Virus record (IMG/VR): IMGVR_UViG_3300029705_000009
Length of the DNA: 64,000 nt
Source of the DNA: a virus
Lineage: Duplodnaviria > Caudoviricetes
Strand: one strand, 5' to 3'
In this document: positions 1 through 64,000 of the stretch, in pieces
How positions within the stretch are numbered: position 1 is the stretch's first letter
Layout of the letters: the number at the start of each line of letters is the position of its first letter
Made by a program: the position numbers and the translations under genes
The notes under the pieces: generated by a model
The model's input: only the letters and a program-made list of their open reading frames with translations
What the model was told of the DNA's origin: nothing
Database searches by the model: none

Positions 1-225
1 TACTATAACAATAAAAGAATTCAGGCAAAAACAAAATGGATGCCCCCTGTAAAATACAGGGAAACATCCATGGCTTGTTGTGCTTAATTCATAAAATCAA
101 TGTGTCCAGGATTCTGGGTACATATCAAATGAGAGTGCTTTCTTTAAAAAAATTACTTAATTACTTGTAATTAACAATTATAACGAGTATACTTAAGAGA
201 TGCCTTATTTTATTGGGGTTTTTCG

Positions 226-295
226 AGGTGATATTTTTCAAGGTGATATCAAAAAGTGATATCTAGAACATCACACGAAATCACTAAAAGTGATT
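226..295. repeat. Three tandem A(G/A)GTGATAT direct repeats plus a short inverted repeat (AATCACT-aaa-AGTGATT); possible integrase arm-type or Xis binding sites
   Basis: aggtgatat at 226 and 241, aagtgatat at 254; directly downstream of an excisionase-like ORF. Confidence 0.45.
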
Positions 296-516
296 CAGAT
301 ATGTATCTGTTTGCCCTTCATCTCTTCCAGAAACTCATCTAAGGTTCTTTTTTTCACATAATACTCTCTTCCAACCTTATTGGCTTCTTTCATTTGGAAC
401 ATGATTTTCAAAATTCTAAGAGCTTTTGCACTCTCACAATGAAAAAGTTCCATTATCTCTTTTTTGCCGTAAAAAATGTCATCTTCTTCTAATACTATAT
501 TATTATTAAAACTCAT
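295..516 (-). CDS. Small HTH DNA-binding protein, excisionase-like
   Basis: 73 aa; FYGKKEIMELF...KVGREYYVKKRTLDEFL pattern typical of HTH_17/Xis; GGAGG RBS. Confidence 0.6.
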   Translation of the reverse strand: MSFNNNIVLEEDDIFYGKKEIMELFHCESAKALRILKIMFQMKEANKVGREYYVKKRTLDEFLEEMKGKQIHI

Positions 517-569
517 ATATTCAACCTCCGTTATTATATCATAAATGAAAAGTGTTTACCATATTAAAT

Positions 570-1097
570 TTATTTTGTGCTCGTAGATCCAAAACCACCG
601 TTGCGAACACCATCTGCATCGTCATCAACTGTAATTCCAAACTCCACAAAAATTCCCTGTGCAAAACCATCTCCAGCTTTGATATTTACATCTTTACTTC
701 TGTTTGTATCGTTTGTTATTTTTATCATGATATGACCTTCGTTATCAGAATAAAAATAGTCCTGGTCAATTACAGCAACAGTGTTATCTAACTGAAGTCT
801 AAACTTAAAGCCAAGACCGCTACGAGGATAAATTTTTAAAACCCATCCTTCTTCCATTTTACATCTGATGCCAGTAGGAATTTTAATCGTCTCTCCAGGT
901 GCTAAATTGAAATCAATTGGGGAATAAAAATCATATCCGGCGCTACCTTTTGTTGCTCGTCTGGGTAATTTAATGTTGTTATAAATGTACTCAACACTCT
1001 CTTCTGTGTACCCATAATCGTCCATAAAATCTTTCATTGATTCTTTGAATTGCTCTAAGCTTACCTTATAAAATTTTGAAATCTGTTTCATCATCAT
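570..1097 (-). CDS. dut: dUTPase (trimeric)
   Basis: Motifs SAGYDF, PRSGLG, VIDQDY, AQGIF, RNGGFGST. Confidence 0.95.
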   Translation of the reverse strand: MMMKQISKFYKVSLEQFKESMKDFMDDYGYTEESVEYIYNNIKLPRRATKGSAGYDFYSPIDFNLAPGETIKIPTGIRCKMEEGWVLKIYPRSGLGFKFRLQLDNTVAVIDQDYFYSDNEGHIMIKITNDTNRSKDVNIKAGDGFAQGIFVEFGITVDDDADGVRNGGFGSTSTK

Positions 1098-1143
1098 GTC
1101 TCCTTTATGTCAAATTTTTAATTATTCCTTTGTATTAATACCT

Positions 1144-1722
1144 TTAAATCGGATTCCCATGAGCAAGCATATACTCGCAGCATTCAAGCAAATACTCTCC
1201 AAAATCTTTCAGTTGATTATCTTTTAAAGTGAACTTAAATCCTTTATTCCACCAGTCAAACAACGTAAAAGTATAATAGGTTTGTACTTCATCTTCGTCT
1301 TCTTCATTCCATCCGTATGTAGTATAAGTATGTTTAGAGATTGTCCAATTAGTTCCCATACCAAATGGTAATATCATTTGATCCAACAGTTGAATTTCCG
1401 TACCGTTTTCTCTTTTAAAGACTTCTACACCATCTGCCAATAACAAACATCTATGACCAACTTCGTCAATAATAGAACACTCGTCGCAGCCCTCACGGAA
1501 AAATATTTCAGATCTCCACTGGTCTTCTGAATCGAATTTCCACTGATTAATAATGGCGTAACTATAGTAGACCTTATACACGTCATCCCAGTTTTTTGGA
1601 GGTTCGTCTCCGAAGCTATGGCATGAAGATTGTCTTGGATAAAATCTAAAAATTAAACGTCTTCCATCAAATTTTTCATTTTCAAGGATGAAATCAATTT
1701 TTCTCTTTTTACTCATAATCAA
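1144..1722 (-). CDS. Hypothetical protein
   Basis: 192-aa ORF in the minus-strand gene run. Confidence 0.6.
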   Translation of the reverse strand: MIMSKKRKIDFILENEKFDGRRLIFRFYPRQSSCHSFGDEPPKNWDDVYKVYYSYAIINQWKFDSEDQWRSEIFFREGCDECSIIDEVGHRCLLLADGVEVFKRENGTEIQLLDQMILPFGMGTNWTISKHTYTTYGWNEEDEDEVQTYYTFTLFDWWNKGFKFTLKDNQLKDFGEYLLECCEYMLAHGNPI

Positions 1723-1901
1723 CCCTCTTTATCGCATACCGTCTGATCAAGTTCCTTTATCAACGCATCTGTCATTGCGATAATACCATCAATAAAATAA
1801 CCGTATGTTTTATCAGTACATTCAATACCCCATTCAGAATTTTCCTTAATAGTTTCATATGCAGTTTCAAATATTACACTTCTTTTCATAACAATTTCTC
1901 C

Positions 1902-2345
1902 TTATAATTTGCAAACTAAAATCTTAATGACAGTATCATCAAAGATATGATTGATTTGTTTAGACACATCAGACCATGCTAACCTGTCCAATCCGGCTCC
2001 TATTGTCGGCATAGCAACTTTTGTAATGTTATTCTCTAAACATATCTTCTTCATTTTCTCTAAGGCAATTCGCATCGTAATAATTGTTGGTTTCTCAAAA
2101 TATCTTTCTTTAGTAATGAGATTAAATACTCTTCCTTCCAAAATACAATCACCACCAATTCTATGATGAGTAAACTGATTTAGGTAATCAGGATATTTGC
2201 TCTGCAACTTTTTCTTCATGTTAAATCTCTTATTAAATTCAACCACAATACCTTTGCCCATTCCGAAATCTGCACTAATGCAATGAGCCAGATAATAATC
2301 ATCCGGGACAGAAAATAAATCTCTTATTTCTTCTCTATAGGTCAT
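1902..2345 (-). CDS. Macro domain protein (Poa1p/TARG1/DarG-like ADP-ribose processing)
   Basis: AHCISADFGMGKGIV, NLITK, AMPTIGAGLDRLAW motifs. Confidence 0.85.
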   Translation of the reverse strand: MTYREEIRDLFSVPDDYYLAHCISADFGMGKGIVVEFNKRFNMKKKLQSKYPDYLNQFTHHRIGGDCILEGRVFNLITKERYFEKPTIITMRIALEKMKKICLENNITKVAMPTIGAGLDRLAWSDVSKQINHIFDDTVIKILVCKL

Positions 2346-3051
2346 AATTACTCCTTCAAATTCTCTCTATTCTCCCAAACATAATCCACAAAAATATTCC
2401 AATTCAACATCACCTGATCGTACACATCAATCTTTATTTCATCTGGATTCTTGTTGCCACACCAGGGAGAAATAATAATTTCCCACTCAGCCTTTGACCA
2501 AAAATAATAGCGCAGTTCTCTCTTTAATTGTTCTGCAAACGATTCTTTGTCATTATATTCTTTAATGGCCTCTTCTATATAATATACAAAGCTACCGTGC
2601 TCAAAGATGTTATAAGTTTCTATTTTTTGTTTATTAACATTGTAGTAATATACATTCCATTTCATTAAGCGTCTCCCATATCCCATAGTGCACTTGTACC
2701 TTTTTCAAATCCAAGTTCCGGGATGTCTTTTATGAAAATATAATCGTCATTAATTAGATAACATGGAATACTGAAATGCTCTGGAAAATCATCTTCTTCC
2801 GTAAGAACACAGTGGTTCCACATGCTTCTGCTTTTATAAAATTTACAATCACAACATCTCATTTGATTCCTCTTTCTGCTCTTCTTTGTTGCAGTGTTCG
2901 CACTTATCACTTGTAATAGTTGCACCACATTTAGGACAAGTTGTTTCTCCGTTCAGTACTAAATCATCATGCATTTCTATGTACTCCATGAGTTGTTTAT
3001 GATACTCTTCAAACATTTCTAATGTTACTAATTTCTTTTTATCCATGCACT

Positions 3052-3552
3052 TTATCCTTTAAAATAATCACTTAAATGTTCTATAGGCTTCAACACTATT
3101 TCATCATGGTAAATTCCAGATTCAAAACATTCTGAAATCCATTGATCCCAATTATTGTACATAGCTTCTGCACCACATCCACTCTCACCGTTTCTGTCCC
3201 TAATGAAACAGCGACCAATCCATTCGGCTTTACAACTTGATTCTGGATATACAATTGTAAAATCAATACCCTCTTTATCAAGAGCTTCTCTTACAGATGC
3301 ATGACTGCTTACAAATATGCAATCGTACTTGCCGATGTTTTCTTTAATGTGTTTAATATAGTTATTTGGAAAGTCTGGGTTACGAATTTTTCTTACGCCT
3401 CTTATCGTATCGCCATTTTCATCTATATTGGTATATAACCAGCTAAACTGACTGCTATCAGAATCAAGAATTTTTAAATCATAATGTTCTTGATGTTCGT
3501 ATAACCATGTTTTTCCACAGGCAGGAAATACGCTATAAATTTTTGTATTCAT
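3052..3552 (-). CDS. P-loop NTPase/kinase-like protein
   Basis: N-terminal FPACGKT Walker A-like motif followed by DSDSS. Confidence 0.55.
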   Translation of the reverse strand: MNTKIYSVFPACGKTWLYEHQEHYDLKILDSDSSQFSWLYTNIDENGDTIRGVRKIRNPDFPNNYIKHIKENIGKYDCIFVSSHASVREALDKEGIDFTIVYPESSCKAEWIGRCFIRDRNGESGCGAEAMYNNWDQWISECFESGIYHDEIVLKPIEHLSDYFKG

Positions 3553-6500
3553 ATTAACCTCTCAAATATTAAAATCTTCCTTTATAAATGCTCTCCCACA
3601 AAACAATGCCAGGTAAATCAGGACACATTTTTCTCCACCGGCTCCACCATTTAATAATCAATTTAAACTCTAGCTTCTGCCACCAATGAAGTTTAACACC
3701 AGTTAGAAATTCGTATAATTCGTCTTTTGATAATTCAAGAAATTTTGCATAACCATCATCAATCATTCTTATATCTCCTAAATTTATTTACACAAATTCT
3801 CGTACATATATTTATACTCAAGCAGTGCTTCATATTGTTCTTTAGTTAAATATGTGCCGTCAATCTTCTCACCAAAACTAATACCAAGTTCTCCTAATTG
3901 CTCAAGAGCAATGTCACGTTCCCACTTAAATTGTTGAACACAAACCAATGCATCAAATGCTCTGTCTACAGCTCTTGCAGTTGCGTATTGGGATTCTCTT
4001 TTTAATATTTCGGTAGCATTCTTTCTATATTCTTCTATGTCTTCGTATGTCATTTTCATATTACGCCTCATAAATTCTACTAATAAAATTTTCTGGAACG
4101 AAGTCTGTAGTAACACTAATATAAGGAGGTTCTTTTTCTTCGGTTACATAACAAGTAATTGTTATATCTCTAAGAAATTTGTAATCACTAGCAATTTGTT
4201 CTGCATTATCAATCAAAGATTGTCCCACGTCTTTTATGTTTTGTATCAATTCTTCTCTGCTCATAATTTACTCCTCAACACAATCTTTTATCTCTACACC
4301 AAAACACCATTTCCACATTAATTTCTGAAACAAATTGAAATGTTGATCTACTGGTAAACTTGTTTTATAATGTACATTTCCTATTGAAAGTACGCTTTTA
4401 GGTTTTGGTACAAATAAATCGCTACTTTTTATTGTTAATTTTTCGTACATATCCACCTCATAAAATATAATTTTTATTTGCCATCTTTTAACTTATTTAG
4501 TTCTTCTACATAATCAAACTTGTTTAAATGCCAAGCGTAACCAGATGCATAGTAGCTTACATTCTCTTCATTTTTTATTAAATTAAGATATTCTGCACAA
4601 GCCAACGCCTGTTCTTTGTTATCGAAAATTGCTTCAACCCAAGAATCAATATCTCCACTTTCGTCTATATTGCCATAGACTAGATGTATCTTTTCTACTT
4701 CCTTTTCTTCATAAGCATCAAACCAAAACTCGTCCCAGAAATGACCATCATCAAAGACACTCACCCGGTACATGCCACGCTCTATATCGTAATCAACTTC
4801 AAAATCGTCACTTATACAAACTTTAATTAGACTCATTAACCCAACTCCTGAAACTCAAATTCTGCACCACAACTGCAACGAACTACTCCGGATGTACCGA
4901 TCCCGGTAGGAGTAAAATGATATGAATATCTACCGCCAATACATCCTCCAGCTTTCATTCTCATTGCATCAGTTGTTAACCCATGAGCTTTCCTATCATG
5001 CATTTCCATCCATTCTTTGATTGCAGCATCTTCACTCTCTGAGATAGGAAATCCACGATAATATTCTGCTTGCATTCTCTCAAATTGCACTTTCATAGAC
5101 TGAAGTTCAGAGTCTTTGTATGCTTCGTCTTTAAGCTTTTTATTTTCCTCTTCCAAATACTGTATTCGAATATCTTTAAATGAAAATTCTTGTTTAATTT
5201 CTTCTAATGTCTTATCAATCGAAATGATCATTATATTTTTACCTCTCGTAATTTTTATATGTTAAACATCCAATTTTTCAAAACGGCTTCCAGGCTTTGA
5301 TAAGGACACCACGCATTGCTATCTTTATCATAGATACAAATACATAACAGGTGTTTATTAAATATCTTTCCACCTATCTTTGTTTCTTTTAACTCAGAAT
5401 GAATATCATATGTAACGCCATGTTTAAAACCATTCGAATCTCTTCCAATAAATTTTGCTTTCACTTTTCGTTTTCCTCAAAACTTTCTTTAAGCCACTCT
5501 TCTTGTTTCTTTCTACTCCATTTGCCAAGCAGTTTTTTATCTTTGCCTTTGATCCTTTCTTTAGGAAATCTGCCATCACCACACAAGTCGTACCAAGAAA
5601 AAGGATAGCGAAAATTAGTTGATTTTCTTGTCATTTAAATACTCCCACATATGTTTCATTCCAAGATTATAAACGCCCATAAGACCACTTTCTTTAAACG
5701 CATCAGATAAATCTGCCCTTGTAAGACTAGCTTGATTAGACGCTCTAATTATTACATCTCCCATACGCTCTTCTGTCATTTTTCTGCTACTACTAAACCC
5801 ATCTGTAAAAATCATGCTACCACCTCTTAAAAATGTATTTTATGTGCAAAAGTGGACATTGAATGTACACTTTTCATTTTTATTTGCTATATTTTTCGTT
5901 GTACTCTTTTAATCTTTTACAATACTTTTCGCAACCATCAGAGCCTTTAGAAGAAATGCTACTCCATCCGGTATTGCAATTATTACAAGGATGAATGTCT
6001 TGTAGGGTCAGAATAAACAATCTACCATCAGATTCTGCTTGAAGAAGATTGAGGATGTGTTCTGTTACTTTCTTTGCGTGACGATATCCATGAAAATCTA
6101 CAAATTCATTCATATATCTAATACATAAATCGGCCATTTCTCTATCCATAACTACCTCTTAAAACTTCATTTTTATATGCTTACTTAAACTGTTCAAGAT
6201 ATTTTATAACTTTATTTATAAAGCTATTTCTGCTTAATTCCCACTGATGTTCTCTCTCAAACTCTTCTGTCATGCTGTCGCTAGTTTCATCTACATTAGT
6301 ATATTTTTCCCCAGATAACCATTCAATTAACTCTGGAATGCTTACCAGAGGAATACCCTTCCATGTGCCTACAATTCCTGTCTTTTTTAATTCTTCAATA
6401 TCAATATATTCATCTTCATCTTCATTGATAGGTTCGCCACACGCAGGACAACTATCTTTTAATATGATGTCATAATATAAGTCATTCCATGATTCTCTAC

Positions 6501-8081
6501 AATTAGAACACCTATATATTTGACCACCAAACCCGTAGTCTTCAATAATCCAATGTGCCATAACTTTACCTCTTAAAATTTTATTTTTATTATCCAATAT
6601 ATTCTCTTAAATCTACAGTCACGCTTCCACAGTCTTTACAATATATGACCTTTTCTAACTCTGCTTTCCCTAAAACTCTTTTGCAAAAAGAACAGTAATA
6701 GAACAGTTCTTGTTTGCATATAGAGTCTACGATTTCTTTAATTTCATTTTCTATATGTTCATTCATAGCTACCTCTTAAAATTCGTATTTTATGTATGGT
6801 TTGTAACCACGCTACCGATATCTTTATCCATATAAGTTTTATTGTCAGTTGTACAACATTTATCGCTTGTAGAATATCCACAACTGCAATTATATTCAAC
6901 AACAGGATATCCTGCGTTATATCTCATATTGAAAGTCATATAACTTCCACACTTAGGACATTTTTCCACAATACACCTCCACATAAAATACGCTTTACCT
7001 TACCATAAATCTTCAGACACCAATCTTTCACAAGTATCTCCAGGCTCTCTAGTGTCTGAGATCTGACCACACTTAATTGCATATTCAAATGCTTCTTCTC
7101 TAGTCAAAAAGTTGTTTTTATCATCAATAAAACCTTGTGCAATTTCTTTGTATCCTTTTTGTGGTTCAAACCCAAGTAGTTTTAATTGCTCAAATACATT
7201 CCAATGTCTGTGACCACAAAGAACAACATCTTCATTTGTTTTGTCTATATGAAATTTAATCGCTGCTGCCAATATCATATTTATTACCTCTTATTCCATT
7301 GTGAGTTTTCTATCCGTGCTAAGAACTAAATCTTTAATATAGTCATTTTTACAAGCACCTTTGTTCATTCTAAAAACTAATGGATTCGGTTCTGATTCAC
7401 TGACAAAATATTCTTTACCACACCATTTGCATTTTTCTCTTGTATATCTTTCATCTGGATATTCTTTAAATCGAATAGTAACCCATCCGGTGTTGGCATA
7501 TTTATTATCTGTATTGCAAGTAGGACATCTCCAATGACTTTCTACACTCACCCAACTCATATTGCACCTCGTTTATTTATACCATTAACTGTTGAATAAT
7601 TTCATAAGCTCTATTTCTCATGGTGTCCATTTTCGTATATTCATCACTTGAATAAATACCATAACCACAAGCCTTTCCTAGCAGTTCATCATAATCCGAT
7701 ATGATATCTTCCAACTCAGTTAACTTCTTTCTGATTTCATCCATGCTTATTCCTCTACTTCAATTGTAAATGTATAACTACCATCATGTTTAAAGTGATC
7801 CACGCATTCCTCCGCTTTCACTTCAACAAGTTTACACATTGCAAGTCTTTCGCCAGTAATTAAGAAATGTTCACATTGTTCTGACGGATAATTTGGACGA
7901 ATAAATCTATCGCCATTTCCATCTGTAAAAACATCAAAATCTACTCTTTCCTGGCAATACTCGTCTTTTACTGCATAAATGTTGATAGTATTTAATACTA
8001 AAGGCACATCACTAGTTATTAAAAATAATTTGTAGAATTGTTTAGTATAATAAATCTTGTGTAATTGTGGTTCACTAATTT

Positions 8082-8558
8082 TCATAGCAATTCTTCCTCC
8101 ACAGTTTCCAAAACTAATCTTTGTACTGTCTTCGTAGCATTGTGATGCTTGAACATTTCTTTCAGCCTGTCAAGAATATTTTCTACTGGCTTTCGTGTGT
8201 TCCATACTTTCACAATCGTTCTAAAATTACTAAGGCAGTAATCGTAATCATGATATATATTTTGCAAATGAATATCTGAAATTACAGATTGTGTTTGTAC
8301 TCCACATCCTGTGCATAGAATATAAATATAATTAGTATCAGACAAACAATCACGTTTTGTAACTAATTTTGCTTCTCCACCACAAAACGGACATCGTTTC
8401 AGTTTTTCTTCTTTCTTCTCCTCTGGTGGATTCATATAGTCCCATGAGGCCGCTTCTAATAAACTTTGCATTGTATCATCAAAAAATTTACTCATATTAT
8501 TTCCTCCAACCAATTGCTTGACCACACTCATTACAGAATTTAGGAAACTCAATTTCAT
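8082..8558 (-). CDS. Lar-family (restriction alleviation-like) zinc-finger protein; true start probably MSKFF
   Basis: LKRCPFCGGEA...CTGCG...WNTR pattern. Confidence 0.6.
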   Translation of the reverse strand: MKLSFLNSVMSVVKQLVGGNNMSKFFDDTMQSLLEAASWDYMNPPEEKKEEKLKRCPFCGGEAKLVTKRDCLSDTNYIYILCTGCGVQTQSVISDIHLQNIYHDYDYCLSNFRTIVKVWNTRKPVENILDRLKEMFKHHNATKTVQRLVLETVEEELL

Positions 8559-9640
8559 TTGTATAAATTAATGAAAGACAAGATGGACATACACTAATTC
8601 TAATTTTAGATCCATCATGTACTTCTTTAACTATTGAATGATGATGCTCCACCGGAATTTGTTTATCTAATGCTTTAATTACATTTTTCATATCATCAGA
8701 AGTACACATATTGAGATAAGCATTTGAGTTCCATACCAGTAAAAATTGTTCTCGTGTTTGTTTATTAGTCATTCTTAACCTCACTCTCTAGCCACAACTT
8801 GGTCATCTGCTTCGTATCCGGCACCTCATCCAAATCCTGAAAGAACCTACACTTGTCATACAACTCACAATAGGAGAATTCTATTTTTCTATCGGAATCC
8901 TCATAGTGGCCAATCACACCATCGCATTTCTTGCAGTAGTTATTGTTCCACCATGTGATACAAGGATCCGTATCATGAGAACAATGCTCATCAAACCACT
9001 CTGCAAATTCATCAATATTCATTGATTTAATTTTTTCAAATACTGTCACATGTTTTGAGGTTGTAGTTGTAATATTAGGAATTACATAATTTTTACAAGC
9101 TGTACAATGACTATATTTACACATTTCTGTTTCATGCATACATCCACTCATATTGTCTAAATAATTTGCCGTCTGCCATCCGTCCATTAACATATCTTAC
9201 TTCCTACCCTTTTCTTAATGGATAAAAATCATTACATCTGCTAGGATGTAAATACATATCATCTACTTCATCACTAGAAATTTTTTCAGCAACATCTCTA
9301 CTGTAACAATCATATAGATATTCACAACATTTACATAAATCGCAATAATAATCTTTAATCATATTTACCTCGACTTCTTATACAACAACCATTTTTCGTA
9401 CAGTTCTTTCAAAGAGTTGCCTTGAATTATGTGTCGCAAATTACTCGTGCCATACACTTCACAAAGCATATCATCACTTTCATTTGCGATTTCTTGAATG
9501 AATTTATATAACTCTTCCATATCTTGAACTTGTTTTTTAATATCGTTTATATTTGCTTCCATACACGTCTCTTAGTTTTACAACGGGCGGCGAGCTGTAA
9601 TTTTTATTAGTCCACCGCCACTTAAACGAGTTTCAATTTC

Positions 9641-9940
9641 TTAGATCGCGAACTTGGAAAGTACTGTGTAGATGTCCTTTTCGCACTCTACATAAATTGT
9701 ATTCCAATCAACTGTATGAGCAGTGTGTTCACGATGCTTCTGCAGTCTTGCTGCCAGAACAATGGAACCCAGCAAGCTCTTCGCACTTAAATACCACTCG
9801 CAGTCATTCTCGTCCTTACCTCTCATCATTACTTCTTCCGGGATCTTAGAACAGATCTTGGTAAACTCTTCGATCTCGTCAAGTGTATTTAATGCAATAT
9901 AAACTCTGTACATCTGATTTTCATTTGTGTTATTTTTCAT
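9641..9940 (-). CDS. HPr-like protein lacking His15
   Basis: EFTKIC and SAKSLLG (Ser46-region) motifs. Confidence 0.5.
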   Translation of the reverse strand: MKNNTNENQMYRVYIALNTLDEIEEFTKICSKIPEEVMMRGKDENDCEWYLSAKSLLGSIVLAARLQKHREHTAHTVDWNTIYVECEKDIYTVLSKFAI

Positions 9941-11768
9941 TTTTATTTTCTCCTTTGCATTATTACTAAATTATTTTATTCACTTATGGCATTTATTTAT
10001 ATCCATGTCTTCCGGTAAACACACTACCATTGAAGACATTTATTTTAAAAATTTCAGAAACGCATGTTTCACTGTTAATAGAATTAATTAGTTGTCTAAG
10101 TTTTCTGACGGCTTCTTCTGAATCATTTGCCATGACAAGTGCTACATCACGAGTATAAGCAGCACCATTATCTACTTCAAAATCAATTTTAAACAACATC
10201 GTTTCTACCTCTACTTAACATTTGTTTTATTCATACACTTCTTTCCACACAAGTGCTTCTCCACATTCGTGACAATAGTTTTGTCCAAGCTCTACTTCAT
10301 TTTCGCAATTAGGACACTCATAAAACAAAGCGTCTGTTATAATAATTTCTGCCATAATTTTTACCTCTTAAAAAATCAATCTTAATCAATATACTTTTTC
10401 CTGCCATCTACAATTTTCCAGAATAAGTAGCCTGTTTTTGGAATAGATTTCACATTCTTAAATTCTTCTTTTGTATAACTTTCGATTATGTTTGGAATTC
10501 CTTCTCTCGTCATTAAGAAATGACTGATTGGTATAAAATCAATTCCATCCGCATCAAATTCTATCATTTTTTCTAAATAATAATTCATTAACTTACCTCT
10601 TAAAATTCATGTTTATAACAACGAGTTATCTTCAAACAAACAACTTCCAACAATTACATCGTACCAACCGTCTTTATCAACAATTTCTTCTACATACAAA
10701 GCTATTCTGTGATTAGGACGTGTAAATGTTTTCCATAAACATTCTATTAAATCAACAAAAAATTGCTTCACATCATTAATGTCTTTTGCATAGTATGAAT
10801 CGCAATCAATTAAAAAAACTTTATTGTTTACACAATTATAGAATTCATTTGTGTCTCCAAAACATCCAAAACGACAATCTATTGGTATATTTTTTGATTC
10901 GCATAAATTATAGATGTATTCATATATCTCCATATCTTCTTTAAAAGTTTTCATAGCTACTCCTCTTCTGCTAGATCCATAGAAAGTATTGTGATCTCAC
11001 TAATAACCCTTAAATAAGGACACTTCTCTACCACCTCATCATCAGCGATGCAATATTTATCTTCTGATGAGTGTCTGCAATAATTTGCCATGAAGCATTT
11101 ACTTAGTAATTCCAATGATTCAAATCTATTCATGTGTTATTACTTTTTCTTCTCTCTTCTTCTCTTGACAATTTCTTTTCCAACCTCAAAAAATATAATC
11201 AAGGCGACATCTATAGCCAGTAAAATCAAAAACCACTTTAAGCCCAGCCATAAAACTAATAATAGTGACTCAATCATTATTCTTCCTCTTTCTATACTCA
11301 TCGCGCTGTATGCATTGGCCATAATAATAAGTTTTTTCCTTAGTACTACAGATCACTTTAACCCTAGCTTTATTGGCATCATCTATAAATCCAGATTCAC
11401 ACGTTTCGCACTGTGCTGTATTTGTTACTTTACTCATTTATTCACTTCCTTAGCTCCGATCTTCTTAAGCTGCTCCTCAATATTTTTGTTAATGACTTCT
11501 AGGATTTCATATTTGCCATATTCTAAATGATAAAAAGGCGCATATCTTTCATTTGTTCCGTAATTAAAAACGTTGATGGAAATTTCTCCGGTCTGCAATT
11601 CCACAATTAGCTCACATTCTAATGTTGTGTATTTCTTGTATTTATGTACCGGAAAACGAAGCGAATAAATATCTGTCTCGTCACTCATTAGTTTGTTATA
11701 ATGAAAACCCTTACTGTACAAATCATCTTTTGTAGTTTTTAATTTATACTGCATAATCTTCACCCTTT

Positions 11769-12596
11769 CTAATATAAGCCAATAGCTGCATTTACAACGT
11801 TTTCCAATAAGGCCACTCTTGTTAATAAACCAACTCCACCAGGAACCGGAGTAACATATGTATCTTCGAAGACTCTTTCTACGCTTTCTCTATCAACGTC
11901 TCCACACAATTTTCCGTCCTTATCTTTATTAATGCCAACATCTACAATAATGTCGGGATAATTAAAGTTTAAGCCGTCAAAAAGTTTGGGTTTACCAACT
12001 GCAGAGATAATAAGGTCCGCATTCTGAGTAAAATACTCTAAGTATAATGTCTTGCTATTGCAACAAGTAACGGTAGCACCCTTATCAATCAACATATTTA
12101 CTAAAGGCTTGCCAACAATCTTACTTCTTCCAATGACTACCACATCCCTACCAGATACATCGTACTGGTTGTAATCCAGCCAGTCTATAATACCCTTTGG
12201 GGTACAAGGCTCGAAGTTACTGTCTCTTCTGAATCCATCAACATCCTTTTCTGGACTGATGCACTTTTGAAGCTTCTCTACATCGTATTTATCCGGAATT
12301 GGAAGCTGAATAATGATGCCATCAATTGCTCTGGAGCTATCAAGATCCTTTATAATATCCATCAACATTTCTTCTGAAATGGATTCATAATCATAAATGT
12401 AATGATGCAAGCACTCAATTCCTACTTCTTCACAATCTTTTTTCTTACCTTTAATATAGGAATTACTAGCAGCGTTATCTCCAATCTGGATTACGCATAA
12501 GCAAGGCTTTTTATTTAAAAGAGAAATTCTCGTTTTCAAATTTTCTTTTTTTGTTTGAACATATTCCTTACAGGAAATAATACTTAATTTGTCCAT
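11769..12596 (-). CDS. folD: Methylenetetrahydrofolate dehydrogenase/cyclohydrolase
   Basis: GIIIQLP, EKDVDG, PCTPKG, GRSKIVGKP, DVGIN, TPVPGGVG. Confidence 0.95.
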   Translation of the reverse strand: MDKLSIISCKEYVQTKKENLKTRISLLNKKPCLCVIQIGDNAASNSYIKGKKKDCEEVGIECLHHYIYDYESISEEMLMDIIKDLDSSRAIDGIIIQLPIPDKYDVEKLQKCISPEKDVDGFRRDSNFEPCTPKGIIDWLDYNQYDVSGRDVVVIGRSKIVGKPLVNMLIDKGATVTCCNSKTLYLEYFTQNADLIISAVGKPKLFDGLNFNYPDIIVDVGINKDKDGKLCGDVDRESVERVFEDTYVTPVPGGVGLLTRVALLENVVNAAIGLY

Positions 12597-13081
12597 AATA
12601 CTACCTTTCCTTCTTTGAGGGACTCTTTAACATCAATAACTCTTTGATTTGAAGAACCTACCCATGGAAGGCTAGGACTTCGTTTATCTTCTTCATATCT
12701 TCCGTCTACAAGGACATCTACATAATTTAAAATCTGTTGCCTTTTGTCGCTCATTATTTCTTCATATGTATATCCTGTGTACAACCAAATTGTTTTCCCA
12801 ACACGTCGTTTGACATCTTTACATAAATTCAAAACCATATCAATGTTATCTGCGAATAACGGATCTCCCCCAGATAAAGTTAATCCGGATATATAATCCT
12901 TTTCCAATTCATTGAACATTTCGTAATAGGCTTCATCATCAAATCCTATTCCGCTTTCAGGATCCCATGTCTGAGGATTCTGACAGTCTTTGCAGTGGTG
13001 GCTACAGCCTGAGAGCCATAAAACGACTCTCAGGCCGGAACCGTTATTCATGTCTGGACAAGTTATGTTGTGATAATTCAT
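12584..13081 (-). CDS. nrdG: Anaerobic RNR activating enzyme, with its own ATG and RBS but in frame with the upstream endonuclease ORF
   Basis: GLRVVLWLSGCSHHCKDCQN (CxxxCxxC), SGGDP, DVLVDG, GSSNQRVID; AAGAGGT RBS before ATG at 13081. Confidence 0.92.
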   Translation of the reverse strand: MNYHNITCPDMNNGSGLRVVLWLSGCSHHCKDCQNPQTWDPESGIGFDDEAYYEMFNELEKDYISGLTLSGGDPLFADNIDMVLNLCKDVKRRVGKTIWLYTGYTYEEIMSDKRQQILNYVDVLVDGRYEEDKRSPSLPWVGSSNQRVIDVKESLKEGKVVLWTN

Positions 13082-13732
13082 AATTAAGCTACCTCTTTTT
13101 TTTGGAACAGTAAGTTTGTACAATTCCATCCTTAGATAATAAGGTAATTCATCCTTATATTTTTCATAAAGTTTCTTCATTGCTACATGATCATGTCTTT
13201 TATAATTGATTAAATTGTTTATTTCTTTTGGAAGCAAACAACAAGTACTTGGTGAATATACTTTATTCCCTTCATACAAAAAATCTTTATCCAGCTCTAA
13301 AGGATATTGACAGTCATATTTATTCCTGTTATACCATTCTGCAAAATTTTGAAAATTGCAAAAATCCTCAGATACAGAACATCCTATATAAGTATGTTGT
13401 TTTTCCTGGTATTTTTCATCGTAACATCTAACAAACATGCTAAACCATTTTATATATTCTTCTGTTTTTATATTATTGTTTCTAGCACTATATTTGCCAT
13501 GACCATAATATCCAACGCCATAAACTGATTTATGATATGGGTATTTTACTTGTCCCTTTTTAATGTTTTGAAGAGTAGACCAGATTTGTAAATCCGGTCT
13601 TTCTTCAAATTTAATTAGCACATTTGCTTTATCAATATAATCAATTATTTCTACGTTATATCCTTCGTTTGTAATATATTGTGATCCTATAATTTTTCTA
13701 AAATCGCTTAAAATATAATCACTTCCTATCAC
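13082..13732 (-). CDS. Free-standing HNH-like homing endonuclease domain with no stop codon before nrdG
   Basis: W..MF.RCY, YIGCSVSEDFCNFQNFAEWY, LDKDFL, YSPSTCCLLP motifs typical of phage HNH-type endonucleases; GTG start overlaps the spliced nrdD stop. Confidence 0.7.
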
Positions 13733-16207
13733 ATCGAACGCCTGTCGGCTATCTCTGAATTCTTGGCCGAATTATATCGGGTGTCTCCGTGAACTCTTGT
13801 AAATCCTAAATCCTTGATACCCTTACTTTCGTAATATTTAAAAGGGAGTGGAGTACACAATCTCATTTTACTGAGTCGAAATTATACTCTCTGAACGTCC
13901 TCCATCAGCATTATCTGTTAAGGAGTTTCGATGCGTCTGAGGAACTTCCATCCTCGGTTGCCCAATCCTAAGAATTTTTATGGTATGTGCTTACGCTACT
14001 CCGCATTCACGTTTGCCATTTCTAGCTCCGTTGTAGCTTCTTAGGCTCTAAGGGTTTTCCCGCAGTTTATTCGATTTTACATGGACTGTTTAGGCAGTCA
14101 ATCCATTCATTCTGTCAATCTTTGTGATCATCCCACTACCGCACTGAGGACATACATCCATCTCAACTTGCTGGTAACCACAATCCTCACAGTAACAAAG
14201 TGCCAAGTTAACTCCTTCATAAAAACCTTTTTCCATAGCTCTTAATACAAGAGTTCTGATTGCTTCTTTATTGTAATTAAGGTTGTATCTTACATACTGA
14301 ATCTTTCCACCGTTGAAGAAATTCCAGAATCTTTCTTCTTTATCCTGCTTCTCAATAGGAGACATTTCTTCAGATACGTGACAATGGAAACTGTTACTTA
14401 CATACGCTCTATCTGAAACATTTTCTACAATACCGTATAGTTTTCTAAACTGCTCTACCTGTAAACCACAAAGACTTTCAGCCGGCGTACCGTAAATTGC
14501 ATACAGAATATTATCTTCTACCTTAATACGGTTCGTATAATCGTTAATGTACTGCATAACTTCTAATGCAAATTCACCATCTTCTCTGATTGACTTTCCA
14601 TTGTATAATCTTTGCAATTCATTCAAAGCAGTGATGCCATAACTCATTGTCATAGGAGGCAAAATCTTTTTAATCTTTTCATCTGGATCAAGATTTCCAC
14701 CATAGAAACCACCTTCGCAATACATTACTGGATTGGTAGAAGCTTTAAGTTCTCCAATATAATCATAAGTACGCTTATGCAAATTTCTGATTAATTCAAG
14801 ATAGTAATCTAATACTTGATAAAAATCTTTGCTCTCTTTTCTAGCTTTTGCCAGAATCATAGGAAGATGTAGTGATACAACGCCAAGATTGAAACGACCT
14901 TTAAATACAGGCTTATCATTTTCGTCTGCAGGATACATACCACCTTTCTCGTACCAAGGAGAAAGGAATGCACGACAACCCATAGGACTTACTACTCTGC
15001 CATATTTCTTATACATTTCTGCAACGTATCCTTCACCAGTAAGAGATAGCCAATCAGGATACATTGTCTTACTACTACACTCAATTCCGGCATTAAATAC
15101 ATCTGCGTTAGGATACTGTTCGCTACCATCACCATGTAAATTCTTGTCATAAAGGAATACAATCTTAGGAAATAATACTGGACGCTTAAATCCTTTCTTA
15201 CCTTGTCCTTCAGAATGGACTTTCAGTAATGTAATGGCTGCCATCTTACCAAAGATATCTGTTGCCAAACCGATTGTCATTGTTACAAAAGGATAATCGC
15301 CTCTTGAAGATCCTACGGTATTAAGTTTATATTCGATACCTTGCCAACCTTGTTCAAAATCTCTTCTGACTTTTTCTATAGCATACTCATTTGCTTCTAT
15401 TCTTGAGTGTTCCATCTCTCTTTCGCAAGCATATGCATCGCTCATTCTGTCAATATGCTGTTCTGCAATACGCATATATTCGTCATAGTATTTCTTATAA
15501 CTCTTCTCTGCATATGGTGCCAAAATCTTATCTACTTCCGGTACAGTGTAACCACCATACTGCTGGGCTGCTGTGCTCAGAATAATATCTCCTATTACAT
15601 CAAATGTTACATCCAATGTATTAGGCTCGTTGTACCAAATGTTGCCCATTTCAAATCCACCACTCATGATTTCACCAACTCTGGACAGACAACAATTCAT
15701 GGTGTCAAGTCTTGCACTTCTGTCATGAACATAAATATATCCATCTTTCATTGCTTGCTTTTCATCGTGAGTTAAGAAAAACTTCTTATATAATTCACCA
15801 CTTAAAGAGTTGTAGATAAGACTTCTTTTTGTTGCTACCAATGCGCTATCTGTATTAGCATTACTCTTATCTCCAATATATCTAATGGACTGAGATTCTG
15901 AGTATACCTTATCCATCATATGTATAAAGTCTTTCTTATAATTTCTGTACTCCTTGTACATCTTTGCAACCTGTGGCTGAAGATCTTCCAGAACAGCTTC
16001 TACGATATTATGCATCTCGTAAATTTCAGTATCTTCCAAATCATTCTCTACCAACTTATCCCATACTGCTTCACAAATCTCGGAATAATCTTTATTGGTC
16101 AACTCAATCATTGCTCGTCTAGCAGCTTTGTTACACGCATTAATAATTTTTTGCTCGTTATATTCTTCTAATGTTCCGTCTTTTTTAATGATATTCAATT
16201 TTTTCAC
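13729..16207 (-). CDS. nrdD: Anaerobic ribonucleoside-triphosphate reductase, spliced: exon 1 14101..16207, exon 2 13729..13811
   Basis: ATP cone, TMNCC, MGCR, TPAESL, CxxC-CxxC; splicing restores RMNG-YLGFTRVHGDTRYNSAKNSEIADRRSM*. Confidence 0.95.
13812..14100 (-). mobile_element. Group I self-splicing intron (289 nt, no internal ORF) in nrdD
   Basis: 5' splice site after U in P1 (AUGGAUUG/CAGUCCAU with U.G pair); terminal G; P-like AAACUGCGGGAA, R-like GUUCAGAGAGUAUA, S-like UGUGUACUCC; removal restores the reading frame. Confidence 0.93.
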
Positions 16208-16209
16208 TC

Positions 16210-16455
16210 CTATTCTGTCACAATACCCAGCTCTCTTAATCTGTCAACTAACCTGTCATGTTCACCTTCAGCTTTTTCAATGACTTTCAATTCAAACTCT
16301 TCACTGAAGTCCAAACTATACATTCCCATTACAGAACTTCCGTCTATAAATAGACTTTTGTATTTCACAAACACATCTGCATTGGCCGACTGTGCTAGTT
16401 TGATAAATTCATTTACTTTTTCAAGTGTGCTAAATTTAATCTTCATTATTACCAC
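16210..16455 (-). CDS. HPr-family protein lacking His15
   Basis: VNEFIKLA...IDGSSVMGMYSLD. Confidence 0.7.
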   Translation of the reverse strand: MVIMKIKFSTLEKVNEFIKLAQSANADVFVKYKSLFIDGSSVMGMYSLDFSEEFELKVIEKAEGEHDRLVDRLRELGIVTE

Positions 16456-16881
16456 CTAATCTAAATAATATTTTTTTATATAAAGCAGCATTTCTTCCAT
16501 ATCAGCAAACACCTTAGAACACATTGCGTACTGCCAAGGATGAAGGAACTGCTCTTTTTCATTTAATCCAATAATCGGAATTCCTCTGTCGTATGCAATG
16601 GCAAGTTCTGATTGAGATCCCAAGCTATACATGTTATTGAAATTCATAATTATCAAATCAGAGGTCTTAACCTTATGTAAATCAAACAGCATCACTTCCA
16701 AATCAGAATCATATGTTGTTTGATCAAATGTATTATAATAATCTACCGGATTAATACATTTAACTTTGTAGTAGGAATCACAGTATTCCAGGGCTTCTTT
16801 AACTTCTACGCGCCATTCGTTCTGTTCTTTAAAAGTTAAACCACCCATACCTCCAGCCAAATATATTTGAAATGTTTCCAT
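16456..16881 (-). CDS. Nucleoside 2-deoxyribosyltransferase-like protein
   Basis: IYLAGGM, D....SD, SLGSQSELAIAY..GIPIIG. Confidence 0.8.
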   Translation of the reverse strand: METFQIYLAGGMGGLTFKEQNEWRVEVKEALEYCDSYYKVKCINPVDYYNTFDQTTYDSDLEVMLFDLHKVKTSDLIIMNFNNMYSLGSQSELAIAYDRGIPIIGLNEKEQFLHPWQYAMCSKVFADMEEMLLYIKKYYLD

Positions 16882-17444
16882 TACTCATCTTCCTTCCTAG
16901 CTTCAATTGCTTTTAAATAAGTTTCATAAATCAACTTACTCAACTCTTTTACATCTGTTCCATGGTCATTGCTAAAAGAGAAGTCAACGATGTTTTCTAT
17001 GCCAGAAAAATCCTCTGCATCAGCTTTTAATCTTCTTTCTGCTTCTTCAGGATTGTCTCCACGCTTTGCAAGTCTTTCTCTCAAAGTCTCTTCTTTAGCT
17101 GTAATAAGAAATGAAATAGGATGTACGTCTTGGTTTTCTATCAACGTTCTAAGACCTTCAGGGTTTAAAATAACAATGGCATCATCATTCATGTCCTTTA
17201 AAGCACTTCCGTAATACCAGGTTCCTCCAGTTGCCACATTGTAAGAAGTTGTCTCTGCAAAGAAACCTTGCAGCTTCATTCTTCGAAACTGTGATTTATC
17301 AATATAATGATAGTTGATGCCATCAACCTCGCCATTTCTCATAGGTCTAGTGGTATAACTTACTATCGGTTTTAATCCAAGCTTTGTGATCTCTTTTAAA
17401 ATAGTGTCTTTTCCAGTTGAGGTTTTTCCTAATAAAACCAACAT
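16881..17444 (-). CDS. gmk: Guanylate kinase
   Basis: GKTSTGKDT, SYTTRPMRNGEVDGINYHY, YYGS. Confidence 0.9.
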   Translation of the reverse strand: MLVLLGKTSTGKDTILKEITKLGLKPIVSYTTRPMRNGEVDGINYHYIDKSQFRRMKLQGFFAETTSYNVATGGTWYYGSALKDMNDDAIVILNPEGLRTLIENQDVHPISFLITAKEETLRERLAKRGDNPEEAERRLKADAEDFSGIENIVDFSFSNDHGTDVKELSKLIYETYLKAIEARKEDE

Positions 17445-17449
17445 GATGT

Positions 17450-18067
17450 TTATTCCTCCTTTGTGCTATAAAAATATTCATTATACAAATCATATCTTGC
17501 TTGGATATTTAACCAATTGATTTCTTTATTATTATCTTTTGCCCACTTAATAAACTTAGAAATATAACCACAACAAGAGAATTCTGGACATCCTGCTCTG
17601 TAGATACAATTTGGAACAAGAACATTTGATTCCAAGGGATGTGTTTTATGCAGTTCAATTTTGAAATCTTCTGCTAATTCAACAGCTTCATCCGTTGCTG
17701 CTCCACATAATCTTTTTCTCCATCCATCGATAACATTTTGCATATTTGCATATCCATCAAAATTTACTAATGCATCTTGAGGCTTCTTTCCTCTTGGAGT
17801 TTCATCTATTAATCGATCATCTCTCTGGCTACTAATAAATTTCTCAAATTTATGTCTGCTCCATTCTGTAGAAAGCCAATAGTAAATTGATTTCCATGAC
17901 CAATCAAACTCTAGAAGTCTAATAGGAGTATGTTCAGAAATAAGAAGCTTCTTTTTAAATGTTTCTGTGGCTTCTTTTTCTGTAAAATCCTTATTATCAG
18001 TCGTTCTACAATGATTTTTTACTCTTTTCCAATCATCGCCAATCCAATTAAATATTGTTTTACTCAT
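17450..18067 (-). CDS. thyX: Flavin-dependent thymidylate synthase (ThyX-like, phage type)
   Basis: SEHTPIR, RH...SSQR, RKRLC, PNCIYRAGCPE; located in the dNTP synthesis cluster. Confidence 0.7.
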   Translation of the reverse strand: MSKTIFNWIGDDWKRVKNHCRTTDNKDFTEKEATETFKKKLLISEHTPIRLLEFDWSWKSIYYWLSTEWSRHKFEKFISSQRDDRLIDETPRGKKPQDALVNFDGYANMQNVIDGWRKRLCGAATDEAVELAEDFKIELHKTHPLESNVLVPNCIYRAGCPEFSCCGYISKFIKWAKDNNKEINWLNIQARYDLYNEYFYSTKEE

Positions 18068-18490
18068 TTATTACTCCTCTTTTAAATGTTGATATTTTTA
18101 TTAGCATTAGCTATGCCATCTTCATAGCCTTCTCTGTATGCTTCTTTTTCTTTATTTAAGCTGCCATTACACATCATAAATACCGTCACCGAAGCTCCCA
18201 TAATACTTCCAACGAAAATTCCAATTAGTAATCCACTTGTAAAAACCATGTCTTTCGCCTCCAATCAGTATCTCTATCTACAATTAGGACACACCCATAT
18301 TTCATCAAAATAAGACGTTCCGGATTTTCCTGGTCTGATTTCACAATGAAGAACCAACGAACTTCCACAATCTGGACATCTATGTATTTCGTCTCTTACG
18401 TGTAATTCTTCTATATAATCATGGAAATAAACATAATCATTATATTTGCTCATAATCAACCATCCCTTGCATATAATTTTATTTACTTAT

Positions 18491-19099
18491 CTATTTGTTG
18501 CAAAAAACATGATTATCTATGGTTATCTGTTCTTTTTTACCTGGTTGTCCACCTCTTGAAAAGTAAACGGTATTAAATGGCAAAATATCCGTTTGACCTG
18601 TTAATACATAATGAATACTTTCATATACTTCCTCTGTTGGAGTTGCACTTGCACTATTTCTATTCTTCCATACGGCGAATTGTCCTTCTTCACTTAAAAC
18701 TCCATATAAAGTATCTGGAAAATCTTCATCATACATACGATTAAATATAACTTCTACTACTGCATCTTTACCCATATCACATTCGCCACCAGCTTCTAAC
18801 ATAACTATTCTTGCAAGCAATTCAATCTCTTCATCTGTAAGAGTAATGTTCCATCTGTTTTCATATTTATTGGAATCTTCAATAATAACTGTTTCTGGTA
18901 AATCCTTCTCGTCTTTTAGTGATACGGGATTATCGTTTGGTATATTATTTTGATTGTTTTTATTTATGCTTGTTGTATATACTTGTTCTTTTAATGACTC
19001 TGGTGTACTTTGTACGGACAAAGCACTAAATAAAAACAAAAAACATGAAATTATAAAAGTAATTGTTATCCCTAACATAAAAATAATATGTTTCTTCAT
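18491..19099 (-). CDS. Membrane-anchored cell wall hydrolase (SleB/CwlJ, Hydrolase_2)
   Basis: N-terminal TM segment; LLARIVMLEAGGE, VIFNR, FPDT, GQF, NHVF. Confidence 0.85.
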   Translation of the reverse strand: MKKHIIFMLGITITFIISCFLFLFSALSVQSTPESLKEQVYTTSINKNNQNNIPNDNPVSLKDEKDLPETVIIEDSNKYENRWNITLTDEEIELLARIVMLEAGGECDMGKDAVVEVIFNRMYDEDFPDTLYGVLSEEGQFAVWKNRNSASATPTEEVYESIHYVLTGQTDILPFNTVYFSRGGQPGKKEQITIDNHVFCNK

Positions 19100-19781
19100 A
19101 TGCGTCCTTTCAAGTGATACACATATAATAACGCAGTGTTATTTTTGTGTTAATGTATTATTTTATTTACTTACTTCTTTCATTTTTGGTTTCTTCATCT
19201 AAATGCATCCTTTTGTTTTTTGTCTTATATAAACACCAAGGACATTTATTGTATTGATATTTTCTACCATCTTCAAAATGCAAAACATTTTTCATTTCTC
19301 TGCCACACTTTGGACACATCATGTTATTAGTCCTCCTCTATTTCTTTAAAGTAGTAAACACTGTTTCTGGTATAAATTAATAAATAACCAGGAGTACTAT
19401 ACTCATCAAAATCGTCTACGCAGCTTGTTCTTGTAATATGATCTTCAACTAATTGACCATTATTGTATTTTACATATCTGAAATATAACGGTTCTCCTAC
19501 AATCGGCAAGTGCTCCAATGTAACAGTGCTATCAATTCTATTGGGATATCTTCCATCAGTACGTGTAATACCATTCTTATATGTAATGTTTTCTATGATA
19601 TATTTCATTTGTTTTCCTCTTTTACTACTGCAAACATATCATCCAAATTATTCATGATGGGATGCATTGTTTCCAACTGAAATGAATGGCTTGAACTTGA
19701 ATTGCTTTCGAATACATTTCTTCTAATTTGTCGCTTCATATATTCCTCCAAATGTCGCGTAATTTTATTTACCTATTATAT

Positions 19782-19810
19782 AAGATAACATTTGTTTATC
19801 CAAATGTCAA
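19782..19810 (-). promoter_or_regulatory. Sigma70/SigA-type promoter
   Basis: TTGACA-17 nt-TATCTT in an intergenic gap. Confidence 0.6.
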
Positions 19811-19823
19811 CATATAATTTTAT

Positions 19824-20774
19824 TCACTTATGCCAATAGCGCATTTTGTCGCACTCATGAAAATCCAAAAGCATCTTATATTTTTCTTCGCCAAATACCT
19901 TATTCCATTTTTTATGAACTTTTTGATTGTTCCAGTTAAAAGGCATCATATGATAATTTATCAGAAATAGTATTTCTAAATATTCTTCATCAGAATAATC
20001 TCTATGCAATTTAGCACTTTCCAAATTGGACAATAAATAATATGCTCCTACGTTCTCGTGCTGATAATAATGTGCTATGCCACTTTCGTCAAAAGTCTGT
20101 GTAAACAATTTACCAACATCATGAAGTGATGCTCCGGTTCCATATATAAGCCAAGCATAGTTGCTCATCGCTAAAAATTTCTTTTTAACAAAATCACTAT
20201 GTTCATATAAATCCATATTATGATGTGGATTTTTCTGATCAAACCCTTTCATCTGATTATAACAATCAGTTAAGAAATTGGAATCAACTGTTTCATTTCT
20301 AAACTTATGAATGATAATTTCTTTAAAGCCTTCTTCGTAGAATGGAACCTGGAACTTTCCACGCTGCTTATAAATAACTTCATCTGGAACAGAATGCATT
20401 CTTTCTGAAGATATGTTGTCCAGAAGACAATCTTCTATCTTCTTTGGCACAACATAAGCAATGGGATAACATTCTATTCTTCTAATGGCTTCAAAAATAG
20501 CTGTTCTGGATTTAATTGTAATATTAGTGGCATCTGCGATTACATTATGACCGGAACGAAGATTTTCTCTTATTCTTTTATGAAAAATCTTAAATACTTC
20601 TTCATTCTTACTCTGGTCCGCAACACCACCTTCACATATTTCTCCTCTAATGACGTCCGAAGAAACTATAATGCAATCTTCTGCTTCTGCTATTCGTTTT
20701 GCTATGGTTGATTTACCGGAAGCTGATAAACCAACCATAATATAAAGTTTTGGGATTTTAATGTTAGATTTCAT
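19824..20774 (-). CDS. Polynucleotide kinase (AAA_33) fused to an HD domain
   Basis: GLSASGKST, SSD.IR, DATN; C-terminal HH...H, LHDVGK, HENVGA, YHM. Confidence 0.85.
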   Translation of the reverse strand: MKSNIKIPKLYIMVGLSASGKSTIAKRIAEAEDCIIVSSDVIRGEICEGGVADQSKNEEVFKIFHKRIRENLRSGHNVIADATNITIKSRTAIFEAIRRIECYPIAYVVPKKIEDCLLDNISSERMHSVPDEVIYKQRGKFQVPFYEEGFKEIIIHKFRNETVDSNFLTDCYNQMKGFDQKNPHHNMDLYEHSDFVKKKFLAMSNYAWLIYGTGASLHDVGKLFTQTFDESGIAHYYQHENVGAYYLLSNLESAKLHRDYSDEEYLEILFLINYHMMPFNWNNQKVHKKWNKVFGEEKYKMLLDFHECDKMRYWHK

Positions 20775-21792
20775 CTTTTACCACTCTTTCGTTTACGCTT
20801 GCCACAAATTCGTTGATTGCCTTGTAATTAGGGTTGTCTGGCAGAGATGTATTGGTTTTTGCATAATCTAGCCTGTTTTCATAATAATCTACCATTTCAA
20901 AAAATTCTGGTATTGGCTGCTCATTTTTATCTAAGTATTTGCCATTACGAATATCCATTAATAAATCATGCTCTTTCGAACGATATGTAATAATTTCTTC
21001 ATTTTCCAAGATGTCTAAGCACATCATATATAAACGAATCAAATGCATCATATGTTTCGATATTTTTCCATGACTTAAGGCATTCTCATTACGTTTGCCA
21101 ATCTTGCCGTAAGCTTTTACAGTGTTCTGCAGTTCACTCCACATAGAAGCATAATCACGAAGAGGATAATGATGCAAGCTTACATCCATAAAAATCTCTG
21201 TATCATAACCTGGTTGAACTGCTTTATCAATATAAAGATTTATGCTATCTTCAGGAAATGAAGAATATTTCTTATTAAAGTCATACTTCATAAACTCTAA
21301 TGTTTTAAGAATGTGTTGCTCCAGTCCAGTTTGTGATAACTGATGTGCAGCTTTTTGATTTAAACGATAAAGCTGTTGGTTCGCATATCCTCCAAATGAG
21401 TGAACTGCTTTCTTTGATAAGAAAAGCTTTCTATGTTTAATCAATTCTTCCCCAATAGGATGTAAATACAAATAGTGCTCTGGCTTTAAACCAAGCATCT
21501 CAATTGTGTTAGGATTTGTATTTGAGAGCAATGCAACAATTTTATTAAATGAATAAATTGTCGTATCAGTCTGTTCATTAACAAATTGCTCAAAGTTCTG
21601 GTTTGTAAGAATATCTTCTTTACGATTCAAGGCTATGCCTCTACAATCCAAATCCGACTCTGGAGTATTTGTTCCATAAGCATGGGATCCTCCAAGTCCA
21701 AGGAGAATAATGTTATGTCCTAGATGCTCATTGGTTCTTAAAAAGTCATATTCAGTTGAGTTAAGTGTTGCTTTAATCTGTTCAATGTTCAT
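20764..21792 (-). CDS. Pol beta-family nucleotidyltransferase (RlaP/YcgL-like)
   Basis: GGSHAYGTNTPESDLDCRG, NPNTIEML, KHMMHLIRL. Confidence 0.85.
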   Translation of the reverse strand: MNIEQIKATLNSTEYDFLRTNEHLGHNIILLGLGGSHAYGTNTPESDLDCRGIALNRKEDILTNQNFEQFVNEQTDTTIYSFNKIVALLSNTNPNTIEMLGLKPEHYLYLHPIGEELIKHRKLFLSKKAVHSFGGYANQQLYRLNQKAAHQLSQTGLEQHILKTLEFMKYDFNKKYSSFPEDSINLYIDKAVQPGYDTEIFMDVSLHHYPLRDYASMWSELQNTVKAYGKIGKRNENALSHGKISKHMMHLIRLYMMCLDILENEEIITYRSKEHDLLMDIRNGKYLDKNEQPIPEFFEMVDYYENRLDYAKTNTSLPDNPNYKAINEFVASVNERVVKDEI

Positions 21793-22764
21793 ATCTGTTA
21801 CCTATATAATTTATTTACTTTTCATATTCGCTCAAATCAATTTCTTCCTGTTCAATCACCTTAAACCAATTTGATTTCAGTCCAATCATCTTGTGAAATT
21901 CTACTATCAAAGCAGACAATTCATCCTCTAGCCACTTAGTCTGCTCTTCTGTTACGCCTTCATATATGTAATTCTCGCAGCCAGTTTCGTCACAATATTG
22001 CTCATCTAAGTCCATAAGAATAGATTCAGAATCAACACCTGTCGGCAACGGAACAATTTCACATCTGCCTACATGAATTGTATCGATTTTAAGATTAAAC
22101 ACATCTATAGTGTTTAAAGCATCTTCTATGGCTTCTTCTTTTGATTCAAACATGCCATGTGACCATTCTTCGGTATCTGTTTCATTCCAAGACCAAATTT
22201 GATCATCTTTATAATATTCACAATCTGATTTATGATTTCCTCTTGTGAATCCGTTCATAAATGCATGATAACAAGGAAAATTACATTCCACATAGTCAGG
22301 ACATTCAAAGCAGCATACTCCATCATCTCTAACTGTACATCTAAAGTTTTTACATGCCATTTTATCACCTACAATCTAAATCCAAACATAGAAAACTCTT
22401 TTGGTTACATTTTCCCATGGCTCAAATTGTTCCGTTTCATAGTTACGCATAGGTATAAATTTGGGGAATATAATGTTGCTTAAAATTTGATAATCAATAT
22501 CTTTATCTATGATTGCACCATTATGTCTTTGCCCTCTGCAATTTTCACTTGCTATTGAAATTCTAATTCTACTCCCATTTTTTAATTCAACAAAAGATTC
22601 CCACCGATTTGTAACTATCATAATTGCATCATTTTTAAGTATAAGCTCAAAGTCTTTAATATAATCAATTACTCTTTTTATTTTCTTGCCGTTTTTAACA
22701 TATACTCCGCATTTATATCCTGGATTTGTTACACAAAAACTAAGTTGTTTTTCTAAAGCTTCTT

Positions 22765-23520
22765 TTAATTCCATGGCTTGTCCTCAGTTTTATAAGGAAA
22801 ACAAGGCATTTGCTGCATCTTGAATAAATTCCTATTATGCAAATATTCAATACGCTCCTGATGATCAACGTTTTCGATAACACCTTCACGAATGTATTTA
22901 TCTAATTCGGCATATGTAAATCCAAGATTGTCCTCGTCTGTTTTACCACAAAGACCATCGGAAGGAACTTTTTCAATTAGTTCTACCGGCAATCCTAATT
23001 CATAACCAATAGCCTTAACTTCTGTTTTAGTAAGATTTGCAAGAGGACTTACATCGCCAGCACTATCTCCGTAGCGTGTACTATATCCTACCCAATCTTC
23101 GGAAAGGTTACATGTGTTAAGAACTCTACCATTCACGCTCTGAGATACTGCGTACAAAGTAGACATACGAATACGAGGAGGTAAATTAGTTTTGGTTTGT
23201 TCTGATATTTCAAGACCAGATCTTAACAAAATAAGATTCAGCAAATCATCTACTACTTTTCCAATGTCAATTACATAATTCTTAATATCCAAAAACTCAC
23301 ATAATTTATGAGAGTACTCAATATCACTTTGAGTATTTTGTGGCATTAACACACCAATAACTCTTTCTTTCCCCAGTGCCTCTACACAAAGCGCAGCCAC
23401 TACAGAAGAATCAGTACCACCGGAAATACCAATTATAGCATTACAGTCCTGGCCATTTTCAGAGAACCAATCTCTAAGCCACTGAACTATTTCATTTTTT
23501 ACTTTCTTTGCATCAAACAT
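22765..23520 (-). CDS. nadE: NH3-dependent NAD+ synthetase
   Basis: GISGGTDSS, RIRMSTLY, GYSTRYGD, KVPSDGL, TDEDNLG; no glutaminase domain. Confidence 0.95.
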   Translation of the reverse strand: MFDAKKVKNEIVQWLRDWFSENGQDCNAIIGISGGTDSSVVAALCVEALGKERVIGVLMPQNTQSDIEYSHKLCEFLDIKNYVIDIGKVVDDLLNLILLRSGLEISEQTKTNLPPRIRMSTLYAVSQSVNGRVLNTCNLSEDWVGYSTRYGDSAGDVSPLANLTKTEVKAIGYELGLPVELIEKVPSDGLCGKTDEDNLGFTYAELDKYIREGVIENVDHQERIEYLHNRNLFKMQQMPCFPYKTEDKPWN

Positions 23521-24076
23521 ATTGTTTCTCCTTATAAAATTTCACTTCCATTAACTCGGCACGAATTTCATCATATAGCTTGTGCAATCTAGGATTAACA
23601 CATTCCATCCACTTTTCTCTTTCGTCATCAGCCATATATTTTCGCATCATAGTTGCAGAAATAGGTAGCTGTGTTCTATTGATGATTAATTCAGCAGTGT
23701 TCTTTAAGTCTTCTTTCTGAAACCATGCACTTCTACTCTCGTCGTTACCATAAATCATAATATCAGGATTTTTATGGATATATTTTTTTGCATTTTCTAA
23801 TAAATACTTACCCCATTCAGGACTGATATCATCTTCACTACTCAAATCTGCCAAACCATAAATCATGATATTAGGAGAATTACCATATACTTCTCTTAAC
23901 ATTCTAATGCGAGTTTCGATGTTTAGTGGATTTCTCTCCGTTCCAGACAACTGAGAACTTCCTACTAAAATAAGTAATCTATCGCATAACAATAATCCTG
24001 TATCAATTAACTTTTCATGTCCTTTATGCAATGTCTGGAATCTTCCGCATACAAGACCTACATCATATGGTTTCAA
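23513..24076 (-). CDS. NMN/NaMN adenylyltransferase (NadM-like)
   Basis: GRFQTLHKGH (HxGH), GSSQ...RNP, ISAT; lies between pncB and nadE. Confidence 0.85.
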   Translation of the reverse strand: MKPYDVGLVCGRFQTLHKGHEKLIDTGLLLCDRLLILVGSSQLSGTERNPLNIETRIRMLREVYGNSPNIMIYGLADLSSEDDISPEWGKYLLENAKKYIHKNPDIMIYGNDESRSAWFQKEDLKNTAELIINRTQLPISATMMRKYMADDEREKWMECVNPRLHKLYDEIRAELMEVKFYKEKQYV

Positions 24077-25275
24077 TTATTCATCCTCCAATTAATACAT
24101 CTCTGCAAATAATCAACATACTCAGGATTCTTGCACATACCTTTTCCTGGTGTATCAGATATTTTCGCTACGTCTTGACCATTGCATTTTGTTACTTTCA
24201 TAACAATATTGAGAGGTGAAACACATGTATCATTAGATAGATATGTACCAATTCCAAATGCAACTTTTGCTCTACCATTAAAATATCTGAACAACTCATC
24301 AGCCTTTTTAAAATCAAGACTATCGCTAAAAAGTAGTGTTTTACTCATAGGGTTAATTCCAAGAGATTTATAATGTTCAATCATCTTGTCTCCCCACTCC
24401 TTAGGATCGCCACTGTCATGACGTACACCGCTAAACAATGTTGCATATGTAAGTTGAAAATCTTTTAAAAAACAATCCGTTGTGATGGTATCAGTTAATG
24501 CAGTTCCGTTTAATATACCGTATTCTTTTACCCACGCTTCTAATGAATACCAATTTGAATACGCCGGATTATGTTTATGATTACCTTGTCCAACGCACAT
24601 AATCCATTCGTGAGCCATCGTTCCTACAGGAGTAATGCCGTACTTCTTTGCAAGGTATACATTAGATGTGCCAACAAATGTAGATGCACAGTATTTTGCT
24701 TCGGAAAGTCTCTTTACGGCAAGTTCCTGAGCCTCAGAAGAAAGACGGCGTCTAAGTCCAAACTCACTAAATGCAGGCAAATACATTTTCCCACTTTCAA
24801 TCCAGCCTATTTTTTCTTCAAGTTTCTCCTTAAAACTGTCAATGAGTCTGTTATAATCGTGTGCCATACGGAAATATACTTCATTCACAATGGCAAGTAC
24901 CGGAATTTCATACATAGATGTATTTAGCCAAGTACCTTCAGTCTCAATAGATAATCCACAATTCCCATCTGTTGTAATGGTAAAATCTTCAAATCTAGGA
25001 TGCCACAATCTCAAAAAATCAACATAACTTTCCTTAATCCATTTAATAGATTTCAAATATTCAAGTTCGTCTTCTGCAAAACGAATCTTACAATACTCGG
25101 CAATTTGTTCTTTAATTTCTTCTACCATCTCATTTGTAAAGTGAACATCTTTATTTCTACATTTAAATGTCCAAGTGGTTTTGTAATCAGAGAACTGGTG
25201 AAAAATAGCTTGTCCCATACTAAATTTATACATATCATTTGAAAGCAAGCTTGTGACAATCTGTGTTAAGTTCAT
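24073..25275 (-). CDS. pncB: Nicotinate phosphoribosyltransferase
   Basis: DMYKFSM, EFGLRRR, GTSNV, GTMAHEW, RHDSGDP, FSDSLD, FGIGT, KISDTPGK. Confidence 0.95.
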   Translation of the reverse strand: MNLTQIVTSLLSNDMYKFSMGQAIFHQFSDYKTTWTFKCRNKDVHFTNEMVEEIKEQIAEYCKIRFAEDELEYLKSIKWIKESYVDFLRLWHPRFEDFTITTDGNCGLSIETEGTWLNTSMYEIPVLAIVNEVYFRMAHDYNRLIDSFKEKLEEKIGWIESGKMYLPAFSEFGLRRRLSSEAQELAVKRLSEAKYCASTFVGTSNVYLAKKYGITPVGTMAHEWIMCVGQGNHKHNPAYSNWYSLEAWVKEYGILNGTALTDTITTDCFLKDFQLTYATLFSGVRHDSGDPKEWGDKMIEHYKSLGINPMSKTLLFSDSLDFKKADELFRYFNGRAKVAFGIGTYLSNDTCVSPLNIVMKVTKCNGQDVAKISDTPGKGMCKNPEYVDYLQRCINWRMNN

Positions 25276-25291
25276 AACTAAATTTCTCCTT

Positions 25292-25813
25292 TTATTTATT
25301 TCTCAGCAATTCAAATGCTGCTGTCTCTCCGTGAGACATACACATTTCAAAAAACTCATCTAAAAATGCCAAATCGTTTTCATGCATCGCAATAGGTTTT
25401 GCTTTCTTGTTTTGCCACCATTCATATTCTTTTTCAATAGTAAATGTTTTACCGTAATAAGCACGACCAGCACCTATATAGTCGCAAATCATCTCTTTTT
25501 TATACTTCATAGGTATTTCAAGAGCAATTCCTCCCTGGTCAAAGCAATCCTGCCAGTACTCATAGTGGTGTTTATTGCGCCCCTTGTGGTGCATCCATGC
25601 TTTAGAGTATCCATTAACTTTCTTAGCAACATCAATTGGACTACTTGTTCCCTGGTAGTATTTCACACTCTCAAAGAATTCTACTGGAGAGAATTTAGAC
25701 ATATCATGAAGTAATCCTTGTAAAGGGATACGAGCTTTTACACAGTATCGAAATACCCAATACTTATGTTTGCATACTTTCTTAAAATGTTTGAAAAAAT
25801 TAACTATATACAT
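25292..25813 (-). CDS. HD-like metal-binding protein (DUF5662-like)
   Basis: HK..V, LLHDMSKF, HHKGRNKHHYEYW, EMICD. Confidence 0.7.
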   Translation of the reverse strand: MYIVNFFKHFKKVCKHKYWVFRYCVKARIPLQGLLHDMSKFSPVEFFESVKYYQGTSSPIDVAKKVNGYSKAWMHHKGRNKHHYEYWQDCFDQGGIALEIPMKYKKEMICDYIGAGRAYYGKTFTIEKEYEWWQNKKAKPIAMHENDLAFLDEFFEMCMSHGETAAFELLRNK

Positions 25814-25823
25814 TCCTTGATCC

Positions 25824-26402
25824 TTACTCGTTAATCACATTAATCTGACAACTTTTCATTACTTCAAGTGCTGCCCTATGCTTCTCAGGTGTGACGCCGG
25901 CACAACAACTTGCGTCTACTGTAATAACTTTATCTGGCATTTCCTGTCTTGCCATAAGCACATTAGAAATCACACAGATGTCGGTACAAAGGCCAGCGAA
26001 CTCAATTTCGTCAATTTCATCCTTATGCTTTACAAAGAAATCTCTTAAATCATCAGAACCAAATGTATTTTTATAAATTCGACTATGCTTAATTGTCTTA
26101 GAGGAATATGTCAAAGCACCTTCCCTATTATCAACTACACTTGAAATCTCCTTATTAATGCTCCAACCAGGAGTATTCTCAATACAATGTTTAACTGGCA
26201 GCATCTTGCCTTCAAATGTGTCAAGATAATCATCATAGTGTGTGTCCTTAGTAAATAGAACTAATGTGTCTGTCATATCAATATTATTCAGTTTTTCTAC
26301 TACTCTAGGTACAATTGCCTGAGCCTCCGGACTTCCCAAACTTCCATCAATAAAATCATTTTGCATATCAACAATAACAAGTGTATTCATTATTTTATTC
26401 AC
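25824..26402 (-). CDS. pncA: Nicotinamidase (isochorismatase family)
   Basis: VDMQNDF, DTH, HC, K.TFGS, GLCTDICV catalytic set; adjacent to pncB. Confidence 0.88.
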   Translation of the reverse strand: MNKIMNTLVIVDMQNDFIDGSLGSPEAQAIVPRVVEKLNNIDMTDTLVLFTKDTHYDDYLDTFEGKMLPVKHCIENTPGWSINKEISSVVDNREGALTYSSKTIKHSRIYKNTFGSDDLRDFFVKHKDEIDEIEFAGLCTDICVISNVLMARQEMPDKVITVDASCCAGVTPEKHRAALEVMKSCQINVINE

Positions 26403-26422
26403 TCTCCAATACTATTAATAAA

Positions 26423-27016
26423 TTACTTTCTTAACCATTCCTTAAACTTGCTATAAGTCCCAAATTTTTCTTTCCAATTTGATACAATTTCAGTCGGATT
26501 GAGATCAAACTTCTTACAAACATATGTAATATATTCATTCTCATACAGTTTTTTTCTTCTCTTATTTAATGCCTTAACTTCTGCAAATACTTCAGCTCTT
26601 GAAACACCGTATTCTTTTAATAAATAAGCACTAAGATCATACTCTGAGTATTCAATAAACTGGCATATCGGACATACGCATTCAGGAACTCCGTAATATC
26701 CACTCTCACTACAGAAGTTATCCCATAAATCATCTTCTTCCATAATAAGCAATTCATCCTCTGTATAGTCTCTACTATCTCTGAGTTCTGAATCCCATGC
26801 GTCCTTATTCCACTCGTTCTCTAAAATCATTTTAATTAAATCTTTCTTTGATGGTCTTTCTAACGCTTCATCACAACAGAAGGTATGTCCATTTACACAC
26901 TCCATCATTTCTGCTTCAGACAAACACATGTCCCATCCGCTTTCAGTACGTCCGCAAATCTCGCAAACATAACTTGAACTACTACTATTTGTTACAAAAT
27001 CCTTTCTAAACTTCAT
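26423..27016 (-). CDS. TNSSSSS-leader protein 6 (Cys-rich)
   Basis: MKFRKDFVTNSSSSSY N-terminus; CxxC motifs. Confidence 0.85.
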   Translation of the reverse strand: MKFRKDFVTNSSSSSYVCEICGRTESGWDMCLSEAEMMECVNGHTFCCDEALERPSKKDLIKMILENEWNKDAWDSELRDSRDYTEDELLIMEEDDLWDNFCSESGYYGVPECVCPICQFIEYSEYDLSAYLLKEYGVSRAEVFAEVKALNKRRKKLYENEYITYVCKKFDLNPTEIVSNWKEKFGTYSKFKEWLRK

Positions 27017-27020
27017 TTAA

Positions 27021-27422
27021 TCATCCATTCCTTCCTTCACCTTCTGCAACTTCAATATTATCAAAACCATTTTCTACTGTAACATCATCAATTGCATCGT
27101 TCATACTAAAGTCATAATAAAAAACATCTTCTTCTGTTTCATCATCCCAATCAGCATCCAGCCAGTCTTCAATAATGATATATTTATTATTAGGATGTGC
27201 TTCTAGGATTTTATCAACTCCCCAAATTGTTGCTCCAGCCCAATCTGCTCCTAGATCACCCCAACGCATTTCTTTTTTTACGCCATCTTTATCAAATACA
27301 TTTGAATTTAGATTGTGCTTTTCTATAATTTTATTGGCTTTTTCTTCATCAACAATTCTTGCAAAGCAAATAATATATGACGAACTACTACTATTTGTAA
27401 CAAAGTCTGTTCTTATCTTCAT
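27021..27422 (-). CDS. TNSSSSS-leader protein 5
   Basis: MKIRTDFVTNSSSSSY. Confidence 0.85.
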   Translation of the reverse strand: MKIRTDFVTNSSSSSYIICFARIVDEEKANKIIEKHNLNSNVFDKDGVKKEMRWGDLGADWAGATIWGVDKILEAHPNNKYIIIEDWLDADWDDETEEDVFYYDFSMNDAIDDVTVENGFDNIEVAEGEGRNG

Positions 27423-27854
27423 TTAATCGTCCTCCAAGATAACGAAATTTTCTTTGTCTTCTGCTAATTCACGAAGCATATTTACACAATATGTGTCATT
27501 ATAATCAACAGACTTTCTCAATATATTAAATCCTTTCTCTAAATGCTCGATTGATCTATTGTATATGTTTGTCAAATAACTATCATCTTTAAGAATACTT
27601 TCTACAGTCTGATATCTACCCCAACCATAATATGATACAAAATCCTCATCATATTCTTCTTTAGTTCTTGATACCTCACCTGCCGTTGTATCGTATTCTC
27701 CCTCTGTAAACAGAGCCTTTTCAATCAACTTCCCATAATTCTTTAAGAACGGATACTTTACTAAAGTCTCTTCGTCAATTTCTGGAAGAGTTTTATATGC
27801 AATAATATAGCTGCTACTACTCGAATTTGTTACATAGTCACTTCTAATCTTCAT
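27423..27854 (-). CDS. TNSSSSS-leader protein 4
   Basis: MKIRSDYVTNSSSSSY. Confidence 0.85.
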   Translation of the reverse strand: MKIRSDYVTNSSSSSYIIAYKTLPEIDEETLVKYPFLKNYGKLIEKALFTEGEYDTTAGEVSRTKEEYDEDFVSYYGWGRYQTVESILKDDSYLTNIYNRSIEHLEKGFNILRKSVDYNDTYCVNMLRELAEDKENFVILEDD

Positions 27855-27865
27855 CTCAAGAACTC

Positions 27866-28177
27866 CTAATAATGGTAATCAAATTTGGGTGATATATCGT
27901 TTCTGTCAAAATCCCAGAGAATATCATCAATCCTATCGTCATACATTGCTTCATCTCTTCTTACCCAAATGTGCATTTCGTCATCGTCTTTGTTGTAATC
28001 AACCAAATAATAAACATCATCCACATCACAAGATACACACATGTTTAATAGCTCATCATGATCAACGTGTGTAAAATTATTCTCAATATACTCTGCATTT
28101 TCCTTACCAATATCTTTTTTACAAACAACAAAGCTACTACTTGAACTATTGGTTACATAATCGCTTCTAATCTTCAT
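27866..28177 (-). CDS. TNSSSSS-leader protein 3
   Basis: MKIRSDYVTNSSSSSF. Confidence 0.85.
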   Translation of the reverse strand: MKIRSDYVTNSSSSSFVVCKKDIGKENAEYIENNFTHVDHDELLNMCVSCDVDDVYYLVDYNKDDDEMHIWVRRDEAMYDDRIDDILWDFDRNDISPKFDYHY

Positions 28178-28511
28178 TTAATAATTTCCTCCAATCTGAA
28201 CCGTTATAAATGGATTTATCATTTTCTTCTTGTAGACTGAATGGATATTCGCTCCAACTTATATTTCTGCTATTTACTTCAATCTTTTCCAAGAAAGTAT
28301 CCATATCAAAATTATCCATCCATGTATATCCGGTTATATAGTTTTCATTCTCGTCAATATCCCAGGTTTCATCACAGCAATCAAGTCCTAATTTTTCTCC
28401 TAACTTCCCATGTTCTCTAATAGCTAATAATTGGTCATAGTCAAGATATTTCTTAGAAATAATAAAACTACTACTACTCGAATTTGTTACATAATCAGAA
28501 CGTATTTTCAT
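28167..28511 (-). CDS. TNSSSSS-leader protein 2 (start reassigned to ATG 28511)
   Basis: MKIRSDYVTNSSSSSF begins at 28511, right after the upstream stop codon. Confidence 0.85.
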   Translation of the reverse strand: MKIRSDYVTNSSSSSFIISKKYLDYDQLLAIREHGKLGEKLGLDCCDETWDIDENENYITGYTWMDNFDMDTFLEKIEVNSRNISWSEYPFSLQEENDKSIYNGSDWRKLLNED

Positions 28512-28512
28512 T

Positions 28513-28851
28513 TTATCCCACCTTAAAATTTTCTGTAACAATGTTATATCCACAGTCATACATAAAAGCTCCAAATTCATCATCTTCACTAGAATATTCA
28601 ACTGCTGATACAGTCCAATCTCCGAGTTGCATATCTTTTGGCTTTCTAAATAACTTCCTGGATAAATCTTCTATGAATATTTCCACTGATTCATCGTCAG
28701 AATTTAAATCAAACATGTCCAAGTTATATTCAATATCTTTTTTATATTCTTTTAATTTATTTCTTATTTCATCAATAGTACAATTCTCTCTTTTGGCGAT
28801 GATAAAACTGCTACTAGATGAATTAGTCACAAAATCTTTCCTTACTTTCAT
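28513..28851 (-). CDS. TNSSSSS-leader protein 1
   Basis: MKVRKDFVTNSSSSSF; overlaps the end of the radical SAM gene. Confidence 0.85.
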   Translation of the reverse strand: MKVRKDFVTNSSSSSFIIAKRENCTIDEIRNKLKEYKKDIEYNLDMFDLNSDDESVEIFIEDLSRKLFRKPKDMQLGDWTVSAVEYSSEDDEFGAFMYDCGYNIVTENFKVG

Positions 28852-29923
28852 ATAAGTCCTTCTCCTCTTTGTTGCATAAAACGATCTGTCTCCGAATTGG
28901 GCAACCGCCTCTACATTCTAACTGTCTACTACAACCTTTACATGAGTTTCTAAAATGATCGCGAAAATCCTCAAATTGTTTACTATTCCACGCATTTTGT
29001 ACTGTATCATTTGAAATGTCATATGCCCATCTCATATCCTGATTATCAAAGCTACAAGGTAACATCTTCATATCAGAAGTAATATATGCGGACCATCTTC
29101 CACCCTCACATGTATCAAAACTATCCTCGTTGATATTAGAAGTTATATTAATAAGCGCCGGAACTGTACAAGAATCGAAACCAATTTTAAAATCAAATTG
29201 GCAAGTGTCAATAATATTAAAGAATTCTTTTACTCTATCATCATTGATGTCCAATACATTATTTTCCTGACCCAAACCAACAGGTTTATGTAATAAGAAA
29301 ATTATTGCGTTAATGCCTTTGGGGAAATCGTTGCTTCTTAATCTTGTAATAGCCTCGTCAATGGAATTATTTCCTAATACATAGTGGATATTTGTCTTAA
29401 CTCCTGCATCTAACAACATCTGAATTGCTCTATATGTGTGTTCCTGGCGATACCAACTGATTGCAACTGCTCCGCATAATTCCTTACAAAGTGCTACAAT
29501 CTCATCTGTGAAACCTAATCCGGAAGATGTGAAATTTGGCACAATGCCATTTTCTCTACAGTATCTAAGGATTTTTTCAAAATCTTCATGTTGGTCTACA
29601 TCACCTCTGCCACCCAATGCGAACTGAAATGTCTTGCCTTTACATTCATCTACAATTCTCTTGAAGTTTTCAAAAGACATATTAGGAAATTTAGTCTTCA
29701 ATCCATTCTGATAACACTGAACGCCTGATTTAATACACAATCCACTAGATCCATGAACGCAATGCCCCATAATTCCAATATCAAGTAATTCAGGATAACT
29801 AGTCATAAAGGGATCTACACCTGTGTCTTTTCCGTTCTCAATAACTCCACTTCTCATATAGAACCCTGTATTGGGATTAAACACAGATACAAATTTGTTT
29901 TTCTTATCAATTTTCTTAATCAT
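28823..29923 (-). CDS. Radical SAM enzyme with SPASM domain
   Basis: Cys motif C.HG..GLC......CYQ (expanded), GG.GD; C-terminal CEGG...PCSF...C..C....CRGGCP. Confidence 0.9.
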   Translation of the reverse strand: MIKKIDKKNKFVSVFNPNTGFYMRSGVIENGKDTGVDPFMTSYPELLDIGIMGHCVHGSSGLCIKSGVQCYQNGLKTKFPNMSFENFKRIVDECKGKTFQFALGGRGDVDQHEDFEKILRYCRENGIVPNFTSSGLGFTDEIVALCKELCGAVAISWYRQEHTYRAIQMLLDAGVKTNIHYVLGNNSIDEAITRLRSNDFPKGINAIIFLLHKPVGLGQENNVLDINDDRVKEFFNIIDTCQFDFKIGFDSCTVPALINITSNINEDSFDTCEGGRWSAYITSDMKMLPCSFDNQDMRWAYDISNDTVQNAWNSKQFEDFRDHFRNSCKGCSRQLECRGGCPIRRQIVLCNKEEKDLYESKERFCD

Positions 29924-30605
29924 TTTCTTTCTCCAGCTTATTCCAATTATACCAACCGTAAATACAGTTAATAGTCCATGCTATGTACATTGCAACCATC
30001 GACCAATTGCCAGCTACAAACCACATCTTTATACAAATAACATCTATTACAAGCCACCAAATCCACTGTTCTCTATATCTCTTAACCATTAAAATCTGAG
30101 CAAAAATTGCTAGTACATTAGTAGCAGCATCTGTATATGCTTGATGACTTCCGATTGTAGTTAGCCAATATCCCATGCCCAAAGTACAAATTCCTGTGCC
30201 AACAATTGAAGCAATCCACTTTAAAGGCGTAAACTTCAAAGCATCTACATGTGCTGATCCATCTTCATCTACGGTTGAATTGTTTTTCCATACAAAGATT
30301 CCCCAAATCATAGTCACAAGGTAGAATATGTTCTCCAATACTTCACCATAAAAACAATTCTGCCAAGACAAAATCAAATAACTTATGGTTTGTATAAAAC
30401 CAATAAAGTAAAATGAAATCTTACCTTTCGCACACAATACAACAGAAATAACTCCGCTAATTCCTGCAATAATTCCTAGTAACGAATCTGGTGCAATACA
30501 GAAGACAACTATCTGTACCAATAACATTGTAATCATAAACATTCGATCAAAAATCGAATAACCATTCAGAAACTCTCTATTTAGCATATTTGTAATTTTA
30601 TTCAC
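29916..30605 (-). CDS. pnuC: Nicotinamide riboside transporter
   Basis: Multi-pass membrane protein; DA...LAIFAQILM.KRYREQWIWW..D; adjacent to nadR. Confidence 0.88.
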   Translation of the reverse strand: MNKITNMLNREFLNGYSIFDRMFMITMLLVQIVVFCIAPDSLLGIIAGISGVISVVLCAKGKISFYFIGFIQTISYLILSWQNCFYGEVLENIFYLVTMIWGIFVWKNNSTVDEDGSAHVDALKFTPLKWIASIVGTGICTLGMGYWLTTIGSHQAYTDAATNVLAIFAQILMVKRYREQWIWWLVIDVICIKMWFVAGNWSMVAMYIAWTINCIYGWYNWNKLEKEND

Positions 30606-31737
30606 CTATTAGTACCTCTTTTTCCACATATTCTTTTACTGCAATAAAGTTTTCATAATAATTTCCATCGAGAATAGTAACCTTACCCCAATCACCAACT
30701 TCAATGAGACTCTGTTTCAGAATACCAAACAACTCTTGTCTTTCTTTCATACCGGAATGAGCCATAAATCTCGAATGATCATCAACAAAAATACCATGAG
30801 GAACAACAAGAAAAATCTTATCCCATCTACTCTTCTTTGCATATTCGTAAGCTACAGGTTTGATTTTTTCGTTGTACTCTTCTTCTTTCAAAATGCAGCT
30901 AGGATCTTTTGAATAATATTGAGAATACATATTAGTAACTAAACTATCCGTATCAGCAAAGAATATTCCATGGTTGCCTGGCGAGTTAATACACTCTTTA
31001 TTGTGATTATACTGACCTTCAAGAAACGCAAGAAAGTCTGCACAATCAAGTTCCCAGTCGCTAACGCAACTTTCAACCATGTAATCTCTAGCCCACTCAT
31101 GACTGTGCGGAGCGTTGAAATACTTACCTAAGTCTGTAACCAATGTAGACTTTCCCTCACTTGCAGTTCCGGTAATAAGAATGTTGGTGCTGAAAATTCT
31201 CTTGAAAGGAAGAGTAATTTTATCCCAATGCTTAACAGGATTCTGTCTAATCATTGTTGCGGATATAGGATTGTCAGATGTTCTATCAACAAGTACTGCT
31301 TTTTCGTGCCACATGTTGATGAGATCGTCATAATATGTCTGGTCTCCTACATACCAGGTTCTATCCATCGTTCCCATTGTAGGTACTTCCACTTTTGGAT
31401 ATTCAACGGCCTTTTTGTATATTTTCTCAAACTCGTTCATCCAACCAATCCAACCATTAGGATATCTATCAAGTCCAATTTCTGTATCATTAATCGCATA
31501 AACAGCAACTAAATCGTCATCTGCAAAAAACTCACGAACATAACGATATCTCTTTCTGTGTGGCATTAACGGCTCACCTTTGTCTCCGTCATATCCACAA
31601 ACAATTACTAATGCTCCTCCAGAGTTTTCTTTCTTTGCTCTCATTATCAAATCCAAATGACCCTGATGTAATGGTGCGAATGAGCCGAATACAATTCCAA
31701 TATTACCTTTTAATGGCTTTTGATAGGCGTGTAACAT
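30598..31737 (-). CDS. nadR: NadR-type bifunctional NMN adenylyltransferase / ribosylnicotinamide kinase (no HTH)
   Basis: FGSFAPLHQGH, ISATMIR, GTASEGKST, EWARDY, DTD. Confidence 0.88.
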   Translation of the reverse strand: MLHAYQKPLKGNIGIVFGSFAPLHQGHLDLIMRAKKENSGGALVIVCGYDGDKGEPLMPHRKRYRYVREFFADDDLVAVYAINDTEIGLDRYPNGWIGWMNEFEKIYKKAVEYPKVEVPTMGTMDRTWYVGDQTYYDDLINMWHEKAVLVDRTSDNPISATMIRQNPVKHWDKITLPFKRIFSTNILITGTASEGKSTLVTDLGKYFNAPHSHEWARDYMVESCVSDWELDCADFLAFLEGQYNHNKECINSPGNHGIFFADTDSLVTNMYSQYYSKDPSCILKEEEYNEKIKPVAYEYAKKSRWDKIFLVVPHGIFVDDHSRFMAHSGMKERQELFGILKQSLIEVGDWGKVTILDGNYYENFIAVKEYVEKEVLIGE

Positions 31738-31823
31738 TTTGCTTCTCCTTTTTCCGTCTTTCGCATATAATTTTATTTACTTATTTTTAAAATAAAGGAA
31801 CAGATATATTTCTGTTCCCTTAT

Positions 31824-31852
31824 ACATTACCATCAAATGAATGCTTTGTCAA
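31824..31852 (-). promoter_or_regulatory. SigA-type promoter upstream of the NAD/radical SAM operon
   Basis: TTGACA-17 nt-TAATGT with TG extension. Confidence 0.6.
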
Positions 31853-31868
31853 TACTTGGTATTTAATT

Positions 31869-32558
31869 TTATTCATCTATATTGTATATTTCTTCAACTT
31901 CCAAAATATAATTGTCTTTTATTACTGTTGAAATCGTATTACAACAGCCATCTTCTCTAATTGTATACTCTCTCATATTGCATCTGCGCTCTTGAATTTT
32001 TCCAGCCTCATAGTCTTTACGGATTGCTTTTGCATATTCATTGCGTTGATATCTTAAGGCATAACACTCTTTATCATCTGTCCTTTCCAATATCATGCAG
32101 TCTTTTCCTACTGTGGTAATAGCATTGCAATAATCGCAAGAATTAATTTCTAGTTGTTGTTCGATTTTACCGTCTTCATTATATCTACCACGCATAGCAC
32201 AACAAACCGGAAATTCCTCTATTACTTTTAATCCAGATCTTTCACTACGAAGTGTTGGACATTCCTCATATAATCTCAGTTCACGATTTGCATACAAATC
32301 ATCTAGTATATAAGCTTCTTTATCTTCATCTTTAACAACATATAAATATGAATTTCCACCCATATTTCCTACAGGTTGAGCATTTAATGCCATTGCAATA
32401 TGGTCACTTGAATATACCCTGTTTCCTTGTCTGAATTGTTTGCCAAAATTTATTTCTCCAAAACCAGTAAGTAATTGTGGTTTAAAAGTGTCTTCTCCAG
32501 AAGCAGATATTACTCCACTTCTGGTTTCGTAAAATTTACACATTTTTCGTCCGTACAA
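31869..32558 (-). CDS. Orphan methyltransferase variable-region (TRD-like) repeat protein
   Basis: QGNRVYS...AL.A, PTLRSER, AMRGR, NAITTV.KD, NTISTV.KDN repeats; overlaps the end of the MTase gene. Confidence 0.55.
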   Translation of the reverse strand: MYGRKMCKFYETRSGVISASGEDTFKPQLLTGFGEINFGKQFRQGNRVYSSDHIAMALNAQPVGNMGGNSYLYVVKDEDKEAYILDDLYANRELRLYEECPTLRSERSGLKVIEEFPVCCAMRGRYNEDGKIEQQLEINSCDYCNAITTVGKDCMILERTDDKECYALRYQRNEYAKAIRKDYEAGKIQERRCNMREYTIREDGCCNTISTVIKDNYILEVEEIYNIDE

Positions 32559-34051
32559 ACATAAGATTCATCATACTGTGCTTTGTAAAGATGCTCAAAC
32601 AGCAATTTAATGCAGTCCGTCACAATTGAATTTCCTGCCGCACGATAGCCTGCAGTATTAGAGCATCCTACTGCTACACATTTATCCCAATCTTCAAATT
32701 CAAACCCCATCAATTTGAAGCATTCTCTCGGAGTCAATTTACGAATGCGATAAATAGTTTCATTGTATTCTACACCATTTTTTGTTTCCGAGAGTTCATC
32801 GTAAATATTATTTTGATTACTTTCGTCTACAATACAAGGTTGTCTTAATCCGCCGGCCATTGTGTCTAAAGTTGGTGCTAAACCATTTGTGTTCCAAACA
32901 GAACCAGCTTGATGTTTTGTATCGCCATCAAACATGCCTCCAATTCTTTCCGCGCTATCAAGCGTTTCAGACTCTACAACTGCAACCATATCTTGATTGC
33001 CAAATCCTTTCCAATCTCTTGCCATTAATGTATTTGCGGTATCAATTGTTCTAGAATATTCTGTAGCTTGATTTTTTACCAATATAGATTGACGTTCTAG
33101 CTTTAATTGTCCTTTGTCAATTAATTGCTTAATAAGATTTGTAGCACGTTCGGTATTTATGTAGTATTTTTCGTCCACATTCTTTTCTAGGACATCTTTA
33201 AGGCGTATACCAGTATCGAATGGGATGGGAAATGTAAATTTTCCGGCATCAATATCTTTGCGAACACTAAAAGCGAAAACGCGTTCTCTATTTTGGGGTA
33301 CGCCACACGTCTTACTATTGAGTACAGACCAAGGAGTGTTATAACCCAAATACTCCAATCTCTTAATCCAAGCATCAAAATCTGGTTTAAACTGCTTTCC
33401 TACAAGATTCTTTACATTTTCTAAGCAAAGATATTTAGGTGCAGTATTTGTTTCAATTGCTTTGATAAGCAATCTTTCTACTTCAAGCAACAATCCCGAT
33501 CTTGTTCCTTTAATATCATCAGAACCACAATGAGGACAAATATATCTATGTTCTACATCATAATCCATAGGATTGTATTTCTGTCCACAAGCATTACATG
33601 TTGCTGCCAAGCCATCTTGTTTACCGGCCAAACTGAAGCATTGACATGGCGAGCTATAAAACCAACAATCTGCTTCCGGCAACTGCTCAATTCTACTAAT
33701 GTCTCCAAGATTATTCTGAAGAGTCATTGCAAGCCAATACTTCTCAATATCTTTAGTCTTCTTTTTTAAAAGCTTATCCCAATCATACATTTTATCTTTG
33801 TCGAAATCCATACCAATATTGCGAGCTTTTAACTCTTCTACCATCTCTTCTCTATTGGGATAGTTTTCATAATTTTCAACCATCTCATTTGTTAATCCAT
33901 GATGAATTGCCGCGTATTCTACTACAGCTTCTTTATCAATGTCTGATGTTGCAACTACTTCTAAATCATATAATTCAGTATTATCTATTCCTCTTTTTTG
34001 AGCACCAATACCTGAAAATAGCTCAATCATTGTTAGTTTATGTTTAGTCAT
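32510..34051 (-). CDS. C5 DNA cytosine methyltransferase
   Basis: ELFSGIGA (I), SPCQCFS (IV), ENVKNL (VI), PQNRERVF (VIII), RKLTPRE (IX), AGNSIV (X). Confidence 0.95.
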   Translation of the reverse strand: MTKHKLTMIELFSGIGAQKRGIDNTELYDLEVVATSDIDKEAVVEYAAIHHGLTNEMVENYENYPNREEMVEELKARNIGMDFDKDKMYDWDKLLKKKTKDIEKYWLAMTLQNNLGDISRIEQLPEADCWFYSSPCQCFSLAGKQDGLAATCNACGQKYNPMDYDVEHRYICPHCGSDDIKGTRSGLLLEVERLLIKAIETNTAPKYLCLENVKNLVGKQFKPDFDAWIKRLEYLGYNTPWSVLNSKTCGVPQNRERVFAFSVRKDIDAGKFTFPIPFDTGIRLKDVLEKNVDEKYYINTERATNLIKQLIDKGQLKLERQSILVKNQATEYSRTIDTANTLMARDWKGFGNQDMVAVVESETLDSAERIGGMFDGDTKHQAGSVWNTNGLAPTLDTMAGGLRQPCIVDESNQNNIYDELSETKNGVEYNETIYRIRKLTPRECFKLMGFEFEDWDKCVAVGCSNTAGYRAAGNSIVTDCIKLLFEHLYKAQYDESYVCTDEKCVNFTKPEVE

Positions 34052-34102
34052 TTATATCTCTCCATTTAATTTTATTTACTTATCATCAAAAAAAATAACT
34101 AA

Positions 34103-34261
34103 TTACATATACGTACACGCATAGTAGATTACATAGATCCATCCAAGTAATCCATGTAAAATTGCCCAACCGATACTCTCCCACGCTGTCCACGACATAC
34201 ATATAGCCAATGCAGAACCAATCCCAATGCCAGAAGTTACATAAGTCTTTTCTCTACTCAT
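34103..34261 (-). CDS. Small membrane protein (52 aa, below the ORF-track cutoff)
   Basis: MSREKTYVTSGIGIGSALAIYMSW...HGLLGWIYVIYY. Confidence 0.6.
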   Translation of the reverse strand: MSREKTYVTSGIGIGSALAICMSWTAWESIGWAILHGLLGWIYVIYYACTYM

Positions 34262-35035
34262 TTATGCTTCTCCTCTTAAAATCTGTCCTACGAATGTTTT
34301 TAATGGCTCTTTGAGATTCTGTTTGGCCAACCATAAAATATAATCATTTGGCACATTCTTCAGTAAAGTACCAGCATGTTTTCCGAAAGGCATTTCGTAT
34401 GTATTAATATCAGGCAATGCTACATTTACTGGGAAGTTGACTTGGAGTAATTCTTTTAACTCATCAGAAATAATCATATCAATATTATTTCTTGAACTAA
34501 GAATGTCGCATTCGTGAATAAATAGTTCCATATCATTCTTAGGCTCAGGAAGTACCACTTTACTTCTTTTACTGGTAGTCCACTCACCAGAATGAGCTGC
34601 ACACATCTCGGCAATAACTTTTTTTAATTTTGAATCAATATCATGTTCTACTACTGTATTTAAAACCCAATCGTGAGCTAACATTGGATGCTCGTGCACT
34701 GTATGTTGAGATCCATTCGGTCCGCACTTTATGGCATCGTGAAAAATCGGTATACATCTCATACAATCACGAAGAATTGGATCGTTATACTTCTCCTTAT
34801 TGCCTTTAAGGTTTAATCTATAATTCAAAATTTCAGAAAACATATATGCATGATATACTTGCCCATAAACTTCACACTGAGTCTTATTGTGATATTTCCC
34901 AGAAGTGCTACTTGGCATGGTGAATATAATGTCCGGAATTTCTTGTACCATATCTGCGAAGTAATCTCTAACTAAGTCAGTTTCAAAATTTGCCAACATA
35001 GGCTCAAATACATTAAATTTATTTTTGTTCTTCAT
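34262..35035 (-). CDS. HD-domain phosphohydrolase with C-terminal MPFGKH module
   Basis: SSTSGKYH, FHDAIK, HP, AHSG.W, CD; MPFGKHAG...VPNDYILW. Confidence 0.7.
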   Translation of the reverse strand: MKNKNKFNVFEPMLANFETDLVRDYFADMVQEIPDIIFTMPSSTSGKYHNKTQCEVYGQVYHAYMFSEILNYRLNLKGNKEKYNDPILRDCMRCIPIFHDAIKCGPNGSQHTVHEHPMLAHDWVLNTVVEHDIDSKLKKVIAEMCAAHSGEWTTSKRSKVVLPEPKNDMELFIHECDILSSRNNIDMIISDELKELLQVNFPVNVALPDINTYEMPFGKHAGTLLKNVPNDYILWLAKQNLKEPLKTFVGQILRGEA

Positions 35036-35068
35036 TTTTATTCCTCTTGTAATTTTATTTAGTTACGT

Positions 35069-35461
35069 CTATGCTTTATAATTAATTACATGCACTTCTA
35101 ATCCATGCTTCTTTGCTAAATTAATCATATGATTGGTTCCTCTTGATTCCCCATCCCAAAACGCAATTAACATGCCTTCATTGCCATCTTGCACAGAGAA
35201 CTTTGCCATTTCTTCATTTCTTACATATCCAGCACGTTTACCAAGGTTATCCCAATCCGGAATAAATCTTACTATTTCTAGTCCCATATCATCGGCAAAA
35301 CGTTCGCCCAATTTGTCAGCTCCTCTAGCACCACCACTAACAATTGTTGTTAAATCCGGAAAGATAGTTTTATTCGTAATAATTTCAATGGCAGATTTCT
35401 TTAACAACTCATAATCATTAAAATCTCGACTTCCTGCTATAATTACTCTTAACTCTCTCAT
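35069..35461 (-). CDS. SLOG superfamily (YspA/DUF2493-like) protein
   Basis: IIAGSRDF, VSGGARGAD, AGYVRN.EM, AFWDGESRGT. Confidence 0.8.
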   Translation of the reverse strand: MRELRVIIAGSRDFNDYELLKKSAIEIITNKTIFPDLTTIVSGGARGADKLGERFADDMGLEIVRFIPDWDNLGKRAGYVRNEEMAKFSVQDGNEGMLIAFWDGESRGTNHMINLAKKHGLEVHVINYKA

Positions 35462-35475
35462 ATTTCTCCTTTAAT

Positions 35476-36006
35476 TTACCTTAAATAATTCTTCAAATAA
35501 TATTCAAAATATTTCTTTATGAATAAAGCTGAATACTTATTGTCTGGCATAAACATAATTGGAATGTCGTATTTGAACCAAAAACTATGCAATGATGCTA
35601 GGAATGACTTTTTATTATATTGTGTTTGGTAATTTCCAGTCACAACATCAGAGTAATTAGCATTCTCAATCAACAACACTTTTGTCTTTGGAGCAAGACA
35701 AAGTTCTTTTTCAAATCGATCTCGCTCCGAAGTCAAATTACCACTAACTTCTTCTAGACTAGCTTTTCTTTCAATGCAAATTTTCTGATCAAAATACATA
35801 TCTCTTGGAATAGACAAAGCATCATTTTGGGGCAATGCAAAACTGTAGTCTCCGTAATCAAGAGCTTTCTTTTTATACGCAATACCATTCTTGTCAAAAC
35901 TTTCAGTAATGTGATCTGCTTTACGTTCTCTCGTATCTATAAGTATTATCATGCTATTTACTAATTCGTCGAGTTCCCGTTCTGTATACTTAAAACTCTG
36001 TATCAA
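35476..36006 (-). CDS. ERCC4-domain nuclease (possible resolvase); start probably TTG 36006
   Basis: IDTRE, LDYGDYS, IERK, RF.KE, LLIE; GGAGG RBS before TTG. Confidence 0.85.
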   Translation of the reverse strand: MIQSFKYTERELDELVNSMIILIDTRERKADHITESFDKNGIAYKKKALDYGDYSFALPQNDALSIPRDMYFDQKICIERKASLEEVSGNLTSERDRFEKELCLAPKTKVLLIENANYSDVVTGNYQTQYNKKSFLASLHSFWFKYDIPIMFMPDNKYSALFIKKYFEYYLKNYLR

Positions 36007-36685
36007 AATATTTCCTCCATTTATACCCACCAGCCGTATGAGATTCACCTCTAATGACTCTTGCTATATTACCTCTACAGATCCCTGTAATTATTTCGGC
36101 TTCCCATATGCTTTCAAAAGTTTCAACAAATTCATCGTCTAATGTAAATTGTTGTATTTTTATTTTTTTGTTTCTGTTTTCCAATTCAATATTCTTTTCC
36201 TTTTTCATAATGCATATAGTAGTTTTCGAATATATTTTTTCTTGACTAGATTTATAATCTTTATCTATATCCCAAATGTCTGGATTTTCAACTAAATAAT
36301 TATAGTTAGGTAATTGCTCTATTATTTCGACATAGCTTTTAAAATTTAACAATTCTTTAGAAACTGTAACTCCCTTAGCTCCATAAAACTTATATCCAGC
36401 ATGTTTTGGGTTATAGCATCTACCAATCATATTAATCCATCGACTAAAAAGAAAATGTTTAGTTGCATCTTTCATACCTGCGCAAGCAATTCCATAATAC
36501 GTTGGCTTACCCAAGTCTTGAACTTTTCCATTATTTAATTGTTTAATTATGGCACAACACTCATAGCCACTATCAAATTTTATATTTCTTCGCCTATTAC
36601 TATCTGCGTAAGAAATTATAGTGTACCAACTGCCTTGATTATTCTGATATCTTTCTCCAATTAAATATTTTGTTTTTAACGCTAT
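35990..36685 (-). CDS. Homing endonuclease-like protein (HNH-like plus NUMOD1), probable ATA start
   Basis: W.NMIGRCYN...YGAKGVTV, DIDKD, YSK.T; C-terminal FESIWEA...AGGYKW; frame open to ATA 36685 behind GAGGTG. Confidence 0.75.
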   Translation of the reverse strand: MALKTKYLIGERYQNNQGSWYTIISYADSNRRRNIKFDSGYECCAIIKQLNNGKVQDLGKPTYYGIACAGMKDATKHFLFSRWINMIGRCYNPKHAGYKFYGAKGVTVSKELLNFKSYVEIIEQLPNYNYLVENPDIWDIDKDYKSSQEKIYSKTTICIMKKEKNIELENRNKKIKIQQFTLDDEFVETFESIWEAEIITGICRGNIARVIRGESHTAGGYKWRKYFDTEF

Positions 36686-36686
36686 T

Positions 36687-39600
36687 TTATATCACCTCTC
36701 GACATATCCTATAATCAGAGAGCCACCATTCTTTTTCATCAGATTGTACCCACTGACCATTTTCTTTTTTCATTTTGTTCTTTTTGTATTGACGTTCAAC
36801 TTTTATAATGTCTCCACGTTTTACCTGGTTGGCAGCAAATGTCTTTTTATCAATTTTTACAGGGATGGTATTGCCATTTGCCAATGCATACAGTTTGAGC
36901 TTTGGTGAAAAATCAACATTCAAGTCTGTCACTATACAATAACCGGCGTATTTCTTGTCTACTATATCTACATATCCAAGGTTTTCTATTTGATATGCAA
37001 TAATCGTTCTTAAACTTGTCTTTTCATTTGGAATTGCAGATGTTAGTTCGTTTAACAAACCTACACTATCTAAACCAGAAAACATCTTTGGAGTTTCTTT
37101 GGCTGCGTACTTTCTTACAACATCAAAATCCAATCCATCTTCAAACAATTTTTCTTTTTTCATCTGCTTTTTGCCGTAATACTTGTTAAACACATCATTA
37201 CATTTTAATAAATAATTAATGCCTCCAAATTCAGAGAAGAAATTTAGCTTAATAAGGATTTCTAGCTTTCTACTATCAACTCTAAGATTCTGAATTTTTG
37301 CCAATAAATCAATGAATGTATCAAACTTTTCATCTTTAATGGAATACAAATCATTCGCAGCATCATCATTAAGAAACTTTACAGATGCAATACCTTTATA
37401 AATGCCGTTTTCATCGCAAGAATATTTCGCCGTAGAATGCCTAAATTTGATACTATGTATAGGGATTTGTAACTGTTTGGCAAGTTCGGTGCCGGATTTA
37501 ATATCATCCTCATTGTTTGCATTATTCAGATATGCAGTGATAAATTCTCTTGGATAATAATATCTAAGATATCCACATATATAACCAATCATTGAATACC
37601 CAGTAGAATGATTATATCCGAACTGATAGTTTGAACTGTCTTCGATAATTCTTAGGAATTCGTTGGCTTCTTGTACTGCTATTTCTCTCGGTCTGTCTGA
37701 TTTACTGCAATATCCCTCTAGGATACTTGGCAAAGCAGCTTCTAATCTGTCTCTTTGCTTACGACCAATTGCTCGTCTGATATTGTCTGCAGCAGATCCA
37801 CTTAATCCGCAAATATTTGTTAAGAACTTAATGGTATCCTCCTGAAATACAAGGAACCCATTATTAGCACTAAGTAAATCATCAATGATTTCAGATGGAT
37901 TCTTATTAGGTTTATGGTCAAGAAGTTTATCTCTGTAACTTTCTCCAGAAGGACGAATCGATGCATTTACAAGAGACAAGTCGTTTACTCTTCTACAGCC
38001 AAATCTCTTGAGTGAATCATATGCAAATTTACTTTCGAACTGGAAGATTCCAACAGGACTATCAACAATATGATTCCACGCTTCCTTATCTTCCCAATTT
38101 ACTGTGTGAGATTTGGGATATGGAATACGCGCCAACTCACAACAATCCTTTATAATATCTATATTTTTTAATCCAAGAAGGTCATATTTAACTAAAGAAA
38201 CTTCATGAACTTCTTCCATGTTAACACTGATAATCCTCTTGCCATCTTTTGACCAAAACGTACCATAGTTATCTGGAAGTGTAACTGGACTTACAATGAT
38301 TCCTGCTGGATGCATTGATTGAGAAATTGCAGTTCCTACCAAGCCATCAAAGTAATAAAACAACTCTTTATATTGATTTTCCTTTAAATACTTTAAGGAT
38401 TTTTCGGCTTGTGTCTTTTTATTTTCGCACTCTGCTTTTTCTTGAAGTAACTTATCATTCTTTTCAAAATCTCTAGTTGATTCTATCTTCTTAATTTTGT
38501 CTATATTATTTTGAATTGTATCTGTGTACAAAGAATATAATTCTTTAATCTGCTTAACTTCATCTAACGGAATATTTAATGCTCTTCCTATTTCATCAAT
38601 AGTTCCTTTGTCTGAAATAGTGCCAATAGCCAAAATATAAGCTGTCTTATCTTCTCCGAATTTTTCAATAATATGTTCGTATACCAGATGTCGCTGCGAA
38701 GGAGCTATGTCCAAATCAATATCACCAATCTCTTTTCGATCCTCATTGGCGAATCGAGAGAATACTGTGTTCCAAACGATTGGATCAACATCGATTATAT
38801 CTGTCAAATATGCAATAGTAGATCCTCCTACAGATCCTCTACAAAATCCTATAGGAATATTATTCTCCCAACACCAGCACACCAACTCAGACATAAACAA
38901 CATAAAGCCAACCATACCGATTTTTTTGAATACTCTAAGTTCTTCCTGAATATTCTCTTCATATCTTGGATCTGGTTTTATAATTCCCTTATCTAGCTTA
39001 TCCTGGTACATCTTATAAATACGTTGAACAAACACTTCTTCTTCATTATCATATAAAACCGGATACTTGAAGTCTGTATCTAATTCATAATCTGTAACAG
39101 AATCTGCCATTCTATTTGTATTTTCGATGGCTTCTAAAATCACATTTCTGGGAAGTGCACCTTGCTGCCAAAACATATCTACAAGTTCGTCATACGATTT
39201 ATATGTAAGATCAAATTCATCTTCGTTAGAAAATTCTATACGTTTCGCTTTCTGCAAAATACTTCTACACTCGGCCTTATATGTATTAATGCTATGTGTA
39301 TCTGTACCGGCGATAAGTGGTTTACCATATTTCTTAGAAGCTTCATAAAGCATTTGATTATACTTAATCTGGTCTGACGATTTGTGATACTGAATCTCAT
39401 AATAGTCATAAGATTTCAGGAGTTTTTCATAGTTTTCCTTTGCAACATCAATTTCTTTATTTAATAAACTAATTTGTTCGTCACATCGTTTATTAACATT
39501 TTTAATTTCATTTTCAATATACTCACACCATGCCTCATGTGGAGTACACCTCCATGCCCAAGGAACTGAATGGTCATAGTCTGCATTGTCATAAGAATGA

Positions 39601-40145
39601 ATCCACCTATCTTCTTCATTCTTATCTGCCATTCTATTCGATATTAAAACTATTTCATCTTCTCTATCCTTGTTAATTTTATCTATTCTAGAAGCAATAT
39701 CTCCAACACTACTTGGATATTTACTTAAAGGAGAAGCCAAACATGCAGATATTTTTATAACGTTGTCAGATATATTAAAAAACTCTTCAAAAGAGATTCT
39801 GGGCTTATAATACATGTGATCTTCTCTGGTAGAAGCGTCAATTAACAGGTTAATCTCTTTAATACCCTCTTTATTCTTTGCAATAAGAATTGTATGGTAA
39901 TTATCTCTAACCTTGTTTTCGTGTGAATGTGTTAAATAAATCTCAACACCATGCATGTACTTAAGACCTTTTTTATTTGCATACATCTTTTTTTCGATGT
40001 TATTATAAGTATTTCCGTGCTCTGTAAAGCAAATTGCAGTCTGCCCTAACTCGGCGGCTCTATCACAATACAACTTAAAATTAGTACAACTATCTAAAAG
40101 AGAATCTTCTGTATGGAGGTGGTATACAGTATAATTTTTACTCAC
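36687..40145 (-). CDS. dnaE: DNA polymerase III alpha subunit
   Basis: PHP domain HLHT..SLLD, TEHG, TDTH; RGSVGGS, DIDLD, HPAG, KYDLLGL, FQFES, FQE, FGYNHS. Confidence 0.95.
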   Translation of the reverse strand: MSKNYTVYHLHTEDSLLDSCTNFKLYCDRAAELGQTAICFTEHGNTYNNIEKKMYANKKGLKYMHGVEIYLTHSHENKVRDNYHTILIAKNKEGIKEINLLIDASTREDHMYYKPRISFEEFFNISDNVIKISACLASPLSKYPSSVGDIASRIDKINKDREDEIVLISNRMADKNEEDRWIHSYDNADYDHSVPWAWRCTPHEAWCEYIENEIKNVNKRCDEQISLLNKEIDVAKENYEKLLKSYDYYEIQYHKSSDQIKYNQMLYEASKKYGKPLIAGTDTHSINTYKAECRSILQKAKRIEFSNEDEFDLTYKSYDELVDMFWQQGALPRNVILEAIENTNRMADSVTDYELDTDFKYPVLYDNEEEVFVQRIYKMYQDKLDKGIIKPDPRYEENIQEELRVFKKIGMVGFMLFMSELVCWCWENNIPIGFCRGSVGGSTIAYLTDIIDVDPIVWNTVFSRFANEDRKEIGDIDLDIAPSQRHLVYEHIIEKFGEDKTAYILAIGTISDKGTIDEIGRALNIPLDEVKQIKELYSLYTDTIQNNIDKIKKIESTRDFEKNDKLLQEKAECENKKTQAEKSLKYLKENQYKELFYYFDGLVGTAISQSMHPAGIIVSPVTLPDNYGTFWSKDGKRIISVNMEEVHEVSLVKYDLLGLKNIDIIKDCCELARIPYPKSHTVNWEDKEAWNHIVDSPVGIFQFESKFAYDSLKRFGCRRVNDLSLVNASIRPSGESYRDKLLDHKPNKNPSEIIDDLLSANNGFLVFQEDTIKFLTNICGLSGSAADNIRRAIGRKQRDRLEAALPSILEGYCSKSDRPREIAVQEANEFLRIIEDSSNYQFGYNHSTGYSMIGYICGYLRYYYPREFITAYLNNANNEDDIKSGTELAKQLQIPIHSIKFRHSTAKYSCDENGIYKGIASVKFLNDDAANDLYSIKDEKFDTFIDLLAKIQNLRVDSRKLEILIKLNFFSEFGGINYLLKCNDVFNKYYGKKQMKKEKLFEDGLDFDVVRKYAAKETPKMFSGLDSVGLLNELTSAIPNEKTSLRTIIAYQIENLGYVDIVDKKYAGYCIVTDLNVDFSPKLKLYALANGNTIPVKIDKKTFAANQVKRGDIIKVERQYKKNKMKKENGQWVQSDEKEWWLSDYRICREVI

Positions 40146-40156
40146 ATAACCACCTC

Positions 40157-41011
40157 CTAAACGTATGATTCTGTTTCGGGATTGTAGTAACCAGAATTTG
40201 AATCTGTAGCTTTCTTTGTAGGTTGTGGCTTATATTCACAGGCATTTTCACGTTGACCACACAAATAATTGCAGTAATAGTAGTCTGGATTAGGAAACCA
40301 GTTCTCTTCATTCTCAATTAAATGAATAGTGTCTTCTGCCCACTTTATAGCTTCATCATATCCTTCTTGAGTCCAGTCAATCTTTATATGGTTTCTGTCC
40401 TTAAACATATTCCATTCCAGATAATCAACATGACCGTACTCTTCAATCACAGCCTTAGAATATAAGTAAAGCTGTCTCTGAAATTCTAGAAAATGCTTCT
40501 GATCAGATTTGCTAATCTTTCCGCTCTTCAGAATCTTAATAGATGCACTCTTGTGGTCTAAGATAATAATTTTGCCACTTTCTTTCTCCTTTAAAAGCAA
40601 ATCGATATAGCCAATCATTTCGTAATTACCTATCTTGAACTTTACTTCTTTTTCTACGCCAAGAATTTCATAGTTGTCCAAAATCAAATCTATATTGTCG
40701 AGATATTCAAGTCCTTTGTTGTAATAAGATTCTTTGATGTCAACATAATTGTTTGGAGGTGCATCACAAGTAACTTCTAAATGAAAATTGTCCTCATAAT
40801 ATTGAGACAGTTCAAACAGAGTGATCTCCTCTTTTGCATACATCTCCAAAATCTTATGTACAAATGAACCGAACTGTCCGAAAAATCCTTCTAATGATTT
40901 ATTGCATTCTATGTAGTGCAATTTCCATTCATATGCACATTGATAAAAAGAATTTAATCTGCTGAACGACCATTTCATCGTATCTAATAAAAACAATGTT
41001 TCTTCTGTCAT
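40157..41011 (-). CDS. PD-(D/E)XK exonuclease (RecB/Cas4-like)
   Basis: WSFSRL, G..VH..LE, GYIDL, DHKS, QLYLY, C-terminal Cys cluster. Confidence 0.85.
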   Translation of the reverse strand: MTEETLFLLDTMKWSFSRLNSFYQCAYEWKLHYIECNKSLEGFFGQFGSFVHKILEMYAKEEITLFELSQYYEDNFHLEVTCDAPPNNYVDIKESYYNKGLEYLDNIDLILDNYEILGVEKEVKFKIGNYEMIGYIDLLLKEKESGKIIILDHKSASIKILKSGKISKSDQKHFLEFQRQLYLYSKAVIEEYGHVDYLEWNMFKDRNHIKIDWTQEGYDEAIKWAEDTIHLIENEENWFPNPDYYYCNYLCGQRENACEYKPQPTKKATDSNSGYYNPETESYV

Positions 41012-41026
41012 ATAACACCTCCTGGT

Positions 41027-42925
41027 TTATCTATCCGGAAACTCTTCTTTTATTATTGGATAAGGAAGTCTTTCCATATATCTCTTATTATCCCAACCGT
41101 AAATCCTGTCAAACTCTTCGTAATTAGAATAAAATCTTCTATCTATCTGATCGTAATAAACTGGTATCTCTTTTGTTGAACCAAATATACGATCCTTTAT
41201 GACTGAAATAATTACGTCATATCCATAATATTTGTTAGAAGGATTACTCTTTTCGTCTGGTTTAACACGCTTCAAACCGATTGTTCTTGTGGCCAAGTTT
41301 ACAATGTTCTGGCTACCAGCCACATCAAACAATCCGATATCTGTGCCGCCTTGAATCTTACGTGGATGCGCGATGCAGACCACAACCACATCATACTTCA
41401 TAGAAAACTTAATCAGTCTGTTCATAAAATCTGTCTGTGCCTTATTGGTATCTGCACCGTCTGCACGAAGCTGCACAGTCATAAGGTTGTCAATAATGAA
41501 AAGTCTTAATCCTTTTTTAGTGGCACATAACTCCATGCTTTCAAATAGCTTGTCCTCACTATTTTCTTCTTCATCCTTATAAATGAAGAACATGTCATCA
41601 TAATGTTTGGTAATCTCTCCCTTTGCATCTTCGTTTACAATGTAAAAGTCGTTACCATTGCCTAACTTAATGGGATGCATATTTCTTCTTCCGGCAGCTA
41701 CCTGTGTAAACCACCCTTTACTCATTCCGTTCAACAATTCTCTAGAAAACAGAAATGTTTTATATCCACTATCCATAGCTTTTAAAACAACCTGGTTTAA
41801 AAATGTTGTTTTACCAGCACTAGGCAAACCAGTGAGTAGTGTTACTCCACCAGTAAAAATCTTCATTAGTTCTTTATCTAACTCTTCAATACCAACTTCA
41901 AACCCATCCATTTCTGTAGGGTTTAACTCTTTGATTTCAGACAACTTTGCAACAGATGTAATTGGTATATCTTTTGCAGTATTGATAAGTTCTAATAAAA
42001 ATTCTTTGCCTTTAGCCTGAAGAATTTCGTTCGCATCTTTTACCGGAACTACTTTCCCGGTATCCTTAAATTCCAATTCTTTCGGAACTTCTACATATTT
42101 GCATTTCATCGCTCCAAGCCGGTTAATTACTTCATTTCTCATCTTTAACCCAGCTTTATCGCCATCGCTAAAAACAATAATCGAATCAAACTGTTGTAAC
42201 CAATCCCAACAATTCTCAATCCACCCCATTCCCTGGGAGCCTTTTAAAATACTTACAGTGTTTAAATAACCAGCTTCAATAACACTCGCTGCGTCTATCT
42301 GCCCTTCAGTGATAACCAAAGGTTTTGTAGTGTTAATTCTGTTCATGTTCCAAAGAATATCTGCAACATCTGCATCTTTTTGGAACCAGCATTTATTTTC
42401 ATTTGTTTTATATGATTTTCTATAATTAACAACTGTTAACGTATCGTATTGATCATATGTATGAAATGCAATGTTTCCATGTTCATCTGCACGAATATCC
42501 AGATAATCAGCCGTTGCCTTGCTAATGCCGCGAGAACCAAGATACTCATAAACTTTTGTCATGTCATTTTCTCTTGGTTCTTCATGTGGATATTTATATC
42601 TAGGTAATGTTTTTACGTGCTGCTCCGGACAGTTAAAATCCATATCAGCTTTTTTACAGAATATTTTCACGGCATCTACAAATGTGTTGCCTTTTTCCAT
42701 TAAAACATCAATAGCGTCAACAGTTTTGGAGCACCCGAAGCAATGCCACGTAAAATTCTTTTTATTATATATAAAACTTGGTGTGTCCTCTCTGTGATAT
42801 GGACAACATGCTTTAAGATTCTTTTCGTCAAAATTTTCTAAATCAAGCAACTCAGCAATAATAAAAGCATTTTCGTCACCCAATTTTTCCTTGGCTTTTT
42901 CAATCAATTCCTTTTCAACTAGCAA
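41027..42925 (-). CDS. Primase-helicase (CHC2 zinc finger, TOPRIM, SF4 helicase)
   Basis: CCPYH.E..PSF...CFGC, ITEGQID, DGD.AG, KDANE, GLPSAGKT, IDNL, AHPRK. Confidence 0.92.
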   Translation of the reverse strand: MLVEKELIEKAKEKLGDENAFIIAELLDLENFDEKNLKACCPYHREDTPSFIYNKKNFTWHCFGCSKTVDAIDVLMEKGNTFVDAVKIFCKKADMDFNCPEQHVKTLPRYKYPHEEPRENDMTKVYEYLGSRGISKATADYLDIRADEHGNIAFHTYDQYDTLTVVNYRKSYKTNENKCWFQKDADVADILWNMNRINTTKPLVITEGQIDAASVIEAGYLNTVSILKGSQGMGWIENCWDWLQQFDSIIVFSDGDKAGLKMRNEVINRLGAMKCKYVEVPKELEFKDTGKVVPVKDANEILQAKGKEFLLELINTAKDIPITSVAKLSEIKELNPTEMDGFEVGIEELDKELMKIFTGGVTLLTGLPSAGKTTFLNQVVLKAMDSGYKTFLFSRELLNGMSKGWFTQVAAGRRNMHPIKLGNGNDFYIVNEDAKGEITKHYDDMFFIYKDEEENSEDKLFESMELCATKKGLRLFIIDNLMTVQLRADGADTNKAQTDFMNRLIKFSMKYDVVVVCIAHPRKIQGGTDIGLFDVAGSQNIVNLATRTIGLKRVKPDEKSNPSNKYYGYDVIISVIKDRIFGSTKEIPVYYDQIDRRFYSNYEEFDRIYGWDNKRYMERLPYPIIKEEFPDR

Positions 42926-42936
42926 TTTTTCACCGC

Positions 42937-43284
42937 CTATGCCTTAAATTCTTTCTCCCAGAACAACTTTCTAAGTCCATATAAAACGTATACTGGTTTA
43001 TTAGAATAATATCTTCCTGAAGACATTATGTTTTTTAATATAAAATCAACTGGTACTTTGTTCTTAAAAATCAAAGTGTTGATTGTTCTTACTACTGTAG
43101 GATATTGTGTTTTGTCTTCTATATGCTCCATATACAAGTCAACACACTCTTTAATTTTTTGCTTTGTTTCTGCACAATCCCAATGATAATGCTTTTTGTT
43201 AATCACCACGGATTCCGAGGCTTTAACCTTTTCTCCGTGGTGTAAACAATGGTTATATGCGCAGACATATTCTTTATCTGCCAT
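42937..43284 (-). CDS. Hypothetical replication-associated protein
   Basis: C...C/H..C motif; lies between ssb and the primase-helicase. Confidence 0.55.
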   Translation of the reverse strand: MADKEYVCAYNHCLHHGEKVKASESVVINKKHYHWDCAETKQKIKECVDLYMEHIEDKTQYPTVVRTINTLIFKNKVPVDFILKNIMSSGRYYSNKPVYVLYGLRKLFWEKEFKA

Positions 43285-43302
43285 ATGCTAACGTCCTTTC
43301 AT

Positions 43303-43914
43303 TTATTCAACCAACTTATTATAAAATTCATTATAAATTTCAAATATTCTCCAATTATCTTTATACTTGTCCCATTTGCTTCTACCAAATGCAGATATAC
43401 CTATTTGTTTTTGCCCATATACATGACAAGACGGAATAATATATGTTTTATGAATTTTGTTTTCATCATTTATGCAATACAGTATATAAATATCACAAGT
43501 TGGCTCTTTCTTTTCTAGGTTGAACGAATGGTACTTATATCCATTATTATTTTCAATAATTGTTGAACTTTTTACATCTACTTTGATATGTTTATTAGTC
43601 GTTATGTCATATGGATATCCAACTTTATTTTTGTAACTTTCCAAATAGGTATGTGTTAATATGTCTTGTATTGAATACCTTTCAAAATAATCGCCAAATT
43701 CACTCTCGCAGTCTTTTACGGTGTATCCTAATAAGTTTGCCCAATATTTTGTTCCACCGCTCTTAGATATTTTGTTTGTTAGAGCTTCATTTCCATAGTA
43801 TTCAATCATCTCACTATGAGTTGGAAATCTATCCAACTCCAGTGATTTGATTACCCTTTCAATCTCAGATATTACCAATTCGTTCGTCCAGTTTGTTCCA
43901 TACGAATGTCCTAT
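43303..43914 (-). CDS. Putative PD-(D/E)XK-type free-standing endonuclease, probable ATA start
   Basis: PYDI...VDVKSS; frame open to ATA 43914 behind AGAGGTGA. Confidence 0.55.
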   Translation of the reverse strand: MGHSYGTNWTNELVISEIERVIKSLELDRFPTHSEMIEYYGNEALTNKISKSGGTKYWANLLGYTVKDCESEFGDYFERYSIQDILTHTYLESYKNKVGYPYDITTNKHIKVDVKSSTIIENNNGYKYHSFNLEKKEPTCDIYILYCINDENKIHKTYIIPSCHVYGQKQIGISAFGRSKWDKYKDNWRIFEIYNEFYNKLVE

Positions 43915-43927
43915 GCCAAATCACCTC

Positions 43928-44353
43928 TTAATTAAATGGAAGTTCAGAATCTTCAATTTCATCAGGCACATTCATAAAGTCTGTGTTCTTTCCGGACTTG
44001 GCATTTGCAGTTGTATTATCGGAAGAATTTCCACCCTTGCTCTCTGCAAACTCCTGATCTTCTACAACCACATCGGTTGTATAAACGGTCTGTCCGTCTT
44101 TGTTGGTATAGCTACCAGTCTGAATACGACCAGTTACAGCAATCTTTGTACCCTTGGTCAGATACTTCTCTGTAAACTCGGCAGCCTTACCGAAAACAGT
44201 ACAGTTAATAAAATCTGCGGTAGGTTCTCCCTCTCTCTTCATTCTTCTGTCTACTGCAAGGGTGTATCTCGCAATAGCCATAGGTGTAGCACCCTGGGAA
44301 TATCTAACCTCAGGATCTTTTGTCAGACGTCCGATTAAAATTACTTTATTCAT
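43928..44353 (-). CDS. ssb: Single-stranded DNA-binding protein
   Basis: MNKVILIGRLTKDPE, ADFI, GRIQT, acidic ELPF tail. Confidence 0.97.
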   Translation of the reverse strand: MNKVILIGRLTKDPEVRYSQGATPMAIARYTLAVDRRMKREGEPTADFINCTVFGKAAEFTEKYLTKGTKIAVTGRIQTGSYTNKDGQTVYTTDVVVEDQEFAESKGGNSSDNTTANAKSGKNTDFMNVPDEIEDSELPFN

Positions 44354-44387
44354 ACTTTATGTTTCCTCCATATATTATTTTATTTAC

Positions 44388-45329
44388 TTATTCTACTGGT
44401 TTAATTGTCTTAAGTTGCTCAAGACACTGCTTTGCTTTCTCAATGTCTTTCAGTGCGTTAGGATTTCCACTAGGGACATATGCTTTCAAAGCATCCATAA
44501 GTTCTGTGTTCTTGGTGCCACCAAGAGACGTGCAGAATGCAATAATTTCTTTCTTGATAGATGTAAGATCGTCAACGTCCATTGTTAATTCTGCGCTTTT
44601 CTGAATGGTGGGTGCTTTGGGAGTAGGAACTTCTCCTCTTTCACACCAGTCATATAATGCCATTCCGTCCTTTGCATTAATAACAGAATATCTATTTTCG
44701 TCCCAAAGACCGGTGTTGTCTTTGTCTGCGTGAGCAATGTGAGTGTCCTGATCAATCTGTAAAGACAACATCATCTCGTAAGAAATGTCTTTGTCAGTCT
44801 GAGAACCTAAACCTACTTTTTTAGGAATCTGCTTTCCGTTTTTCTCTTCAAGCAACCACTCATCCTTACCTCTTGCACAACATAACATATGTGCAGGAGC
44901 AGTTAAAATCTTGTCGATCAGTTGGCGGTGTTTGGGCTTGAGTTTTCCCCAATTAGTGAAGCTATTTCCAGGCATCTTATCATGTGTATCGTTCAACCAT
45001 TTCCACTCTGCAGAAAGACCATCAATAATAATAACCTTATAGCCAGCATCAATCGCTTCTTCAATAGCTGCAATATACTTATCAGTAGTGTATGGATCTT
45101 CTAACTGAAGTAAATCGTACTCAAAAACATAATCTCCATGCTTAGACTTGCACTGTGCATAAAGCTTATCTCTGTCACCTTCAGTACCAATATAAGCAAT
45201 ATCACTACCACACTTTCTGGAAATGCCAGTTGCTAATTCTAATGCGGACTGTGATTTGCCACTACCACTTGCTCCTGTTAATAAAACTTTTAAATAAACT
45301 TTTTCTCTGACCGCTTTTACAAATGCCAT
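44388..45329 (-). CDS. AAA_24/Sak4-like recombination ATPase
   Basis: GASGSGKS, IIDGLSAEW, R.K; adjacent to ssb. Confidence 0.75.
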   Translation of the reverse strand: MAFVKAVREKVYLKVLLTGASGSGKSQSALELATGISRKCGSDIAYIGTEGDRDKLYAQCKSKHGDYVFEYDLLQLEDPYTTDKYIAAIEEAIDAGYKVIIIDGLSAEWKWLNDTHDKMPGNSFTNWGKLKPKHRQLIDKILTAPAHMLCCARGKDEWLLEEKNGKQIPKKVGLGSQTDKDISYEMMLSLQIDQDTHIAHADKDNTGLWDENRYSVINAKDGMALYDWCERGEVPTPKAPTIQKSAELTMDVDDLTSIKKEIIAFCTSLGGTKNTELMDALKAYVPSGNPNALKDIEKAKQCLEQLKTIKPVE

Positions 45330-45654
45330 TTTGAATATCTCCTTTTGTTATTTATATATTATTTTTTTATTTTATTTACTTACAATTACTTTTTACTATA
45401 CTCATAAAAACGTAAGTCTCGATTCACATCTGCACCATAATCTTCAACATACCTAACTACGTTAATGCAACCACATTCGTTACACTTAACTAATTGTGTA
45501 GAATATCCACTGCCATGATCATCCCACCAAGTATCTTCAGATGTGAATGAGAAGATTGTTTTACATTTTTTGCACTCCTGGTGCATTTTTGATACTAATT
45601 CCACTCATTCATTGCCTCCTTTCACTAATATTGACTGACTCGCTGCATATTATC

Positions 45655-46968
45655 TTAGTTTAAAGAATCTTGAATAAGCTCTTGTTCTTCTTCTATATCC
45701 GGTGCGTCAGATGTATCTTTTATAATTCCTTCTAATACTTTAAAAGTAAAAGATTTTCTCTTAAAAGCAGTAAACTTACTTCTATTATCAATTCTGGCAA
45801 CAACACCTTCTGCCACATGTCTTGAATCTATCTCGTCCGGAATGTCAAGCCATTTATTTACTCTTTCGTTGAGATCATCTACTGTTGTAAATAAGAATTT
45901 GTCTAGAACAGGAACGAATTTACATCCCATTCTTTCACACCACATCTTGGTTTCTTCTGTAGGCAATTCAATAACAACACCATCTTCATTGGTCATCGTC
46001 ATTCTATAAACGTACATGTCGCTTTCGCCAGGTTCGCAACCATATGTAAATACAGTTTCCTTGCCATATATTTTTTCAAACTCTTTATCTTTTACTAGCT
46101 TATTGCTACATCTTCCCATAATAGGAGTCGTTTCATTTACCCAGCCTACAATTTCATAAAAAACGGTCATTCCTTTTGGTAGTTTGTCAGCAAAGAAATC
46201 ATGATATTTCTTTCTGAATTCATCATTACCGTAATAACCACCATCAAATTTCTTAAGAACAGTTCTTCTAGTACCGGATACCAGTTTGTATTCTTTTTTC
46301 TTCTTATCCTTTAAATTAAAAATCTTTTTCAATATAGGATTTCTGTGTTTTGTTGTTACCTGGATTGCTGCTTGTGTTCTACCGCTAGTTCCGTGCAGCT
46401 TTCTAGTTAAATAAACAATATCTCCATCTTTAAAGGCATGCAAATTATAATCAAGCTGTGATGTATCAATGTGCTCATCAAAATATGGATAAGACACCTC
46501 TTCTTTTTCAAATTTCTTTTTATGTTTTCCTTGACTGCCATCATGGATTCTCTGAGAATATGTTCTAGCTGGTATATATTTCTTACAAATCTCGTGACCA
46601 CCTAAAACAGTAATCTGATCACCATCTTTTAATTTTGAAATATCTGTATATTTTTCTAATACTCTTACTGGCAAAACCAAACCTTCAGACTTTTCGCCAC
46701 GTAATCTTATTGCAGTGATGTTACGTTTAGACGGATCCATATACCCACCTATGTTATTACCATTCTCATCCTTTTTACGAACAAGATTGTTATCGTTTGC
46801 AAACTCTTCAGATAATTGACCATCTGAAGGAAAGAACACAACCTGTTGACCTTCTTGATAAGATAAATCTACTATTACATTCTGACCAAATACTTCTACA
46901 CACTGCAAACGATCTGCATTACTATGTTTCCTTAGATTGTGTAATGTTGTAATGTAACCACAATACAT
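45655..46968 (-). CDS. RNA ligase (Rnl2/DRB0094-like) with N-terminal OB/tRNA-binding-like domain
   Basis: HSNADRL N-terminus; KLHGTS (motif I), YEIVG, EGVV, FK.K. Confidence 0.8.
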   Translation of the reverse strand: MYCGYITTLHNLRKHSNADRLQCVEVFGQNVIVDLSYQEGQQVVFFPSDGQLSEEFANDNNLVRKKDENGNNIGGYMDPSKRNITAIRLRGEKSEGLVLPVRVLEKYTDISKLKDGDQITVLGGHEICKKYIPARTYSQRIHDGSQGKHKKKFEKEEVSYPYFDEHIDTSQLDYNLHAFKDGDIVYLTRKLHGTSGRTQAAIQVTTKHRNPILKKIFNLKDKKKKEYKLVSGTRRTVLKKFDGGYYGNDEFRKKYHDFFADKLPKGMTVFYEIVGWVNETTPIMGRCSNKLVKDKEFEKIYGKETVFTYGCEPGESDMYVYRMTMTNEDGVVIELPTEETKMWCERMGCKFVPVLDKFLFTTVDDLNERVNKWLDIPDEIDSRHVAEGVVARIDNRSKFTAFKRKSFTFKVLEGIIKDTSDAPDIEEEQELIQDSLN

Positions 46969-47271
46969 TATTGCTCCACCTCACTTTCGAGATGGATGTT
47001 CTTTGACCCCCGGTCCACTTTTTCGCTAATAATGAAGAACTTCACTACTAGCTATTTTCCTTTTCTATCTTCTTCATAATTTTATTCACCTTTATTCATA
47101 TACAATCTACACTTTTCGCATGTCGTATACTTTCCATTCGGATTTAAAAAACCATATCCTTCACATTTGCCATTGACAATTTGTGGCTCTCTTACATTTA
47201 ATTTCTGATAATTTTTCTTTAGTATGCAATTCTCTACTGTGCGTGCTATTTTTATCACTCCTTTAAACAAC

Positions 47272-47376
47272 AAAAAAAGGTGCACCGAACCCAACCATAC
47301 AACCAAATTTCTTTGATCATATAATTGAATCCAGCGCACCCTCGCTCTTCTCCTAGCCAACCTACCAGGAGGCACA
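47272..47376 (-). ncRNA. Putative structured small RNA or terminator: 8-bp hairpin plus a 29-bp stem with GAAA loop and U7 tail
   Basis: 47279-47340 folds fully on the minus strand with 10 G.U pairs. Confidence 0.65.
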
Positions 47377-47657
47377 TTATTAATTTTACTTTTTTACTAT
47401 TTTCTTTTTAACTTCAAACAATTGTATGTTACAATTTCTGTCTCTACGTATTTCAAGTGTTTTATCATCTATAATTGCTTTTACTATTTCGTCCACCATG
47501 GACAATAATTGATTTTTTAAATCATCACTATTCAAGTAATATCACCTAGTATTCTCTGTTAGATTTCTTTCTTCTCCCTATTAGCCATCCTGTAGCAAAG
47601 GCTACAGCGATGACCAATACAAAAACTCCTAAATTTAAAACAATCATATTATTTTAC

Positions 47658-49271
47658 CTACTGTTCAATAATCTTGAAAGATACGTCAGTACGTCTATTC
47701 ATTGCTCTATGTTCTTCTGTGTCATTATCAACCACAGGATTGCTAGATCCTCTACCAACAGTAACGATTCTGTCAGGAGAAATACCATTCATTACAAAGT
47801 ACTGCTTAACAGCCTCTGCTCTCTGTCCGGAAAGCTTAATGTTATATTCGTCTGTAGGATCAGATACTGGATTAGGATCAGTGTTACCAGCAATTTCAAT
47901 AATAGATCCATCCAGAACCTTAGCCACTTCAATAAATTCGTCAAGTTCCTGAGATGCAGAAGCAGAATCAGAGAACTTAGCAGTATTTACTACAAATGTT
48001 ACAGAAGCAGACTTAGTAAGAAGGGATGTAGCATCTAATACTTCCTGTTTGTTATCTTCTGTTACAACAACCTTATTTGTATCAACGGATGTTTCAGTAG
48101 AACTAAAATCACTTGCAATATTATTAATATAAGTATCATCAAAAAGTGTATCTACAACACTAGCATTTACAGTTTCACCAAGAGATGTCCAGATTTCACA
48201 CATATCAGTAAAAATGGTTTTTGCAGTACCATTTAATAAATTGCTGTTATCTTTCCAGGTAGTCAACTTAGCGGAAGCACAGTTTGCAACAATGTCTTCA
48301 TTGGATGCAGTTGAAAACATAGGCATTACACTTCTAATGGCATCAAAGTCGGTGTCATACAGTTCAGAAGCCATTAACGCACCTTTAATAAACTTTTCTA
48401 CTACCTCAGCATTATTCTTTACAAACTCTTCGTTGAATAAGATACCATCCATTACAAGGCTAGAAGAACTTGCAGTACTAAAGAAAATGTGTGCATCGGT
48501 CATGTTCTGAGCCTGGGTTAAATAAGGTTCCCATGTAGCTGCTACATCAACCTCTCCTGCGAAGAAAGCCTTTGCTGCTTCATCAGGAGTCGCAAAGAAG
48601 ATCAGATTGTTCATAATTGCATCTTTCTCTTCCTGAGTTAAATCAGACTGCTGTACAAACCACGCTACAAGAGTGTGTGCTTCGGAGAACTGAGGAACAC
48701 CGATTTTTGCTCCAACTAAATCAGTTACAGTCTGGATGCTGGAGTGTGCAATAATTCCATCGCCACCGTTAGAATAATTAGTGATAAAAGGCATAACAAT
48801 GTCTACACCAGCCTCAGAAAACTTCTGAGATAAGAAAGCAGTTCTGTTAATTGTATAACCGGCAGCATCAAGATCTCCCTTAATAATAGCATTAGAACTC
48901 TGAGTTGCATCGTTGATTACACTAATATTCACATTGATACCAAGTTCGTCATAAATTCCATATTTCTCAGCATCAAGAATTGACTTCCAACCAATCCATT
49001 CATCAAGGGACAAATTAATGGTATTAGCTTCTGTTTTCTCAATGTTCATTACATTACCATTCTCATCATACTCCGGCAAATTGTCTGTATTTTGAGTAGT
49101 GTTATTAATAACCTCTTCTGTCTTGTTATTAACAACACCTGTGTTCTTCTTGTCATCAGAAGTCTTGATAATGCCAGTCTTTACACCGGCAAACACTCCT
49201 CCTCCAACAAGAGCTAAGATTACAACTAAAATTAATACTTTTGCTGCTTTTGTTAATCTAAATCTTCTCAT
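47658..49271 (-). CDS. ABC substrate-binding protein (NMT1/SsuA-like) fused to a C-terminal OmpA-like peptidoglycan-binding domain
   Basis: N-terminal TM segment; S.GGDGII, DVAATWEP; IAGNTD...N..LS..RAEAVK...NRRTD. Confidence 0.85.
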   Translation of the reverse strand: MRRFRLTKAAKVLILVVILALVGGGVFAGVKTGIIKTSDDKKNTGVVNNKTEEVINNTTQNTDNLPEYDENGNVMNIEKTEANTINLSLDEWIGWKSILDAEKYGIYDELGINVNISVINDATQSSNAIIKGDLDAAGYTINRTAFLSQKFSEAGVDIVMPFITNYSNGGDGIIAHSSIQTVTDLVGAKIGVPQFSEAHTLVAWFVQQSDLTQEEKDAIMNNLIFFATPDEAAKAFFAGEVDVAATWEPYLTQAQNMTDAHIFFSTASSSSLVMDGILFNEEFVKNNAEVVEKFIKGALMASELYDTDFDAIRSVMPMFSTASNEDIVANCASAKLTTWKDNSNLLNGTAKTIFTDMCEIWTSLGETVNASVVDTLFDDTYINNIASDFSSTETSVDTNKVVVTEDNKQEVLDATSLLTKSASVTFVVNTAKFSDSASASQELDEFIEVAKVLDGSIIEIAGNTDPNPVSDPTDEYNIKLSGQRAEAVKQYFVMNGISPDRIVTVGRGSSNPVVDNDTEEHRAMNRRTDVSFKIIEQ

Positions 49272-49312
49272 TAAATTACATTCTCCCTTATTATTTTATT
49301 TACTCTCCGAAA

Positions 49313-50050
49313 CTATTTATTATATTTCTTCTTCAAAGAACTTAAATAGTCATCACTCTGAAGCTTTTTAGCAGCTTCATCTGCTCTCTGCACCTTAGTG
49401 GAGGTTCTATTCTCATGAATTACTCTAGCACCGGCAACAGAAGCATTCAAATTGTCATTCTTCTCTTTAATAGAATCCAGAAGTTTATCTGTAGCAGTAA
49501 CATTCTTGAGGTCATCCATACTGTCATAAACCTCATTAAGCTGTGCTTTTACTTTCATGTTCTCTACAACTTCTTTGGATTCTCTCTTCAGCTTACGAAG
49601 TGCAATGCCACAAGCCTTATGTACTTCTTCTGCATCTGCTCTAGCAACAGTATAAGCTTCAATCAGTTTGTTACTTCTTTCGATGTCAGAAATAATCTCT
49701 GCTCTCTCTTCTGCTTTTACCTGTGCCATTTCCATTTTGCCAGCTTGAACTAATGCTTCACACTTAGCTTCAACATCCTTTAACTGTTTCTGCAAGTTTT
49801 TGTTACGGCTAGTTTCAACTTCAAGTTTACCAGCTGCAATTCTTAATGCATTATCTGCTTTGTTGTACTTATCCTGTGCTTCATTAATCTTCTCTGCATA
49901 GATAGCTTCTGCTCCTTCCGGAGTTGTTGCCATGTCTTTAATAAAAACACGAGTCCAACCAAGACAGAGCTTACGAAACTCAGGGAACAATACTAATAAT
50001 GCAACAAACAGTACAAGAGCGATAATTACTAACAAAGTTCCCAAATCCAT
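49313..50050 (-). CDS. PspA/IM30-like coiled-coil membrane protein
   Basis: N-terminal TM segment followed by a long coiled coil. Confidence 0.55.
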   Translation of the reverse strand: MDLGTLLVIIALVLFVALLVLFPEFRKLCLGWTRVFIKDMATTPEGAEAIYAEKINEAQDKYNKADNALRIAAGKLEVETSRNKNLQKQLKDVEAKCEALVQAGKMEMAQVKAEERAEIISDIERSNKLIEAYTVARADAEEVHKACGIALRKLKRESKEVVENMKVKAQLNEVYDSMDDLKNVTATDKLLDSIKEKNDNLNASVAGARVIHENRTSTKVQRADEAAKKLQSDDYLSSLKKKYNK

Positions 50051-50580
50051 TACTTCTCACCTCCAACAAAAGCAACAAGATCCGCAATTCTCTTCAGTTC
50101 AACCTCAACCTTGTCTTCTGTACTATCAATAATGGCTTCTCTATTTGCATTATCTTTTTCAAGTTCCTGGATTTCTCTCTTCTTCTGTTCAATAATGGCA
50201 TTATTATCAGCAATAGCATTCTTATTGTCTGCAACAATTGCATTCAGAGCAGAACGAACAACGGTTTCTCTGGAATATCCATCACTTAAAACCTCATCTA
50301 CTGTGAGTCCAAAACTAGACAGAATAGATAAAACGGTAGCCTTTTTGGTGTCTTTGGGCATCTCCTTGGGGAGAGAATTAACAAGCTCTTCTACCTTAAA
50401 GATTGATTTTGACAAATCAGATAATTCATTCTGACCATAAATATCTTCGATCAGATTATCCTGAGATACATCCTCCGTATTAACTTCTACTTCTGCGATT
50501 TCTTCTTCTGCATAAAGTTCTTCGTCAAAGAACTCTTCTTCCTTAATCTCTTCTACTAAAAATTTCTTTAAAAATCCCAT
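50050..50580 (-). CDS. Acidic coiled-coil hypothetical protein
   Basis: Translationally coupled within the ABC operon. Confidence 0.6.
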   Translation of the reverse strand: MGFLKKFLVEEIKEEEFFDEELYAEEEIAEVEVNTEDVSQDNLIEDIYGQNELSDLSKSIFKVEELVNSLPKEMPKDTKKATVLSILSSFGLTVDEVLSDGYSRETVVRSALNAIVADNKNAIADNNAIIEQKKREIQELEKDNANREAIIDSTEDKVEVELKRIADLVAFVGGEK

Positions 50581-50591
50581 TTGTTCCTCCT

Positions 50592-51209
50592 TTAAAAGTT
50601 TAAAATTTCGTCACACATTTTATTTGCTTCATCTTTGCTATGTGTGACCATAATAATTGTATTATGGGTTTGTTTGTGTATATCAAGGATTAATTGCTGC
50701 ATATCTGTTCTAGTCTTTTCATCTAAAGCAGAAAGAGGTTCATCCATTAATATTATTGATGGTTTCATATATAAAGTACGTGCCAAGGCCAATCTTTGCC
50801 TCATGCCACCGGAAAGTTGCTTTGGATATTTGTCTGCATAATCTTGTAATCCTACTCTTTCCAACCACTTCATGGCATTCTCACGAACTTCATTGGTGAT
50901 TCTTTTGTGATTTATCCTTTCAACAATTAATATATTGTCCAAACAAGTCAACCAGTCAAAAGAAGTGTAATTCTGATGCATCATATAGACATCATTCTTA
51001 CTTGCTCTTTGAAGGGTTTTATCGTCAATAAATATCTCTCCATTAAGTGGATAAATCAAACCGGCAATAGTTTTCAGTAAAGTGGATTTTCCACAACCGG
51101 ATTCTCCTAAAATTCCGTAAATCTTGTTGTCTTCGAATATGTAAGAGAGATTAGATTTTAAAGGCTTATCTCTACTATAACCTGTTGTGATGTCATTCAA
51201 TCGAATCAT
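50592..51209 (-). CDS. ABC transporter ATP-binding protein (NitT/TauT type)
   Basis: GESGCGKST, LSGGMRQR, LMDEPLSALD, VTH. Confidence 0.95.
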   Translation of the reverse strand: MIRLNDITTGYSRDKPLKSNLSYIFEDNKIYGILGESGCGKSTLLKTIAGLIYPLNGEIFIDDKTLQRASKNDVYMMHQNYTSFDWLTCLDNILIVERINHKRITNEVRENAMKWLERVGLQDYADKYPKQLSGGMRQRLALARTLYMKPSIILMDEPLSALDEKTRTDMQQLILDIHKQTHNTIIMVTHSKDEANKMCDEILNF

Positions 51210-51948
51210 TTATATACCTCCATTTAAAACACTTCCTAATCAACAATTTAGCAATGTTATCAAACAAAAAACTGATGATCATAATTGAAATAATTCCAAG
51301 AAATACCAAATCAGTCTTTCCTCTAGAAGATGATTGCTGAATCATGTAACCAAGTCCGTATTTTGCGTTAATACTTTCAACCACGGCACAATAGGTGAAG
51401 CCTATTCCGAAGCACATTACAAAGCTATTTAAAATACTTGGTAACATAGCCGGTAATTGTATTCTTACGATTGCTTGCAATCTACTCATTCCAATTGTAT
51501 ATCCGGTTTCGATTAGATCCTGGTTAATTTCCTCTAATGAATTTACTACTGAAGGCATCATATACACAAAACATGCAATGAAAAGAAACGCAATTTTCAT
51601 TTTCTCTTCAATACCTAACCACAAAATTAATAATGGATAAAATGCAGTTACTGGAACATATCGCATAAGACTGACAATAGGATTAACCGAATACTTTATA
51701 ATCTTAAAATTGTATACCAATAACCCTAACGGCAAAGCAACAAGACCAGATAATACTGAAGAAATCAATATTCTTCTAAATGTATATAGAATTGCGATTT
51801 GCAATTGTCCTGTAGATATAAGTGTTTTAGCATCTTCCAATACCACTAATGGATTTGGAATAAATAGCGAATTTGAATTTAAAGAAGCAAAATACCATAT
51901 TAATATAACAATTAAAAATGTTATTAAAGTAATCAGTTTATTTTTCAT
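51193..51948 (-). CDS. ABC transporter permease (NitT/TauT type)
   Basis: Multi-pass membrane protein; P..A..PL.ILW.G, EAA-like LIETGYTIG, GLGYMI. Confidence 0.9.
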   Translation of the reverse strand: MKNKLITLITFLIVILIWYFASLNSNSLFIPNPLVVLEDAKTLISTGQLQIAILYTFRRILISSVLSGLVALPLGLLVYNFKIIKYSVNPIVSLMRYVPVTAFYPLLILWLGIEEKMKIAFLFIACFVYMMPSVVNSLEEINQDLIETGYTIGMSRLQAIVRIQLPAMLPSILNSFVMCFGIGFTYCAVVESINAKYGLGYMIQQSSSRGKTDLVFLGIISIMIISFLFDNIAKLLIRKCFKWRYINDSIE

Positions 51949-51982
51949 TGTATGTTTCCCATTTAATTTTATTCACTTACCA

Positions 51983-52624
51983 CTATACCAAATCACGATA
52001 TTCTGCAAGCATCTTAGCCAACTCAGGATTTCGATCAGCATAAACAACGTATTTGTTCATCTCATCCATCTCTGCAATTTTCTGATCCATCTTCTTACGA
52101 AGTTCTGCAGCCTTAACACGATTTTCTACTCTCTGATTGTAAGCAGATAAATCTACTTTACACTTTACTTCTGCAGTAATATTCTTTGAGAATCTTGCCC
52201 TAGCTTCTTCCACTGAAATAACTTCATCTACAACAACAACTCTTTCACATGCCCCAGAAATCAAGACTGAATCTCCTGCTTCAATGCTTTCATCATAAAG
52301 AGCATAATGATAATCCACTCCGGACATTTTAACTACTGCCACCTTGTTATAACCAGTCAACTTTTCCATTTCTTTTACCTCACATTCATTTTGATTAGTT
52401 ATTAATTGAACACTTGTGTCTTTAAGTGTTAAATATTTATCTCTATATTTACCTTCGCTATTCTTATATACATTTGGTTGATATATTGTACCATCTAAAA
52501 ATAAAGAAACATTACCGCTATAATAATGATAAGCAAATACAGTACCCAAATACCCTTTGTATTTAGATTTATTGGAAACAACTCTAATTCTATCTCCTGG
52601 TTTGAATATATATCCTCTGCCCAT
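51983..52624 (-). CDS. Hypothetical protein (KOW-like N-terminus)
   Basis: KPGDRIRV...KGYLGTV. Confidence 0.55.
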   Translation of the reverse strand: MGRGYIFKPGDRIRVVSNKSKYKGYLGTVFAYHYYSGNVSLFLDGTIYQPNVYKNSEGKYRDKYLTLKDTSVQLITNQNECEVKEMEKLTGYNKVAVVKMSGVDYHYALYDESIEAGDSVLISGACERVVVVDEVISVEEARARFSKNITAEVKCKVDLSAYNQRVENRVKAAELRKKMDQKIAEMDEMNKYVVYADRNPELAKMLAEYRDLV

Positions 52625-52653
52625 TGTTGTGTCCTTTCTGAATGATTTACTAA

Positions 52654-52726
52654 TTCTGATGGTAGGACTCGAACCTACGACGCGAGGAATTTACCGGCTC
52701 TGCTCTCCCAGCTGAGCTACATCAGA
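52654..52726 (-). ncRNA. tRNA-like RNA with a broken anticodon arm
   Basis: Intact acceptor, D and T arms (TAGCTCAG..GAGC; GGTTCGAGTCC); anticodon stem only 3 bp and no U33. Confidence 0.65.
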
Positions 52727-53232
52727 ACTTTTAAATTACATTTGACTACTCATGCAGTACTTCATGCCCGCACCCACCTATGTCTCCCACACACAACCTC
52801 GTCAAATGTTGTTTTTAAATGGTTTAATCGACCTCACCACAAACGGAGTTGTCCATCAACTCACATGGAACAGTTTTACCAGTTTTCTTTTTGGACGACT
52901 ATTACGTATGTCCTCCAACTGCCAAGTCGATTTTTTACATGCATGACCTACTAATCTGCAGCTAAGTAGGATTATGTTCAACACTTTATCGAAAGCCTGA
53001 ATCATTTTACTGAAAACGCTATTTTGACTCTGTTGCAAAATAGTAACGGTCAAGTGATAAGTCACTACCTCTGTTCTTTTCTCCACCAATTTACAGTAAG
53101 GAGTGTGTTTCCTTTTGAAACTTCTCAAAAGTCACTTCAGTGTCCGTTGCCGACCCTATTTTCTTTTTGAATTAAGGATAAGTCACTTCAGTAGAAAACC
53201 TTAGCTATCAGTTTTCTTATGCTGTTGCCCAA

Positions 53233-53306
53233 GTTCGCAACCAGGGGATGAACCTAGATTTCTTTCTTTGATCAGGAGAAAGCGTTTTGTCTTAAACTAC
53301 TGCGAA
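53233..53306 (-). ncRNA. tRNA-like RNA, Ile(GAT)-like with a 9-nt loop and short D loop
   Basis: TTCGCAG/TTGCGAA acceptor; CTTTCT-CCTGATCAA-AGAAAG; CTAGG-TTCATCC-CCTGG. Confidence 0.5.
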
Positions 53307-53348
53307 ACCGTTTTAACCCTATTAACCACTCCTCAAGGAAAGGAGAAA

Positions 53349-53428
53349 CGGCAGTCTCCGGAATCGAACCAGTAATTGTATCTGCTTTTTATTGTCCAGA
53401 TATTGCTTTGCCATTAAGCTAAACTGCC
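53349..53428 (-). ncRNA. tRNA-like RNA with an expanded anticodon loop
   Basis: GGCAGTT/GACTGCC acceptor, D arm, GGTTCGATTCC T arm; TATCTG-12 nt-CAGATA arm. Confidence 0.6.
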
Positions 53429-53698
53429 TCGTATGCGTTATTTCCGGTATACGCATCCCACCCTTGTTACAAATATTTCATTTCGTATACGTGATTGGTT
53501 ATGTCTATGAGTCCATACAACCATATCTGCACTTATCTTTTTTACGATTCCCTTCAGTGTGCAGAGACAGGAATACGATCGAGCCACGTTTTTCGGTTGT
53601 ACAAATACTACTTTGAAACATTTGTAGATTATTCTTTGCTCTACTGGTAATCAACCAGGTTTGGTTCCACCCAAACGTAACAAGTGAGCTTTTAGTGA

Positions 53699-53771
53699 TG
53701 GAGCGCCTGGGATTCGAACCCAGAACCGTCCGGTTATGAGCCGGATGCACTAACCGTTGTGCTAACGCTCC
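53699..53771 (-). tRNA. tRNA with CAT anticodon (Ile2-like or Met)
   Basis: Canonical cloverleaf; TCCGG-CTCATAA-CCGGA. Confidence 0.9.
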
Positions 53772-53803
53772 GTGTTTGCCAGAATATACTGTCTGGCTCA
53801 GTT

Positions 53804-53913
53804 GAGACTTTAATTATGAAAGAAATTTTGGTGGAATTTTGAAATGCTGTCGAATCGAACGACAAGAAAAACTTTTGCAGAGTTTTGAATTTAAAATTGC
53901 TGTAAGAGATCTC
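53804..53913 (-). ncRNA. ACAGCAA-module RNA joined to the 3' half of a tRNA-Cys
   Basis: TTACAGCAATTT, AAAACT-CTGCAAA-AGTTTT, TGTCG-TTCGATT-CGACA. Confidence 0.6.
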
Positions 53914-53962
53914 CACCCTTATCTCCTATAATTCTGTCACCAGACGCCTTTCGTATTTATTC

Positions 53963-54022
53963 TAGGCACGTTTACATTATTGATTAACAGTCAATTGTAT
54001 TTATATTTGCTGCATGTGCCTA
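53963..54022 (-). ncRNA. Module RNA with an Asn(GTT) anticodon stem-loop mimic
   Basis: TAGGCAC/GTGCCTA closing stem, ATGCAGCAAAT, ATTGA-CTGTTAA-TCAAT. Confidence 0.7.
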
Positions 54023-54028
54023 TATTGC

Positions 54029-54205
54029 TAGATACCATATATCAGAGTTTACTTAAATTTGCACCAAGCTACAGATTCGAACTGCCATCTTCTCCTTTAA
54101 AGGGAGACGTAATATTCTTGCGAATGCGCTTTGCCCTATTATACTATCTCGGTGGTTTCCTCATCATACTTTTTTACGCATTATTTATATCGCTGTTGGT
54201 ATCTA
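54029..54205 (-). ncRNA. Module RNA enclosing a tRNA-like domain (54062-54153) with TTA anticodon
   Basis: TAGATACC/GGTATCTA closing stem, AACAGCGAT; TCTCC-CTTTAAA-GGAGA; TTCGAAT T loop. Confidence 0.6.
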
Positions 54206-54220
54206 TTTAATTTTATTTAG

Positions 54221-55771
54221 TTATACAATGTCTTTAACGGCATCCTCTACTACTTGGTATCTTTCGGAGTTAAGCTGTTCAACCAAACATTCAAACGGAT
54301 CGAGCTTTCCACTAAGTACCATCTTGCAGATAGCAGGGCTAAAACCAGACACTAACGCTACTGGGAAGTTTTCGTGCCGATTTACAGGCAAGGTACCGGT
54401 TCTACTACAAATGTTCCAGAATACAACACGAGGCATTTTGTAACCAGCATTAGTCCATTTCTGTTCAATTTCTCTGAATAAAGTATTTTTTACTCCCCAT
54501 CCACCACTATTATCTATTGCACATGAATCGAATTCCATATCTGATAAAATAAGAACATTTGTAGGAATATCTTCTTGGCTCATTTTCTTGCTAACGGCAG
54601 TCTTGAGTAATAAATCAAACACAGCTTCAATATTGGTATTGGCCACCTCATTATATCTAAGTGCAATCGCAATCTTTTCTCTTAAAGTCTTAGCTTGAGA
54701 AAAGTCTACTAATTGAGGTCTATGGCTAAAAGTAATGTAATTGTTCTTAAACTCTCCATTACTATGCTCTGCAAAATAAATTGCTAAAGCATTTGCAACA
54801 TCAAGACATGTCACATTGGTTCCACCAACTGTACTTTTCATACTTCCGGAGCCATCAGCAACACAAATCGTGTTTCCCTGACCCTTTACAAAGTCAGGAA
54901 GTGCTTTCCATAACTGCTCCAATGTAGTATCTACACCAGATTTTAAATATTGACCATAACCAGAACCAGTCATATAACTATGAACAATATCATGAGGGAA
55001 GTTAACAGAACTGTTAATCTTTACACCTTCATCTCCACGCTCTAAAGCTGCCAGATAAGCTCTACGTCTCTCTTCATCATTTCTTAAGAAAGCTCCATTG
55101 TAAATCAGATTCGCTCTTGAAGGTACTGTGTTATAGTCGATTTCACTCCACTCTTTCGCAGACATTTTAACTTCTACAACATTAAGATACTTACGAAGAG
55201 AAGAAAGTGTCTTTCGATAATTTCTCTCTGTCATATTAAGACCGGAATAAAGAATCCTTGCAAGTCTTCTGTTTCCCTTTGAGGAGCAATTAGTACTAGG
55301 CATCCATTTTGCCAAGAGTGAAATAGGCTTGTTTTCCATCTGATTAGCGCAGTCTTCCTCAAGCTGCATTGCAACCCAGGCTATAACATCTTCACGAAGT
55401 TTTGTATCAAGCAGACACCACATATCATCTACACGGCCATATTCCGGTGCTAAGCTAAACACTGCCTTTGCAATCTCAGGTTGTTCTGTTGCCAACCATT
55501 TCAGACACACTCTAAACAATCTTCTTTCGCCAATGCCTTCTCTTGCATCTCTGCAATAGAATAACCACTTTACGGCAAGCAGCTTGTCTTCATAGAAAGC
55601 CTTAGCAAAAGCATCTTCAATTGCTTTATCACTCTTATTTCTGAAAGATGTTACACCGAAATTAATATCTAACAGCTTTCTTCCGGATGTGCCAAATCCT
55701 AACGCTCCATTTTCTGTAATGGAAAAGCTATTCTGATCTAGTGTTGTTTTTAAATTATTCATAAAACTCAT
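54221..55771 (-). CDS. DUF2828-family helical + vWA protein (Ro60/TROVE-like architecture by inference); start reassigned to MSFMNN
   Basis: RDAREGIGERRLFR, SLLAKWMPS, YRK.L...V.E.KM, DGSGSM (MIDAS), LSDMEFD, VFWN; AAGGAG RBS before ATG 55771. Confidence 0.85.
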   Translation of the reverse strand: MSFMNNLKTTLDQNSFSITENGALGFGTSGRKLLDINFGVTSFRNKSDKAIEDAFAKAFYEDKLLAVKWLFYCRDAREGIGERRLFRVCLKWLATEQPEIAKAVFSLAPEYGRVDDMWCLLDTKLREDVIAWVAMQLEEDCANQMENKPISLLAKWMPSTNCSSKGNRRLARILYSGLNMTERNYRKTLSSLRKYLNVVEVKMSAKEWSEIDYNTVPSRANLIYNGAFLRNDEERRRAYLAALERGDEGVKINSSVNFPHDIVHSYMTGSGYGQYLKSGVDTTLEQLWKALPDFVKGQGNTICVADGSGSMKSTVGGTNVTCLDVANALAIYFAEHSNGEFKNNYITFSHRPQLVDFSQAKTLREKIAIALRYNEVANTNIEAVFDLLLKTAVSKKMSQEDIPTNVLILSDMEFDSCAIDNSGGWGVKNTLFREIEQKWTNAGYKMPRVVFWNICSRTGTLPVNRHENFPVALVSGFSPAICKMVLSGKLDPFECLVEQLNSERYQVVEDAVKDIV

Positions 55772-55816
55772 TTCTTTTTCTCCTTTTTGAATAGTTTTAT
55801 TTGCTTTAACTATTCC

Positions 55817-55868
55817 AAGATACATTTGATAGATTTGCAGTCTAATTTTTATTTGCTGTTAGTATCTT
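55817..55868 (-). ncRNA. Module RNA with a Cys(GCA) anticodon stem-loop mimic
   Basis: AAGATAC/GTATCTT, TAACAGCAAAT, TAGA-CTGCAAA-TCTA. Confidence 0.7.
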
Positions 55869-55880
55869 AGAAATTAATAA

Positions 55881-55998
55881 GCGGAGAGTGTGGGACTCGA
55901 ACCCACGACAACAGGCTCCCTAAGCAATATAAAATTGCAGTATAAGTCTTTCTCAAGACTCGTTTTTTTCTGTGCTCTACCAACTGAGCTAACCTCCG
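55881..55998 (-). tRNA. tRNA-Pro(AGG)-like gene with a 44-nt insertion (55926-55969)
   Basis: CGG start, D and T arms; removing the insert gives CAGGC-TTAGGGA-GCCTG. Confidence 0.75.
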
Positions 55999-56003
55999 CA
56001 TAT

Positions 56004-56121
56004 CAGAGAGGGTAAGATTCGAACTTACGACCTACGGGTTAACAGCCATTGTAAAATTGCAGTTTAAGTCTTTGACAAGACCCGATTATTACGTTGCTCT
56101 ATCCAGCTGAGCTACCTCTCT
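56004..56121 (-). tRNA. tRNA-Asn(GTT) gene with a 44-nt insertion (56048-56091)
   Basis: Perfect acceptor, D and T arms, G73; removing the insert gives ACGGG-CTGTTAA-CCCGT. Confidence 0.8.
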
Positions 56122-56124
56122 GAG

Positions 56125-56251
56125 TGGGGAAAGAATGGATTCGAACCATCGAAGCATAATGCGAGAGATTTACAGTCTTCACAAATTGCAGTTAATGTCT
56201 AACTAGACATGTTCTCCGTTCTCTTGGGTTTGTCCACTTCCCTATTTCCCC
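56125..56251 (-). tRNA. tRNA-Tyr(GTA) gene with a 44-nt insertion (56178-56221)
   Basis: Tyr-type D arm and long variable arm; removing the insert gives AGAGA-CTGTAAA-TCTCT. Confidence 0.8.
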
Positions 56252-56264
56252 ATATTTAGTTTTC

Positions 56265-56327
56265 TAGTCGCCATAAAAACTTATCAGATCCCTAATCAGA
56301 TGTTTTTAATGTTGCTGTAAGCGACTA
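56265..56327 (-). ncRNA. Module RNA with a Pro(AGG)-like anticodon loop
   Basis: TAGTCGC/GCGACTA, TTACAGCAAC, ATCTGA-TTAGGGA-TCTGAT. Confidence 0.65.
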
Positions 56328-56330
56328 ACT

Positions 56331-56387
56331 AGATGCTTTTGAATTACAATTTAAAAGATTGTTCCAATAAAATTGCTGTATGCATCT
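56331..56387 (-). ncRNA. Module RNA with a Lys(TTT) anticodon stem-loop mimic
   Basis: AGATGC/GCATCT, ATACAGCAATTT, ACAAT-CTTTTAA-ATTGT. Confidence 0.7.
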
Positions 56388-56389
56388 GA

Positions 56390-56502
56390 AGACGTGAGAC
56401 GGAGTTGAACCATCATCTGTGCCTTGGCTTCCTTTAATTTGCTGTTTGAGTTAAACTAAACTCTTTATTCGGAGCACCGTGCTACCATTGCACCATCACG
56501 CC
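56390..56502 (-). ncRNA. tRNA-Gly(GCC)-like RNA with a ~42-nt module insertion
   Basis: GGCGTGA/TCACGTC acceptor, D and T arms; insert hairpin plus AAACAGCAAAT before GCCAA. Confidence 0.65.
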
Positions 56503-56507
56503 ATATC

Positions 56508-56582
56508 AAAGCGGTTTGAGGTATTGTCGTTTTCCTCTCATTAATGTTTTCTGGAGACAAAATATCTTGCTGTAACCGCTTT
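56508..56582 (-). ncRNA. Module RNA with no clear anticodon loop
   Basis: AAAGCGG/CCGCTTT, TTACAGCAAG, inner TTGTC/GACAA stem. Confidence 0.55.
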
Positions 56583-56589
56583 TAATTAC

Positions 56590-56655
56590 TAGACAGATTA
56601 AAATATATAATATGTATTCTGGCATATATTCTTTAAATGTTGCTACTTCTGTCTA
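56590..56655 (-). ncRNA. Module RNA with a variant motif
   Basis: TAGACAG/CTGTCTA, AAGTAGCAAC, inner ATATG/CATAT hairpin. Confidence 0.5.
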
Positions 56656-56657
56656 AA

Positions 56658-56729
56658 CAGGGCTAGCTGGATTCGAACCAGCGACTGCAGCAGTCAAAGT
56701 GCTGTGCCTTACCGCTTGGCGATAGCCCT
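56658..56729 (-). tRNA. tRNA-Gln(TTG)
   Basis: Canonical cloverleaf; CAGCA-CTTTGAC-TGCTG. Confidence 0.93.
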
Positions 56730-56927
56730 ATAAATTCTGGTGGTTCTTTTACATCTACCACCAAAGATGTATCATAAGAAAGGAGGTACGTTTGCAAGAA
56801 GCAAACCAAACTTTAGGAATATGTCGTAATAATAGGCTTTTATTGCACACTTTCGTTTTTGTGTGTAATTTTATTTACCTACGATTGTTTTTTTGAGGAC
56901 TTAATGTCCTCAATCTCAACTGTACTT

Positions 56928-57049
56928 AGTCTACCATACTATGCAATAATTGTCAATACACTTTTTGATATTTAATTTTATTTACCTATTACCAAAAAAA
57001 AATAATTTCCTGATGAAACTATACTACCACGGCTAACACATATTGTCAA
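56928..57049 (-). promoter_or_regulatory. Two tandem SigA-type promoters upstream of the ncRNA island
   Basis: TTGACA-17-TAGTAT (57049-57021) and TTGACA-17-TAGACT (56956-56928), both with TG extension. Confidence 0.7.
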
Positions 57050-57065
57050 CACCTTTTGCATTATT

Positions 57066-60000
57066 TTATTCACCTATTTTTTCTTTATATGGCACCGGTA
57101 TGTCATATTCTTTCCAGGCAATAATGTTTATCTTGTCAGACACAGGTTTTCCACAATCCTCTTCCCAACGTTTATCATATTGATTCCATGTCACTTTTCT
57201 TACGTAATAGAAATCCTTTTTTCTACTATCTTTGGTAAGGATGGTAACCCAGTAAGGGTTATAGTATTCTTCAATTTCAGGCAGCCGATCAGAAACCGGA
57301 ATCCAATCTTTGTTATATTCCTCTTCTACTTCATTAACGATTTTGATAGCCGTATTAAATGCATGGTTTTCTATGTCGCTCACTTCATTATCGGATAATG
57401 CAATACACATATTCTTCATGGATTTTAATTTTAGATTATGTGCTGCCAATCGCTCTTTTATCTTCTCAAACGCCGTTTTCATTGCTCCACCACCTCTATT
57501 CTTTTCCCACAAGTATTACAGTAAACATTCTGCATACTTGGCTCATTACTAAACAGTCTTCCGGTATGAGGATTTCTAATAAACCCATTTACGTGTTTCC
57601 ATTCGCAAATATCATCCACAAACCTCACATTTTCCTCAACATCCTTAATAGCTTCTGCAATAAACTTGTCCCTTGCTAGGTTGGGTTCTAAAAGCTGTTT
57701 CAGAGTGAGTGTAGGCTCTTTGTGTTTCTCTGCTATTCCGTTAACGATTTCAAGTGAAACGACAATTCCGTTCGCATACCCTTTTGCAGAATCGAATTGC
57801 AACTGATTTTCTCTTGCACATCTTTCTTTTTCTCTATCAGCAAGAAATAATTCTTCTTCCAATCGCTCTTTTATCTTTTCGAACGCACTTTCCATCACTC
57901 CACCACCTTTATTTTCTTGCCACACACAGGACAATACTTATATCTGTATTTTTCTTCTTCAAGGCAAGATATAACTAATTCTGTATTATGTTGACAATGT
58001 AAATATACTCCGTCAATTTTCCACTCGCAAAAATCATTAATGCATTTATCTGCTACTTCGTTTACGATTTCGCTTGCTTTATAAAAGCCATAATCTACCC
58101 CATGATAATAATTCTTATCAATTTCGGAGTTACTTTCATATTTATCTCTAGCGGCTATTCCTCGCCTTTGCTTAAACTGTTCTAAAATCTTTTCAAACGC
58201 TTCTTTCATTTCTGCTCCTTTCTACTCTGTTTTCTCCAAAAGTTATCGCATTTAAAAAATATGTTTTTGGGCACTCTGAACTATATACCTAAAATACATA
58301 TGTAATATTTCATTTCTGCTCCTTTCACTCCAAAATGCTTACCGCTTTATTAGGATTTTCATTTGCCCATTTCACCCAATTTTCTGCAAATGGTCTGGTT
58401 TTTTCATTCAGGCCAAACACTTCTCTAGTAATTATGTAGCCTTTGCCAATACACTCTTCCATCATTTCAGTATTAGAATCTACATCGTCGGCATCTAATG
58501 GAATGAATTTTGATTTTGTAAAATATCTTCTACCATATTTCTTCGTAATGGTAATTTTTTTGATTTTGTCCTCTATCAATACCCATACTTCTTTTCCGTC
58601 ACGTTCTCTCTTGTAGATGCCACCTATTGAATCTCCTATATTCATACCTACTCCTCTACCAACTCTAATATTTCAATAGCAACAATCATTTGGTTCATAC
58701 CGTATCCATCTTCATGAATCTCCAGCGTGTCACCATTTTCATTTTTTAATGTAACTGAATATACTCCATAACCATCATCGAAATATTGCAAATTACAATC
58801 GTTTTCAGTATCATCAAAATCCCATGTGTCAAAATCCGAACAACCAATAATATCTAAGCCTCTACAATTGCCGCCCATTTCAAAGATTACATGTCCGACA
58901 TAATCCCATTGCTGCAATGTAATTTTTACCTTATGTCTTCCTATTAAATTAGGGTCATAATTCTTCATGTCTGCTCCTTTCACAGTAATGCTTTCTGTAT
59001 TGCATCGTTAATTTGCCATCTATATGGTACATTTCGTATAAGCAGACATGTGTGGCCGTACTCGGCACCCTCCTCTGCCTCTCTTCCCATAGGACATTCG
59101 TTACAAATACAACTATGTGTTACGCATTCATTTTGAATAACGTGTAATGCTTCAATTAGCTTTTTCATGTCTGCTCCTTTCTAAAACAGTCCAAATAATT
59201 TCAACAAACTCATAAAACACAATGTTATAAAACCACTTAAAAAAATGCAAAATATGCGTATCGTTGCATTAATCCATCCTTTCATGTATGCTCCTTTCAC
59301 TCCCAATGAAATCTCTCATGCCATTGTTCTTCTGGTGGCAATCTTTTGTACGCATTCAAGCATAACTGTCTATCTGACTTATCTCTCCATCTTGGGTCTG
59401 GCATTGCAACATGACAACTGCATTTGCCATCTTCATTTAGTTGTAAATTCGCACACGTACTGCATTGAAATGCTTTCATGTCTGCTCACCTACTTTTTAA
59501 TTCTTTGTATCAATGATTTAATATATCTGTTTCCTTTACCCATGAATCCTCCTATAGTTGCAATTATCCACATGCAAATAAGGTTTTCTGTCGCACGTTT
59601 CAAAGTGTTTGCAGTCGGCACATTCTTTGAAACCAAATTTAAATAAATATATGATTTTCTTTAACTTATCCTTCATGTCTACCCCTTTCGCAGTAATGCT
59701 TTCTGTACTTCCATATCATCAATTTCCCAAGTTTCTGGCTCATATTTAAGACCACAAAAGCCATTTATGGAAAAAGGACATTTAGGATCTTCTGCACACC
59801 TTCTGCGTTTCTTGCATTCTTTTTGAATAACATGTAATGCTTCAATCAGTTTTTTCATTTCGCACTGCCTTTCCGCATATCTGCTCCGCACTCATAACAG
59901 AATTTCATTTCCCTACCATAACCAACAACCTTTAATTTAAGTCCACAAACAGAGCATTCTTCCCACTTTGCAAAACCATGTTCATCTTCTTTTACAACCC

Positions 60001-62820
60001 ACTCCCCATGAACCACCGGTGCAGCTTCGATTGTAGGCTGGTCATCAACTATGCTAATTATCGAACAAATGCTATCGGCTACTTCTTCTGCATCTGAATA
60101 ACATCCTCGATTAGCAATCACTCCTGAACGCTCTTCCCACAATTCCTCTATCAACGCACTTCTGCTTATCAAATCACTCATACTCTTCTCCCTTCATCTG
60201 TTGCTAAATTTCAATTTGTCCACTTGCTGTTATATTTCTCTAGCCTATCTTCTACCGACTTAATACTTTCGTTGATTGTACTTAATGCGATTTCGTAGTT
60301 CTCAATTTTATTATCAAGAATTTCAAATCTTTGGTCTTTTAATTCTTCCAAAATAAGAGAACATACTGCTTGTGCTCCGTCTGCAAAACCACTTTTATAT
60401 TTATGCTCTAAATCCTCTTTGGTAACAGAATTACTACAGCCACTCTTGCTAAGTCCCATAAAAACACCTCCACAAATCTTTATTCTCCCTTCATCCATTG
60501 CTAAATTTCAATTAACTGCATCAATCTTCATCTGGTAGGAATTGCGGACAATCATCTTCTGTTTCGATAAGCTTGTCACCTATGTTACAGTTGCAACTAC
60601 AATTTGCATAACCTTCTTCTAATTGAGAATTATAAGAATCATTGCAACTATTTCTTGCACATACTCTGCATAGACAATCGGCACAATCTTCATCTGATTC
60701 TACCAATCTTTCTTTTTTCGGATCAGTCTCCTTAAATTCCTTCTTCTCTGGCAACGGTTTCAAAGGGCACCAATCTTGCTTTGTCTCATATCTGTTAGAG
60801 CAAAACTTATTTGCTTTCATGCAAATTCCATCATTTGAACATATCTCACATTCTGCACAGTTTTCTGGCATGTCCATAATTAAAATTGCTTTGCTCATTT
60901 CGCACCGCCCTTTCGCATAATTGCACCACACTCAGGGCATGAATTACATTTCACATAGTCTGACCAATAAGCCATACGATACTTGCCGCACACAGAGCAT
61001 TTCGGTTTCCTATTCCCATGTTCATCTGGTTCTTCTTTGAGCCATTCACCATACACCACCGGTACAGCTTCGATTGTTGGTTGCTCATTGATAATATCTA
61101 CTATTGTCGTGTCATCATAGTTATCACCACACACACCATCGTCCAAGTAAAATGAGACCTCAACGCCCTCTATCGATTTCAACAACGCACTTCTGCTTAT
61201 CAGATCACCCATCTTTATTTATCCTTTCCACTAAATAATTCCATAGTTTTCTTGTGCAAAAATTCCACATCGTCAACTCCCAAAGTAGGAAACACCTGTT
61301 GCCAGTGTCCGTATTTTGCAGAATGTTGAATCCATTCACTTTCCATAGGCTCTAGCATTGGCTCATTATTCCTCACAAACATCATAAGCCTAATATCAAC
61401 TGTCTTAGTATCTCTGTTAAACACCATTGACAAACTCATACTATCATCACGTTTTTGGTATACCACATATCTATCTGTTTCGCCGTATTTGTTACTTTCG
61501 TTCATACTCTTCTCCCTCTTGCTCAGAAATAAACCTATTAAAATCACTTGCAACAAACTTTGGGTCACCATAAAATCCACTTTGGTATCTATCATCTTTT
61601 TCCATGATAGCTTTAATTAAAAGTGCATTTCTTCTGCTACTGCATATCAGTTTCAGTTCTCCGTTCTCGTATAAGCCATAATCACAAACTATAGACCTTA
61701 CATCATATTTGCTCATGCTCTTCTCCCTTCATCCTCTACTAAGATCTATTTTGTTTACATCCCGGATTTCTGGCATACGAACCTGCGATGTTTCTATTAC
61801 TTCAAATATTCCTATAACCCAGCTGTCACCTTCTACTTTTTTGCTTTTGGTTGTAATGCTGATAACCTCCACATCATCATCACAAATTACTGTTATTTCC
61901 CTTGCCATAATTATTCTCCCTTCATCTTCTCCAAGGCTACTTCGGCTTCTTCTCTGGTTCTAAAACATTGATTCTCAAATTCTTTAAAGTCCAACTTCCA
62001 ATAATCCCTTTGATTTTCAATAGAGTCTAACCAGGCATATCCGCAATTAATTTGGTTTACTTCGTCTACGTGAATTGTGTACCCTGTACATTTGACATGT
62101 GTCACTGTATCATCTTCATAAGCGAGCACCCAAAACTCATCACCCACCTTGCAAGGCAATACCAGAAGTCTCCCTTGTTCTTCTAAATCCTCATAATTTG
62201 CAAGCTTCTTCATTGCATCTGCAAAAGGATTGCAATGATGGCATTCATAATAACCATTTACACATTCTTTTTCGCAAACCTCATAACAGAGTGCTGTTTT
62301 ATTATTTAACCATTTAGTCAATCTCTCCATGTTATTCACCCCAATTAAATACCTGATAGCAAAAGCTACAACAAACATCATCTTCATCCACGATACATCC
62401 GCAATTTGGACAGTTGCCTATAAATCCTACAAAAACCTTCTCATCAAGAACCATTGTTTTGTGCGTCGGATTCTTCGGTGTCATCCTTTCCAATGCTAAA
62501 ACTGCCATTTCCAACGCTTCTCCAAGTTCTCCCTTGGGATTTCTATCAGCTATATACCGCATCAATGGTGTTTGTTTAATCTTTTCGATTGCTTCTTTCT
62601 CTGTCATAATCACCACTCCTATCATTTTTCATTATTCTTTTCGCTTAATACATATAATTCTGATATCATTCTCTTCCATCTTTTCATAACGTCGATATCC
62701 ACACCAACCATGTTCGGCACCACAATTTTCTTCACAAAATTCATAACTATCATTTACGTGATCACACAACATGCAATTAGGATCTTCGTCATCTGCTGTA
62801 TATTCTATGTATTTTGCCAT
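57066..62820 (-). other. Block of about 20 small accessory ORFs, including paralogous families (AFEKI.., DLISRSAL.., MKKLIEALHVIQ..) and zinc ribbons
   Basis: Shared N- and C-terminal peptides and repeated RBS junctions. Confidence 0.75.
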
Positions 62821-62821
62821 A

Positions 62822-64000
62822 TTAATCTCCTATCATTTTCAAAAAGTCCTGCTCAGATATGATTTTAACACCTAGGCCTTTTGCCTTAGAATTTTTTGAT
62901 GAATTACTATTAACATCGTTATTCACCAGGTATGAAGTTTTAGCACTTACAGATCCACTTACCTTACCTCCAAGGTTCAAAATCTTTTCTGTAAGTTCTT
63001 CTCGATTCTTAAAATGTTCCAAAGAACCTGTAATAACAAATGTTTTCCCAGCCAATATACTCGTTTGCATATTATTTTGCTTACTTATTCCGGTTTCAAA
63101 ATTAAATTCCCTTTTCAGTTCCAAGAACTCAATCCAATGAGCATCACGCCAACTTATTAACGACTTGTACATTGTTTCACCAAACCCCTCAATTTCTAAA
63201 AACTTTCTTGCAGCTCCGAAAGATATGATTTGACAGAATGTATCAATATTTCCCTTACAAAGTTTAGAAATATCCTTACTTGCTGTTCTTCCAATTAATG
63301 GAATGCTCTGGGCATACAAGAATCTCTCAAGATTAGTATTTTTACTCTTAGCAATGTTCTCAAGCAACTTTAATACGCTCTTCTCTCCGAAGCCAGGTTC
63401 CTTTGTCCATTCGTTTTTATATATATCTAAACTGTAAATATCCTTTAATGATTTAATCCAACCTTTTGATAATAAAAATTCTAATGTTGCAGATGACATA
63501 TCCTCAATATTCAAGGCCTGCTTGCTACAAGCGTGTTCTAACTTAGATAACAGCTTAGCTTGGCAATCAGGATTAATACAATGAAGTGTTTTGCTTCCGT
63601 TTTCGTTGTGGATTTCTGTTGGCTCACCACAGCAAGGACATTTATCTGGATATGTCCAGGTATTACTTCTGGTTAAATTGTCATGAACCTTGGGAATTAC
63701 CATATTGGCACGGTACACAGAAATAGTATCGCCAATACCCAATTCTAAATTTTCAATATAAGAAATATTATGTAACGTTGCTTTGGTTGTTAATGCTCCA
63801 TCCAAATCAACCGGCTCAAATATCGCTACTGGATTAATTAACCCAGTTCGAGTAGTATTCCACTCAATGTTTGTAAGAACAGTTTCGCTTGTATCGTCTT
63901 TCCATTTCCTCGCCAACATATTAAGAGGATGATGCTCCGTACTACCAAGAGATTTTCCATATTCATAGGAATTATATTTATATATAGTTCCATCCACAGG
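62822..64000 (-). CDS. ligA: NAD-dependent DNA ligase (5' part outside the window)
   Basis: RTGLINPVA, ATLHN, RANMVIP, C4 zinc finger, HhH (GFGEKS), BRCT domain (GKTFVITGSL...SVSAKT.YLV). Confidence 0.93.
   Translation of the reverse strand, partial: PVDGTIYKYNSYEYGKSLGSTEHHPLNMLARKWKDDTSETVLTNIEWNTTRTGLINPVAIFEPVDLDGALTTKATLHNISYIENLELGIGDTISVYRANMVIPKVHDNLTRSNTWTYPDKCPCCGEPTEIHNENGSKTLHCINPDCQAKLLSKLEHACSKQALNIEDMSSATLEFLLSKGWIKSLKDIYSLDIYKNEWTKEPGFGEKSVLKLLENIAKSKNTNLERFLYAQSIPLIGRTASKDISKLCKGNIDTFCQIISFGAARKFLEIEGFGETMYKSLISWRDAHWIEFLELKREFNFETGISKQNNMQTSILAGKTFVITGSLEHFKNREELTEKILNLGGKVSGSVSAKTSYLVNNDVNSNSSKNSKAKGLGVKIISEQDFLKMIGD

Follow-up and report, generated by a model that had tools for sequence, protein, structure and literature searches.

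A putative phage-borne copy of a host-type deamidating NAD+ salvage operon with an added DUF5662 gene

Background

NAD+ depletion is among the commonest strategies that bacteria use against phages. Three phage pathways that rebuild NAD+ (NARP1, NARP2, and NARP3) have been proven by experiment and show that rebuilding NAD pays off for phages. NARP1 consists of Adps and Namat, with a Macro-domain extension in which Adpp is added (bioRxiv 10.64898/2026.01.28.702374). NARP2, the type of Vibrio phage KVP40, pairs Nampt with Nmnat (bioRxiv 10.1101/2024.02.11.579819), and NARP3 pairs PnuC with NadR (Bas30_87/86; Sci Adv 2026, PMC13464706). Clustered pncB-nadD-nadE genes (e.g., Kuafu_71) and phage pncA were described in 2024 for "NAD-jumbo phages," with a proposed counter-defence role (Microbiome, PMC11662467). 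The NARP2 preprint makes no mention of PncA, PncB, NadE, nicotinic acid, nicotinamidase, or "deamid," and in the literature that we searched no experiments on any phage PncA/PncB/NadE set were found.

We analyzed a 64,000-nucleotide stretch of DNA from a Caudoviricetes virus (IMG/VR record IMGVR_UViG_3300029705_000009), hereafter the window, for which a preliminary description had proposed a phage-encoded deamidating NAD+ salvage route.

Results and Discussion

Gene content of the cassette

Five co-directional ORFs fill positions 22765-26402 of the minus strand exactly (Table 1), and all are intact, so the NAD salvage gene cluster of the preliminary description is confirmed at this position. 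The genes overlap by 8 and 4 nt and are then spaced by gaps of 16, 10, and 20 nt, a tight arrangement that suggests co-expression. The set of PncA, PncB, adenylyltransferase, and NadE is supported as a predicted complete route on paper from nicotinamide through nicotinate and NaMN to NAD+. The earlier statement that these genes suffice for the conversion stands to that extent, with the adenylylation of NaMN as its conjectural step.

Table 1. Coordinates of the cassette genes and of other NAD-related genes in the window.
Feature	Coordinates	Strand	Details
NadE, single-domain ammonia-type NAD synthetase (predicted)	22765..23520	(-)	251 aa; PF02540 187 bits, TIGR00552 189 bits
NMNAT-type (NadM/NadR/archaeal) nucleotide adenylyltransferase	23513..24076	(-)	187 aa, TTG start; PF01467
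PncB, nicotinate phosphoribosyltransferase	24073..25275	(-)	400 aa; TIGR01514 425 bits, NF003704 488 bits
DUF5662 protein, HD-superfamily-like putative metal-dependent phosphohydrolase	25292..25813	(-)	173 aa; PF18907 108 bits
PncA-type nicotinamidase	25824..26402	(-)	192 aa, GTG start or ATG at codon 5; PF00857 77 bits
PnuC nicotinamide riboside transporter	29916..30605	(-)	229 aa; PF04973 151 bits; outside cassette proper
NadR-like NMNAT + ribosylnicotinamide kinase, no HTH	30598..31737	(-)	379 aa; PF01467 + AAA_28; TIGR01526 196 bits
NAD-dependent DNA ligase, C-terminal part	62822..64000	(-)	391 residues; DNA_ligase_OB, HhH, BRCT domains
FolD	11769-12596

The cassette PncA, an isochorismatase-fold protein, is 45-50% identical to PncA of Lachnospiraceae and other bacteria, where its homologues sit in NrtR-PncA-PncB operons. 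Among solved structures, P. horikoshii PncA matches it best (1ILW, E 7.5e-16). The PncA-specific NCBIfam model scores below its cut-off (33 vs. 174 bits). The Cys-Asp-Lys triad of nicotinamidases (D12/K111/C143) and their Asp/His/His metal site (D53/H55/H72) are present and invariant in 121 distinct homologues. PncB passes the curated cut-offs of 270 bits for TIGR01514 and 379 bits for NF003704 and is a PncB equivalog with NAPRTase_N, not NAMPT_N. It is 74-80% identical to Lachnospiraceae PncB and 75-81% identical to PncB of 142 IMG/VR contigs, and the phage and bacterial sequences are interleaved on the tree.

The adenylyltransferase keeps both nucleotidyltransferase signatures (HKGH at residues 17-20 and ISATMMR at 139-145). 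Its best NCBIfam models are all NMN adenylyltransferases (NadM-Nudix, archaeal, and NadR; 54-56 bits), the solved structure closest to it is that of the NMNAT domain in the NARP3 enzyme Bas30_86 (9X6F, E 7.8e-11), and the NadD models do no better than E 7e-5 (TIGR00482 scores 22.9 bits). We thus rejected a NadD assignment; because the enzyme is not a NadD, the conversion of NaMN to NaAD is one that we infer rather than read off the family, and the use of NMN by the nearest characterized relatives counts against it. NadD occupies the same slot in related cassettes. One orthologue (74% identical) lies inside a NARP1-like operon and 25 others in NadE-NMNAT pairs without PncB, so its occurrence does not depend on this cassette. 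Archaeal and Acinetobacter NadM are bifunctional NMN/NaMN adenylyltransferases that are paired with ordinary NAD synthetases (PMC3376133).

NadE scores far above the TIGR00552 cut-off of 64 bits and carries the SGGxDS ATP-pyrophosphatase loop of NAD synthetases as SGGTDS at residues 33-38. A domain search of its 251 residues found no glutaminase domain, and as a single-domain protein it is taken to be ammonia-type. Among solved structures it is closest to P. horikoshii NadE (2E18), followed by the NadE homologue of Francisella (3FIU, E 2e-35 over the full length). In most relatives the orthologous NadE (59-68% identical) adjoins NadD, which argues that the cassette NadE is an NaAD amidase.

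The DUF5662 protein

The HD-like character proposed earlier for the DUF5662 product is supported by its motif and suggested by its predicted fold, short of proof. The H...HD...D metal-binding motif of the HD superfamily is present, and residues H16, H36-D37, H76, H82-H83, E107, and D111 do not vary in members as distant as 26% identity. When the AF2 model (pLDDT 94.7) was searched with VIA-align, the top seven matches were all HD-domain proteins with Z of 7.4-5.1 (HD-GYP 9RBZ at 7.4, PgpH, PH0347), values that are common for helical models; Foldseek with the same model gave no match at E <= 1e-3. DUF5662 was found in none of 80 bacterial pncB loci. A separate phage lineage has NARP1-like operons in which it lies directly upstream of Namat, an arrangement for which we found no published description. 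Across separate lineages it stands beside PncB, Namat, and Nampt-like (NAPRTase-family) genes; most family members occur in unrelated contexts. From this gene neighborhood, a role as accessory enzyme of the cassette is plausible.

Phage context, conservation, and origin

The window is phage DNA, with genes for DNA polymerase, primase-helicase, NrdD, and RNA ligase all on one strand, and same-strand phage genes flank the cassette on both sides. A second candidate NAD route lies 3.5 kb upstream at 29916-31737, where the PnuC and NadR-like genes overlap by 8 nt. The NadR-like protein matches L. lactis NadR (6GYE, E 3.5e-58) and Bas30_86 (9X6F, E 5e-21), and the architecture of PnuC followed by an HTH-less NMNAT-RNK enzyme marks the pair as putatively NARP3-like. 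The NAD-dependent ligase noted earlier is also present, with only its C-terminal 391 residues inside the window and its adenylation domain beyond the edge; full-length LigA is encoded in four of five related phage records. FolD is encoded in the window as well.

A survey of synteny across phages, which had been suggested as a check, found the cassette conserved: the order PncA-DUF5662-PncB-NadD-NadE occurs in 52 of the 80 best IMG/VR PncB loci and in 71 of 83 IMG/VR DUF5662 loci, the longest record being 206 kb. CheckV rates four sampled cassette-bearing records (156-206 kb) as 95-100% complete. The GC3 of the cassette is 0.25-0.32, compared with 0.27-0.31 for phage core genes, and its best DNA identity to a bacterial locus is 75%, for pncB only. 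The bacterial relatives are NrtR-PncA-PncB(-NadE) operons, so the cassette is of a known working operon type. Sequence comparison places its descent in a Lachnospiraceae operon of this kind, with the regulator lost and DUF5662 added.

Comparison with described systems

The chemistry had been called unlike that of NARP1 and NARP2, and this distinction holds, also with respect to NARP3 (PMC13464706). As a new NAD reconstitution pathway the cassette is new only in part, since phage pncB-nadD-nadE clusters and the idea of counter-defence were published in 2024 (PMC11662467). The "NAD-jumbo phages" of that study are likewise large gut phages in which pncB, an adenylyltransferase gene, and nadE are clustered and NAD-consuming enzymes are co-encoded. 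Their definition (>200 kb, with the genes of one route clustered) also covers the phage studied here, the genome size being taken from a 275,330-bp contig that encodes an identical DUF5662 protein. Unlike those clusters, the window cassette includes PncA, has DUF5662 between PncA and PncB, carries an NMNAT-type enzyme in place of NadD, and has the PnuC-NadR pair nearby. New points are the phage-only, putatively HD-type enzyme, which also occurs in other phage NAD-rebuilding operons, and the swapped adenylyltransferase; the origin from a Lachnospiraceae host operon and the loss of NrtR, worked out here, also go beyond the earlier study.

NrtR-regulated pncA-pncB(-nadE) operons of Lachnospiraceae and other bacteria have the same enzymes and gene order, whereas the phage copy has lost the Nudix-winged-helix regulator and gained DUF5662, shows the base composition of phage DNA, and is located among phage replication genes. 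NARP2 (bioRxiv 10.1101/2024.02.11.579819) also starts from nicotinamide and PRPP, ends with an adenylyltransferase of the same superfamily, and rebuilds NAD+. The cassette differs in its deamidation by PncA, its nicotinate-specific phosphoribosyltransferase, and its final ATP-dependent amidation, with four enzymes instead of two and no Nampt; we rejected an assignment to NARP2 because the phosphoribosyltransferase is a PncB equivalog with the NAPRTase_N domain.

The pair upstream resembles NARP3 in architecture but is distant from Bas30_86 and nearer to Lactococcus NadR, and it comes from a gut phage of Firmicutes type rather than an enterobacterial phage. The cassette itself is a route separate from NARP3; the closest match of its adenylyltransferase is the NMNAT domain of Bas30_86. 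NARP1 was rejected because neither Adps nor Namat is among the ORFs of 19824-36048, both occurring in related loci only; the cassette makes no use of ADP-ribose. Related phage lineages combine the same parts with NARP1 and its Macro-domain extension, in the order PncA, Adps-like, NMNAT (the 74% orthologue), Namat, Macro, NadE at locus L246 and DUF5662, Namat, (Macro), Adps-like at loci L275-L296 and L377.

Proposed function and alternatives

We consider it probable that the cassette is a phage-borne, regulator-less copy of a host-type deamidating (Preiss-Handler plus nicotinamidase) NAD salvage operon that, with the PnuC-NadR route, keeps or rebuilds NAD+ during infection. This reading is based on gene identities, catalytic motifs, conservation, origin, and phage context, and the NAD consumers and second NAD route of the same phage count in its favor; use of NaMN by the adenylyltransferase, the order of the steps, expression, and any anti-defence effect are what we infer from it. 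PncA would deamidate nicotinamide to nicotinate, PncB would join nicotinate and PRPP into NaMN, the NMNAT-type enzyme would adenylylate NaMN to NaAD, and the ammonia-dependent NadE would amidate NaAD to NAD+. The cassette would be expressed within a long co-directional early/middle transcription unit that includes the nicotinamide-riboside route, and in an infected gut host of Lachnospiraceae type the two routes together may maintain NAD+ or restore it, to the benefit of LigA and other phage enzymes that use NAD. Defences that deplete NAD set nicotinamide free, and these would probably be blunted as well. DUF5662 may be an HD-type phosphohydrolase that the phage has added and that serves in some accessory function. 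It counts against this reading that the host probably encodes such a route already, so that the gain from a phage copy would be quantitative or regulatory, and that, by textbook stoichiometry, the deamidating route spends PRPP and some three ATP on each NAD+, which exceeds the cost of NARP2.

It is hardly credible that the block is bacterial DNA, captured recently or present as contamination, that has no function in the phage. The closeness of PncB to Lachnospiraceae and its interleaved tree could be read so, but bacterial DNA identity peaks at 75% in pncB, GC3 agrees with phage core genes, the ORFs are intact with invariant active sites, phage genes lie on both flanks, the phage copy has shed NrtR and acquired DUF5662 relative to bacteria, and dozens of near-complete phage records keep the cassette; the decay of captured host DNA once named as grounds for dismissal is contradicted. 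A different order of steps, as in Francisella, strikes us as rather unlikely. NadE would then be an NMN synthetase (NaMN to NMN), and the NMNAT-type and upstream NadR-like enzymes would convert NMN to NAD+, so that the deamidating and nicotinamide-riboside branches converge on NMN. The NMNAT-type adenylyltransferase, with its closest solved relative in the NMN-using Bas30_86 domain, and the short-type NadE, with 3FIU as second-best solved relative, are in line with this order. The Francisella NadE homologue was described as an NMN synthetase accompanying the replacement of NadD by NadM (PMC3376133), and here too an NMNAT-type enzyme replaces NadD; the two-gene NadE-NMNAT module recurs on 25 phage contigs, and 14 contigs have PncB-NadE modules without an adenylyltransferase. 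However, most NadE orthologues adjoin NadD, where an NaAD amidase is needed, and the equally similar short NadE of M. jannaschii is without appreciable NMN synthetase activity (PMC3376133).

What the NAD+ is for divides the remaining readings. The cassette may have an anti-defence function, and a plain role in NAD supply fits the data equally well. We lean against, while taking seriously, the view that it is an ordinary auxiliary metabolic module providing NAD+ for phage enzymes (LigA, FolD-type dehydrogenases) after host shut-off, with no specific anti-defence role. LigA and FolD, the housekeeping host operon as source, the many NAD-consuming phage enzymes listed in the "NAD-jumbo phage" study (PMC11662467), and the up-regulation of the host pncA-pncB1-nadE operon by infecting phage PA5oct, which shows a general demand (PMC7318152), all agree with it. 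Yet Nampt and Nmnat were plain NAD+ salvage in the KVP40 work before being named the NARP2 reconstitution pathway, the route starts from exactly what NADases produce (nicotinamide), orthologues of the adenylyltransferase, NadE, and DUF5662 lie inside NARP1-like operons with a Macro domain, and metabolic and anti-defence roles are not exclusive. Unlikely, in our judgment, is the more specific proposal of a fourth, deamidating phage NAD reconstitution pathway that beats NAD-depleting defences, in which DUF5662 (phage-specific, HD-type, shared with NARP1-like operons, and always directly upstream of a NAPRTase-family enzyme) is an unrecognized accessory enzyme of phage NAD rebuilding. Its substrate there might be, for example, a nucleotide made by the defence (a derivative of ADP-ribose, or a cyclic signal) or else a by-product that, unless hydrolyzed, would block the phosphoribosyltransferase step.

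Large gut phages of Clostridia frequently encode the four-enzyme deamidating route, which would extend the list of NAD-rebuilding pathways with one that starts from the NADase product nicotinamide and bypasses Nampt. DUF5662 is a concrete and cheap biochemical target that could reveal a further layer of the NAD arms race. The comparison of loci also illustrates how these phages build NAD modules: a host NrtR-PncA-PncB-NadE operon is copied and its repressor dropped, adenylyltransferases are swapped (NadD, NadM-like, NadR-like), and parts are mixed with NARP1 and NARP3 genes.

Cassette layout and phage setting

Five minus-strand open reading frames (ORFs), called in the window, fill positions 22765-26402 exactly. 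Read in transcription order, the first two junctions leave 10 and 16 nt between genes and the last two are overlaps of 4 and 8 nt; 20 nt separate PncA from the end of the next upstream gene. A single strand carries nearly all sizeable ORFs of the window, among them those for DNA polymerase, primase-helicase, NrdD/NrdG, and RNA ligase, and the window is plainly phage DNA. Because a DUF5662 protein identical to that of the window sits on a 275-kb contig, the phage is probably a jumbo phage. Megablast of the cassette against GenBank phages returned no matches. A scan for sigma-70 promoters and terminators found sites no more often than in shuffled sequences, with no terminators on the minus strand, and was thus uninformative. 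A 132-aa ORF (22376-22774, minus strand) shares 10 nt with the end of nadE; it matched no Pfam family, none of the related cassettes contains a homologue, and it appears specific to this phage.

Genes of the cassette and other window genes discussed in the text
Feature	Position	Strand	Details
PncA (isochorismatase fold)	25824-26402	-	192 aa; PF00857, 77 bits
DUF5662	25292-25813	-	173 aa; PF18907, 108 bits
PncB	24073-25275	-	400 aa; TIGR01514, 425 bits (cut-off 270)
Cytidylyltransferase-like adenylyltransferase	23513-24076	-	187 aa; PF01467
NadE, single-domain	22765-23520	-	251 aa; TIGR00552, 189 bits (cut-off 64)
PnuC	29916-30605	-	3.5 kb upstream of cassette, same strand
HTH-less NadR-like NMNAT-RNK enzyme	30598-31737	-	beside PnuC, upstream of cassette
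FolD (methylene-tetrahydrofolate dehydrogenase/cyclohydrolase, NAD(P)-binding)	11769-12596	-	further nicotinamide-cofactor user
NMT1/THI5-like periplasmic binding domain + OmpA-like C-terminus (phrog_25518)	within 47658-51948	-	537 aa
Binding-protein-dependent permease subunit	51193-51948	-	among transporter-like genes

Other NAD-related genes lie in the window. PnuC and the NadR-like enzyme, separated from the cassette by a radical-SAM cluster, share the architecture demonstrated as NARP3 in 2026 (PMC13464706). The NAD-dependent ligase of the preliminary description is present, as a C-terminal part at the window edge. A FolD also adjoins DUF5662 in locus L165, and a group of transporter-like phage genes occupies 47658-51948 (minus strand).

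Predicted enzymes and reaction order

The closest solved relative of PncA is the Pyrococcus PncA. When 121 distinct homologues from phages and bacteria are aligned, neither its triad (D12, K111, C143) nor its set of nicotinamidase-specific metal ligands (D53, H55, H72) varies; the lysine is K111 by this family alignment, a HMMER pairwise alignment having put it elsewhere. NadE has the SGGTDS loop and lacks a glutaminase domain. The adenylyltransferase bears both signatures, HKGH and ISATMMR, and its top models were NadM-Nudix, archaeal NMNAT, and NadR (54-56 bits), with the NadD model at 23 bits. Among solved structures, it is closest to the NMNAT domain of the NARP3 enzyme Bas30_86. The claim in the preliminary description that four genes are enough to convert nicotinamide to NAD+ would hold on paper in either of two reaction orders, with the amendment that the adenylyltransferase is of NMNAT type and not a NadD.

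In the classical order, nicotinamide would be converted to nicotinate, NaMN, NaAD, and finally NAD+, and NaMN would have to be a substrate of the NMNAT-type enzyme, as it is for NadM of archaea and Acinetobacter, which works beside ordinary NAD synthetases (PMC3376133). Orthologous NadE adjoins NadD in most relatives, which argues for a NaAD amidase and hence for this order. The alternative is the order of Francisella, from NaMN to NMN to NAD+, where the NadE homologue is described as an NMN synthetase that accompanies the replacement of NadD by NadM (PMC3376133); the Francisella protein is the second-best solved relative of the window NadE. We put the chance of this second order at about one in four and prefer the classical one.

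Conservation among phages

The preliminary description called for a survey of synteny across phages, and the cassette indeed recurs. PncB at 75-81% identity to that of the window was found in 142 IMG/VR contigs, and 52 of the best 80 of these loci have the order PncA-DUF5662-PncB-NadD-NadE. Another 14 of the best 80 show the order PncB-NadE-Nudix; a few loci are arranged differently or carry NMNAT-type enzymes. Of 83 loci recovered by a search seeded with DUF5662, 71 contain the PncA-DUF5662-PncB-NadD-NadE cassette. Four of five sampled related records were 95-100% complete by CheckV (156-206 kb), the fifth (138 kb) being estimated at 80%; a full LigA was present in four of the five, and PnuC was absent from all five.

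Since relatives mostly have NadD in this slot, the window cassette is a variant with an NMNAT-type gene there. Orthologues of its adenylyltransferase (73-75% identical) occur in 29 further phage contigs, one adjoining LigA and one in the composite locus L246 described below. In 25 IMG/VR contigs (L247-L274), the gene is part of a two-gene NadE-NMNAT module (NadE 68-69% and NMNAT 73-75% identical to those of the window) that lacks PncA and PncB within 5 kb and would turn NaMN into NAD+ whichever order applies.

The PncB-NadE-Nudix module, with neither adenylyltransferase nor PncA, was seen in 14 phage contigs (L004-L016, L021, L022, L206); one copy binned in an 'Odoribacter' MAG is probably a phage contig inside a bacterial bin. 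Five 'viral' IMG/VR contigs (L023, L027, L031, L064, L076) have a bacterial-type arrangement, Nudix-NrtR_WHD fused to an adenylyltransferase followed by PncA-PncB-NadE, with a 652-aa glutamine-dependent NadE in three, and may represent host sequence or the flanks of prophages. We rejected the PncB of 'Acinetobacter phage MD-2021a' as a phage match: in these 133-kb records (CAKLQH020000008.1, CAKLQF020000012.1), pncB lies amid chromosomal serB, psd, phoBR (phoR among them), and dtd, which suggests that bacterial contigs were deposited under a phage name.

Origin from bacterial operons

The window PncB is 74-80% identical to PncB of Lachnospiraceae and other Clostridia (Butyrivibrio, Roseburia, Lachnospira). 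Bacterial pncB usually lies in an NrtR(Nudix-WHD)-PncA-PncB context, often with NadE next, and DUF5662 was found in none of 80 bacterial pncB loci. Phage and bacterial sequences are intermixed in the PncB phylogeny, where well-supported branches force at least six switches, in a quick FastTree tree whose MAG bins may hold phage contigs. The cassette derives from a host NrtR operon that lost its regulator. It is not a recent capture, because the closest bacterial locus reaches 75% identity at the DNA level in pncB only and because the five genes match the phage core genes in GC3 (0.25-0.32 and 0.27-0.31, respectively). The same values do not fit the decaying host DNA that the preliminary description had considered.

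DUF5662 beside NAD enzymes

DUF5662 is recruited repeatedly beside NAPRTase-family enzymes. Among its 4,709 homologues, with gene context sampled from IMG/VR and GenBank phage loci, it stands directly upstream of Namat in 21 of 22 contigs of another phage lineage and likewise in locus L377. This Namat was recognised by its match to 9W5X/9W5W, structures of Namat (identifiers confirmed in PMC12774641), at 480 bits versus 209 bits to true Nampt, and is followed by an Adps-like PRPS homologue in all 22 loci and by a Macro domain in three. These are NARP1-type operons headed by DUF5662 in gut phages (L275-L296, L377, L083; IMG/VR and GenBank MT836666.1), for example DUF5662-Namat-Macro-PRPS-like (Adps-like) at L293:4971-8302; many of these contigs have an AAA+ ATPase gene or domain ahead of Namat. 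Further contexts are L356, where DUF5662 stands upstream of a Nampt-like gene, and L162, where it adjoins NadR-PnuC. We rejected an NAD-specific role for the family, because in a diverse environmental set 79 of 81 loci lacked any NAD gene within 4 kb and the genes around them were of mixed kinds; its general activity is thus not NAD-specific.

The AF2 model of DUF5662 (pLDDT 94.7) had seven top structural matches, all HD-domain proteins (HD-GYP, PgpH, PH0347), at Z 7.4-5.1, which is modest for helical folds. H16, H36-D37, H76, H82-H83, and D111 are unvaried down to 26% identity, a pattern that presumably fits HD phosphohydrolases with a two-metal site. Sequences of solved structures gave nothing meaningful by single-sequence or profile comparison, Foldseek gave no PDB match at E <= 1e-3, and the ESM Atlas held only unnamed viral clusters. 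IMG/VR scans with two divergent members (L086, L087) found 0 and 1 loci. The idea that DUF5662 and Nudix are alternative ADP-ribose hydrolases, as cassettes tend to carry one or the other, was dropped, because the Nudix protein beside bacterial cassettes is the NrtR regulator and because the kinship among the phage loci is too close for them to be independent.

One locus combines both gene sets. L246:3697-8245 (IMGVR_UViG_3300029305_001452) encodes PncA, a PRPS-like (Adps-like) protein, an NMNAT 74% identical to that of the window, a Namat-like protein (355 bits to 9W5X), a Macro domain, and NadE; genes of the deamidating route are intermingled here with those of an extended NARP1 operon. Immediately upstream is a Thg1-like gene.

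Relation to known phage NAD pathways

The preliminary description proposed a new pathway. Gut 'NAD-jumbo phages' with pncB-nadD-nadE Preiss-Handler clusters, phage pncA, and a proposed counter-defence role are already published (PMC11662467), so the novelty lies in the features of the variant. Our literature searches found no experimental test of the phage route, no 'NARP4', and no mention of DUF5662; the only frequent extra gene named in the NARP1 papers is the Macro domain. Unlike the published clusters, the window cassette has a PncA-DUF5662-PncB core and an NMNAT for NadD. This core, the displacement of NadD by NMNAT, the descent from a host NrtR operon whose regulator was lost, and the tie of DUF5662 to NARP1-like operons go beyond the literature. 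The phage may gain counter-defence from the route, a plain supply of NAD, or both.

Follow-up and report, generated by a model that had tools for sequence, protein, structure and literature searches.

A radical SAM/SPASM enzyme and six proteins sharing an N-terminal tag form a mobile cassette in a gut prophage

Introduction

Why should the gene for a single radical enzyme be followed by six small genes whose products begin almost identically and then seem to have nothing in common, and what does their shared beginning do? This question is raised by a cassette at positions 26423-29923 of the window (the whole 64-kb stretch of viral DNA analysed here), carried by a prophage of a gut bacterium. 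On its minus strand, a radical SAM/SPASM gene precedes six tightly packed tagged genes (Table 1). A sequence-only reading of this DNA had proposed that one SPASM enzyme serves many clients that share the tag, and we have now followed up that proposal by comparing loci, sequences and structural models.

Results

Layout of the cassette and its NAD gene context

Table 1. Genes of the enzyme-tag cassette in the window.
Feature	Coordinates	Strand	Product	Remarks
Radical SAM/SPASM enzyme	28823..29923	-	366 aa	SPASM PF13186; phrog_7293 at 8e-28
Tagged client t1	28513..28851	-	112 aa	
Tagged client t2	28167..28511	-	114 aa from ATG at 28511	Longer TTG start possible
Tagged client t3	27866..28177	-	103 aa	Very acidic
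Tagged client t4	27423..27854	-	143 aa	Alpha/beta body
Tagged client t5	27021..27422	-	133 aa	
Tagged client t6	26423..27016	-	197 aa	Cys/His knuckles

The enzyme gene overlaps the start of t1 by 29 nt, and the remaining junctions of the cassette vary between overlaps of up to 11 nt and gaps of up to 11 nt. The ORF coordinates, the alignment and the pI values bear out the earlier description of six packed ORFs with a common N-terminus, mostly acidic bodies and an overlap with the enzyme gene. The unit had also been placed inside an NAD operon. The flanking NAD genes are real: NadR-like and PnuC genes lie upstream, and genes for an isochorismatase/PncA-like protein, DUF5662, NAPRTase, a cytidylyltransferase-like protein and NAD synthase lie downstream. 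However, among 146 enzyme loci, NadR, PnuC, NAPRTase, DUF5662 and the NMNAT-like gene adjoin the enzyme only in this window, while a single other locus has PncA beside it and three have NadE. Because the flanking NAD genes are absent, or nearly so, at the other enzyme loci, the NAD surroundings of the cassette are incidental.

Conservation of the tag and diversity of the client bodies

All six clients start with MK[VIF]R[KST]D[FY]VTNSSSSS[FY]. In the six-client alignment M1, K2, R4, D6, V8, T9, N10 and S11-S15 are invariant, and the overall identity of the clients to t1 is only 25-37%. A six-frame scan found the motif exactly six times in the whole window, each time at the start of a client ORF. 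The copies differ in which serines of the tag are encoded by TCN and which by AGY; thus, selection on the tag acts at the protein level, as had been argued from the varied synonymous codons.

Among 206 unique tags detected with a PSSM, N10 was retained in all 206, S11 and S12 in 205 each and S13 in 203, and A, T or C was tolerated at T9, S14 and S15. The tag remains nearly identical although the enzymes fall to 38% identity. In a profile search of 1.84 billion proteins it matched 21,188 clusters (at 50% identity), and of the 150 best matches 146 have it starting at residue 1. A sister form with Gly6 and Val-Ser-Asn is also present, and in rare proteins the tag is repeated internally; in a few of these the internal copy sits at the start of a second module.

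The bodies behind the tag differ widely. Relatedness among the six body-family profiles was not detected by hhalign (probability at most 2.4%), in agreement with their unrelated appearance in the first reading, and 423 unique tagged proteins fell into 54 body clusters that include a zinc-knuckle and a leucine-rich-repeat (LRR) protein. Client lengths range from 35 to 408 aa (median 135), and 87% of the unique viral tagged proteins (n=221) have a pI below 5. In viral loci the body families of t1, t2 and t5 have 28, 16 and 20 unique members, respectively, and the small t3 family has four; t5 orthologues in the phage lineage with Gly6 tags carry Gly6. Of 48 distinct viral loci, 27 have a member of the t6 family. 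The knuckles of t6 start right behind the tag (C18-x2-C21, C40, H44, C47 and C115-P-x-C118), and C18, C21, C40, C47, C115 and C118 are invariant in the family alignment. Given these Cys/His knuckles, t6 probably binds zinc.

The t4 family, present in 40 of the 48 distinct viral loci and with 357 close relatives in a database of 5.8 billion proteins, aligns with the family of the single bacterial partner (hhalign probability 96.3%, E 1.9e-9). As judged from these profiles, t4 corresponds in phages to the one partner protein found with the enzyme in bacterial chromosomes. The AF2 model of t4 (pLDDT 89) leaves residues 1-10 unplaced, with a pLDDT below 50, and shows residues 13-20 as the first beta-strand. 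The flexibility of residues 1-10 in the model indicates that they are accessible. No informative structural neighbour was found for the modelled protein.

The t4 model bears on the simplest alternative, in which the motif is the first strand and ligand-binding loop of one ancient fold, with a conserved loop that binds phosphate, a metal or a cofactor, and the six clients are ordinary fast-evolving paralogues. The part of this idea that stands is the strand at residues 13-20; a Ser-rich loop behind a first strand also recalls nucleotide-binding loops, and the few internal tag copies that open a second module could be read in the same way. However, residues 1-10 lie outside the modelled fold, the body families lack detectable homology, and a single fold is difficult to reconcile with 54 body clusters that include a zinc-knuckle and an LRR protein. 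It would also leave the obligatory enzyme partner and the covariation described below unexplained, and we regard this explanation as extremely unlikely.

Predicted structure of the radical SAM/SPASM enzyme

In the AF2 model of the enzyme (pLDDT 92, pTM 0.90), parallel strands at residues 46-52, 100-105, 128-133, 153-156, 177-183 and 206-211 alternate with helices. They form a partial (beta/alpha)6 barrel with a GGE-type motif, which aligns with solved radical SAM enzymes at Z 16-26. The GGE-like motif reads ALGGRGD, with G104, G105 and G107 invariant in ALGGxGD. The three-Cys radical SAM loop follows strand beta1 (46-52) and is stretched to C55-x7-C63-x6-C70; the canonical CX3CX2C spacing is absent from the window enzyme, and a Pfam search gave no PF04055 match. 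Among 52 homologues, C55 is conserved in 100%, C70 in 98% and C63 in 62%. Homologues that lack C63 have a displaced middle Cys, in loops of the form CxCx3Cx3C or Cx5Cx3C, and Y71-Q72, directly after the cluster Cys, is invariant. PF04055 is recorded for a few homologues, and the homologue L095 has CX3CX2C at the aligned place; therefore, the enzyme family derives from canonical radical SAM enzymes.

The C-terminal region matches SPASM PF13186 with 27.5 bits (cutoff 21.5) and TIGR04085 with 27.6 (cutoff 27), and contains eight Cys (C252, C272, C290, C328, C331, C337, C341 and C350). The seven-Cys SPASM motif has been given as CX9-15GX4C ... CX2CX5CX3C ... C (PMC6231123). The corresponding residues here are C272-x17-C290, C328-x2-C331-x5-C337-x3-C341 and C350; each of them, and the additional C252 too, is conserved in 96% or more of the homologues. 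The first element has a nearly invariant Met285 in place of its Gly, and its spacing is somewhat longer. The nearest structures found with VIA-align were SuiB (Z 26.1, rmsd 3.5, 319 residues aligned) and SkfB (Z 23.1), and anSMEcpe matched with Z 21.7 (rmsd 3.0, 286 residues aligned). The enzyme thus has the modelled fold of SPASM enzymes that modify peptides, and its cluster ligands are all conserved.

Residues 1-45 are modelled as a small three-stranded sheet, inside the range that VIA-align matched to the N-terminal, peptide-binding domains of SuiB and SkfB. Besides SPASM, no Pfam match was obtained in the enzyme, and no RRE/PqqD domain was detected. Against PADLOC-DB 2.0 the window proteins had no match, and a bacterial enzyme gave only chance-level matches to viperin (E ~0.01).

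Genomic linkage of enzyme and tag

Viral loci found through the enzyme (60-94% identity) carried two to five tagged ORFs beside it in 16 of 16 cases, in most of them directly downstream. In the opposite direction, 53 of 77 viral loci found through the tag had the enzyme within 8 kb. Most of those without a nearby enzyme have it elsewhere on the same contig (tags and enzyme apart: L029/L086, L025/L087, L034/L089, L030/L065 and L036/L060), and in both viral records with a completeness of 90% or higher the enzyme gene is more than 100 kb distant and again adjoins tags. Bacterial and archaeal tag loci contained the enzyme, likewise within 8 kb, in 75 of 80 cases, and in 26 of 26 with full flanks. 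The motif search and co-occurrence analysis suggested with the first reading thus gave linkage in both directions, across hundreds of phages and bacteria. We regard the seven genes of Table 1 as a mobile cassette.

Apart from the enzyme and the tagged genes, no gene family is conserved around either of them in phages. In bacterial chromosomes, enzyme and tag make up a module of two genes, away from any phage structural genes, and the bacterial loci sit beside defence genes. Among 45 bacterial loci with the minimal module, a gene of ~114 aa recurs in 28 and is of the XRE type in those inspected. Neither a leader protease or exporter nor a sulfatase family was found among the conserved neighbours in phage and bacterial neighbourhoods.

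Linkage alone could also arise if the tag served another machine (capsid packaging, secretion or degradation) and the radical SAM gene was merely a frequent neighbour. A short fixed N-terminus on variable small proteins in phage arrays does resemble known targeting peptides, and the enzyme gene is distant from some tag clusters, by between 23 kb and more than 100 kb. However, the enzyme is present in both of the nearly complete viral records, and the bacterial two-gene module persists where there are no phage structural genes. Furthermore, the tag, as read from its sequence, lacks the hydrophobic core typical of signal peptides, and its residue 6 covaries with an enzyme residue (see below). 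A purpose independent of the enzyme is therefore, in our opinion, very unlikely.

Covariation of tag residue 6 with enzyme residue 176

In each of the first 136 loci, residue 6 of the tag was uniform: all Asp in 123, all Gly in 11 and all Ser in two. Three mixed loci (L234, L211 and L185) were found later. In the Gly lineage, Gly6 is shared by five paralogues that belong to different body families and have Asp in their orthologues elsewhere. Enzyme residue 176 is K or R in 96 of 96 enzymes of the Asp class; the Gly clade has T there, and the two enzymes of the Ser class have T or I. This pattern forecast the residue in new lineages: T in L189 (Gly) and L211 (mostly Gly), and K in L234 (mostly Asp).

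When the enzymes were collapsed at 85% identity and all enzyme columns were compared by Fisher tests, residue 176 was basic in 74 of 74 clusters with Asp6 versus one of six with Gly6 or Ser6 (p = 2.5e-7). Column 176 ranked first across the whole enzyme, and the runner-up reached p = 1e-3. About four or five independent changes lie behind the covariation, and there are exceptions, in which Ser6 tags are paired with K176 (L188/L199 and L191). In the model, K176 lies at the N-terminal end of strand beta5, which is the bottom of the barrel and not the cluster side.

Complex modelling, an approach also suggested with the first reading, scored 0.35 and the best control 0.01, but returned no interface. 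The runs shared at least 27% of contacts, and the partner pLDDT was at least 58. In the benchmark for the mark, 58 of 80 solved complexes and two of 110 mismatched pairs passed, and only seven of the 80, with both passing mismatches, reached it at 0.60 or less, all counts being approximate owing to our own alignments and riding ligands. The prediction thus gives weak support to a complex of the enzyme with its partner. Taken together, the two-way linkage, the covariation and this modelling strongly support the proposed direct partnership between one SPASM enzyme and many tag-sharing clients.

Discussion

The explanation that we favour, with a probability of roughly 0.6, is that enzyme and tag bind each other directly and that the enzyme probably modifies the tag within Asn10-Ser13. 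The enzyme would recognize the N-terminal MKxRxD[FY]VTNSSSSS[FY] on otherwise unrelated clients, and the exposed first ~10 residues would dock on it, with tag Asp6 against enzyme Lys176. A radical, SAM-dependent modification would then most likely take place inside the invariant Asn10-Ser11-Ser12-Ser13 stretch, and the two fully ligated auxiliary clusters could take away the electron, as in anSME. The chemistry might most simply be an anSME-like oxidation of Ser to formylglycine, or a C-C or C-O cross-link from Phe/Tyr7 or Phe/Tyr16 to Asn10 or a Ser, as in SuiB or darobactin. Direct binding appears very probable to us and covalent modification of the tag somewhat better than an even chance, but any one named chemistry is at best doubtful. 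We infer that the contact would put the tag in the active site and that a covalent change would follow, and the residue hit and the roles of the clients are proposed in the same conditional sense. As tag residues 13-20 are a core strand in the folded client, a site at S13-S15 would need to be modified before folding.

The same contact can be read without any change to the tag. The tag would then plug interchangeable adaptor bodies onto the enzyme, and these would either bring third-party targets (host proteins or nucleic acids) to the radical chemistry or regulate the enzyme. Linkage, covariation and the weak support from complex modelling indicate contact rather than chemistry, and K176 lies at the barrel bottom, away from the cluster. 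The leader peptides of SuiB and SkfB bind to the N-terminal domains of these enzymes as an added strand (PMC6231123), and the sheet at residues 1-45 falls within the range aligned to those domains; moreover, the bodies are as diverse as specificity modules would be, and one is a leucine-rich-repeat binder. However, docking motifs are usually hydrophobic or charged, whereas the strictly invariant part here is Asn-Ser-Ser-Ser, and small polar residues such as these sit at reaction centres of the anSME type. A conserved third component is also missing from the neighbourhoods, and all of the solved structural neighbours of the enzyme act on the peptide that they bind. An unmodified handle is thus unlikely, and we retain modification of the tag as the preferred reading.

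The diverse small acidic bodies in phages, together with the defence genes beside the bacterial loci, suggest a role for the system in phage-host conflict. A bolder version, which we put forward tentatively, is that the ~16 residues are a portable address and that one radical enzyme puts the same unusual modification, such as a reactive aldehyde or a cross-linked N-terminal cap, on any bearer. Phages might in this way arm or stabilize a changing set of small anti-defence proteins, and bacteria might use a one-client version in conflict islands. If this were true, more than 20,000 protein clusters would belong to one general, genetically encoded system of protein modification that is without a published description; we found no paper that describes the enzyme-tag system. 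More broadly, if the enzyme modifies the tag, the virome of the anaerobic gut and rumen would contain a very large post-translational system that is still unstudied, and radical SAM/SPASM enzymes would have a new class of substrate, in which a short N-terminal tag marks out whole proteins that are unrelated to one another. Thousands of 'dark' phage proteins would gain a functional handle, and a compact pair of enzyme and tag might become available for modifying proteins at a specific site. The contact predicted between Asp6 and Lys176 is directly testable, and the invariant site is narrowed to Asn10-Ser13.

Among known systems, the anaerobic sulfatase maturases anSME/AtsB (PDB 4K36-4K39) are radical SAM/SPASM enzymes that lack a separate RRE domain, as the window enzyme also seems to do by its Pfam matches, and they act on whole proteins, as is proposed here; their target is a Ser or Cys within a short motif close to the N-terminus. 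In anSME, both auxiliary clusters are fully Cys-ligated (PMC6231123), and the window enzyme has the same count of eight Cys. However, the clients here are dozens of unrelated, mostly unannotated small proteins rather than sulfatases, the loop is CX7CX6C instead of CX3CX2C, and the system resides on phages and mobile islands. Identity as a sulfatase maturase was rejected, since TIGR03942 gave 15.1 bits against a cutoff of 349.45, in the SPASM region only; the sulfatase motif (C/S)-x-(P/A)-x-R is absent from the tag in the six clients and the 206 unique tags.

The SPASM maturases of RiPPs (the streptide cyclases of the SuiB/StrB type, with SuiB as 5V1Q-5V1T; SkfB, 6EFN; CteB, 5WGG), of which SuiB and SkfB are the best structural neighbours, likewise combine one enzyme with several precursors that have a conserved N-terminal recognition sequence and are variable downstream, and their genes are tightly linked and often translationally coupled. 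In contrast, the enzyme described here has a 45-residue N-terminal mini-sheet but gave no Pfam match to an RRE/PqqD domain, and its clients are folded proteins of 35-408 aa rather than peptides (the one that was modelled has a confident fold). The conserved part is 16-18 residues at the very N-terminus, and the invariant residues lie in this 'leader' instead of a variable core. Short leader/core precursors were not found among the clients, given their median length, and no protease or exporter is conserved nearby.

Finally, the internal proteins of phage T4 carry capsid-targeting sequences, a signal that works with the prohead scaffold and protease, and their bodies are thought to counter host defences. 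They too are encoded in small, fast-evolving phage arrays and combine a common short N-terminus with unrelated bodies. The tag described here differs in being found in two-gene modules of bacteria as well and in covarying with a radical SAM enzyme, and it is this Asp6-Lys176 covariation between tag and enzyme, as read from the aligned sequences, that is new here.

Results

Organization of the cassette

The radical SAM/SPASM enzyme gene is followed by six tagged genes, with no real gaps between them in the ORF listing. It overlaps the first by 29 nt, and at the remaining junctions the genes overlap by up to 11 nt or are separated by up to 11 nt. The N-termini of all six encoded proteins (the clients, t1-t6 in gene order) read MK[VIF]R[KST]D[FY]VTNSSSSS[FY]. 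Within this 16-residue tag M1, K2, R4, D6, V8, T9, N10 and S11-S15 are invariant among the six, in an alignment where overall identity is just 25-37%. No instance of the motif other than these six N-termini turned up when the 64-kb window was translated in six frames. Coordinates, alignment and motif scan therefore confirm the sequence-only reading of an enzyme followed by six ORFs with one tag. Both TCN and AGY codons are used for the tag serines, and the choice differs among the copies; this indicates selection on the peptide and bears out the earlier claim of conservation at the protein level. All window ORFs of at least 150 aa lie on the minus strand, the GC content of the window is about 33%, and a blastn search of 50,697 phage records with the cassette returned no match.

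Coordinates of the cassette genes and of an embedded neighbouring gene
Feature	Coordinates	Strand	Product or remark
DUF5662 gene	25292-25813		embedded in the NAD salvage set
t6	26423-27016	-	197 aa
t4	27423-27854	-	143 aa
Radical SAM/SPASM enzyme gene	28823-29923	-	366 aa
Six tagged genes downstream of the enzyme gene	last ends 26423	-	112, 114, 103, 143, 133, 197 aa

The genes flanking the cassette encode NadR-like, PnuC, isochorismatase/PncA-like, DUF5662, NAPRTase, cytidylyltransferase-like and NAD synthase proteins. A redundant prophage NAD salvage set (22765-26402 and 29916-31737, the NMNAT-like cytidylyltransferase included) is split by the cassette. The location of the unit inside NAD genes, as originally described, thus stands. 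Across 146 enzyme-bearing loci, however, such genes flank the cassette only in the window, save for PncA in one more locus and NadE in three. We therefore regard the NAD connection as incidental and reject a functional link.

Linkage of enzyme and tag

A search of IMG/VR with the enzyme recovered 16 loci (60-94% identity), all 16 with two to five tagged ORFs, mostly directly downstream. Starting from the tag, we found 77 loci in viral contigs, and the enzyme lies within 8 kb in 53. Of the other 24 viral loci, 17 represent one remote pair of tagged genes from a single phage lineage, on whose contigs the enzyme is about 23 kb away (the locus pair L029/L086 and four other locus pairs). The two records with a completeness of 90% or more (416 kb and 504 kb), and likewise one fragment, have the enzyme more than 100 kb away, where it is itself flanked by tags. 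In viral loci, conservation of neighbouring gene families is limited to the enzyme and the tagged genes; no conserved protease, exporter or RRE protein was found in the viral cassette neighbourhoods. In species-representative genomes, the tag-based search placed the enzyme in 75 of 80 loci, and in 26 of 26 with full flanks; the hosts are mostly Lachnospiraceae and other gut or rumen anaerobes. The co-occurrence check proposed in the sequence-only reading thus revealed linkage in both directions.

Furthermore, 45 bacterial loci carry a minimal module, in which the gene for a single tagged protein of about 125 aa immediately precedes that of the enzyme; an XRE-type regulator often accompanies the two. 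This single partner is homologous to t4 (hhalign 96.3%, E 1.9e-9), and the t4 family is the commonest client family in phages (40/48 distinct loci). We identify t4 here, for the first time, as the universal core partner. The enzymes of the minimal modules form one clade in a quick tree (SH-aLRT 93). Three inspected modules adjoin a CRISPR type I-E Cse1, a MamI restriction-modification pair, and Phd/ParE with nucleotidyltransferase/HEPN pairs (module loci in genome assemblies: L108:8001-9470, L149:8001-9470 and L104:8001-9460). No PADLOC model matches the bacterial modules.

The tag and its variants

Among 1.84 billion representatives, a 30-column tag profile matched 21,188 clusters (50% identity) at E <= 0.001, and the tag begins at residue 1 in 146 of the best 150 matches. 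A PSSM scan that did not presuppose a serine run gave 206 unique 18-mers, in which N10 is present in 206, S11 and S12 in 205 each, S13 in 203, T9 in 202 (Ala is tolerated), K2 in 203 and R4 in 195, with Lys in nine more. Position 7 is always F/Y and position 8 V/I, and substitution by T, A or C is tolerated at S14 and S15. Because N10-S13 are near-invariant and their flanks tolerant, the strict core of the tag is, as judged from these 18-mers, Asn10-Ser13, a narrowing that is new.

A sister tag, MKxRxGFVSNSSSSSF, in which Gly6 and Ser9 occur together, is present in the database proteins P0242, P0244, P0245, P0248 and P0264. A few database proteins carry two tag copies (P0241, P0243, P0245 and P0248), the second internal and usually after Met-Lys; the internal copy of P0243 lacks the MKxR part. 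These double-tag proteins look like recent fusions or read-through of adjoining tagged genes.

Covariation between tag residue 6 and enzyme residue 176

In the first 136 loci, residue 6 of the tag is uniform within each locus (123 all-Asp, 11 all-Gly and two all-Ser). In the Gly lineage, Gly6 is shared by five paralogues of differing body families, the remote pair included, and orthologues of these clients in other phages, among them the families of window t1, t2 and t5, have Asp6. Of the enzyme columns screened for a separation of the classes, one stands out: residue 176, whose surroundings read AGV-K-TNIH and are conserved. Asp-class enzymes have K/R there in 96/96 cases, Gly-class enzymes T in 10/10, and the two of the Ser class T or I. 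The Gly-class enzymes form one clade in the tree, and the two Ser-class enzymes belong to an unresolved basal group that also includes Asp-class enzymes. New test lineages were obtained by a DNA-pattern scan for tags without Asp6. The loci L189 (Gly) and L211 (three Gly, one Asp) have T176 and L234 (seven Asp, one Gly) has K176; L188/L199 and L191, with Ser6, are exceptions that retain K176.

When the enzymes were collapsed at 85% identity into 80 clusters, column 176 ranked first of all, being basic in 74/74 Asp-class clusters versus 1/6 others (Fisher p = 2.5e-7), a value that survives correction for about 360 columns. The second-best column is K65 (29729-29731), in the stretched Fe-S cluster loop, with K in 53/74 Asp-class clusters and 0/6 others (p = 1e-3; not significant once corrected); K65 may be a second enzyme-tag contact. 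A salt bridge between tag Asp6 and enzyme Lys176 would be expected to leave such a pattern. The covariation is a new result; it reflects about four or five independent changes, has exceptions, and has no bearing on chemistry.

Sequence and predicted fold of the enzyme

The enzyme scores above the SPASM profile cutoffs and also matches phrog_7293; it has neither a PF04055 match nor a CX3CX2C motif. Among 52 homologues, C55 is kept in 100% and C70 in 98%, and an invariant Tyr-Gln then follows; where the cluster loop is of the CX7CX6C type, its middle cysteine is C63. The loop reads CxCX3CX3C, CX5CX3C or CX7CX8C in other lineages, and a distant homologue (L095) shows the canonical CX3CX2C at the corresponding position. 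No tag variants tracking loop type were discernible, the tag being too invariant. In ALGGxGD, G104, G105 and G107 are invariant among homologues, and eight C-terminal cysteines are conserved in at least 96%, which would be enough for full ligation of two auxiliary [4Fe-4S] clusters. In anSME, two auxiliary [4Fe-4S] clusters are fully ligated (PMC6231123). Two phage enzyme genes (L068:5139-7496 and L055:2780-5113) carry a LAGLIDADG homing-endonuclease intein directly before ALGGxGD, and in a third locus, L014, a GIY-YIG/NUMOD3 endonuclease ORF runs into the enzyme gene.

The AF2 model of the enzyme (pLDDT 92, pTM 0.90) comprises a partial barrel and a SPASM domain. Its nearest solved structure is SuiB (Z 26.1, rmsd 3.5, 319 aligned), followed by SkfB (Z 23.1), anSMEcpe (Z 21.7), CteB, ChlB and PqqE, all of them modifiers of peptides or proteins. 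Residues 1-45, modelled as three short strands, lie in the stretches that align with the N-terminal peptide-binding domains of SuiB and SkfB. At the profile level, PDB sequences gave just marginal matches in the SPASM region (PqqE, SkfB and BtrN).

A complex was predicted from the enzyme and t4 with their alignments, SAM and three clusters. In this check on enzyme and tag, the score (0.35; runs 0.49, 0.35 and 0.11) exceeded that of the best control (0.01); the verdict was weak support, and no interface was reported. The mark was attained by 58/80 solved complexes and 2/110 mismatches, and at 0.60 or under by just 7/80 solved complexes and both passing mismatches; our own alignments and the riding ligands make this calibration approximate. 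The runs share at least 27% of contacts, with a partner pLDDT of at least 58.

Client bodies

From residue 21 to the end, jackhmmer resolved the six clients into six separate families, with 28, 16, 4, 25, 20 and 31 unique members in viral loci for t1-t6, and hhalign among the six family profiles gave probabilities of at most 2.4%. By these profile comparisons the bodies are unrelated, as their appearance had suggested. The loci together yielded 423 unique tagged proteins, 35-408 aa in length (median 135), and these grouped into 54 body clusters; a genuine Pfam domain, the BspA-type leucine-rich repeat, was present in only one of the 54 representatives. No tagged protein of 624-2000 aa came up in a search of that size range, a negative result that counts as weak evidence. 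Against Pfam, NCBIfam, PHROGs and PADLOC, the six clients matched nothing except phrog_7397, and that in its N-terminal part.

The most conserved phage client is t6. Its alignment contains invariant Cys/His knuckles (C18-x2-C21, C40, H44, C47 and C115-P-x-C118); because these begin two residues past the tag, the tag of t6 would adjoin a probable zinc site. AF2 models t4 as an alpha/beta sandwich (pLDDT 89). Its body had no Foldseek match in the PDB at E <= 0.001, and a wide VIA-align search reached a best Z of 5.1 with a generic alpha/beta sandwich, so there was no informative structural neighbour. The first strand of the model spans residues 13-20, and residues 1-10 are unplaced (pLDDT <50); the proposal that the tag is part of a shared fold fits poorly.

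Discussion

This analysis leads us to consider the enzyme and the tag direct partners, with a probability of roughly 0.85. With less assurance, we also favour the view that the enzyme modifies the tag covalently, Asn10-Ser13 being the most likely site, because every catalytic feature of the enzyme is kept, all of its structural relatives act on the peptide that they bind, what is invariant in the tag is small and polar, and there is no conserved third component. Oxidation of Ser to formylglycine and an aromatic-to-Asn/Ser cross-link would be the simplest candidate reactions. The main rival is pure docking, in which the bodies would serve as adaptors; contact between Asp6 and Lys176 would suit either reading, and we consider docking unlikely. 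A reading of the tag as a targeting signal fits the data poorly. As for the biological role, the changing repertoire of small acidic clients among phages, together with the defence genes that adjoin bacterial modules, suggests a possible part in phage-host conflict.

Our literature search for the tag motif returned no relevant paper, its two matches being unrelated eukaryotic papers, and it found no account of a CX7CX6C radical SAM enzyme or of an enzyme-tag system. Other rSAM/SPASM peptide systems have been described, the tag not among them (Kaur et al., 2020; PMC7159879). The proposed system would work much as anSME does with sulfatases, or a RiPP maturase with its leader-bearing precursors, although the enzyme is a member of neither family. 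It differs from both in its stretched cluster loop, in the use of a 16-residue N-terminal address, in its many unrelated full-size clients, and in being borne by phages and mobile islands.

What the first reader, a model, noticed from the sequence alone, without database searches (positions are those of the whole stretch)
53804..56655. Candidate new RNP system: DUF2828/vWA (Ro60-like) protein surrounded by an array of small RNAs sharing a helix + ACAGCAA module that display anticodon loops
Seen in sequence: about 12 minus-strand units on both sides of the gene share a 6-8 bp helix followed directly by NNRCWGCAA (variants AACAGCGA, AGTAGCAA). Helix sequences differ between units but always pair (TAGGCAC/GTGCCTA, AAGATAC/GTATCTT, TAGTCGC/GCGACTA, AGATGC/GCATCT, AAAGCGG/CCGCTTT, TAGACAG/CTGTCTA). 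A short A/U linker then leads to a 7-nt anticodon loop: Asn CTGTTAA, Cys CTGCAAA (twice), Lys CTTTTAA, Pro TTAGGGA. Established: bacterial Ro60/Rsr (TROVE + vWA) binds Y RNAs encoded next to it, and these carry a protein-binding stem plus a tRNA-mimic domain; several anti-phage toxins (PrrC, RloC, PARIS AriB, VapC) cut tRNAs. Inference: the protein binds the common module and presents a library of anticodon baits or effectors, for example decoys for anticodon nucleases or adaptors for RNA repair. I do not recognise this RNA family, but cannot exclude that it has been described.
Basis: partly seen in the sequence, partly recalled or inferred. Interest (0 to 1): 0.95.

Follow-up and report, generated by a model that had tools for sequence, protein, structure and literature searches.

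The report
Ro60-like protein with tRNA-mimic RNA array
A large gut phage encodes a ring-shaped Ro60-like protein in the middle of about a dozen small RNA genes that all carry one conserved "handle" (a 7-bp stem followed by ACAGCAA) attached to copies of tRNA anticodon arms; this looks like an undescribed, widespread relative of the Ro60/Y-RNA particle that may help phages in the fight over tRNAs.

Summary
On the minus strand, 53829-56655 carries 12 units with one module: a 7-bp helix (P1), 2 nt, A-C-W-G-C-A-A, an A/U linker and an invariant G after the 3' arm. There are none elsewhere in the 64 kb. The module has three settings. It closes 50-75-nt mini RNAs that display an anticodon-like hairpin. 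It closes larger tRNA-like domains. As a permuted hairpin it forms a 42-44-nt insert in the anticodon stem of four otherwise complete tRNAs (Asn, Pro, Tyr and a Gly-like one).

P1 and the inner hairpin covary strongly. The protein (DUF2828+DUF7788) folds like Ro60: its top 13 PDB matches are all Ro60/TROVE.

The module and the protein co-occur in all 16 related loci, in bacterial assemblies (45 hits, all on the gene's strand), and in cultured phages of Mycobacterium, Campylobacter, Bacillus, Enterococcus and E. coli. T4 and T5 have neither.

I read the RNAs as Y-RNA-like partners: the handle binds the protein and the cargo mimics tRNA parts, possibly as decoys or adaptors for anticodon-recognising factors. 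Binding and function are inferred.

No Rfam family or paper describes the module. It has the same stem-UUACAGCAA signature as Dictyostelium Class I RNAs. This scan has noted the same handle before on other DNA (16 notes, at least 13 genomes).

The parts
54221..55771 (-). Gene for the Ro60-like protein (DUF2828 + DUF7788/vWA, 516 aa; an upstream ATG at 55825 would give 534 aa)
   Evidence: Pfam hits: DUF7788 1e-43 and DUF2828 3e-32; vWA_Ro60 is weak and there is no TROVE hit. The MIDAS motif DxSxS is invariant. The AF2 model's top PDB matches are all Ro60/TROVE. The database copy is 516 aa.
56589..56655 (-). Mini unit: P1 TAGACAG/CTGTCTA + AAGTAGCAA (variant motif). The cargo is an imperfect hairpin and is not anticodon-like.
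   Evidence: Found by the script. R1 33.4 bits, E 2.6e-5. Homologous units at L014 2199-2267 and L010 2078-2146.
56507..56582 (-). Mini unit: P1 AAAGCGG/CCGCTTT + TTACAGCAA. The cargo is a long hairpin.
   Evidence: Found by the script. R1 22.4 bits, E 0.013. Conserved at L010 2155-2226.
56390..56502 (-). tRNA body (intact acceptor, D and T arms) with a ~42-48-nt insert in the anticodon loop region. The insert holds the permuted handle GAGTT/AACTC + AAACAGCAA (56431-56468). The residual loop is not canonical (Gly-GCC-like, no U33).
   Evidence: Rfam tRNA 44.5 bits with 48 inserted nt. R2 32 bits. No canonical loop can be restored.
56329..56388 (-). Mini unit displaying a Lys(UUU) anticodon arm (ACAAT CTTTTAA ATTGT). 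P1 is (C)AGATGC/GCATCT(A).
   Evidence: R1 63.7 bits, E 1e-12. Row in alignment A3.
56264..56327 (-). Mini unit displaying the loop TTAGGGA (Pro-like, AGG). P1 is TAGTCGC/GCGACTA.
   Evidence: R1 59.4 bits. Fold z-score -3.1.
56125..56251 (-). tRNA-Tyr(GTA), with a long variable arm and A73. It carries a 44-nt insert (about 56178-56221) in the 5' strand of the anticodon stem. Handle: ATGTCTA-GT-TAGACAT + TAACTGCAA.
   Evidence: Read from the sequence. R2 35.4 bits at 56178-56213. The junction can slide by a few nt.
56004..56121 (-). tRNA-Asn(GTT) with a 44-nt insert at position 29/30 (56048-56091). Handle: GGGTCTT-GTCA-AAGACTT + AAACTGCAA.
   Evidence: Rfam tRNA 46.8 bits. Removing the insert restores ACGGG/CCCGT and the loop CTGTTAA. 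R2 41.8 bits.
55882..55997 (-). tRNA-Pro-like (AGG) with a 44-nt insert at 29/30 (55926-55969). Handle: GAGTCTT-GAGA-AAGACTT + ATACTGCAA.
   Evidence: Rfam tRNA 35.4 bits. Removal restores CAGGC/GCCTG and the loop TTAGGGA. R2 42.1 bits.
55816..55868 (-). Mini unit displaying a Cys(GCA) arm. P1 is AAGATAC/GTATCTT. It lies 45 nt upstream of the likely start codon of the protein gene.
   Evidence: R1 46.4 bits, E 2e-8.
54028..54205 (-). Large unit: P1 TAGATAC(C)/(G)GTATCTA + AACAGCGA. It encloses a whole tRNA-like domain (54062-54153) with anticodon loop CTTTAAA (UUA) and a 23-nt D-loop insert. It begins 16 nt after the stop codon of the gene.
   Evidence: Found by the script. Rfam tRNA 35.6 bits for the inner domain.
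53962..54022 (-). Mini unit displaying an Asn(GUU) arm (ATTGA CTGTTAA TCAAT). P1 is TAGGCAC/GTGCCTA.
   Evidence: R1 66.1 bits, E 3e-13.
53829..53917 (-). Hybrid RNA: acceptor-like stem GGTGGAG/TTCCACC, TTACAGCAA in place of the D arm, a Cys(GCA) anticodon arm and a T arm. The typical P1 sequence is absent.
   Evidence: Read from the sequence. There is only a weak R2 match (20.8 bits, E 0.14), so membership is less certain.
56928..57049 (-). Two near-consensus sigma-70-type promoters (TTGACA-17-TAGTAT and TTGACA-17-TAGACT, each with an extended -10 TG) facing the array
   Evidence: These are the best two sites of the region, but the total number of sites is not above shuffles.
56657..56730 (-). 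Ordinary tRNA-Gln(TTG) at the head of the array. An ordinary tRNA-Met(CAT) lies at 53699-53771 at its tail.
   Evidence: ARAGORN and Rfam.

Best explanation
The locus encodes a ribonucleoprotein of the Ro60/Y-RNA kind, built on a Ro60 paralogue (the DUF2828/DUF7788 family) and its own family of partner RNAs.

Each RNA has two parts. The first is a constant handle: a 7-bp helix P1 whose outer pairs are conserved (5' WAGR...YCUW 3') and whose inner pairs covary, then 2 nt, then single-stranded A-C-W-G-C-A-A, then an A/U-rich linker, with an invariant G after the 3' arm. The second is a variable cargo derived from tRNA.

The cargo can be a bare anticodon-arm look-alike, an anticodon arm plus a T arm, or a whole tRNA-like domain. 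In relatives the whole domain can be permuted as in YrlA. In four genes the arrangement is reversed: the handle, circularly permuted into a hairpin, is grafted into the anticodon stem of a complete tRNA body.

The array and the gene probably form one transcription unit driven from about 57.0 kb.

Inferred mechanism: the protein ring binds the handle, with P1 on the surface and the ACWGCAA strand possibly in the cavity. This loads the protein with a set of tRNA or anticodon mimics. The mimics engage proteins that read anticodon arms, most plausibly host anticodon nucleases or tRNA-repair enzymes, as decoys or adaptors.

Shown: the handle, its covariation, the Ro60-like fold, and the co-occurrence. 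Inferred: the binding, the processing into separate RNAs, and the biological role.
For: Handle and structure.
- P1 in 28 insert-type copies is 91% paired against 72% in shuffles. The covariation score is 0.63 against 0.26, and slid controls reach at most 0.21.
- In 21 mini units, P1 plus the inner 5-bp stem are 97% paired, with covariation 0.74 against 0.25. All 5 inner pairs show double changes.
- In 83 mini units the motif A-C-A-G-C-A-A is nearly invariant and the 3' G is present in 83 of 83.

Protein.
- The AF2 model (pLDDT 81, pTM 0.74) has Ro60/TROVE chains as its 13 best PDB matches, aligned over the full length (E 1e-7 to 1e-4, TM about 0.5).
- The MIDAS motif is invariant.

Co-occurrence.
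- Every one of 16 loci fetched through the protein (37-89% identity, including cyanophage-like contigs) has 3-12 units on the gene's strand.
- A 17-base handle pattern retrieved 58 viral loci, and nearly all hold real units. Nineteen have the protein within the stored flank. Four of five others have it elsewhere on the contig, including 3 of 3 complete records.
- In 49 bacterial-assembly loci there are 45 hits on the gene's strand and none on the other.
- In cultured phages JH2, Samty and MrDarsey, whole-genome hits lie only beside the gene. T4 and T5 have neither the RNA nor the protein.
- DUF2828 is the only protein shared widely among about 60 loci.

Link to Y RNAs.
- In L001, L009 and phage Samty the handle closes a T arm / closed acceptor / D arm domain, which is the YrlA architecture.

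Cargo.
- The loops obey anticodon-loop rules.
- One orthologous tRNA body carries Pro (ATTGGGG) in L003 and Thr (ATTGTAA) in L004 and L005.
- Another body carries Cys, Trp or Tyr loops in L003, L004 and L007. This fits display better than decoding.

Neighbourhood.
- RNA-repair genes lie nearby in relatives: RtcB, Tpt1, RNA ligase, Thg1 and a KTI12/AAA_33 kinase.
Against: - No direct evidence of binding, and no transcript data.
- The protein has no Pfam TROVE hit, and its vWA_Ro60 hit is below threshold.
- The handle differs from the published Ro60-binding motif GNCGAAN0-1G (PMC4201824). Rfam YrlA scores are at most 28 bits against a threshold of 69.
- Single-sequence folding energies are only modestly better than shuffles (z -0.6 to -3.1).
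- Units also occur kilobases away from the gene on some contigs.
- Some cargos are not tRNA-like: window 56508-56655 and the Felixounavirus JH2 units.
- The window's insert-bearing Tyr and Asn tRNAs keep identity features (long variable arm and A73; G73). That would also fit real tRNAs that are spliced.
- The tally of displayed anticodons (Lys 23, Asn 10) is biased by the seed of the model.
Confidence: 0.62

Rival explanations
1. The 42-44-nt inserts are true tRNA introns, and the handle is their splicing signal. A phage or host endonuclease cuts at fixed distances from P1, and a phage ligase (RtcB or Rnl, with Tpt1) joins the exons to give working tRNAs. The DUF2828 protein would be a splicing cofactor or ruler. 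The mini units would be derived or regulatory copies.
For: - Removing the insert restores a perfect 5-bp stem and 7-nt loop in Asn, Pro and Tyr here, and in Pro, Arg, Thr and Lys elsewhere.
- Insert length is tightly fixed: 44 nt three times here and 39-41 nt in the cyanophage-like clade.
- The 5' junction ACG|TAA is conserved.
- tRNA-Tyr keeps its long variable arm and A73.
- RtcB, Tpt1, RNA ligase and kinase genes occur near the array in relatives.
Against: - No endonuclease is conserved with the system. DUF2828 is the only widely shared protein.
- There is no group I core (44 nt is far too short). RNAalifold finds no helix joining the two junctions, so there is no bulge-helix-bulge.
- The same handle closes RNAs that can never become tRNAs: mini units and permuted domains.
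- The insert position varies (26/27, 28/29, 29/30, after 31), and the Gly-like tRNA cannot regain a normal loop.
- Orthologous bodies swap anticodons without matching changes in the acceptor or discriminator.
- The Pro-like loops have A34, which is unusual for bacterial decoding (own knowledge).
Confidence: 0.15
2. It is the same RNP, but it works as an RNA-repair or quality-control platform rather than a decoy. The Ro-like ring holds broken or misfolded tRNAs. The tRNA-like cargo recruits tRNA-specific enzymes (ligases, kinases, Thg1-like, modification enzymes or PNPase), as Y RNA tethers PNPase to Rsr.
For: - Ro60/Rsr biology and the Salmonella rsr-yrlBA-rtcBA operon, which is induced by damaged tRNAs (PMC4201824 and PMC7790460, found).
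- RtcB lies 1.2 kb from the gene in a Listeria phage, and Tpt1 lies beside the array in L009.
- RNA ligase, Thg1 and a KTI12-like kinase lie in the closest relatives.
- The jumbo-phage survey places ROT/TROVE proteins with RNA repair (PMC7824862).
Against: - None of these enzymes is consistently linked, and none lies in the 64-kb window near the array.
- Bare anticodon arms with no acceptor or T arm are poor mimics for most tRNA-repair enzymes (inference).
Confidence: 0.2
3. The handle is a processing, stability or punctuation element of polycistronic tRNA-island transcripts. It would be read by host RNases or an unidentified phage nuclease, not by DUF2828. The protein merely shares the operon.
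For: - Units are packed 1-20 nt apart and must be cut from a precursor.
- P1 has 7 bp and is followed by one unpaired G, like an acceptor stem plus discriminator.
- In L033 5813-5927, P1 takes the place of the acceptor stem of a cloverleaf.
Against: - The outer P1 pairs and the G stay conserved when P1 is closed by a loop inside tRNAs, where there are no ends to process.
- The phage tRNA clusters of T4 and T5 lack the element.
- The element tracks DUF2828 across phages of Actinobacteria, Firmicutes, Campylobacter, Enterobacteria and cyanobacteria-like hosts, whose RNases differ.
Confidence: 0.08
4. The handle is a small selfish DNA or RNA element that spreads within tRNA islands and has no function for the phage.
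For: - Many copies per genome, insertion into tRNA genes, and homing-endonuclease genes nearby in some relatives.
Against: - The copies are not repeats. P1 differs in each copy and changes by compensatory substitution, which means selection on RNA structure.
- The cargo loops obey anticodon rules.
- The family is conserved across very distant phages together with one protein.
Confidence: 0.03

Closest known systems
Bacterial and phage Ro60 (Rsr) with YrlA-type Y RNAs (Rfam RF02553; Chen et al. 2014, PMC4201824)
   Same: - A ring-plus-vWA protein of the Ro60 fold, encoded beside and on the same strand as small RNAs.
- The RNAs are modular: a terminal stem with a conserved element, plus a tRNA-mimicking part.
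- In relatives (L001, L009, phage Samty) the cargo is the same permuted T arm / closed acceptor / D arm domain.
- Sporadic linkage to RtcB-type repair genes.
   Different: - The protein belongs to Pfam DUF2828/DUF7788, not TROVE.
- The handle is P1 + ACWGCAA, not the GNCGAAN0-1G helix.
- Rfam YrlA scores are far below threshold.
- There are arrays of up to a dozen RNAs per locus instead of one or two.
- Most cargos here are bare anticodon arms.
- The handle can be grafted into the anticodon stem of complete tRNAs.
Class I RNAs of dictyostelid social amoebae (Aspegren 2004; Kjellin et al. 2021, PMC7919456; search pattern in PMC5054030)
   Same: - RNAs of 42-65 nt with a 6-bp stem joining the 5' and 3' ends.
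- A conserved 11-nt motif directly after the 5' arm, then a variable rest.
- Many clustered gene copies, with compensatory changes in the stem.
- The published pattern GTTGRCCTTACAGCAA...GTCAACTG holds the same UUACAGCAA at the same distance from the arm as TAGTCGC-TTACAGCAA here.
   Different: - They are eukaryotic, have their own promoter element, and are reported as unique to Dictyostelia.
- The known binder is an RRM protein (Rnp1A), and no tRNA-like cargo is reported.
- The window units give no Rfam match to any such family, even at E<=10.
- I could not test whether Dictyostelia encode DUF2828 proteins. The likeness may be convergence or chance.
Phage-encoded tRNAs that neutralise anticodon nucleases (T5 tRNA-Lys against PARIS AriB, PMC11464382; T5 tRNA-Tyr against retron Eco7 PtuAB, cited there)
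   Same: - Phage RNAs carrying anticodon stem-loops of the tRNAs that defence nucleases attack.
- Lys(UUU) is the loop most often displayed in this family.
- AriB cuts between residues 40 and 41. That is opposite the 29/30 insertion site, because 29 pairs with 41 and 30 with 40.
   Different: - Those are complete, functional replacement tRNAs that work by decoding.
- Here most RNAs cannot be charged or decode, and they carry a protein handle.
- No nuclease assay exists for them.
tRNA introns (bacterial group I introns in the anticodon loop; archaeal bulge-helix-bulge introns at non-canonical positions)
   Same: - An insertion in the anticodon arm whose removal restores a canonical tRNA.
- A fixed length within a clade.
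   Different: - 39-44 nt with no group I core, and no bulge-helix-bulge.
- It sits in the 5' strand of the stem.
- The same sequence module exists outside tRNAs.

Membership tests
Ro60/TROVE protein family | HEAT-repeat ring followed by a vWA domain with a MIDAS motif (fold) | tested here: met
   The AF2 model's 13 best PDB matches are Ro60/TROVE chains aligned over 513-569 columns, TM about 0.4-0.58. DxSxS is invariant.
Ro60/TROVE protein family | Sequence match to Pfam TROVE (PF05731) or to solved Ro60 chains | tested here: not met
   Only DUF2828 and DUF7788 pass. vWA_Ro60 scores 18.5 bits, below its 27.7 cutoff, and there is no TROVE hit. phmmer against PDB sequences finds nothing. The protein is a structural paralogue, not an orthologue.
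Ro60/TROVE protein family | Binds Y RNA or misfolded RNA | not testable with these tools
   Needs RIP, EMSA or a structure.
YrlA / Y RNA (RF02553) | Encoded within a few kb of the Ro60-type gene, on the same strand | tested here: met
   (for the DUF2828 paralogue).
YrlA / Y RNA (RF02553) | Terminal stem carrying the conserved Ro60-binding element (GNCGAAN0-1G) | tested here: not met
   There is a terminal stem, but the conserved element is NN-ACWGCAA plus a 3' G. The published motif is quoted.
YrlA / Y RNA (RF02553) | tRNA-like domain (T arm, closed acceptor, D arm) | tested here: inconclusive
   Present in relatives (L001 4755-4872 and 4990-5099, L009 2519-2637, Samty). Absent from the window's units, which carry anticodon arms or unpermuted tRNA bodies.
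YrlA / Y RNA (RF02553) | Rfam covariance model score at or above 69 bits | tested here: not met
   Best scores are 24-28 bits. There are no hits at gathering threshold in 30 loci.
tRNA (RF00005), for the four insert-bearing genes | Cloverleaf recognised by the Rfam model | tested here: met
   35-47 bits against a threshold of 29. RNAalifold recovers the acceptor, D and T arms.
tRNA (RF00005), for the four insert-bearing genes | Continuous 5-bp anticodon stem and 7-nt loop in the gene product | tested here: not met
   A 42-44-nt insert interrupts the stem. Canonical form is reached only after hypothetical removal, and not at all for 56390-56502.
tRNA (RF00005), for the four insert-bearing genes | Aminoacylation and decoding | not testable with these tools
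   Needs tRNA-seq or charging assays.
Group I or bulge-helix-bulge tRNA introns | Group I catalytic core, or two 3-nt bulges flanking a 4-bp helix at the junctions | tested here: not met
   No intron family appears in the Rfam searches. The insert is 44 nt. The consensus fold shows only the P1 hairpin inside the insert.
Dictyostelid Class I RNA | Short terminal stem plus an adjacent 11-nt motif (..UUACAGCAA) and variable remainder, about 60 nt | tested here: met
   The published pattern and conserved positions fit the window's mini units.
Dictyostelid Class I RNA | Match to a curated model, and the conserved termini (5' G ... CUGU 3') | tested here: not met
   No Rfam match at E<=10. The termini here are WAG...CUW-G.

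The most novel reading that the evidence does not exclude
Phages of many bacterial phyla carry a programmable decoy particle. A Ro60-like ring is loaded, through one universal RNA handle, with a changeable library of anticodon-arm mimics. Lys and Asn are the most frequent, and loops are swapped between close relatives. The particle would trap or block host anticodon nucleases; the handle grafted at 29/30 lies opposite the 40/41 site cut by PARIS AriB. The same handle in Dictyostelium Class I RNAs would then point to an ancient handle/protein pair shared by viruses and eukaryotes.
Probability: 0.25. Interest if true: 0.92.

Novelty: new variant of a known kind. Interest (0 to 1): 0.8.

Why it matters
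Ro60 and Y RNAs are conserved from bacteria to humans, yet their purpose in microbes is still unclear.

- Partner for an uncharacterised family. DUF2828 has more than 6,400 homologues at E<=1e-5 in the protein search, which was capped at 8,000 scored candidates, and copies in 704 cultured phage records. This finding gives it a candidate RNA partner with a simple, searchable signature.
- Odd phage annotations. It explains many strange 'tRNA-like' genes, 115-nt 'tRNAs' and unannotated gaps in phage tRNA islands. Some small ORFs called there probably overlap RNA genes.
- The tRNA arms race. The displayed loops mimic specific tRNA anticodon arms and change quickly between relatives. The system is therefore a strong candidate player in the conflict between phages and anticodon nucleases.
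- Testability. It can be tested at once in tractable phage-host pairs: Felixounavirus in E. coli, cluster phages in M. smegmatis, and phages of Bacillus, Enterococcus and Campylobacter.
- Dictyostelium link. The shared signature with Class I RNAs offers a concrete hypothesis for the unknown function of those RNAs.

Tried and rejected
- Rfam 15 at gathering threshold on the window and 30 related loci, and at E<=1 and E<=10 on the island, gave only tRNA, tmRNA, wcaG and sub-threshold YrlA.
- ARAGORN on all possible excisions was too permissive to fix the junctions. I replaced it with an explicit stem/loop test.
- A near-identity DNA search of the island against 50,697 phage records found only a 75-nt tRNA match.
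- phmmer of the protein against PDB sequences found nothing.
- No whole genome is held for the window.
- I looked for a second conserved protein partner by clustering ORFs from about 60 loci. There is none; the next clusters are structural or unknown lineage-specific genes.
- Literature searches for DUF2828, Ro-like phage proteins, phage anticodon decoys or mimics, and a Class I RNA / Ro60 link found no description of this RNA family. The library covers open-access papers only.
- The supplementary tables of Chen et al. 2014 are not held, so I could not see which 22 phages they listed.
- Single-sequence folding gives only weak thermodynamic support. RNAalifold does not recover the split anticodon stem.
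- Considered and rejected: group I intron, bulge-helix-bulge intron, CRISPR-like repeat array (the stems all differ) and MITE-like repeats.

Full report
**The locus.** The window is phage-like: about 34% G+C, with nearly all genes on the minus strand. No host genome is held for it. The copy of the central protein in the public collection lies on contigs of up to 275 kb, so this is probably a jumbo phage. The closest cellular-assembly relatives of the protein (47-64% identity) lie in Lachnospiraceae and other Clostridia, so the host is probably a gut Firmicute.

Between about 57.05 and 53.7 kb, read on the minus strand, the order is:
- two near-consensus sigma-70 promoters;
- tRNA-Gln;
- nine non-coding units;
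- a 516-aa gene;
- three more units;
- tRNA-Met.

**Checking the observation.** All units share one module: a 7-bp helix P1, two variable nucleotides, A-C-W-G-C-A-A, an A/U-rich linker and a G directly after the 3' arm.

- A mechanical scan for this arrangement finds 11 units inside 53963-56655. The same lax rule gives about 17 long-range hits in the remaining 61 kb of that strand.
- The heptamer is over-represented in the window (75 against 45 +/- 6), and its minus-strand copies cluster beside the gene.
- Covariance models built from the units score E<0.01 in the window only in this island, on this strand.

**Three settings of one module.**

(a) *Mini RNAs of 50-75 nt.* P1a, motif, linker, a 5-bp hairpin with a 7-nt loop, a second linker, P1b, then G. 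The displayed loops are:
- Asn CTGTTAA (53962-54022);
- Cys CTGCAAA (55816-55868);
- Pro-like TTAGGGA (56264-56327);
- Lys CTTTTAA (56329-56388).

Two units (56507-56582 and 56589-56655) carry other hairpins.

(b) *Larger cargos.* Unit 54028-54205 encloses a whole tRNA-like domain with anticodon UUA. Unit 53829-53917 has the motif in place of a D arm, together with a Cys anticodon arm and a T arm.

(c) *The module turned inside out.* Rfam's tRNA model finds three tRNAs of 113-118 nt, and a fourth (Tyr) was read by eye.
- In Asn, Pro and Tyr a 44-nt insert sits in the 5' strand of the anticodon stem at 29/30.
- The insert consists of P1b, a short loop beginning with the conserved G, P1a, NN and ACTGCAA, then a linker.
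- This is a circular permutation of the mini-unit handle.
- Removing the insert restores a perfect stem and loop.
- In the fourth tRNA (56390-56502) no canonical loop can be restored.

**RNA structure is under selection.**
- For 28 insert-type handles from 12 loci, P1 is 91% paired (72% in shuffles). The covariation score is 0.63 against 0.26, and 0.07-0.21 when the partner columns are slid.
- For 21 mini units, P1 and the inner hairpin are 97% paired with a score of 0.74 against 0.25. All five inner pairs show double substitutions.
- The inner hairpin played no part in how the units were found, so that test is not circular.
- The outer three P1 pairs barely vary, the inner ones vary freely, and the motif and the 3' G are almost invariant.
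- Single-sequence folding energies are only modestly better than shuffles. The support is therefore comparative, not thermodynamic.

**The protein.** Pfam gives DUF2828 and DUF7788 (a vWA domain). The Ro60 vWA model scores below threshold and there is no TROVE hit. Sequence search against solved structures finds nothing. An AlphaFold model from a 20-sequence alignment (pLDDT 81, pTM 0.74) has Ro60/TROVE proteins as its 13 best PDB matches, all aligned over the whole length. They include Thermus phage phiLo Ro60, Xenopus and human Ro60 and Deinococcus Rsr. After them come isolated vWA domains. The protein is thus a structural paralogue of Ro60. GenBank annotators of some phages already call it 'Ro-like RNA binding protein' or 'putative ribonucleoprotein'.

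**Co-occurrence.**

*From the protein side:*
- All 16 loci fetched through homologues (89% down to 37% identity, including cyanophage-like contigs with a cyanobacterial tmRNA) carry 3-12 units on the gene's strand. Every 113-128-nt 'tRNA' that Rfam finds there contains the handle.
- In 49 loci from bacterial assemblies there are 45 mini-unit hits at E<1e-3, all on the gene's strand and none on the other.

*From the RNA side:*
- A 17-base handle pattern retrieves 58 viral loci, and nearly all contain bona fide units.
- Nineteen have the protein inside the stored flank. Of five others searched as whole records, four have it elsewhere, including all three complete genomes.

*In cultured phages:*
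- The handle lies next to the gene in Campylobacter CP81, Mycobacterium Samty, Bacillus MrDarsey, Enterococcus EfV12-phi1 and Escherichia JH2.
- Whole-genome searches of JH2, Samty and MrDarsey hit only beside the gene.
- T4 and T5 have tRNA clusters but no DUF2828, and they have no hit. That is two negative controls only.

No second protein is consistently linked.

**Why Y-RNA-like.**
- In L001, L009 and phage Samty the handle closes a domain made of a T arm, an acceptor stem capped by a loop, and a D arm. This is the architecture of YrlA, the tRNA-mimicking partner of bacterial Ro60 (PMC4201824).
- These RNAs nevertheless score far below Rfam's YrlA threshold. Their conserved element also differs from the published Ro60-binding motif.
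- The handle attaches to tRNA-derived cargo at the anticodon end (YrlA-like units), at the acceptor end (L033 5813-5927) or inside the anticodon stem (inserts).
- That behaviour fits a portable protein-binding tag. It does not fit a structural part of a tRNA.

**Display or decoding?**
- In 62 seven-nt loops of 83 mini units, U33 is present in 54, a purine at 37 in all 62, and A38 in 59. The loops are therefore anticodon-loop mimics.
- Lys(UUU) and Asn(GUU) dominate, although the model seed favours them.
- Close relatives carry different loops on the same scaffold. One tRNA body has ATTGGGG (Pro) in L003 and ATTGTAA (Thr) in L004 and L005. Another body has Cys, Trp or Tyr loops in L003, L004 and L007.
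- Such swaps, the mini units that cannot be charged, and the A34 Pro-like loops argue that the anticodon arm is being shown to something rather than used on the ribosome.
- Against this, the window's Tyr and Asn genes keep identity features. Excision would give perfect tRNAs. RtcB, Tpt1, RNA ligase, Thg1 and a KTI12-like kinase lie near the array in some relatives. A splicing or repair role therefore cannot be excluded.

**Mechanism proposed (inference).**
- The Ro60-like ring binds P1 and the single-stranded ACWGCAA.
- The cargo engages proteins that recognise tRNA anticodon arms.
- The most economical roles are a decoy or blocker for anticodon nucleases, or an adaptor that brings tRNA enzymes to the ring, as Y RNA tethers PNPase to Rsr.
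- PARIS AriB recognises the anticodon stem-loop of tRNA-Lys and cuts between residues 40 and 41 (PMC11464382). Those residues pair with 30 and 29, exactly where the handle is grafted. This is a coincidence worth testing, not evidence.

**A second resemblance.**
- A note from this scan led me to Dictyostelium Class I RNAs. They are 42-65 nt long, with a 6-bp terminal stem, an adjacent conserved 11-nt motif, a variable rest, many clustered genes and compensatory changes in the stem (PMC7919456).
- The published search pattern is GTTGRCCTTACAGCAA...GTCAACTG (PMC5054030). That is the same UUACAGCAA at the same offset from the arm as in the phage units.
- The window's units match no Rfam family at E<=10, and the terminal sequences differ.
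- I could not test whether dictyostelids have DUF2828 proteins. I therefore report it as a lead.

**Novelty.** Ro60 with tRNA-mimicking Y RNAs is known. The following are not described in Rfam 15 or in the papers I could search:
- this protein paralogue paired with this handle;
- the arrays of anticodon-arm mimics;
- the grafting of the handle into tRNA anticodon stems.

The same handle family has been noted by this scan on other DNA (16 notes in at least 13 genomes). Those notes are not independent evidence. I class the finding as a new variant of a known kind, with high interest.

Noticed in passing
window 52654-52726, 53233-53306, 53349-53428 (minus strand): Further cloverleafs keep acceptor, D and T arms but have abnormal anticodon arms: an 11-nt loop on a 3-bp stem at 52654-52726, and a 16-nt loop at 53349-53428. 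They lack the ACAGCAA handle.
   Followed up: partly
window 54062-54153; L077 and L078: The tRNA-like domain inside unit 54028-54205 has anticodon UUA, which would read the stop codon UAA. The DUF2828 genes of two related contigs each contain one in-frame TAA. Some of these phages may read through or recode TAA.
   Followed up: no
L081 4571-4765 (Mycobacterium phage Samty gp55); L085 2867-3004 (Campylobacter phage CP81 ORF140): Small annotated 'hypothetical protein' ORFs overlap high-scoring handle RNA units. They are probably mis-annotated RNA genes.
   Followed up: partly
L003/L004/L005/L007/L008 2946-3020: In cyanophage-like contigs a handle-like unit (AAAGTTA...TGACTTT) spans the ribosome-binding region and start codon of the DUF2828 gene. 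This would allow autoregulation, but the model score is weak (E 0.39).
   Followed up: partly
L009 1341-1871; L080 5733-7052: An RNA 2'-phosphotransferase (Tpt1/KptA, Pfam 1e-47) lies directly upstream of the RNA array in a 171-kb contig. An RtcB ligase lies 1.2 kb downstream of the DUF2828 gene in a Listeria phage.
   Followed up: yes
L003, L007, L008 2540-2791: A permuted cyanobacterial-type tmRNA gene lies just upstream of the DUF2828 gene in cyanophage-like contigs, beside about 15 tRNAs and a tRNA-Sec-like hit.
   Followed up: no
window 47546-51948: An ABC-transporter-like operon lies downstream of the island. A permease (BPD_transp_1) was confirmed at 51193-51948. This is unusual cargo for a phage.
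   Followed up: partly
window 62822-63997: C-terminal part of an NAD-dependent DNA ligase (OB fold, zinc finger, HhH, BRCT). The gene runs off the window end.
   Followed up: partly
window 53059-53190 (minus strand): The short repeat AAGTGACTT(A/T) occurs three times in the non-coding stretch between the odd tRNAs. Its meaning is unknown.
   Followed up: no

What the first reader, a model, noticed from the sequence alone, without database searches (positions are those of the whole stretch)
55881..56251. Three adjacent tRNA genes (Pro, Asn, Tyr) each carry an exactly 44-nt insertion at anticodon-stem position 29/30
The inserts at 55926-55969, 56048-56091 and 56178-56221 are each 44 nt. Each holds a hairpin (GAGTCTT/AAGACTT, GGGTCTT/AAGACTT, ATGTCTA/TAGACAT) followed by WWACTGCAATTT, a permuted version of the free-standing module. 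Removing each insert restores a perfect 5-bp anticodon stem and 7-nt loop. The Tyr boundary can slide because of a short repeat. The inserts are far too short for group I or II introns. Inference: either a new protein-dependent tRNA intron class (ligated by the phage RNA ligase) or permanent tRNA-module chimeras. A fourth, more degenerate case (Gly GCC, ~42 nt) lies at 56390-56502.
Basis: partly seen in the sequence, partly recalled or inferred. Interest (0 to 1): 0.9.

Follow-up and report, generated by a model that had tools for sequence, protein, structure and literature searches.

The report
Phage tRNAs carrying a Ro-protein handle
Four phage tRNA genes carry a conserved hairpin-plus-ACWGCAA insert in the anticodon stem, which is most likely a permanent docking site for the Ro60-like protein encoded next door and not an intron, so these look like a new, normal-order form of the tRNA-like "Y RNAs" and occur in many phage families.

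Summary
A fourth, Gly-like gene has a 42-nt insert.

The insert is a covarying hairpin followed by ACWGCAA. A model of it found 80 copies in 86 sources, all on the strand of a DUF2828/DUF7788 gene and nearly all within 1 kb upstream of it. That protein's predicted fold matches Ro60 over its full length.

The same motif also occurs free-standing, with a terminal stem enclosing anticodon-loop mimics or tRNA-like domains. It sits beside DUF2828 genes in Listeria, Salmonella, Enterococcus, Mycobacterium and Campylobacter phages. Some of those copies match Rfam YrlA over its full length, below threshold. Insert-bearing tRNAs also exist in cultured cyanophages and an Aeromonas phage, where they are annotated as pseudo or undetermined tRNAs.

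- Insert length (about 39-57 nt) and position (26/27 to 31/32) vary between relatives.
- About a fifth of the loops lack U33.
- Anticodons change on bodies that are otherwise 97% identical.
- No archaeal-type splicing endonuclease was found.

I favour a retained Ro60-like-protein handle (tRNA/Y-RNA chimeras, about 0.55) over a spliced intron (about 0.2). No RNA data could be obtained. The scan had already noted this same stretch in an overlapping window (e1-5642405); that follow-up was withheld.

The parts
55882..55997 (-). tRNA-Pro(AGG)-like chimera. The insert is 55926-55969 (44 nt, after nt 29). Hairpin strands are 55955-55961 and 55944-55950. ACTGCAA plus its U-rich tail is 55926-55941.
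   Evidence: Rfam tRNA 35.4 bits. Excision gives tRNA-Pro agg. Insert model R1 scores 47.5 bits. Coordinates.
56004..56121 (-). tRNA-Asn(GUU) chimera with discriminator G73. The insert is 56048-56091 (44 nt, after nt 29). Hairpin strands are 56077-56083 and 56066-56072. The motif is 56048-56063.
   Evidence: Rfam tRNA 46.8 bits. Excision gives tRNA-Asn gtt. R1 scores 44.7 bits. Coordinates.
56125..56251 (-). Class-II tRNA-Tyr(GUA) chimera. The insert is 56178-56221 (44 nt; the boundary slides over 28-31). Hairpin strands are 56205-56210 and 56195-56200. The motif is 56178-56192.
   Evidence: Excision gives tRNA-Tyr gta. R1 scores 36.1 bits. The ortholog in L011 carries GAA on the same class-II body.
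56390..56502 (-). Gly(GCC)-like chimera. The 42-nt insert is about 56431-56472, at 31/32. Hairpin strands are 56459-56463 and 56448-56452. The motif ACAGCAA starts at 56445. The loop AAGCCAA has A33.
   Evidence: Rfam tRNA 44.5 bits. R1 scores 35.7 bits. Deleting 42 nt gives tRNA-Gly gcc. Orthologs in L011 and L001 also have A33.
54221..55771 (-). Gene for the Ro60-like protein (DUF2828 + DUF7788/vWA). The start at 55771 follows the 516-aa database form; the longest ORF reaches 55825.
   Evidence: Pfam DUF7788 1e-43 and DUF2828 3e-32. The AlphaFold model's best 13 Foldseek matches in the PDB (ranks 1-10, 12, 13) are all Ro60 entries, aligned over the full length. P0001 is 100% identical.
56508..56582 (-). 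Free-standing module 1: terminal stem 56574-56582 with 56508-56516, and ACAGCAA directly after the 5' strand.
56331..56387 (-). Free-standing module 2: terminal stem plus ACAGCAA, enclosing a hairpin with the loop CUUUUAA (a Lys-UUU mimic).
   Evidence: The same loop on stems of differing sequence is seen by eye in L010-L013.
56264..56328 (-). Free-standing module 3: terminal stem plus ACAGCAA, displaying UUAGGGA, the same loop as the Pro chimera.
   Evidence: (z = -3.05).
55814..55871 (-). Free-standing module 4, in the 5' leader of the Ro60-like gene. It has a 10-bp terminal stem, ACAGCAA and the loop CUGCAAA (a Cys mimic). Orthologs show Tyr (L010) or Asp (L011) loops.
54030..54204 (-). Nested module: a terminal stem plus ACAGCGA enclosing a whole tRNA-like cloverleaf (54062-54153). 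The cloverleaf has a 23-nt D-loop insert and the loop CUUUAAA (anticodon UUA).
   Evidence: Rfam tRNA 35.6 bits. Sequence. Stem coordinates.
53963..54022 (-). Free-standing module 5: terminal stem plus (G)CAGCAA, enclosing a hairpin with the loop CUGUUAA, the same loop as the Asn chimera.
53830..53917 (-). Free-standing module 6: terminal stem plus ACAGCAA, a hairpin with the loop CUGCAAA and a T-arm-like hairpin (loop UUCGAUU).
56928..57049 (-). Two sigma-A-like promoters (TTGACA, 17-nt spacer, TG-extended -10) upstream of tRNA-Gln and the whole RNA array.
   Evidence: No promoter or terminator is predicted inside the inserts.
45655..46968 (-). ATP-dependent RNA ligase (RNA_ligase domain plus PHA02142 OB domain).
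19824..21792 (-). P-loop kinase (AAA_33/KTI12-like, Pnk-type) overlapping an RlaP RNA-repair nucleotidyltransferase gene.

Best explanation
The ~44-nt inserts are protein-binding handles, not introns. Each is a 6-9 bp hairpin whose 3' strand runs into the conserved single-stranded motif ACWGCAA(U/A)UU.

This is the same element that, in free-standing RNAs of the same locus, forms the terminal stem made by the RNA's two ends. It corresponds to the Ro-binding stem of a Y RNA.

I propose three steps:
1. The Ro60-like DUF2828/DUF7788 protein encoded directly downstream binds the hairpin plus motif.
2. The handle stays in the mature RNA, branching from the 5' strand of the anticodon stem. The acceptor, D and T arms and the anticodon loop fold as in a tRNA.
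3. The resulting particles display tRNA anticodon arms. They do not decode.

The chimeras are therefore a normal-order counterpart of YrlA-type Y RNAs, which are circularly permuted tRNA mimics without an anticodon loop or a CCA end.

The most likely use is in the conflict over tRNAs. The particles could act as baits, competitive inhibitors or shields against host nucleases that cut the anticodon arm, or as a platform that feeds damaged anticodon arms to the phage's kinase and ligase.

What is shown:
- the element, its covariation and its topological variants;
- its strict linkage to the gene;
- the Ro60 fold of the protein.

What is inferred:
- binding of the protein to the element;
- retention of the insert in the mature RNA;
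- the decoy or repair role (my estimate is about 0.3 for this sub-claim).
For: 1. RNA-level selection on the insert. The hairpin is paired in 91% of cells, 6 of 7 pairs have double changes, and 0 of 500 shuffles reach the observed score. All 7 pairs covary in 80 copies, and C-W-G-C-A-A is nearly invariant.

2. Linkage to the gene. Model R1 found 80 hits in 699 kb. All are on the DUF2828 strand and nearly all lie 100-1000 nt upstream. Only the four known copies occur in the whole 64-kb window. ACAGCAA occurs 536 times on the gene's strand against 41 on the other strand in 94 loci. Of these, 282 against 10 have a closing stem. Permuted heptamers give 22-91.

3. The partner protein has the Ro60 fold. 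The best 13 Foldseek matches in the PDB (ranks 1-10, 12, 13) are all Ro60 entries: the phage phiLo, Xenopus, Deinococcus and human proteins. E-values run from 8e-8 to 5e-5 over about 520-585 aligned columns. Pfam also gives a weak vWA_Ro60 hit.

4. The same module works outside tRNAs.
- There are 215 distinct free-standing copies. Their outer end, AAAG.../...CUUG, equals the apical end of the embedded hairpin, so the two forms are circular permutations.
- In this window the free-standing copies enclose anticodon-loop mimics, one whole cloverleaf and one T-arm.
- The loops CUGUUAA and UUAGGGA appear both on a chimera and on a free-standing hairpin in this window.

5. Link to Y RNAs. Free-standing ACAGCAA modules flank DUF2828 genes in Listeria LP-125, Felix O1, Enterococcus ZJGS3, Mycobacterium Clautastrophe and Campylobacter F352. 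The ZJGS3 and Clautastrophe copies align over the full Rfam YrlA model at 36-48 bits, with E-values from 4e-9 to 2e-5. Published work places YrlA within 4 kb and on the same strand as Ro60 genes (PMC4201824). It also reports that Ro60 reads mainly the conserved 5' strand of the stem (bioRxiv 10.1101/312249).

6. Features that fit poorly with decoding tRNAs.
- Insert length is about 39-57 nt and the position varies from 26/27 to 31/32.
- 15 of 62 loops lack U33, including the conserved Gly-like AAGCCAA/AAUCCAA.
- Anticodons GCA, GUA and CCA occur on a body that is 97% identical.
- GAA sits on the Tyr-type class-II body.
- A34 in Pro(AGG) is unusual for bacteria (general knowledge).

7. No splicing machinery was found. 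PF01974 (EndA) and RtcB are absent from five phage genomes that carry chimeras, while the controls were positive. No ribozyme or intron family matches in 50-64 kb.

8. Conflict context.
- The most frequent chimeras in the sampled loci (62 contexts, many from closely related phages) are Asn GUU (14) and Lys UUU (5); Thr GGU/UGU together 4.
- The PARIS nuclease AriB cuts Lys UUU, Thr UGU and Asn GUU between nt 40 and 41 (PMC12409363). That bond lies directly opposite the 29|30 insertion site.
- P2 OLD severs the anticodon stem on both strands (PMC12445682).
Against: - No RNA-level or binding data exist. Retention of the insert and binding by the protein are inferences.
- After precise excision most chimeras are near-perfect tRNAs: 5-bp stems, U33 in 47 of 62 and a purine at 37 in 57 of 62. 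Asn keeps G73 in three very distant phages, and the two BUCT-ZZ01 chimeras encode CCA. Such fidelity is what one would expect if they are matured and charged.
- RNA ligases and a Pnk-type kinase co-occur with the chimeras.
- The window's modules do not reach any Rfam Y-RNA threshold. Their motif differs from the YrlA GNCGAA motif.
- The proposed decoy or shield role rests on a match to published nuclease targets from E. coli systems, not on this host.
Confidence: 0.55

Rival explanations
1. The inserts are a new class of protein-dependent tRNA introns. An unknown endonuclease recognises the hairpin plus ACWGCAA at the three-way junction and cuts both ends. The phage kinase and RNA ligase rejoin the halves to give functional tRNAs. 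The Ro60-like protein may act as chaperone or scaffold.
For: - Exact excision restores canonical tRNAs in most cases.
- Identity elements are kept: G73 for Asn, the class-II arm and A73 for Tyr, and an encoded CCA in BUCT-ZZ01.
- RNA ligase, a Pnk-type kinase and RlaP are present in the window. Rnl1- or Rnl2-type ligases are present in most genomes with chimeras.
- Insert-free Asn, Tyr and Met tRNAs sit at the equivalent place in Campylobacter phage F352.
Against: - No candidate endonuclease was found. EndA-type domains and RtcB are absent from five genomes.
- No conserved nucleotides mark the junctions. Length and position vary.
- The same module is common in RNAs that cannot be spliced into anything.
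- About a fifth of the products would lack U33.
- Anticodons hop on fixed bodies.
- The linked protein has an RNA-binding ring fold with no nuclease domain detected.
Confidence: 0.2
2. The insert is permanent and the tRNAs still decode. The handle, with or without the bound protein, protects the anticodon stem from host nucleases that cut there, giving nuclease-proof working tRNAs.
For: - The insertion site 29|30 lies directly opposite the 40|41 bond cut by AriB (PMC12409363).
- It also lies within the stem region cut on both strands by P2 OLD (PMC12445682).
- The isotypes overlap the AriB target set.
- The tRNA features are well kept.
Against: - A 40-55-nt arm on the anticodon stem is expected to clash with the ribosomal A and P sites. 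This rests on general structural knowledge and was not tested here.
- Loops with A33, and anticodons mismatched to their bodies, argue against decoding.
- Free-standing hairpins showing the same loops cannot decode.
Confidence: 0.1
3. These are decayed tRNA pseudogenes hit by a small mobile or repeat element. Alternatively, the motif is a DNA-level signal such as a promoter, terminator or recombination site.
For: - GenBank annotators called such genes tRNA-Pseudo or tRNA-Undet.
- The hairpin loop region resembles a -35 box in two of the copies (by eye).
Against: - Compensatory changes keep the hairpin paired.
- Orthologous chimeras persist across phages whose Ro60-like proteins are only 37-80% identical.
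- The strand bias is 536 to 41.
- No promoter or terminator is predicted inside the inserts.
- No target-site duplications or near-identical copies were seen.
Confidence: 0.03

Closest known systems
YrlA-type bacterial and phage Y RNAs with Ro60/Rsr (Rfam RF02553; Chen et al. 2014, PMC4201824; Wang et al. 2018, bioRxiv 10.1101/312249; Thermus phage phiRo60 with Yrl1/2, PMC12135203)
   Same: - The RNAs are tRNA-derived and are encoded within a few kb of, and on the same strand as, a Ro60-fold protein gene.
- They are modular: a stem with a conserved sequence on one strand, joined to a tRNA-like part.
- They sit near RNA ligase and repair genes.
- Free-standing relatives in Enterococcus and Mycobacterium phages align to the whole YrlA model.
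   Different: - Here the tRNA is in normal order, with open acceptor ends and a real anticodon loop. YrlA is circularly permuted, has a closed acceptor, and has no anticodon loop or CCA end.
- The presumed protein-binding stem is a capped hairpin branching from the anticodon stem's 5' strand. In YrlA it is the stem formed by the RNA's two ends.
- The motif is ACWGCAA, not GNCGAA.
- The protein belongs to Pfam DUF2828/DUF7788, not TROVE.
- The window's RNAs stay far below the Rfam threshold.
Archaeal and eukaryal protein-spliced tRNA introns, including non-canonical positions such as 29/30 (review PMC4090602)
   Same: - Short intervening sequences lie inside the anticodon arm, sometimes in the stem.
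- Exact removal restores a canonical tRNA.
   Different: - No EndA-type endonuclease is found in phage genomes with these tRNAs.
- I did not test formally for a bulge-helix-bulge motif, and none is evident by eye.
- The insert carries a conserved sequence motif shared with RNAs that are not tRNAs.
- The hosts are bacteria.
Phage tRNAs that evade or titrate anticodon-arm nucleases (T5 tRNAs against PARIS AriB, PMC12409363; phage tRNA-Thr against P2 OLD, PMC12445682)
   Same: - Both are phage-encoded versions of Asn GUU, Lys UUU, Thr UGU and similar tRNAs, altered in the anticodon stem.
- Possible competitive inhibition of the nuclease is discussed in PMC12409363.
   Different: - The known cases differ by point substitutions or a shorter stem, and they still decode.
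- Here a 40-55-nt structured handle is inserted, and the RNAs are linked to a dedicated Ro60-like protein.

Membership tests
Y RNA / YrlA (Rfam RF02553) | Encoded within about 4 kb of, and on the same strand as, a Ro60 ortholog | tested here: met
   The chimeras lie 110-730 nt upstream of the DUF2828/DUF7788 gene on the same strand. All 80 hits are co-oriented with the gene and nearly all lie within 1 kb upstream. The protein has the Ro60 fold. It is not a Pfam TROVE member.
Y RNA / YrlA (Rfam RF02553) | A long stem formed by the RNA's 5' and 3' ends that carries the conserved Ro-binding sequence (GNCGAA in YrlA) | tested here: not met
   In the chimeras the stem is a capped hairpin inside the tRNA, and the motif is ACWGCAA. 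The free-standing modules of the same locus do have the end-to-end stem.
Y RNA / YrlA (Rfam RF02553) | A tRNA-like domain in permuted order (T arm, closed acceptor hairpin, D arm) without an anticodon loop or CCA end | tested here: not met
   The chimeras have normal order, open acceptor ends and 7-nt anticodon loops. The BUCT-ZZ01 copies encode CCA.
Y RNA / YrlA (Rfam RF02553) | Score at or above the Rfam gathering threshold (69 bits) | tested here: not met
   The best score in the window is 24.9 bits, at 56066-56176. That match spans the 3' half of Tyr and the 5' half of Asn, so it is a tandem-tRNA artefact. Free-standing relatives in other phages reach 36-48 bits.
Y RNA / YrlA (Rfam RF02553) | Physical binding to the Ro60-type protein | not testable with these tools
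   This needs co-purification or a gel-shift assay.
Protein-spliced (BHB/EndA-type) tRNA introns | A splicing endonuclease of the EndA/Sen family is available | tested here: not met
   PF01974 is absent from five phage genomes with chimeras, and 4 archaeal controls were positive. Host genomes were not available.
Protein-spliced (BHB/EndA-type) tRNA introns | A bulge-helix-bulge motif at the two junctions | not tested
   The junctions were only inspected by eye. They are A/U-rich with no conserved nucleotides. Pairing between the two linkers is no better than in shuffled sequence.
Protein-spliced (BHB/EndA-type) tRNA introns | Spliced product and excised intron detectable as RNA | not testable with these tools
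Self-splicing group I/II introns and small ribozymes | A match to a catalytic RNA family, and sufficient length | tested here: not met
   No intron or ribozyme family matches at E up to 1 in 50000-64000. At 42-44 nt the inserts are far below group I/II sizes (general knowledge).
Ro60 / TROVE-vWA proteins (for the neighbouring gene) | A HEAT-repeat ring plus a C-terminal vWA/MIDAS domain | tested here: met
   The AlphaFold2 model has mean pLDDT 73.8. The best 13 Foldseek matches in the PDB (ranks 1-10, 12, 13) are Ro60 entries over the full length, at TM 0.36-0.51. Sequence-only searches of PDB chains found nothing, so the relation is remote.

The most novel reading that the evidence does not exclude
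The handles are removed after all. Phages of bacteria would then have a protein-dependent tRNA splicing pathway. The hairpin plus ACWGCAA would mark the intron. A Ro60-like ring would hold the pre-tRNA. A still unknown nuclease would cut, and the phage kinase and ligase would reseal. This would be the first non-ribozyme tRNA splicing known in the bacterial world. It might be used to keep phage tRNAs inert or nuclease-proof until needed.
Probability: 0.15. Interest if true: 0.9.

Novelty: new variant of a known kind. Interest (0 to 1): 0.75.

Why it matters
Y RNAs and Ro60 have been known for decades, yet what bacterial and phage versions do is still open.

What this locus adds:
- It shows that a very large Ro60-like family has its own conserved RNA handle (stem plus ACWGCAA). 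The family has more than 6,400 database proteins at E below 1e-10 and is present in 705 GenBank phage records.
- It shows that phages graft this handle onto anticodon hairpins, onto whole cloverleaves and into otherwise normal tRNAs.
- The tRNA-embedded form has free acceptor ends and an anticodon loop. It therefore links true tRNAs to permuted YrlA mimics and bears on how Y RNAs arose.

It also reinterprets genes that GenBank lists as pseudo or undetermined tRNAs in cultured cyanophages and an Aeromonas phage.

The system becomes testable in tractable hosts such as Synechococcus elongatus PCC 7942, Aeromonas, Listeria and Salmonella Felix O1.

If the particles neutralise or repair damage from anticodon-arm nucleases such as PARIS, OLD or PrrC-like enzymes, this would be a new kind of counter-defence.

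Tried and rejected
- A second helix between the A-rich 5' linker and the U-rich 3' linker of the insert looked convincing by eye. It is no better than shuffled linkers (mean longest helix 4.38 against 4.23), so I dropped it.
- Letting ARAGORN pick the excision freely was too permissive. I then required a perfect 5-bp stem and a junction at 26-31. A few of the 62 assignments with weak A/U stems remain doubtful.
- The Rfam YrlA hits inside the window (24-25 bits) span the halves of two neighbouring tRNAs and are artefacts.
- Sequence-only searches of PDB chains, with the protein and with a profile, found nothing. Only the fold comparison linked it to Ro60.
- No whole genome is held for the window.
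- GenBank phages hold no close DNA relative of the region.
- The Listeria phage CKA15 transcriptome paper (PMC12282133) gives coordinates for only one of its three abundant non-coding regions. That region turned out to be a ROOL RNA, not the ACAGCAA modules. Expression of the modules is therefore not shown.
- Supplementary tables of Chen et al. 2014 were not held. I could not check which phage RNAs they had already listed.
- Literature searches for DUF2828, phage Y RNAs and interrupted phage tRNAs found no description of this element.
- RNA ligase co-occurrence does not discriminate between the models. Ligases are present in almost all of these genomes.
Full report
**1. What is in the sequence**

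All genes in the window are on the minus strand. Read on that strand, 56760 to 55780 holds the following in order:
- a normal tRNA-Gln;
- a Gly-like tRNA;
- two small structured units;
- three tightly spaced tRNA-like genes (Tyr, Asn, Pro);
- one more small unit.

A 516-534-aa gene follows.

ARAGORN sees none of the four unusual tRNAs. The Rfam tRNA covariance model aligns three of them end to end, with one large gap in the anticodon arm.

Each has a perfect 5-bp anticodon stem and a 7-nt loop. The Gly-like gene needs a 42-nt deletion at 31/32, and its loop AAGCCAA lacks U33.

**2. Anatomy of the insert**

Each insert has three parts:
- an A-rich linker;
- a hairpin whose apical end reads CUUG-loop-AAG;
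- two or three nucleotides, then ACWGCAA and a U-rich tail.

On 23 copies from this window and relatives the hairpin is paired in 91% of cells. Six of seven pairs show double changes, and no shuffle out of 500 matches it. On 80 copies all seven pairs covary, and CWGCAA is nearly invariant.

A second helix between the two linkers, which I first believed in, is no better than chance.

Thermodynamic folding of the full genes predicts the acceptor, D and T arms and this hairpin. The z-scores are modest, because the region is A/U-rich.

**3. The neighbour is a Ro60-like protein**

The gene directly downstream has Pfam DUF2828 and DUF7788/vWA domains and a weak vWA_Ro60 hit.

An AlphaFold2 model built from 13 homologs has mean pLDDT 73.8. 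Its best 13 Foldseek matches in the PDB (ranks 1-10, 12, 13) are all Ro60 entries: Thermus phage phiRo60, Xenopus Ro, Deinococcus Rsr and human Ro60. The alignments cover the full length, with E-values from 8e-8 to 5e-5. Sequence-only searches of PDB chains fail, so this is a remote relative.

The family is very large. More than 6,400 database proteins score below E 1e-10, and homologs occur in 705 GenBank phage records.

**4. Linkage of the RNA element to that gene**

A covariance model of the insert (R1) was searched over 86 sources totalling 699 kb. It gave 80 hits:
- all are on the strand of the DUF2828 gene;
- nearly all lie 100-1000 nt upstream of it;
- in the whole 64-kb window only the four known copies score.

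The heptamer ACAGCAA occurs 536 times on the gene's strand against 41 on the opposite strand in 94 loci. Permuted heptamers occur 22-91 times.

**5. The same element outside tRNAs**

In this window and in relatives the motif also follows the 5' strand of a 7-10-bp stem whose partner strand lies 40-150 nt downstream.

There are 215 distinct such modules. Their outer end is dominated by AAAG.../...CUUG, which is the sequence at the apex of the embedded hairpin.

What the free-standing modules of the window enclose:
- hairpins with anticodon-type loops: CUUUUAA, UUAGGGA, CUGCAAA, CUGUUAA;
- one hairpin together with a T-arm;
- in one case a whole cloverleaf with anticodon UUA.

Two loops, CUGUUAA and UUAGGGA, appear both on a chimera and on a free-standing hairpin in this window.

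The module just before the gene shows a Cys loop here, a Tyr loop in L010 and an Asp loop in L011.

**6. Reach across phages, and the link to Y RNAs**

Free-standing ACAGCAA modules sit next to the DUF2828 gene in five further phage groups:

| Phage | Modules |
|---|---|
| Listeria phage LP-125 and the P100 group | three, directly upstream |
| Salmonella phage Felix O1 | four, between the tRNAs downstream |
| Enterococcus phage ZJGS3 | three |
| Mycobacterium phage Clautastrophe | three |
| Campylobacter phage F352 | two |

In ZJGS3 and Clautastrophe the modules enclose a T arm, a closed acceptor hairpin and a D arm. They align over the entire Rfam YrlA model at 36-48 bits, with E-values from 4e-9 to 2e-5. 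That is below the 69-bit threshold.

YrlA RNAs are the tRNA-like Y RNAs that bind bacterial Ro60. They are encoded within 4 kb and on the same strand as its gene (PMC4201824). Ro60 reads mainly the conserved 5' strand of their terminal stem (bioRxiv 10.1101/312249). The stem-plus-ACWGCAA element is thus best read as the Ro-binding module of a divergent, DUF2828-specific Y-RNA family.

**7. Chimeras elsewhere**

Relatives whose Ro60-like proteins are only 37-49% identical to this one also have 113-120-nt tRNAs with the same insert. So do closer gut-phage relatives.

Cultured phages have them too:
- Synechococcus phages B23 and B3, annotated tRNA-Undet;
- BUCT-ZZ01, with two unannotated copies that both encode CCA;
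- Aeromonas phage Ahp1_CNU-2021, annotated tRNA-Pseudo, an Asn(GUU).

A 735-kb uncultured phage gives a weak DNA match (78% over about 115 nt; not inspected).

All five complete or near-complete genomes tested carry the DUF7788 gene. In Ahp1 it lies 3 kb upstream of the chimera, on the same strand.

**8. Intron or permanent handle?**

Points against an intron made to yield decoding tRNAs:
- Insert length runs from about 39 to 57 nt, and the junction from 26/27 to 31/32.
- 15 of 62 loops lack U33, including the Gly-like family conserved in three phages.
- Three genes that are 97% identical differ essentially only in the anticodon: GCA, GUA and CCA.
- The Tyr-type class-II body carries GAA in a relative.
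- The same module is abundant where nothing can be spliced.
- No EndA-type nuclease or RtcB is encoded in five genomes with chimeras.
- No ribozyme family matches.

Points for an intron:
- Most products would be excellent tRNAs.
- Asn keeps G73 in three distant phages, and BUCT-ZZ01 encodes CCA.
- RNA ligases, a Pnk-type kinase and an RlaP nucleotidyltransferase are present.

I could not obtain any RNA data. I therefore put about 0.55 on a retained handle in non-decoding RNAs, 0.2 on splicing, 0.1 on a retained handle in tRNAs that still decode, and little on pseudogenes or DNA signals. The remaining ~0.1 is left to readings not listed here.

**9. Likely use**

This part is inference.

Among the sampled contexts (62, many from closely related phages) the most frequent chimeras are Asn GUU and Lys UUU; Pro, Gly, Ala, Leu and Thr follow at similar lower counts.

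The PARIS effector AriB cuts Lys UUU, Thr UGU and Asn GUU between nucleotides 40 and 41, with His and Pro as minor targets. The authors raise competition by phage tRNAs as a possibility (PMC12409363). Nucleotides 40 and 41 pair with 30 and 29, so the handle emerges directly opposite that bond.

P2 OLD cuts both strands of the anticodon stem, and phage ligases cannot repair that damage (PMC12445682).

A Ro60-like particle that displays anticodon arms could act as a bait, an inhibitor or a shield. It could also act as a platform for the phage's repair enzymes.

In Listeria phage CKA15 the DUF2828 protein was found in purified virions at 57% sequence coverage (PMC12282133). The particle might therefore act from the first moments of infection.

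**10. Comparison with what is known, and novelty**

The closest known system is Ro60 with YrlA. The chimeras fail three of the YrlA membership features that I could test: the end-to-end stem with GNCGAA, the permuted order without an anticodon loop, and the Rfam score. They meet the genomic-linkage feature. I therefore call them a new variant that works like a Y RNA, not members of YrlA.

I found no paper that describes DUF2828-linked RNAs, the ACWGCAA motif or insert-bearing phage tRNAs. I could not see the supplementary phage list of Chen et al. 2014.

The scan's earlier notes on this genome had already flagged the module array, the A33 loop, the YrlA resemblance of the nested unit and the repair genes. 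I re-tested each of these here.

Noticed in passing
L015:2462-3013 (Listeria phage LP-125); by my coordinate transfer about 26,236-26,727 of phage CKA15, OR088597.1: This stretch matches Rfam ROOL RNA at 87.4 bits (threshold 99.1, E = 2e-16). It corresponds to the most highly transcribed 'non-coding' region that the CKA15 multi-omics paper could not assign (PMC12282133). The three ACAGCAA modules lie about 630 nt further downstream, at 25,217-25,608.
   Followed up: partly
window 54030-54204 (-): A tRNA-like cloverleaf (54062-54153) has a 23-nt hairpin in the D loop and the loop CUUUAAA (anticodon UUA, ochre-reading). It is enclosed by a module stem with ACAGCGA. This is a third topology for the same handle.
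   Followed up: partly
window 52653-52727 (-): ARAGORN calls this tRNA-Tyr(gta). The Rfam alignment shows only a 3-bp anticodon stem and no class-II variable arm, so it is another altered tRNA-like RNA at the far end of the island.
   Followed up: no
window 55771-55825 (-): The longest ORF of the Ro60-like gene starts at 55825. The database form is 516 aa and starts at the ATG at 55771, which has a strong GGAG ribosome-binding site. Module 4 (55814-55871) then lies in the 5' leader, which would allow autoregulation.
   Followed up: no
window 47658-51948 (-): The phage region carries ABC-transporter parts: a permease, an ATPase and an NMT1-type binding protein fused to an OmpA domain. PspA-like and coiled-coil proteins lie next to them. 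This is unusual cargo between the RNA island and the RNA ligase.
   Followed up: no
L003:3540-3791, L007:3540-3791, L008:2555-2806, L009:919-1407: Relatives carry tmRNA genes (two-piece cyanobacterial type, or standard) just upstream of the DUF2828 gene, within long tRNA arrays.
   Followed up: no
L010-L012 (gut-phage relatives): KTI12/AAA_33 kinase, Thg1-like 3'-5' polymerase, GIY-YIG nuclease and RNA ligase genes recur beside the DUF2828 locus. These are further tRNA end-repair functions.
   Followed up: no
L101:1817-2266 (Campylobacter phage F352); L016:5540-6270 (Felix O1): Uninterrupted tRNA-Met, Asn(GUU) and Tyr(GUA) lie directly beside the DUF2828 gene and its free-standing modules; in Felix O1 also Pro, Glu and Asp. 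The same isotypes carry the insert in other phages.
   Followed up: partly
My Pfam scan found only the N-terminal AAA_33/KTI12 kinase (residues 10-144 of 316) and no HD hit.
   Followed up: partly
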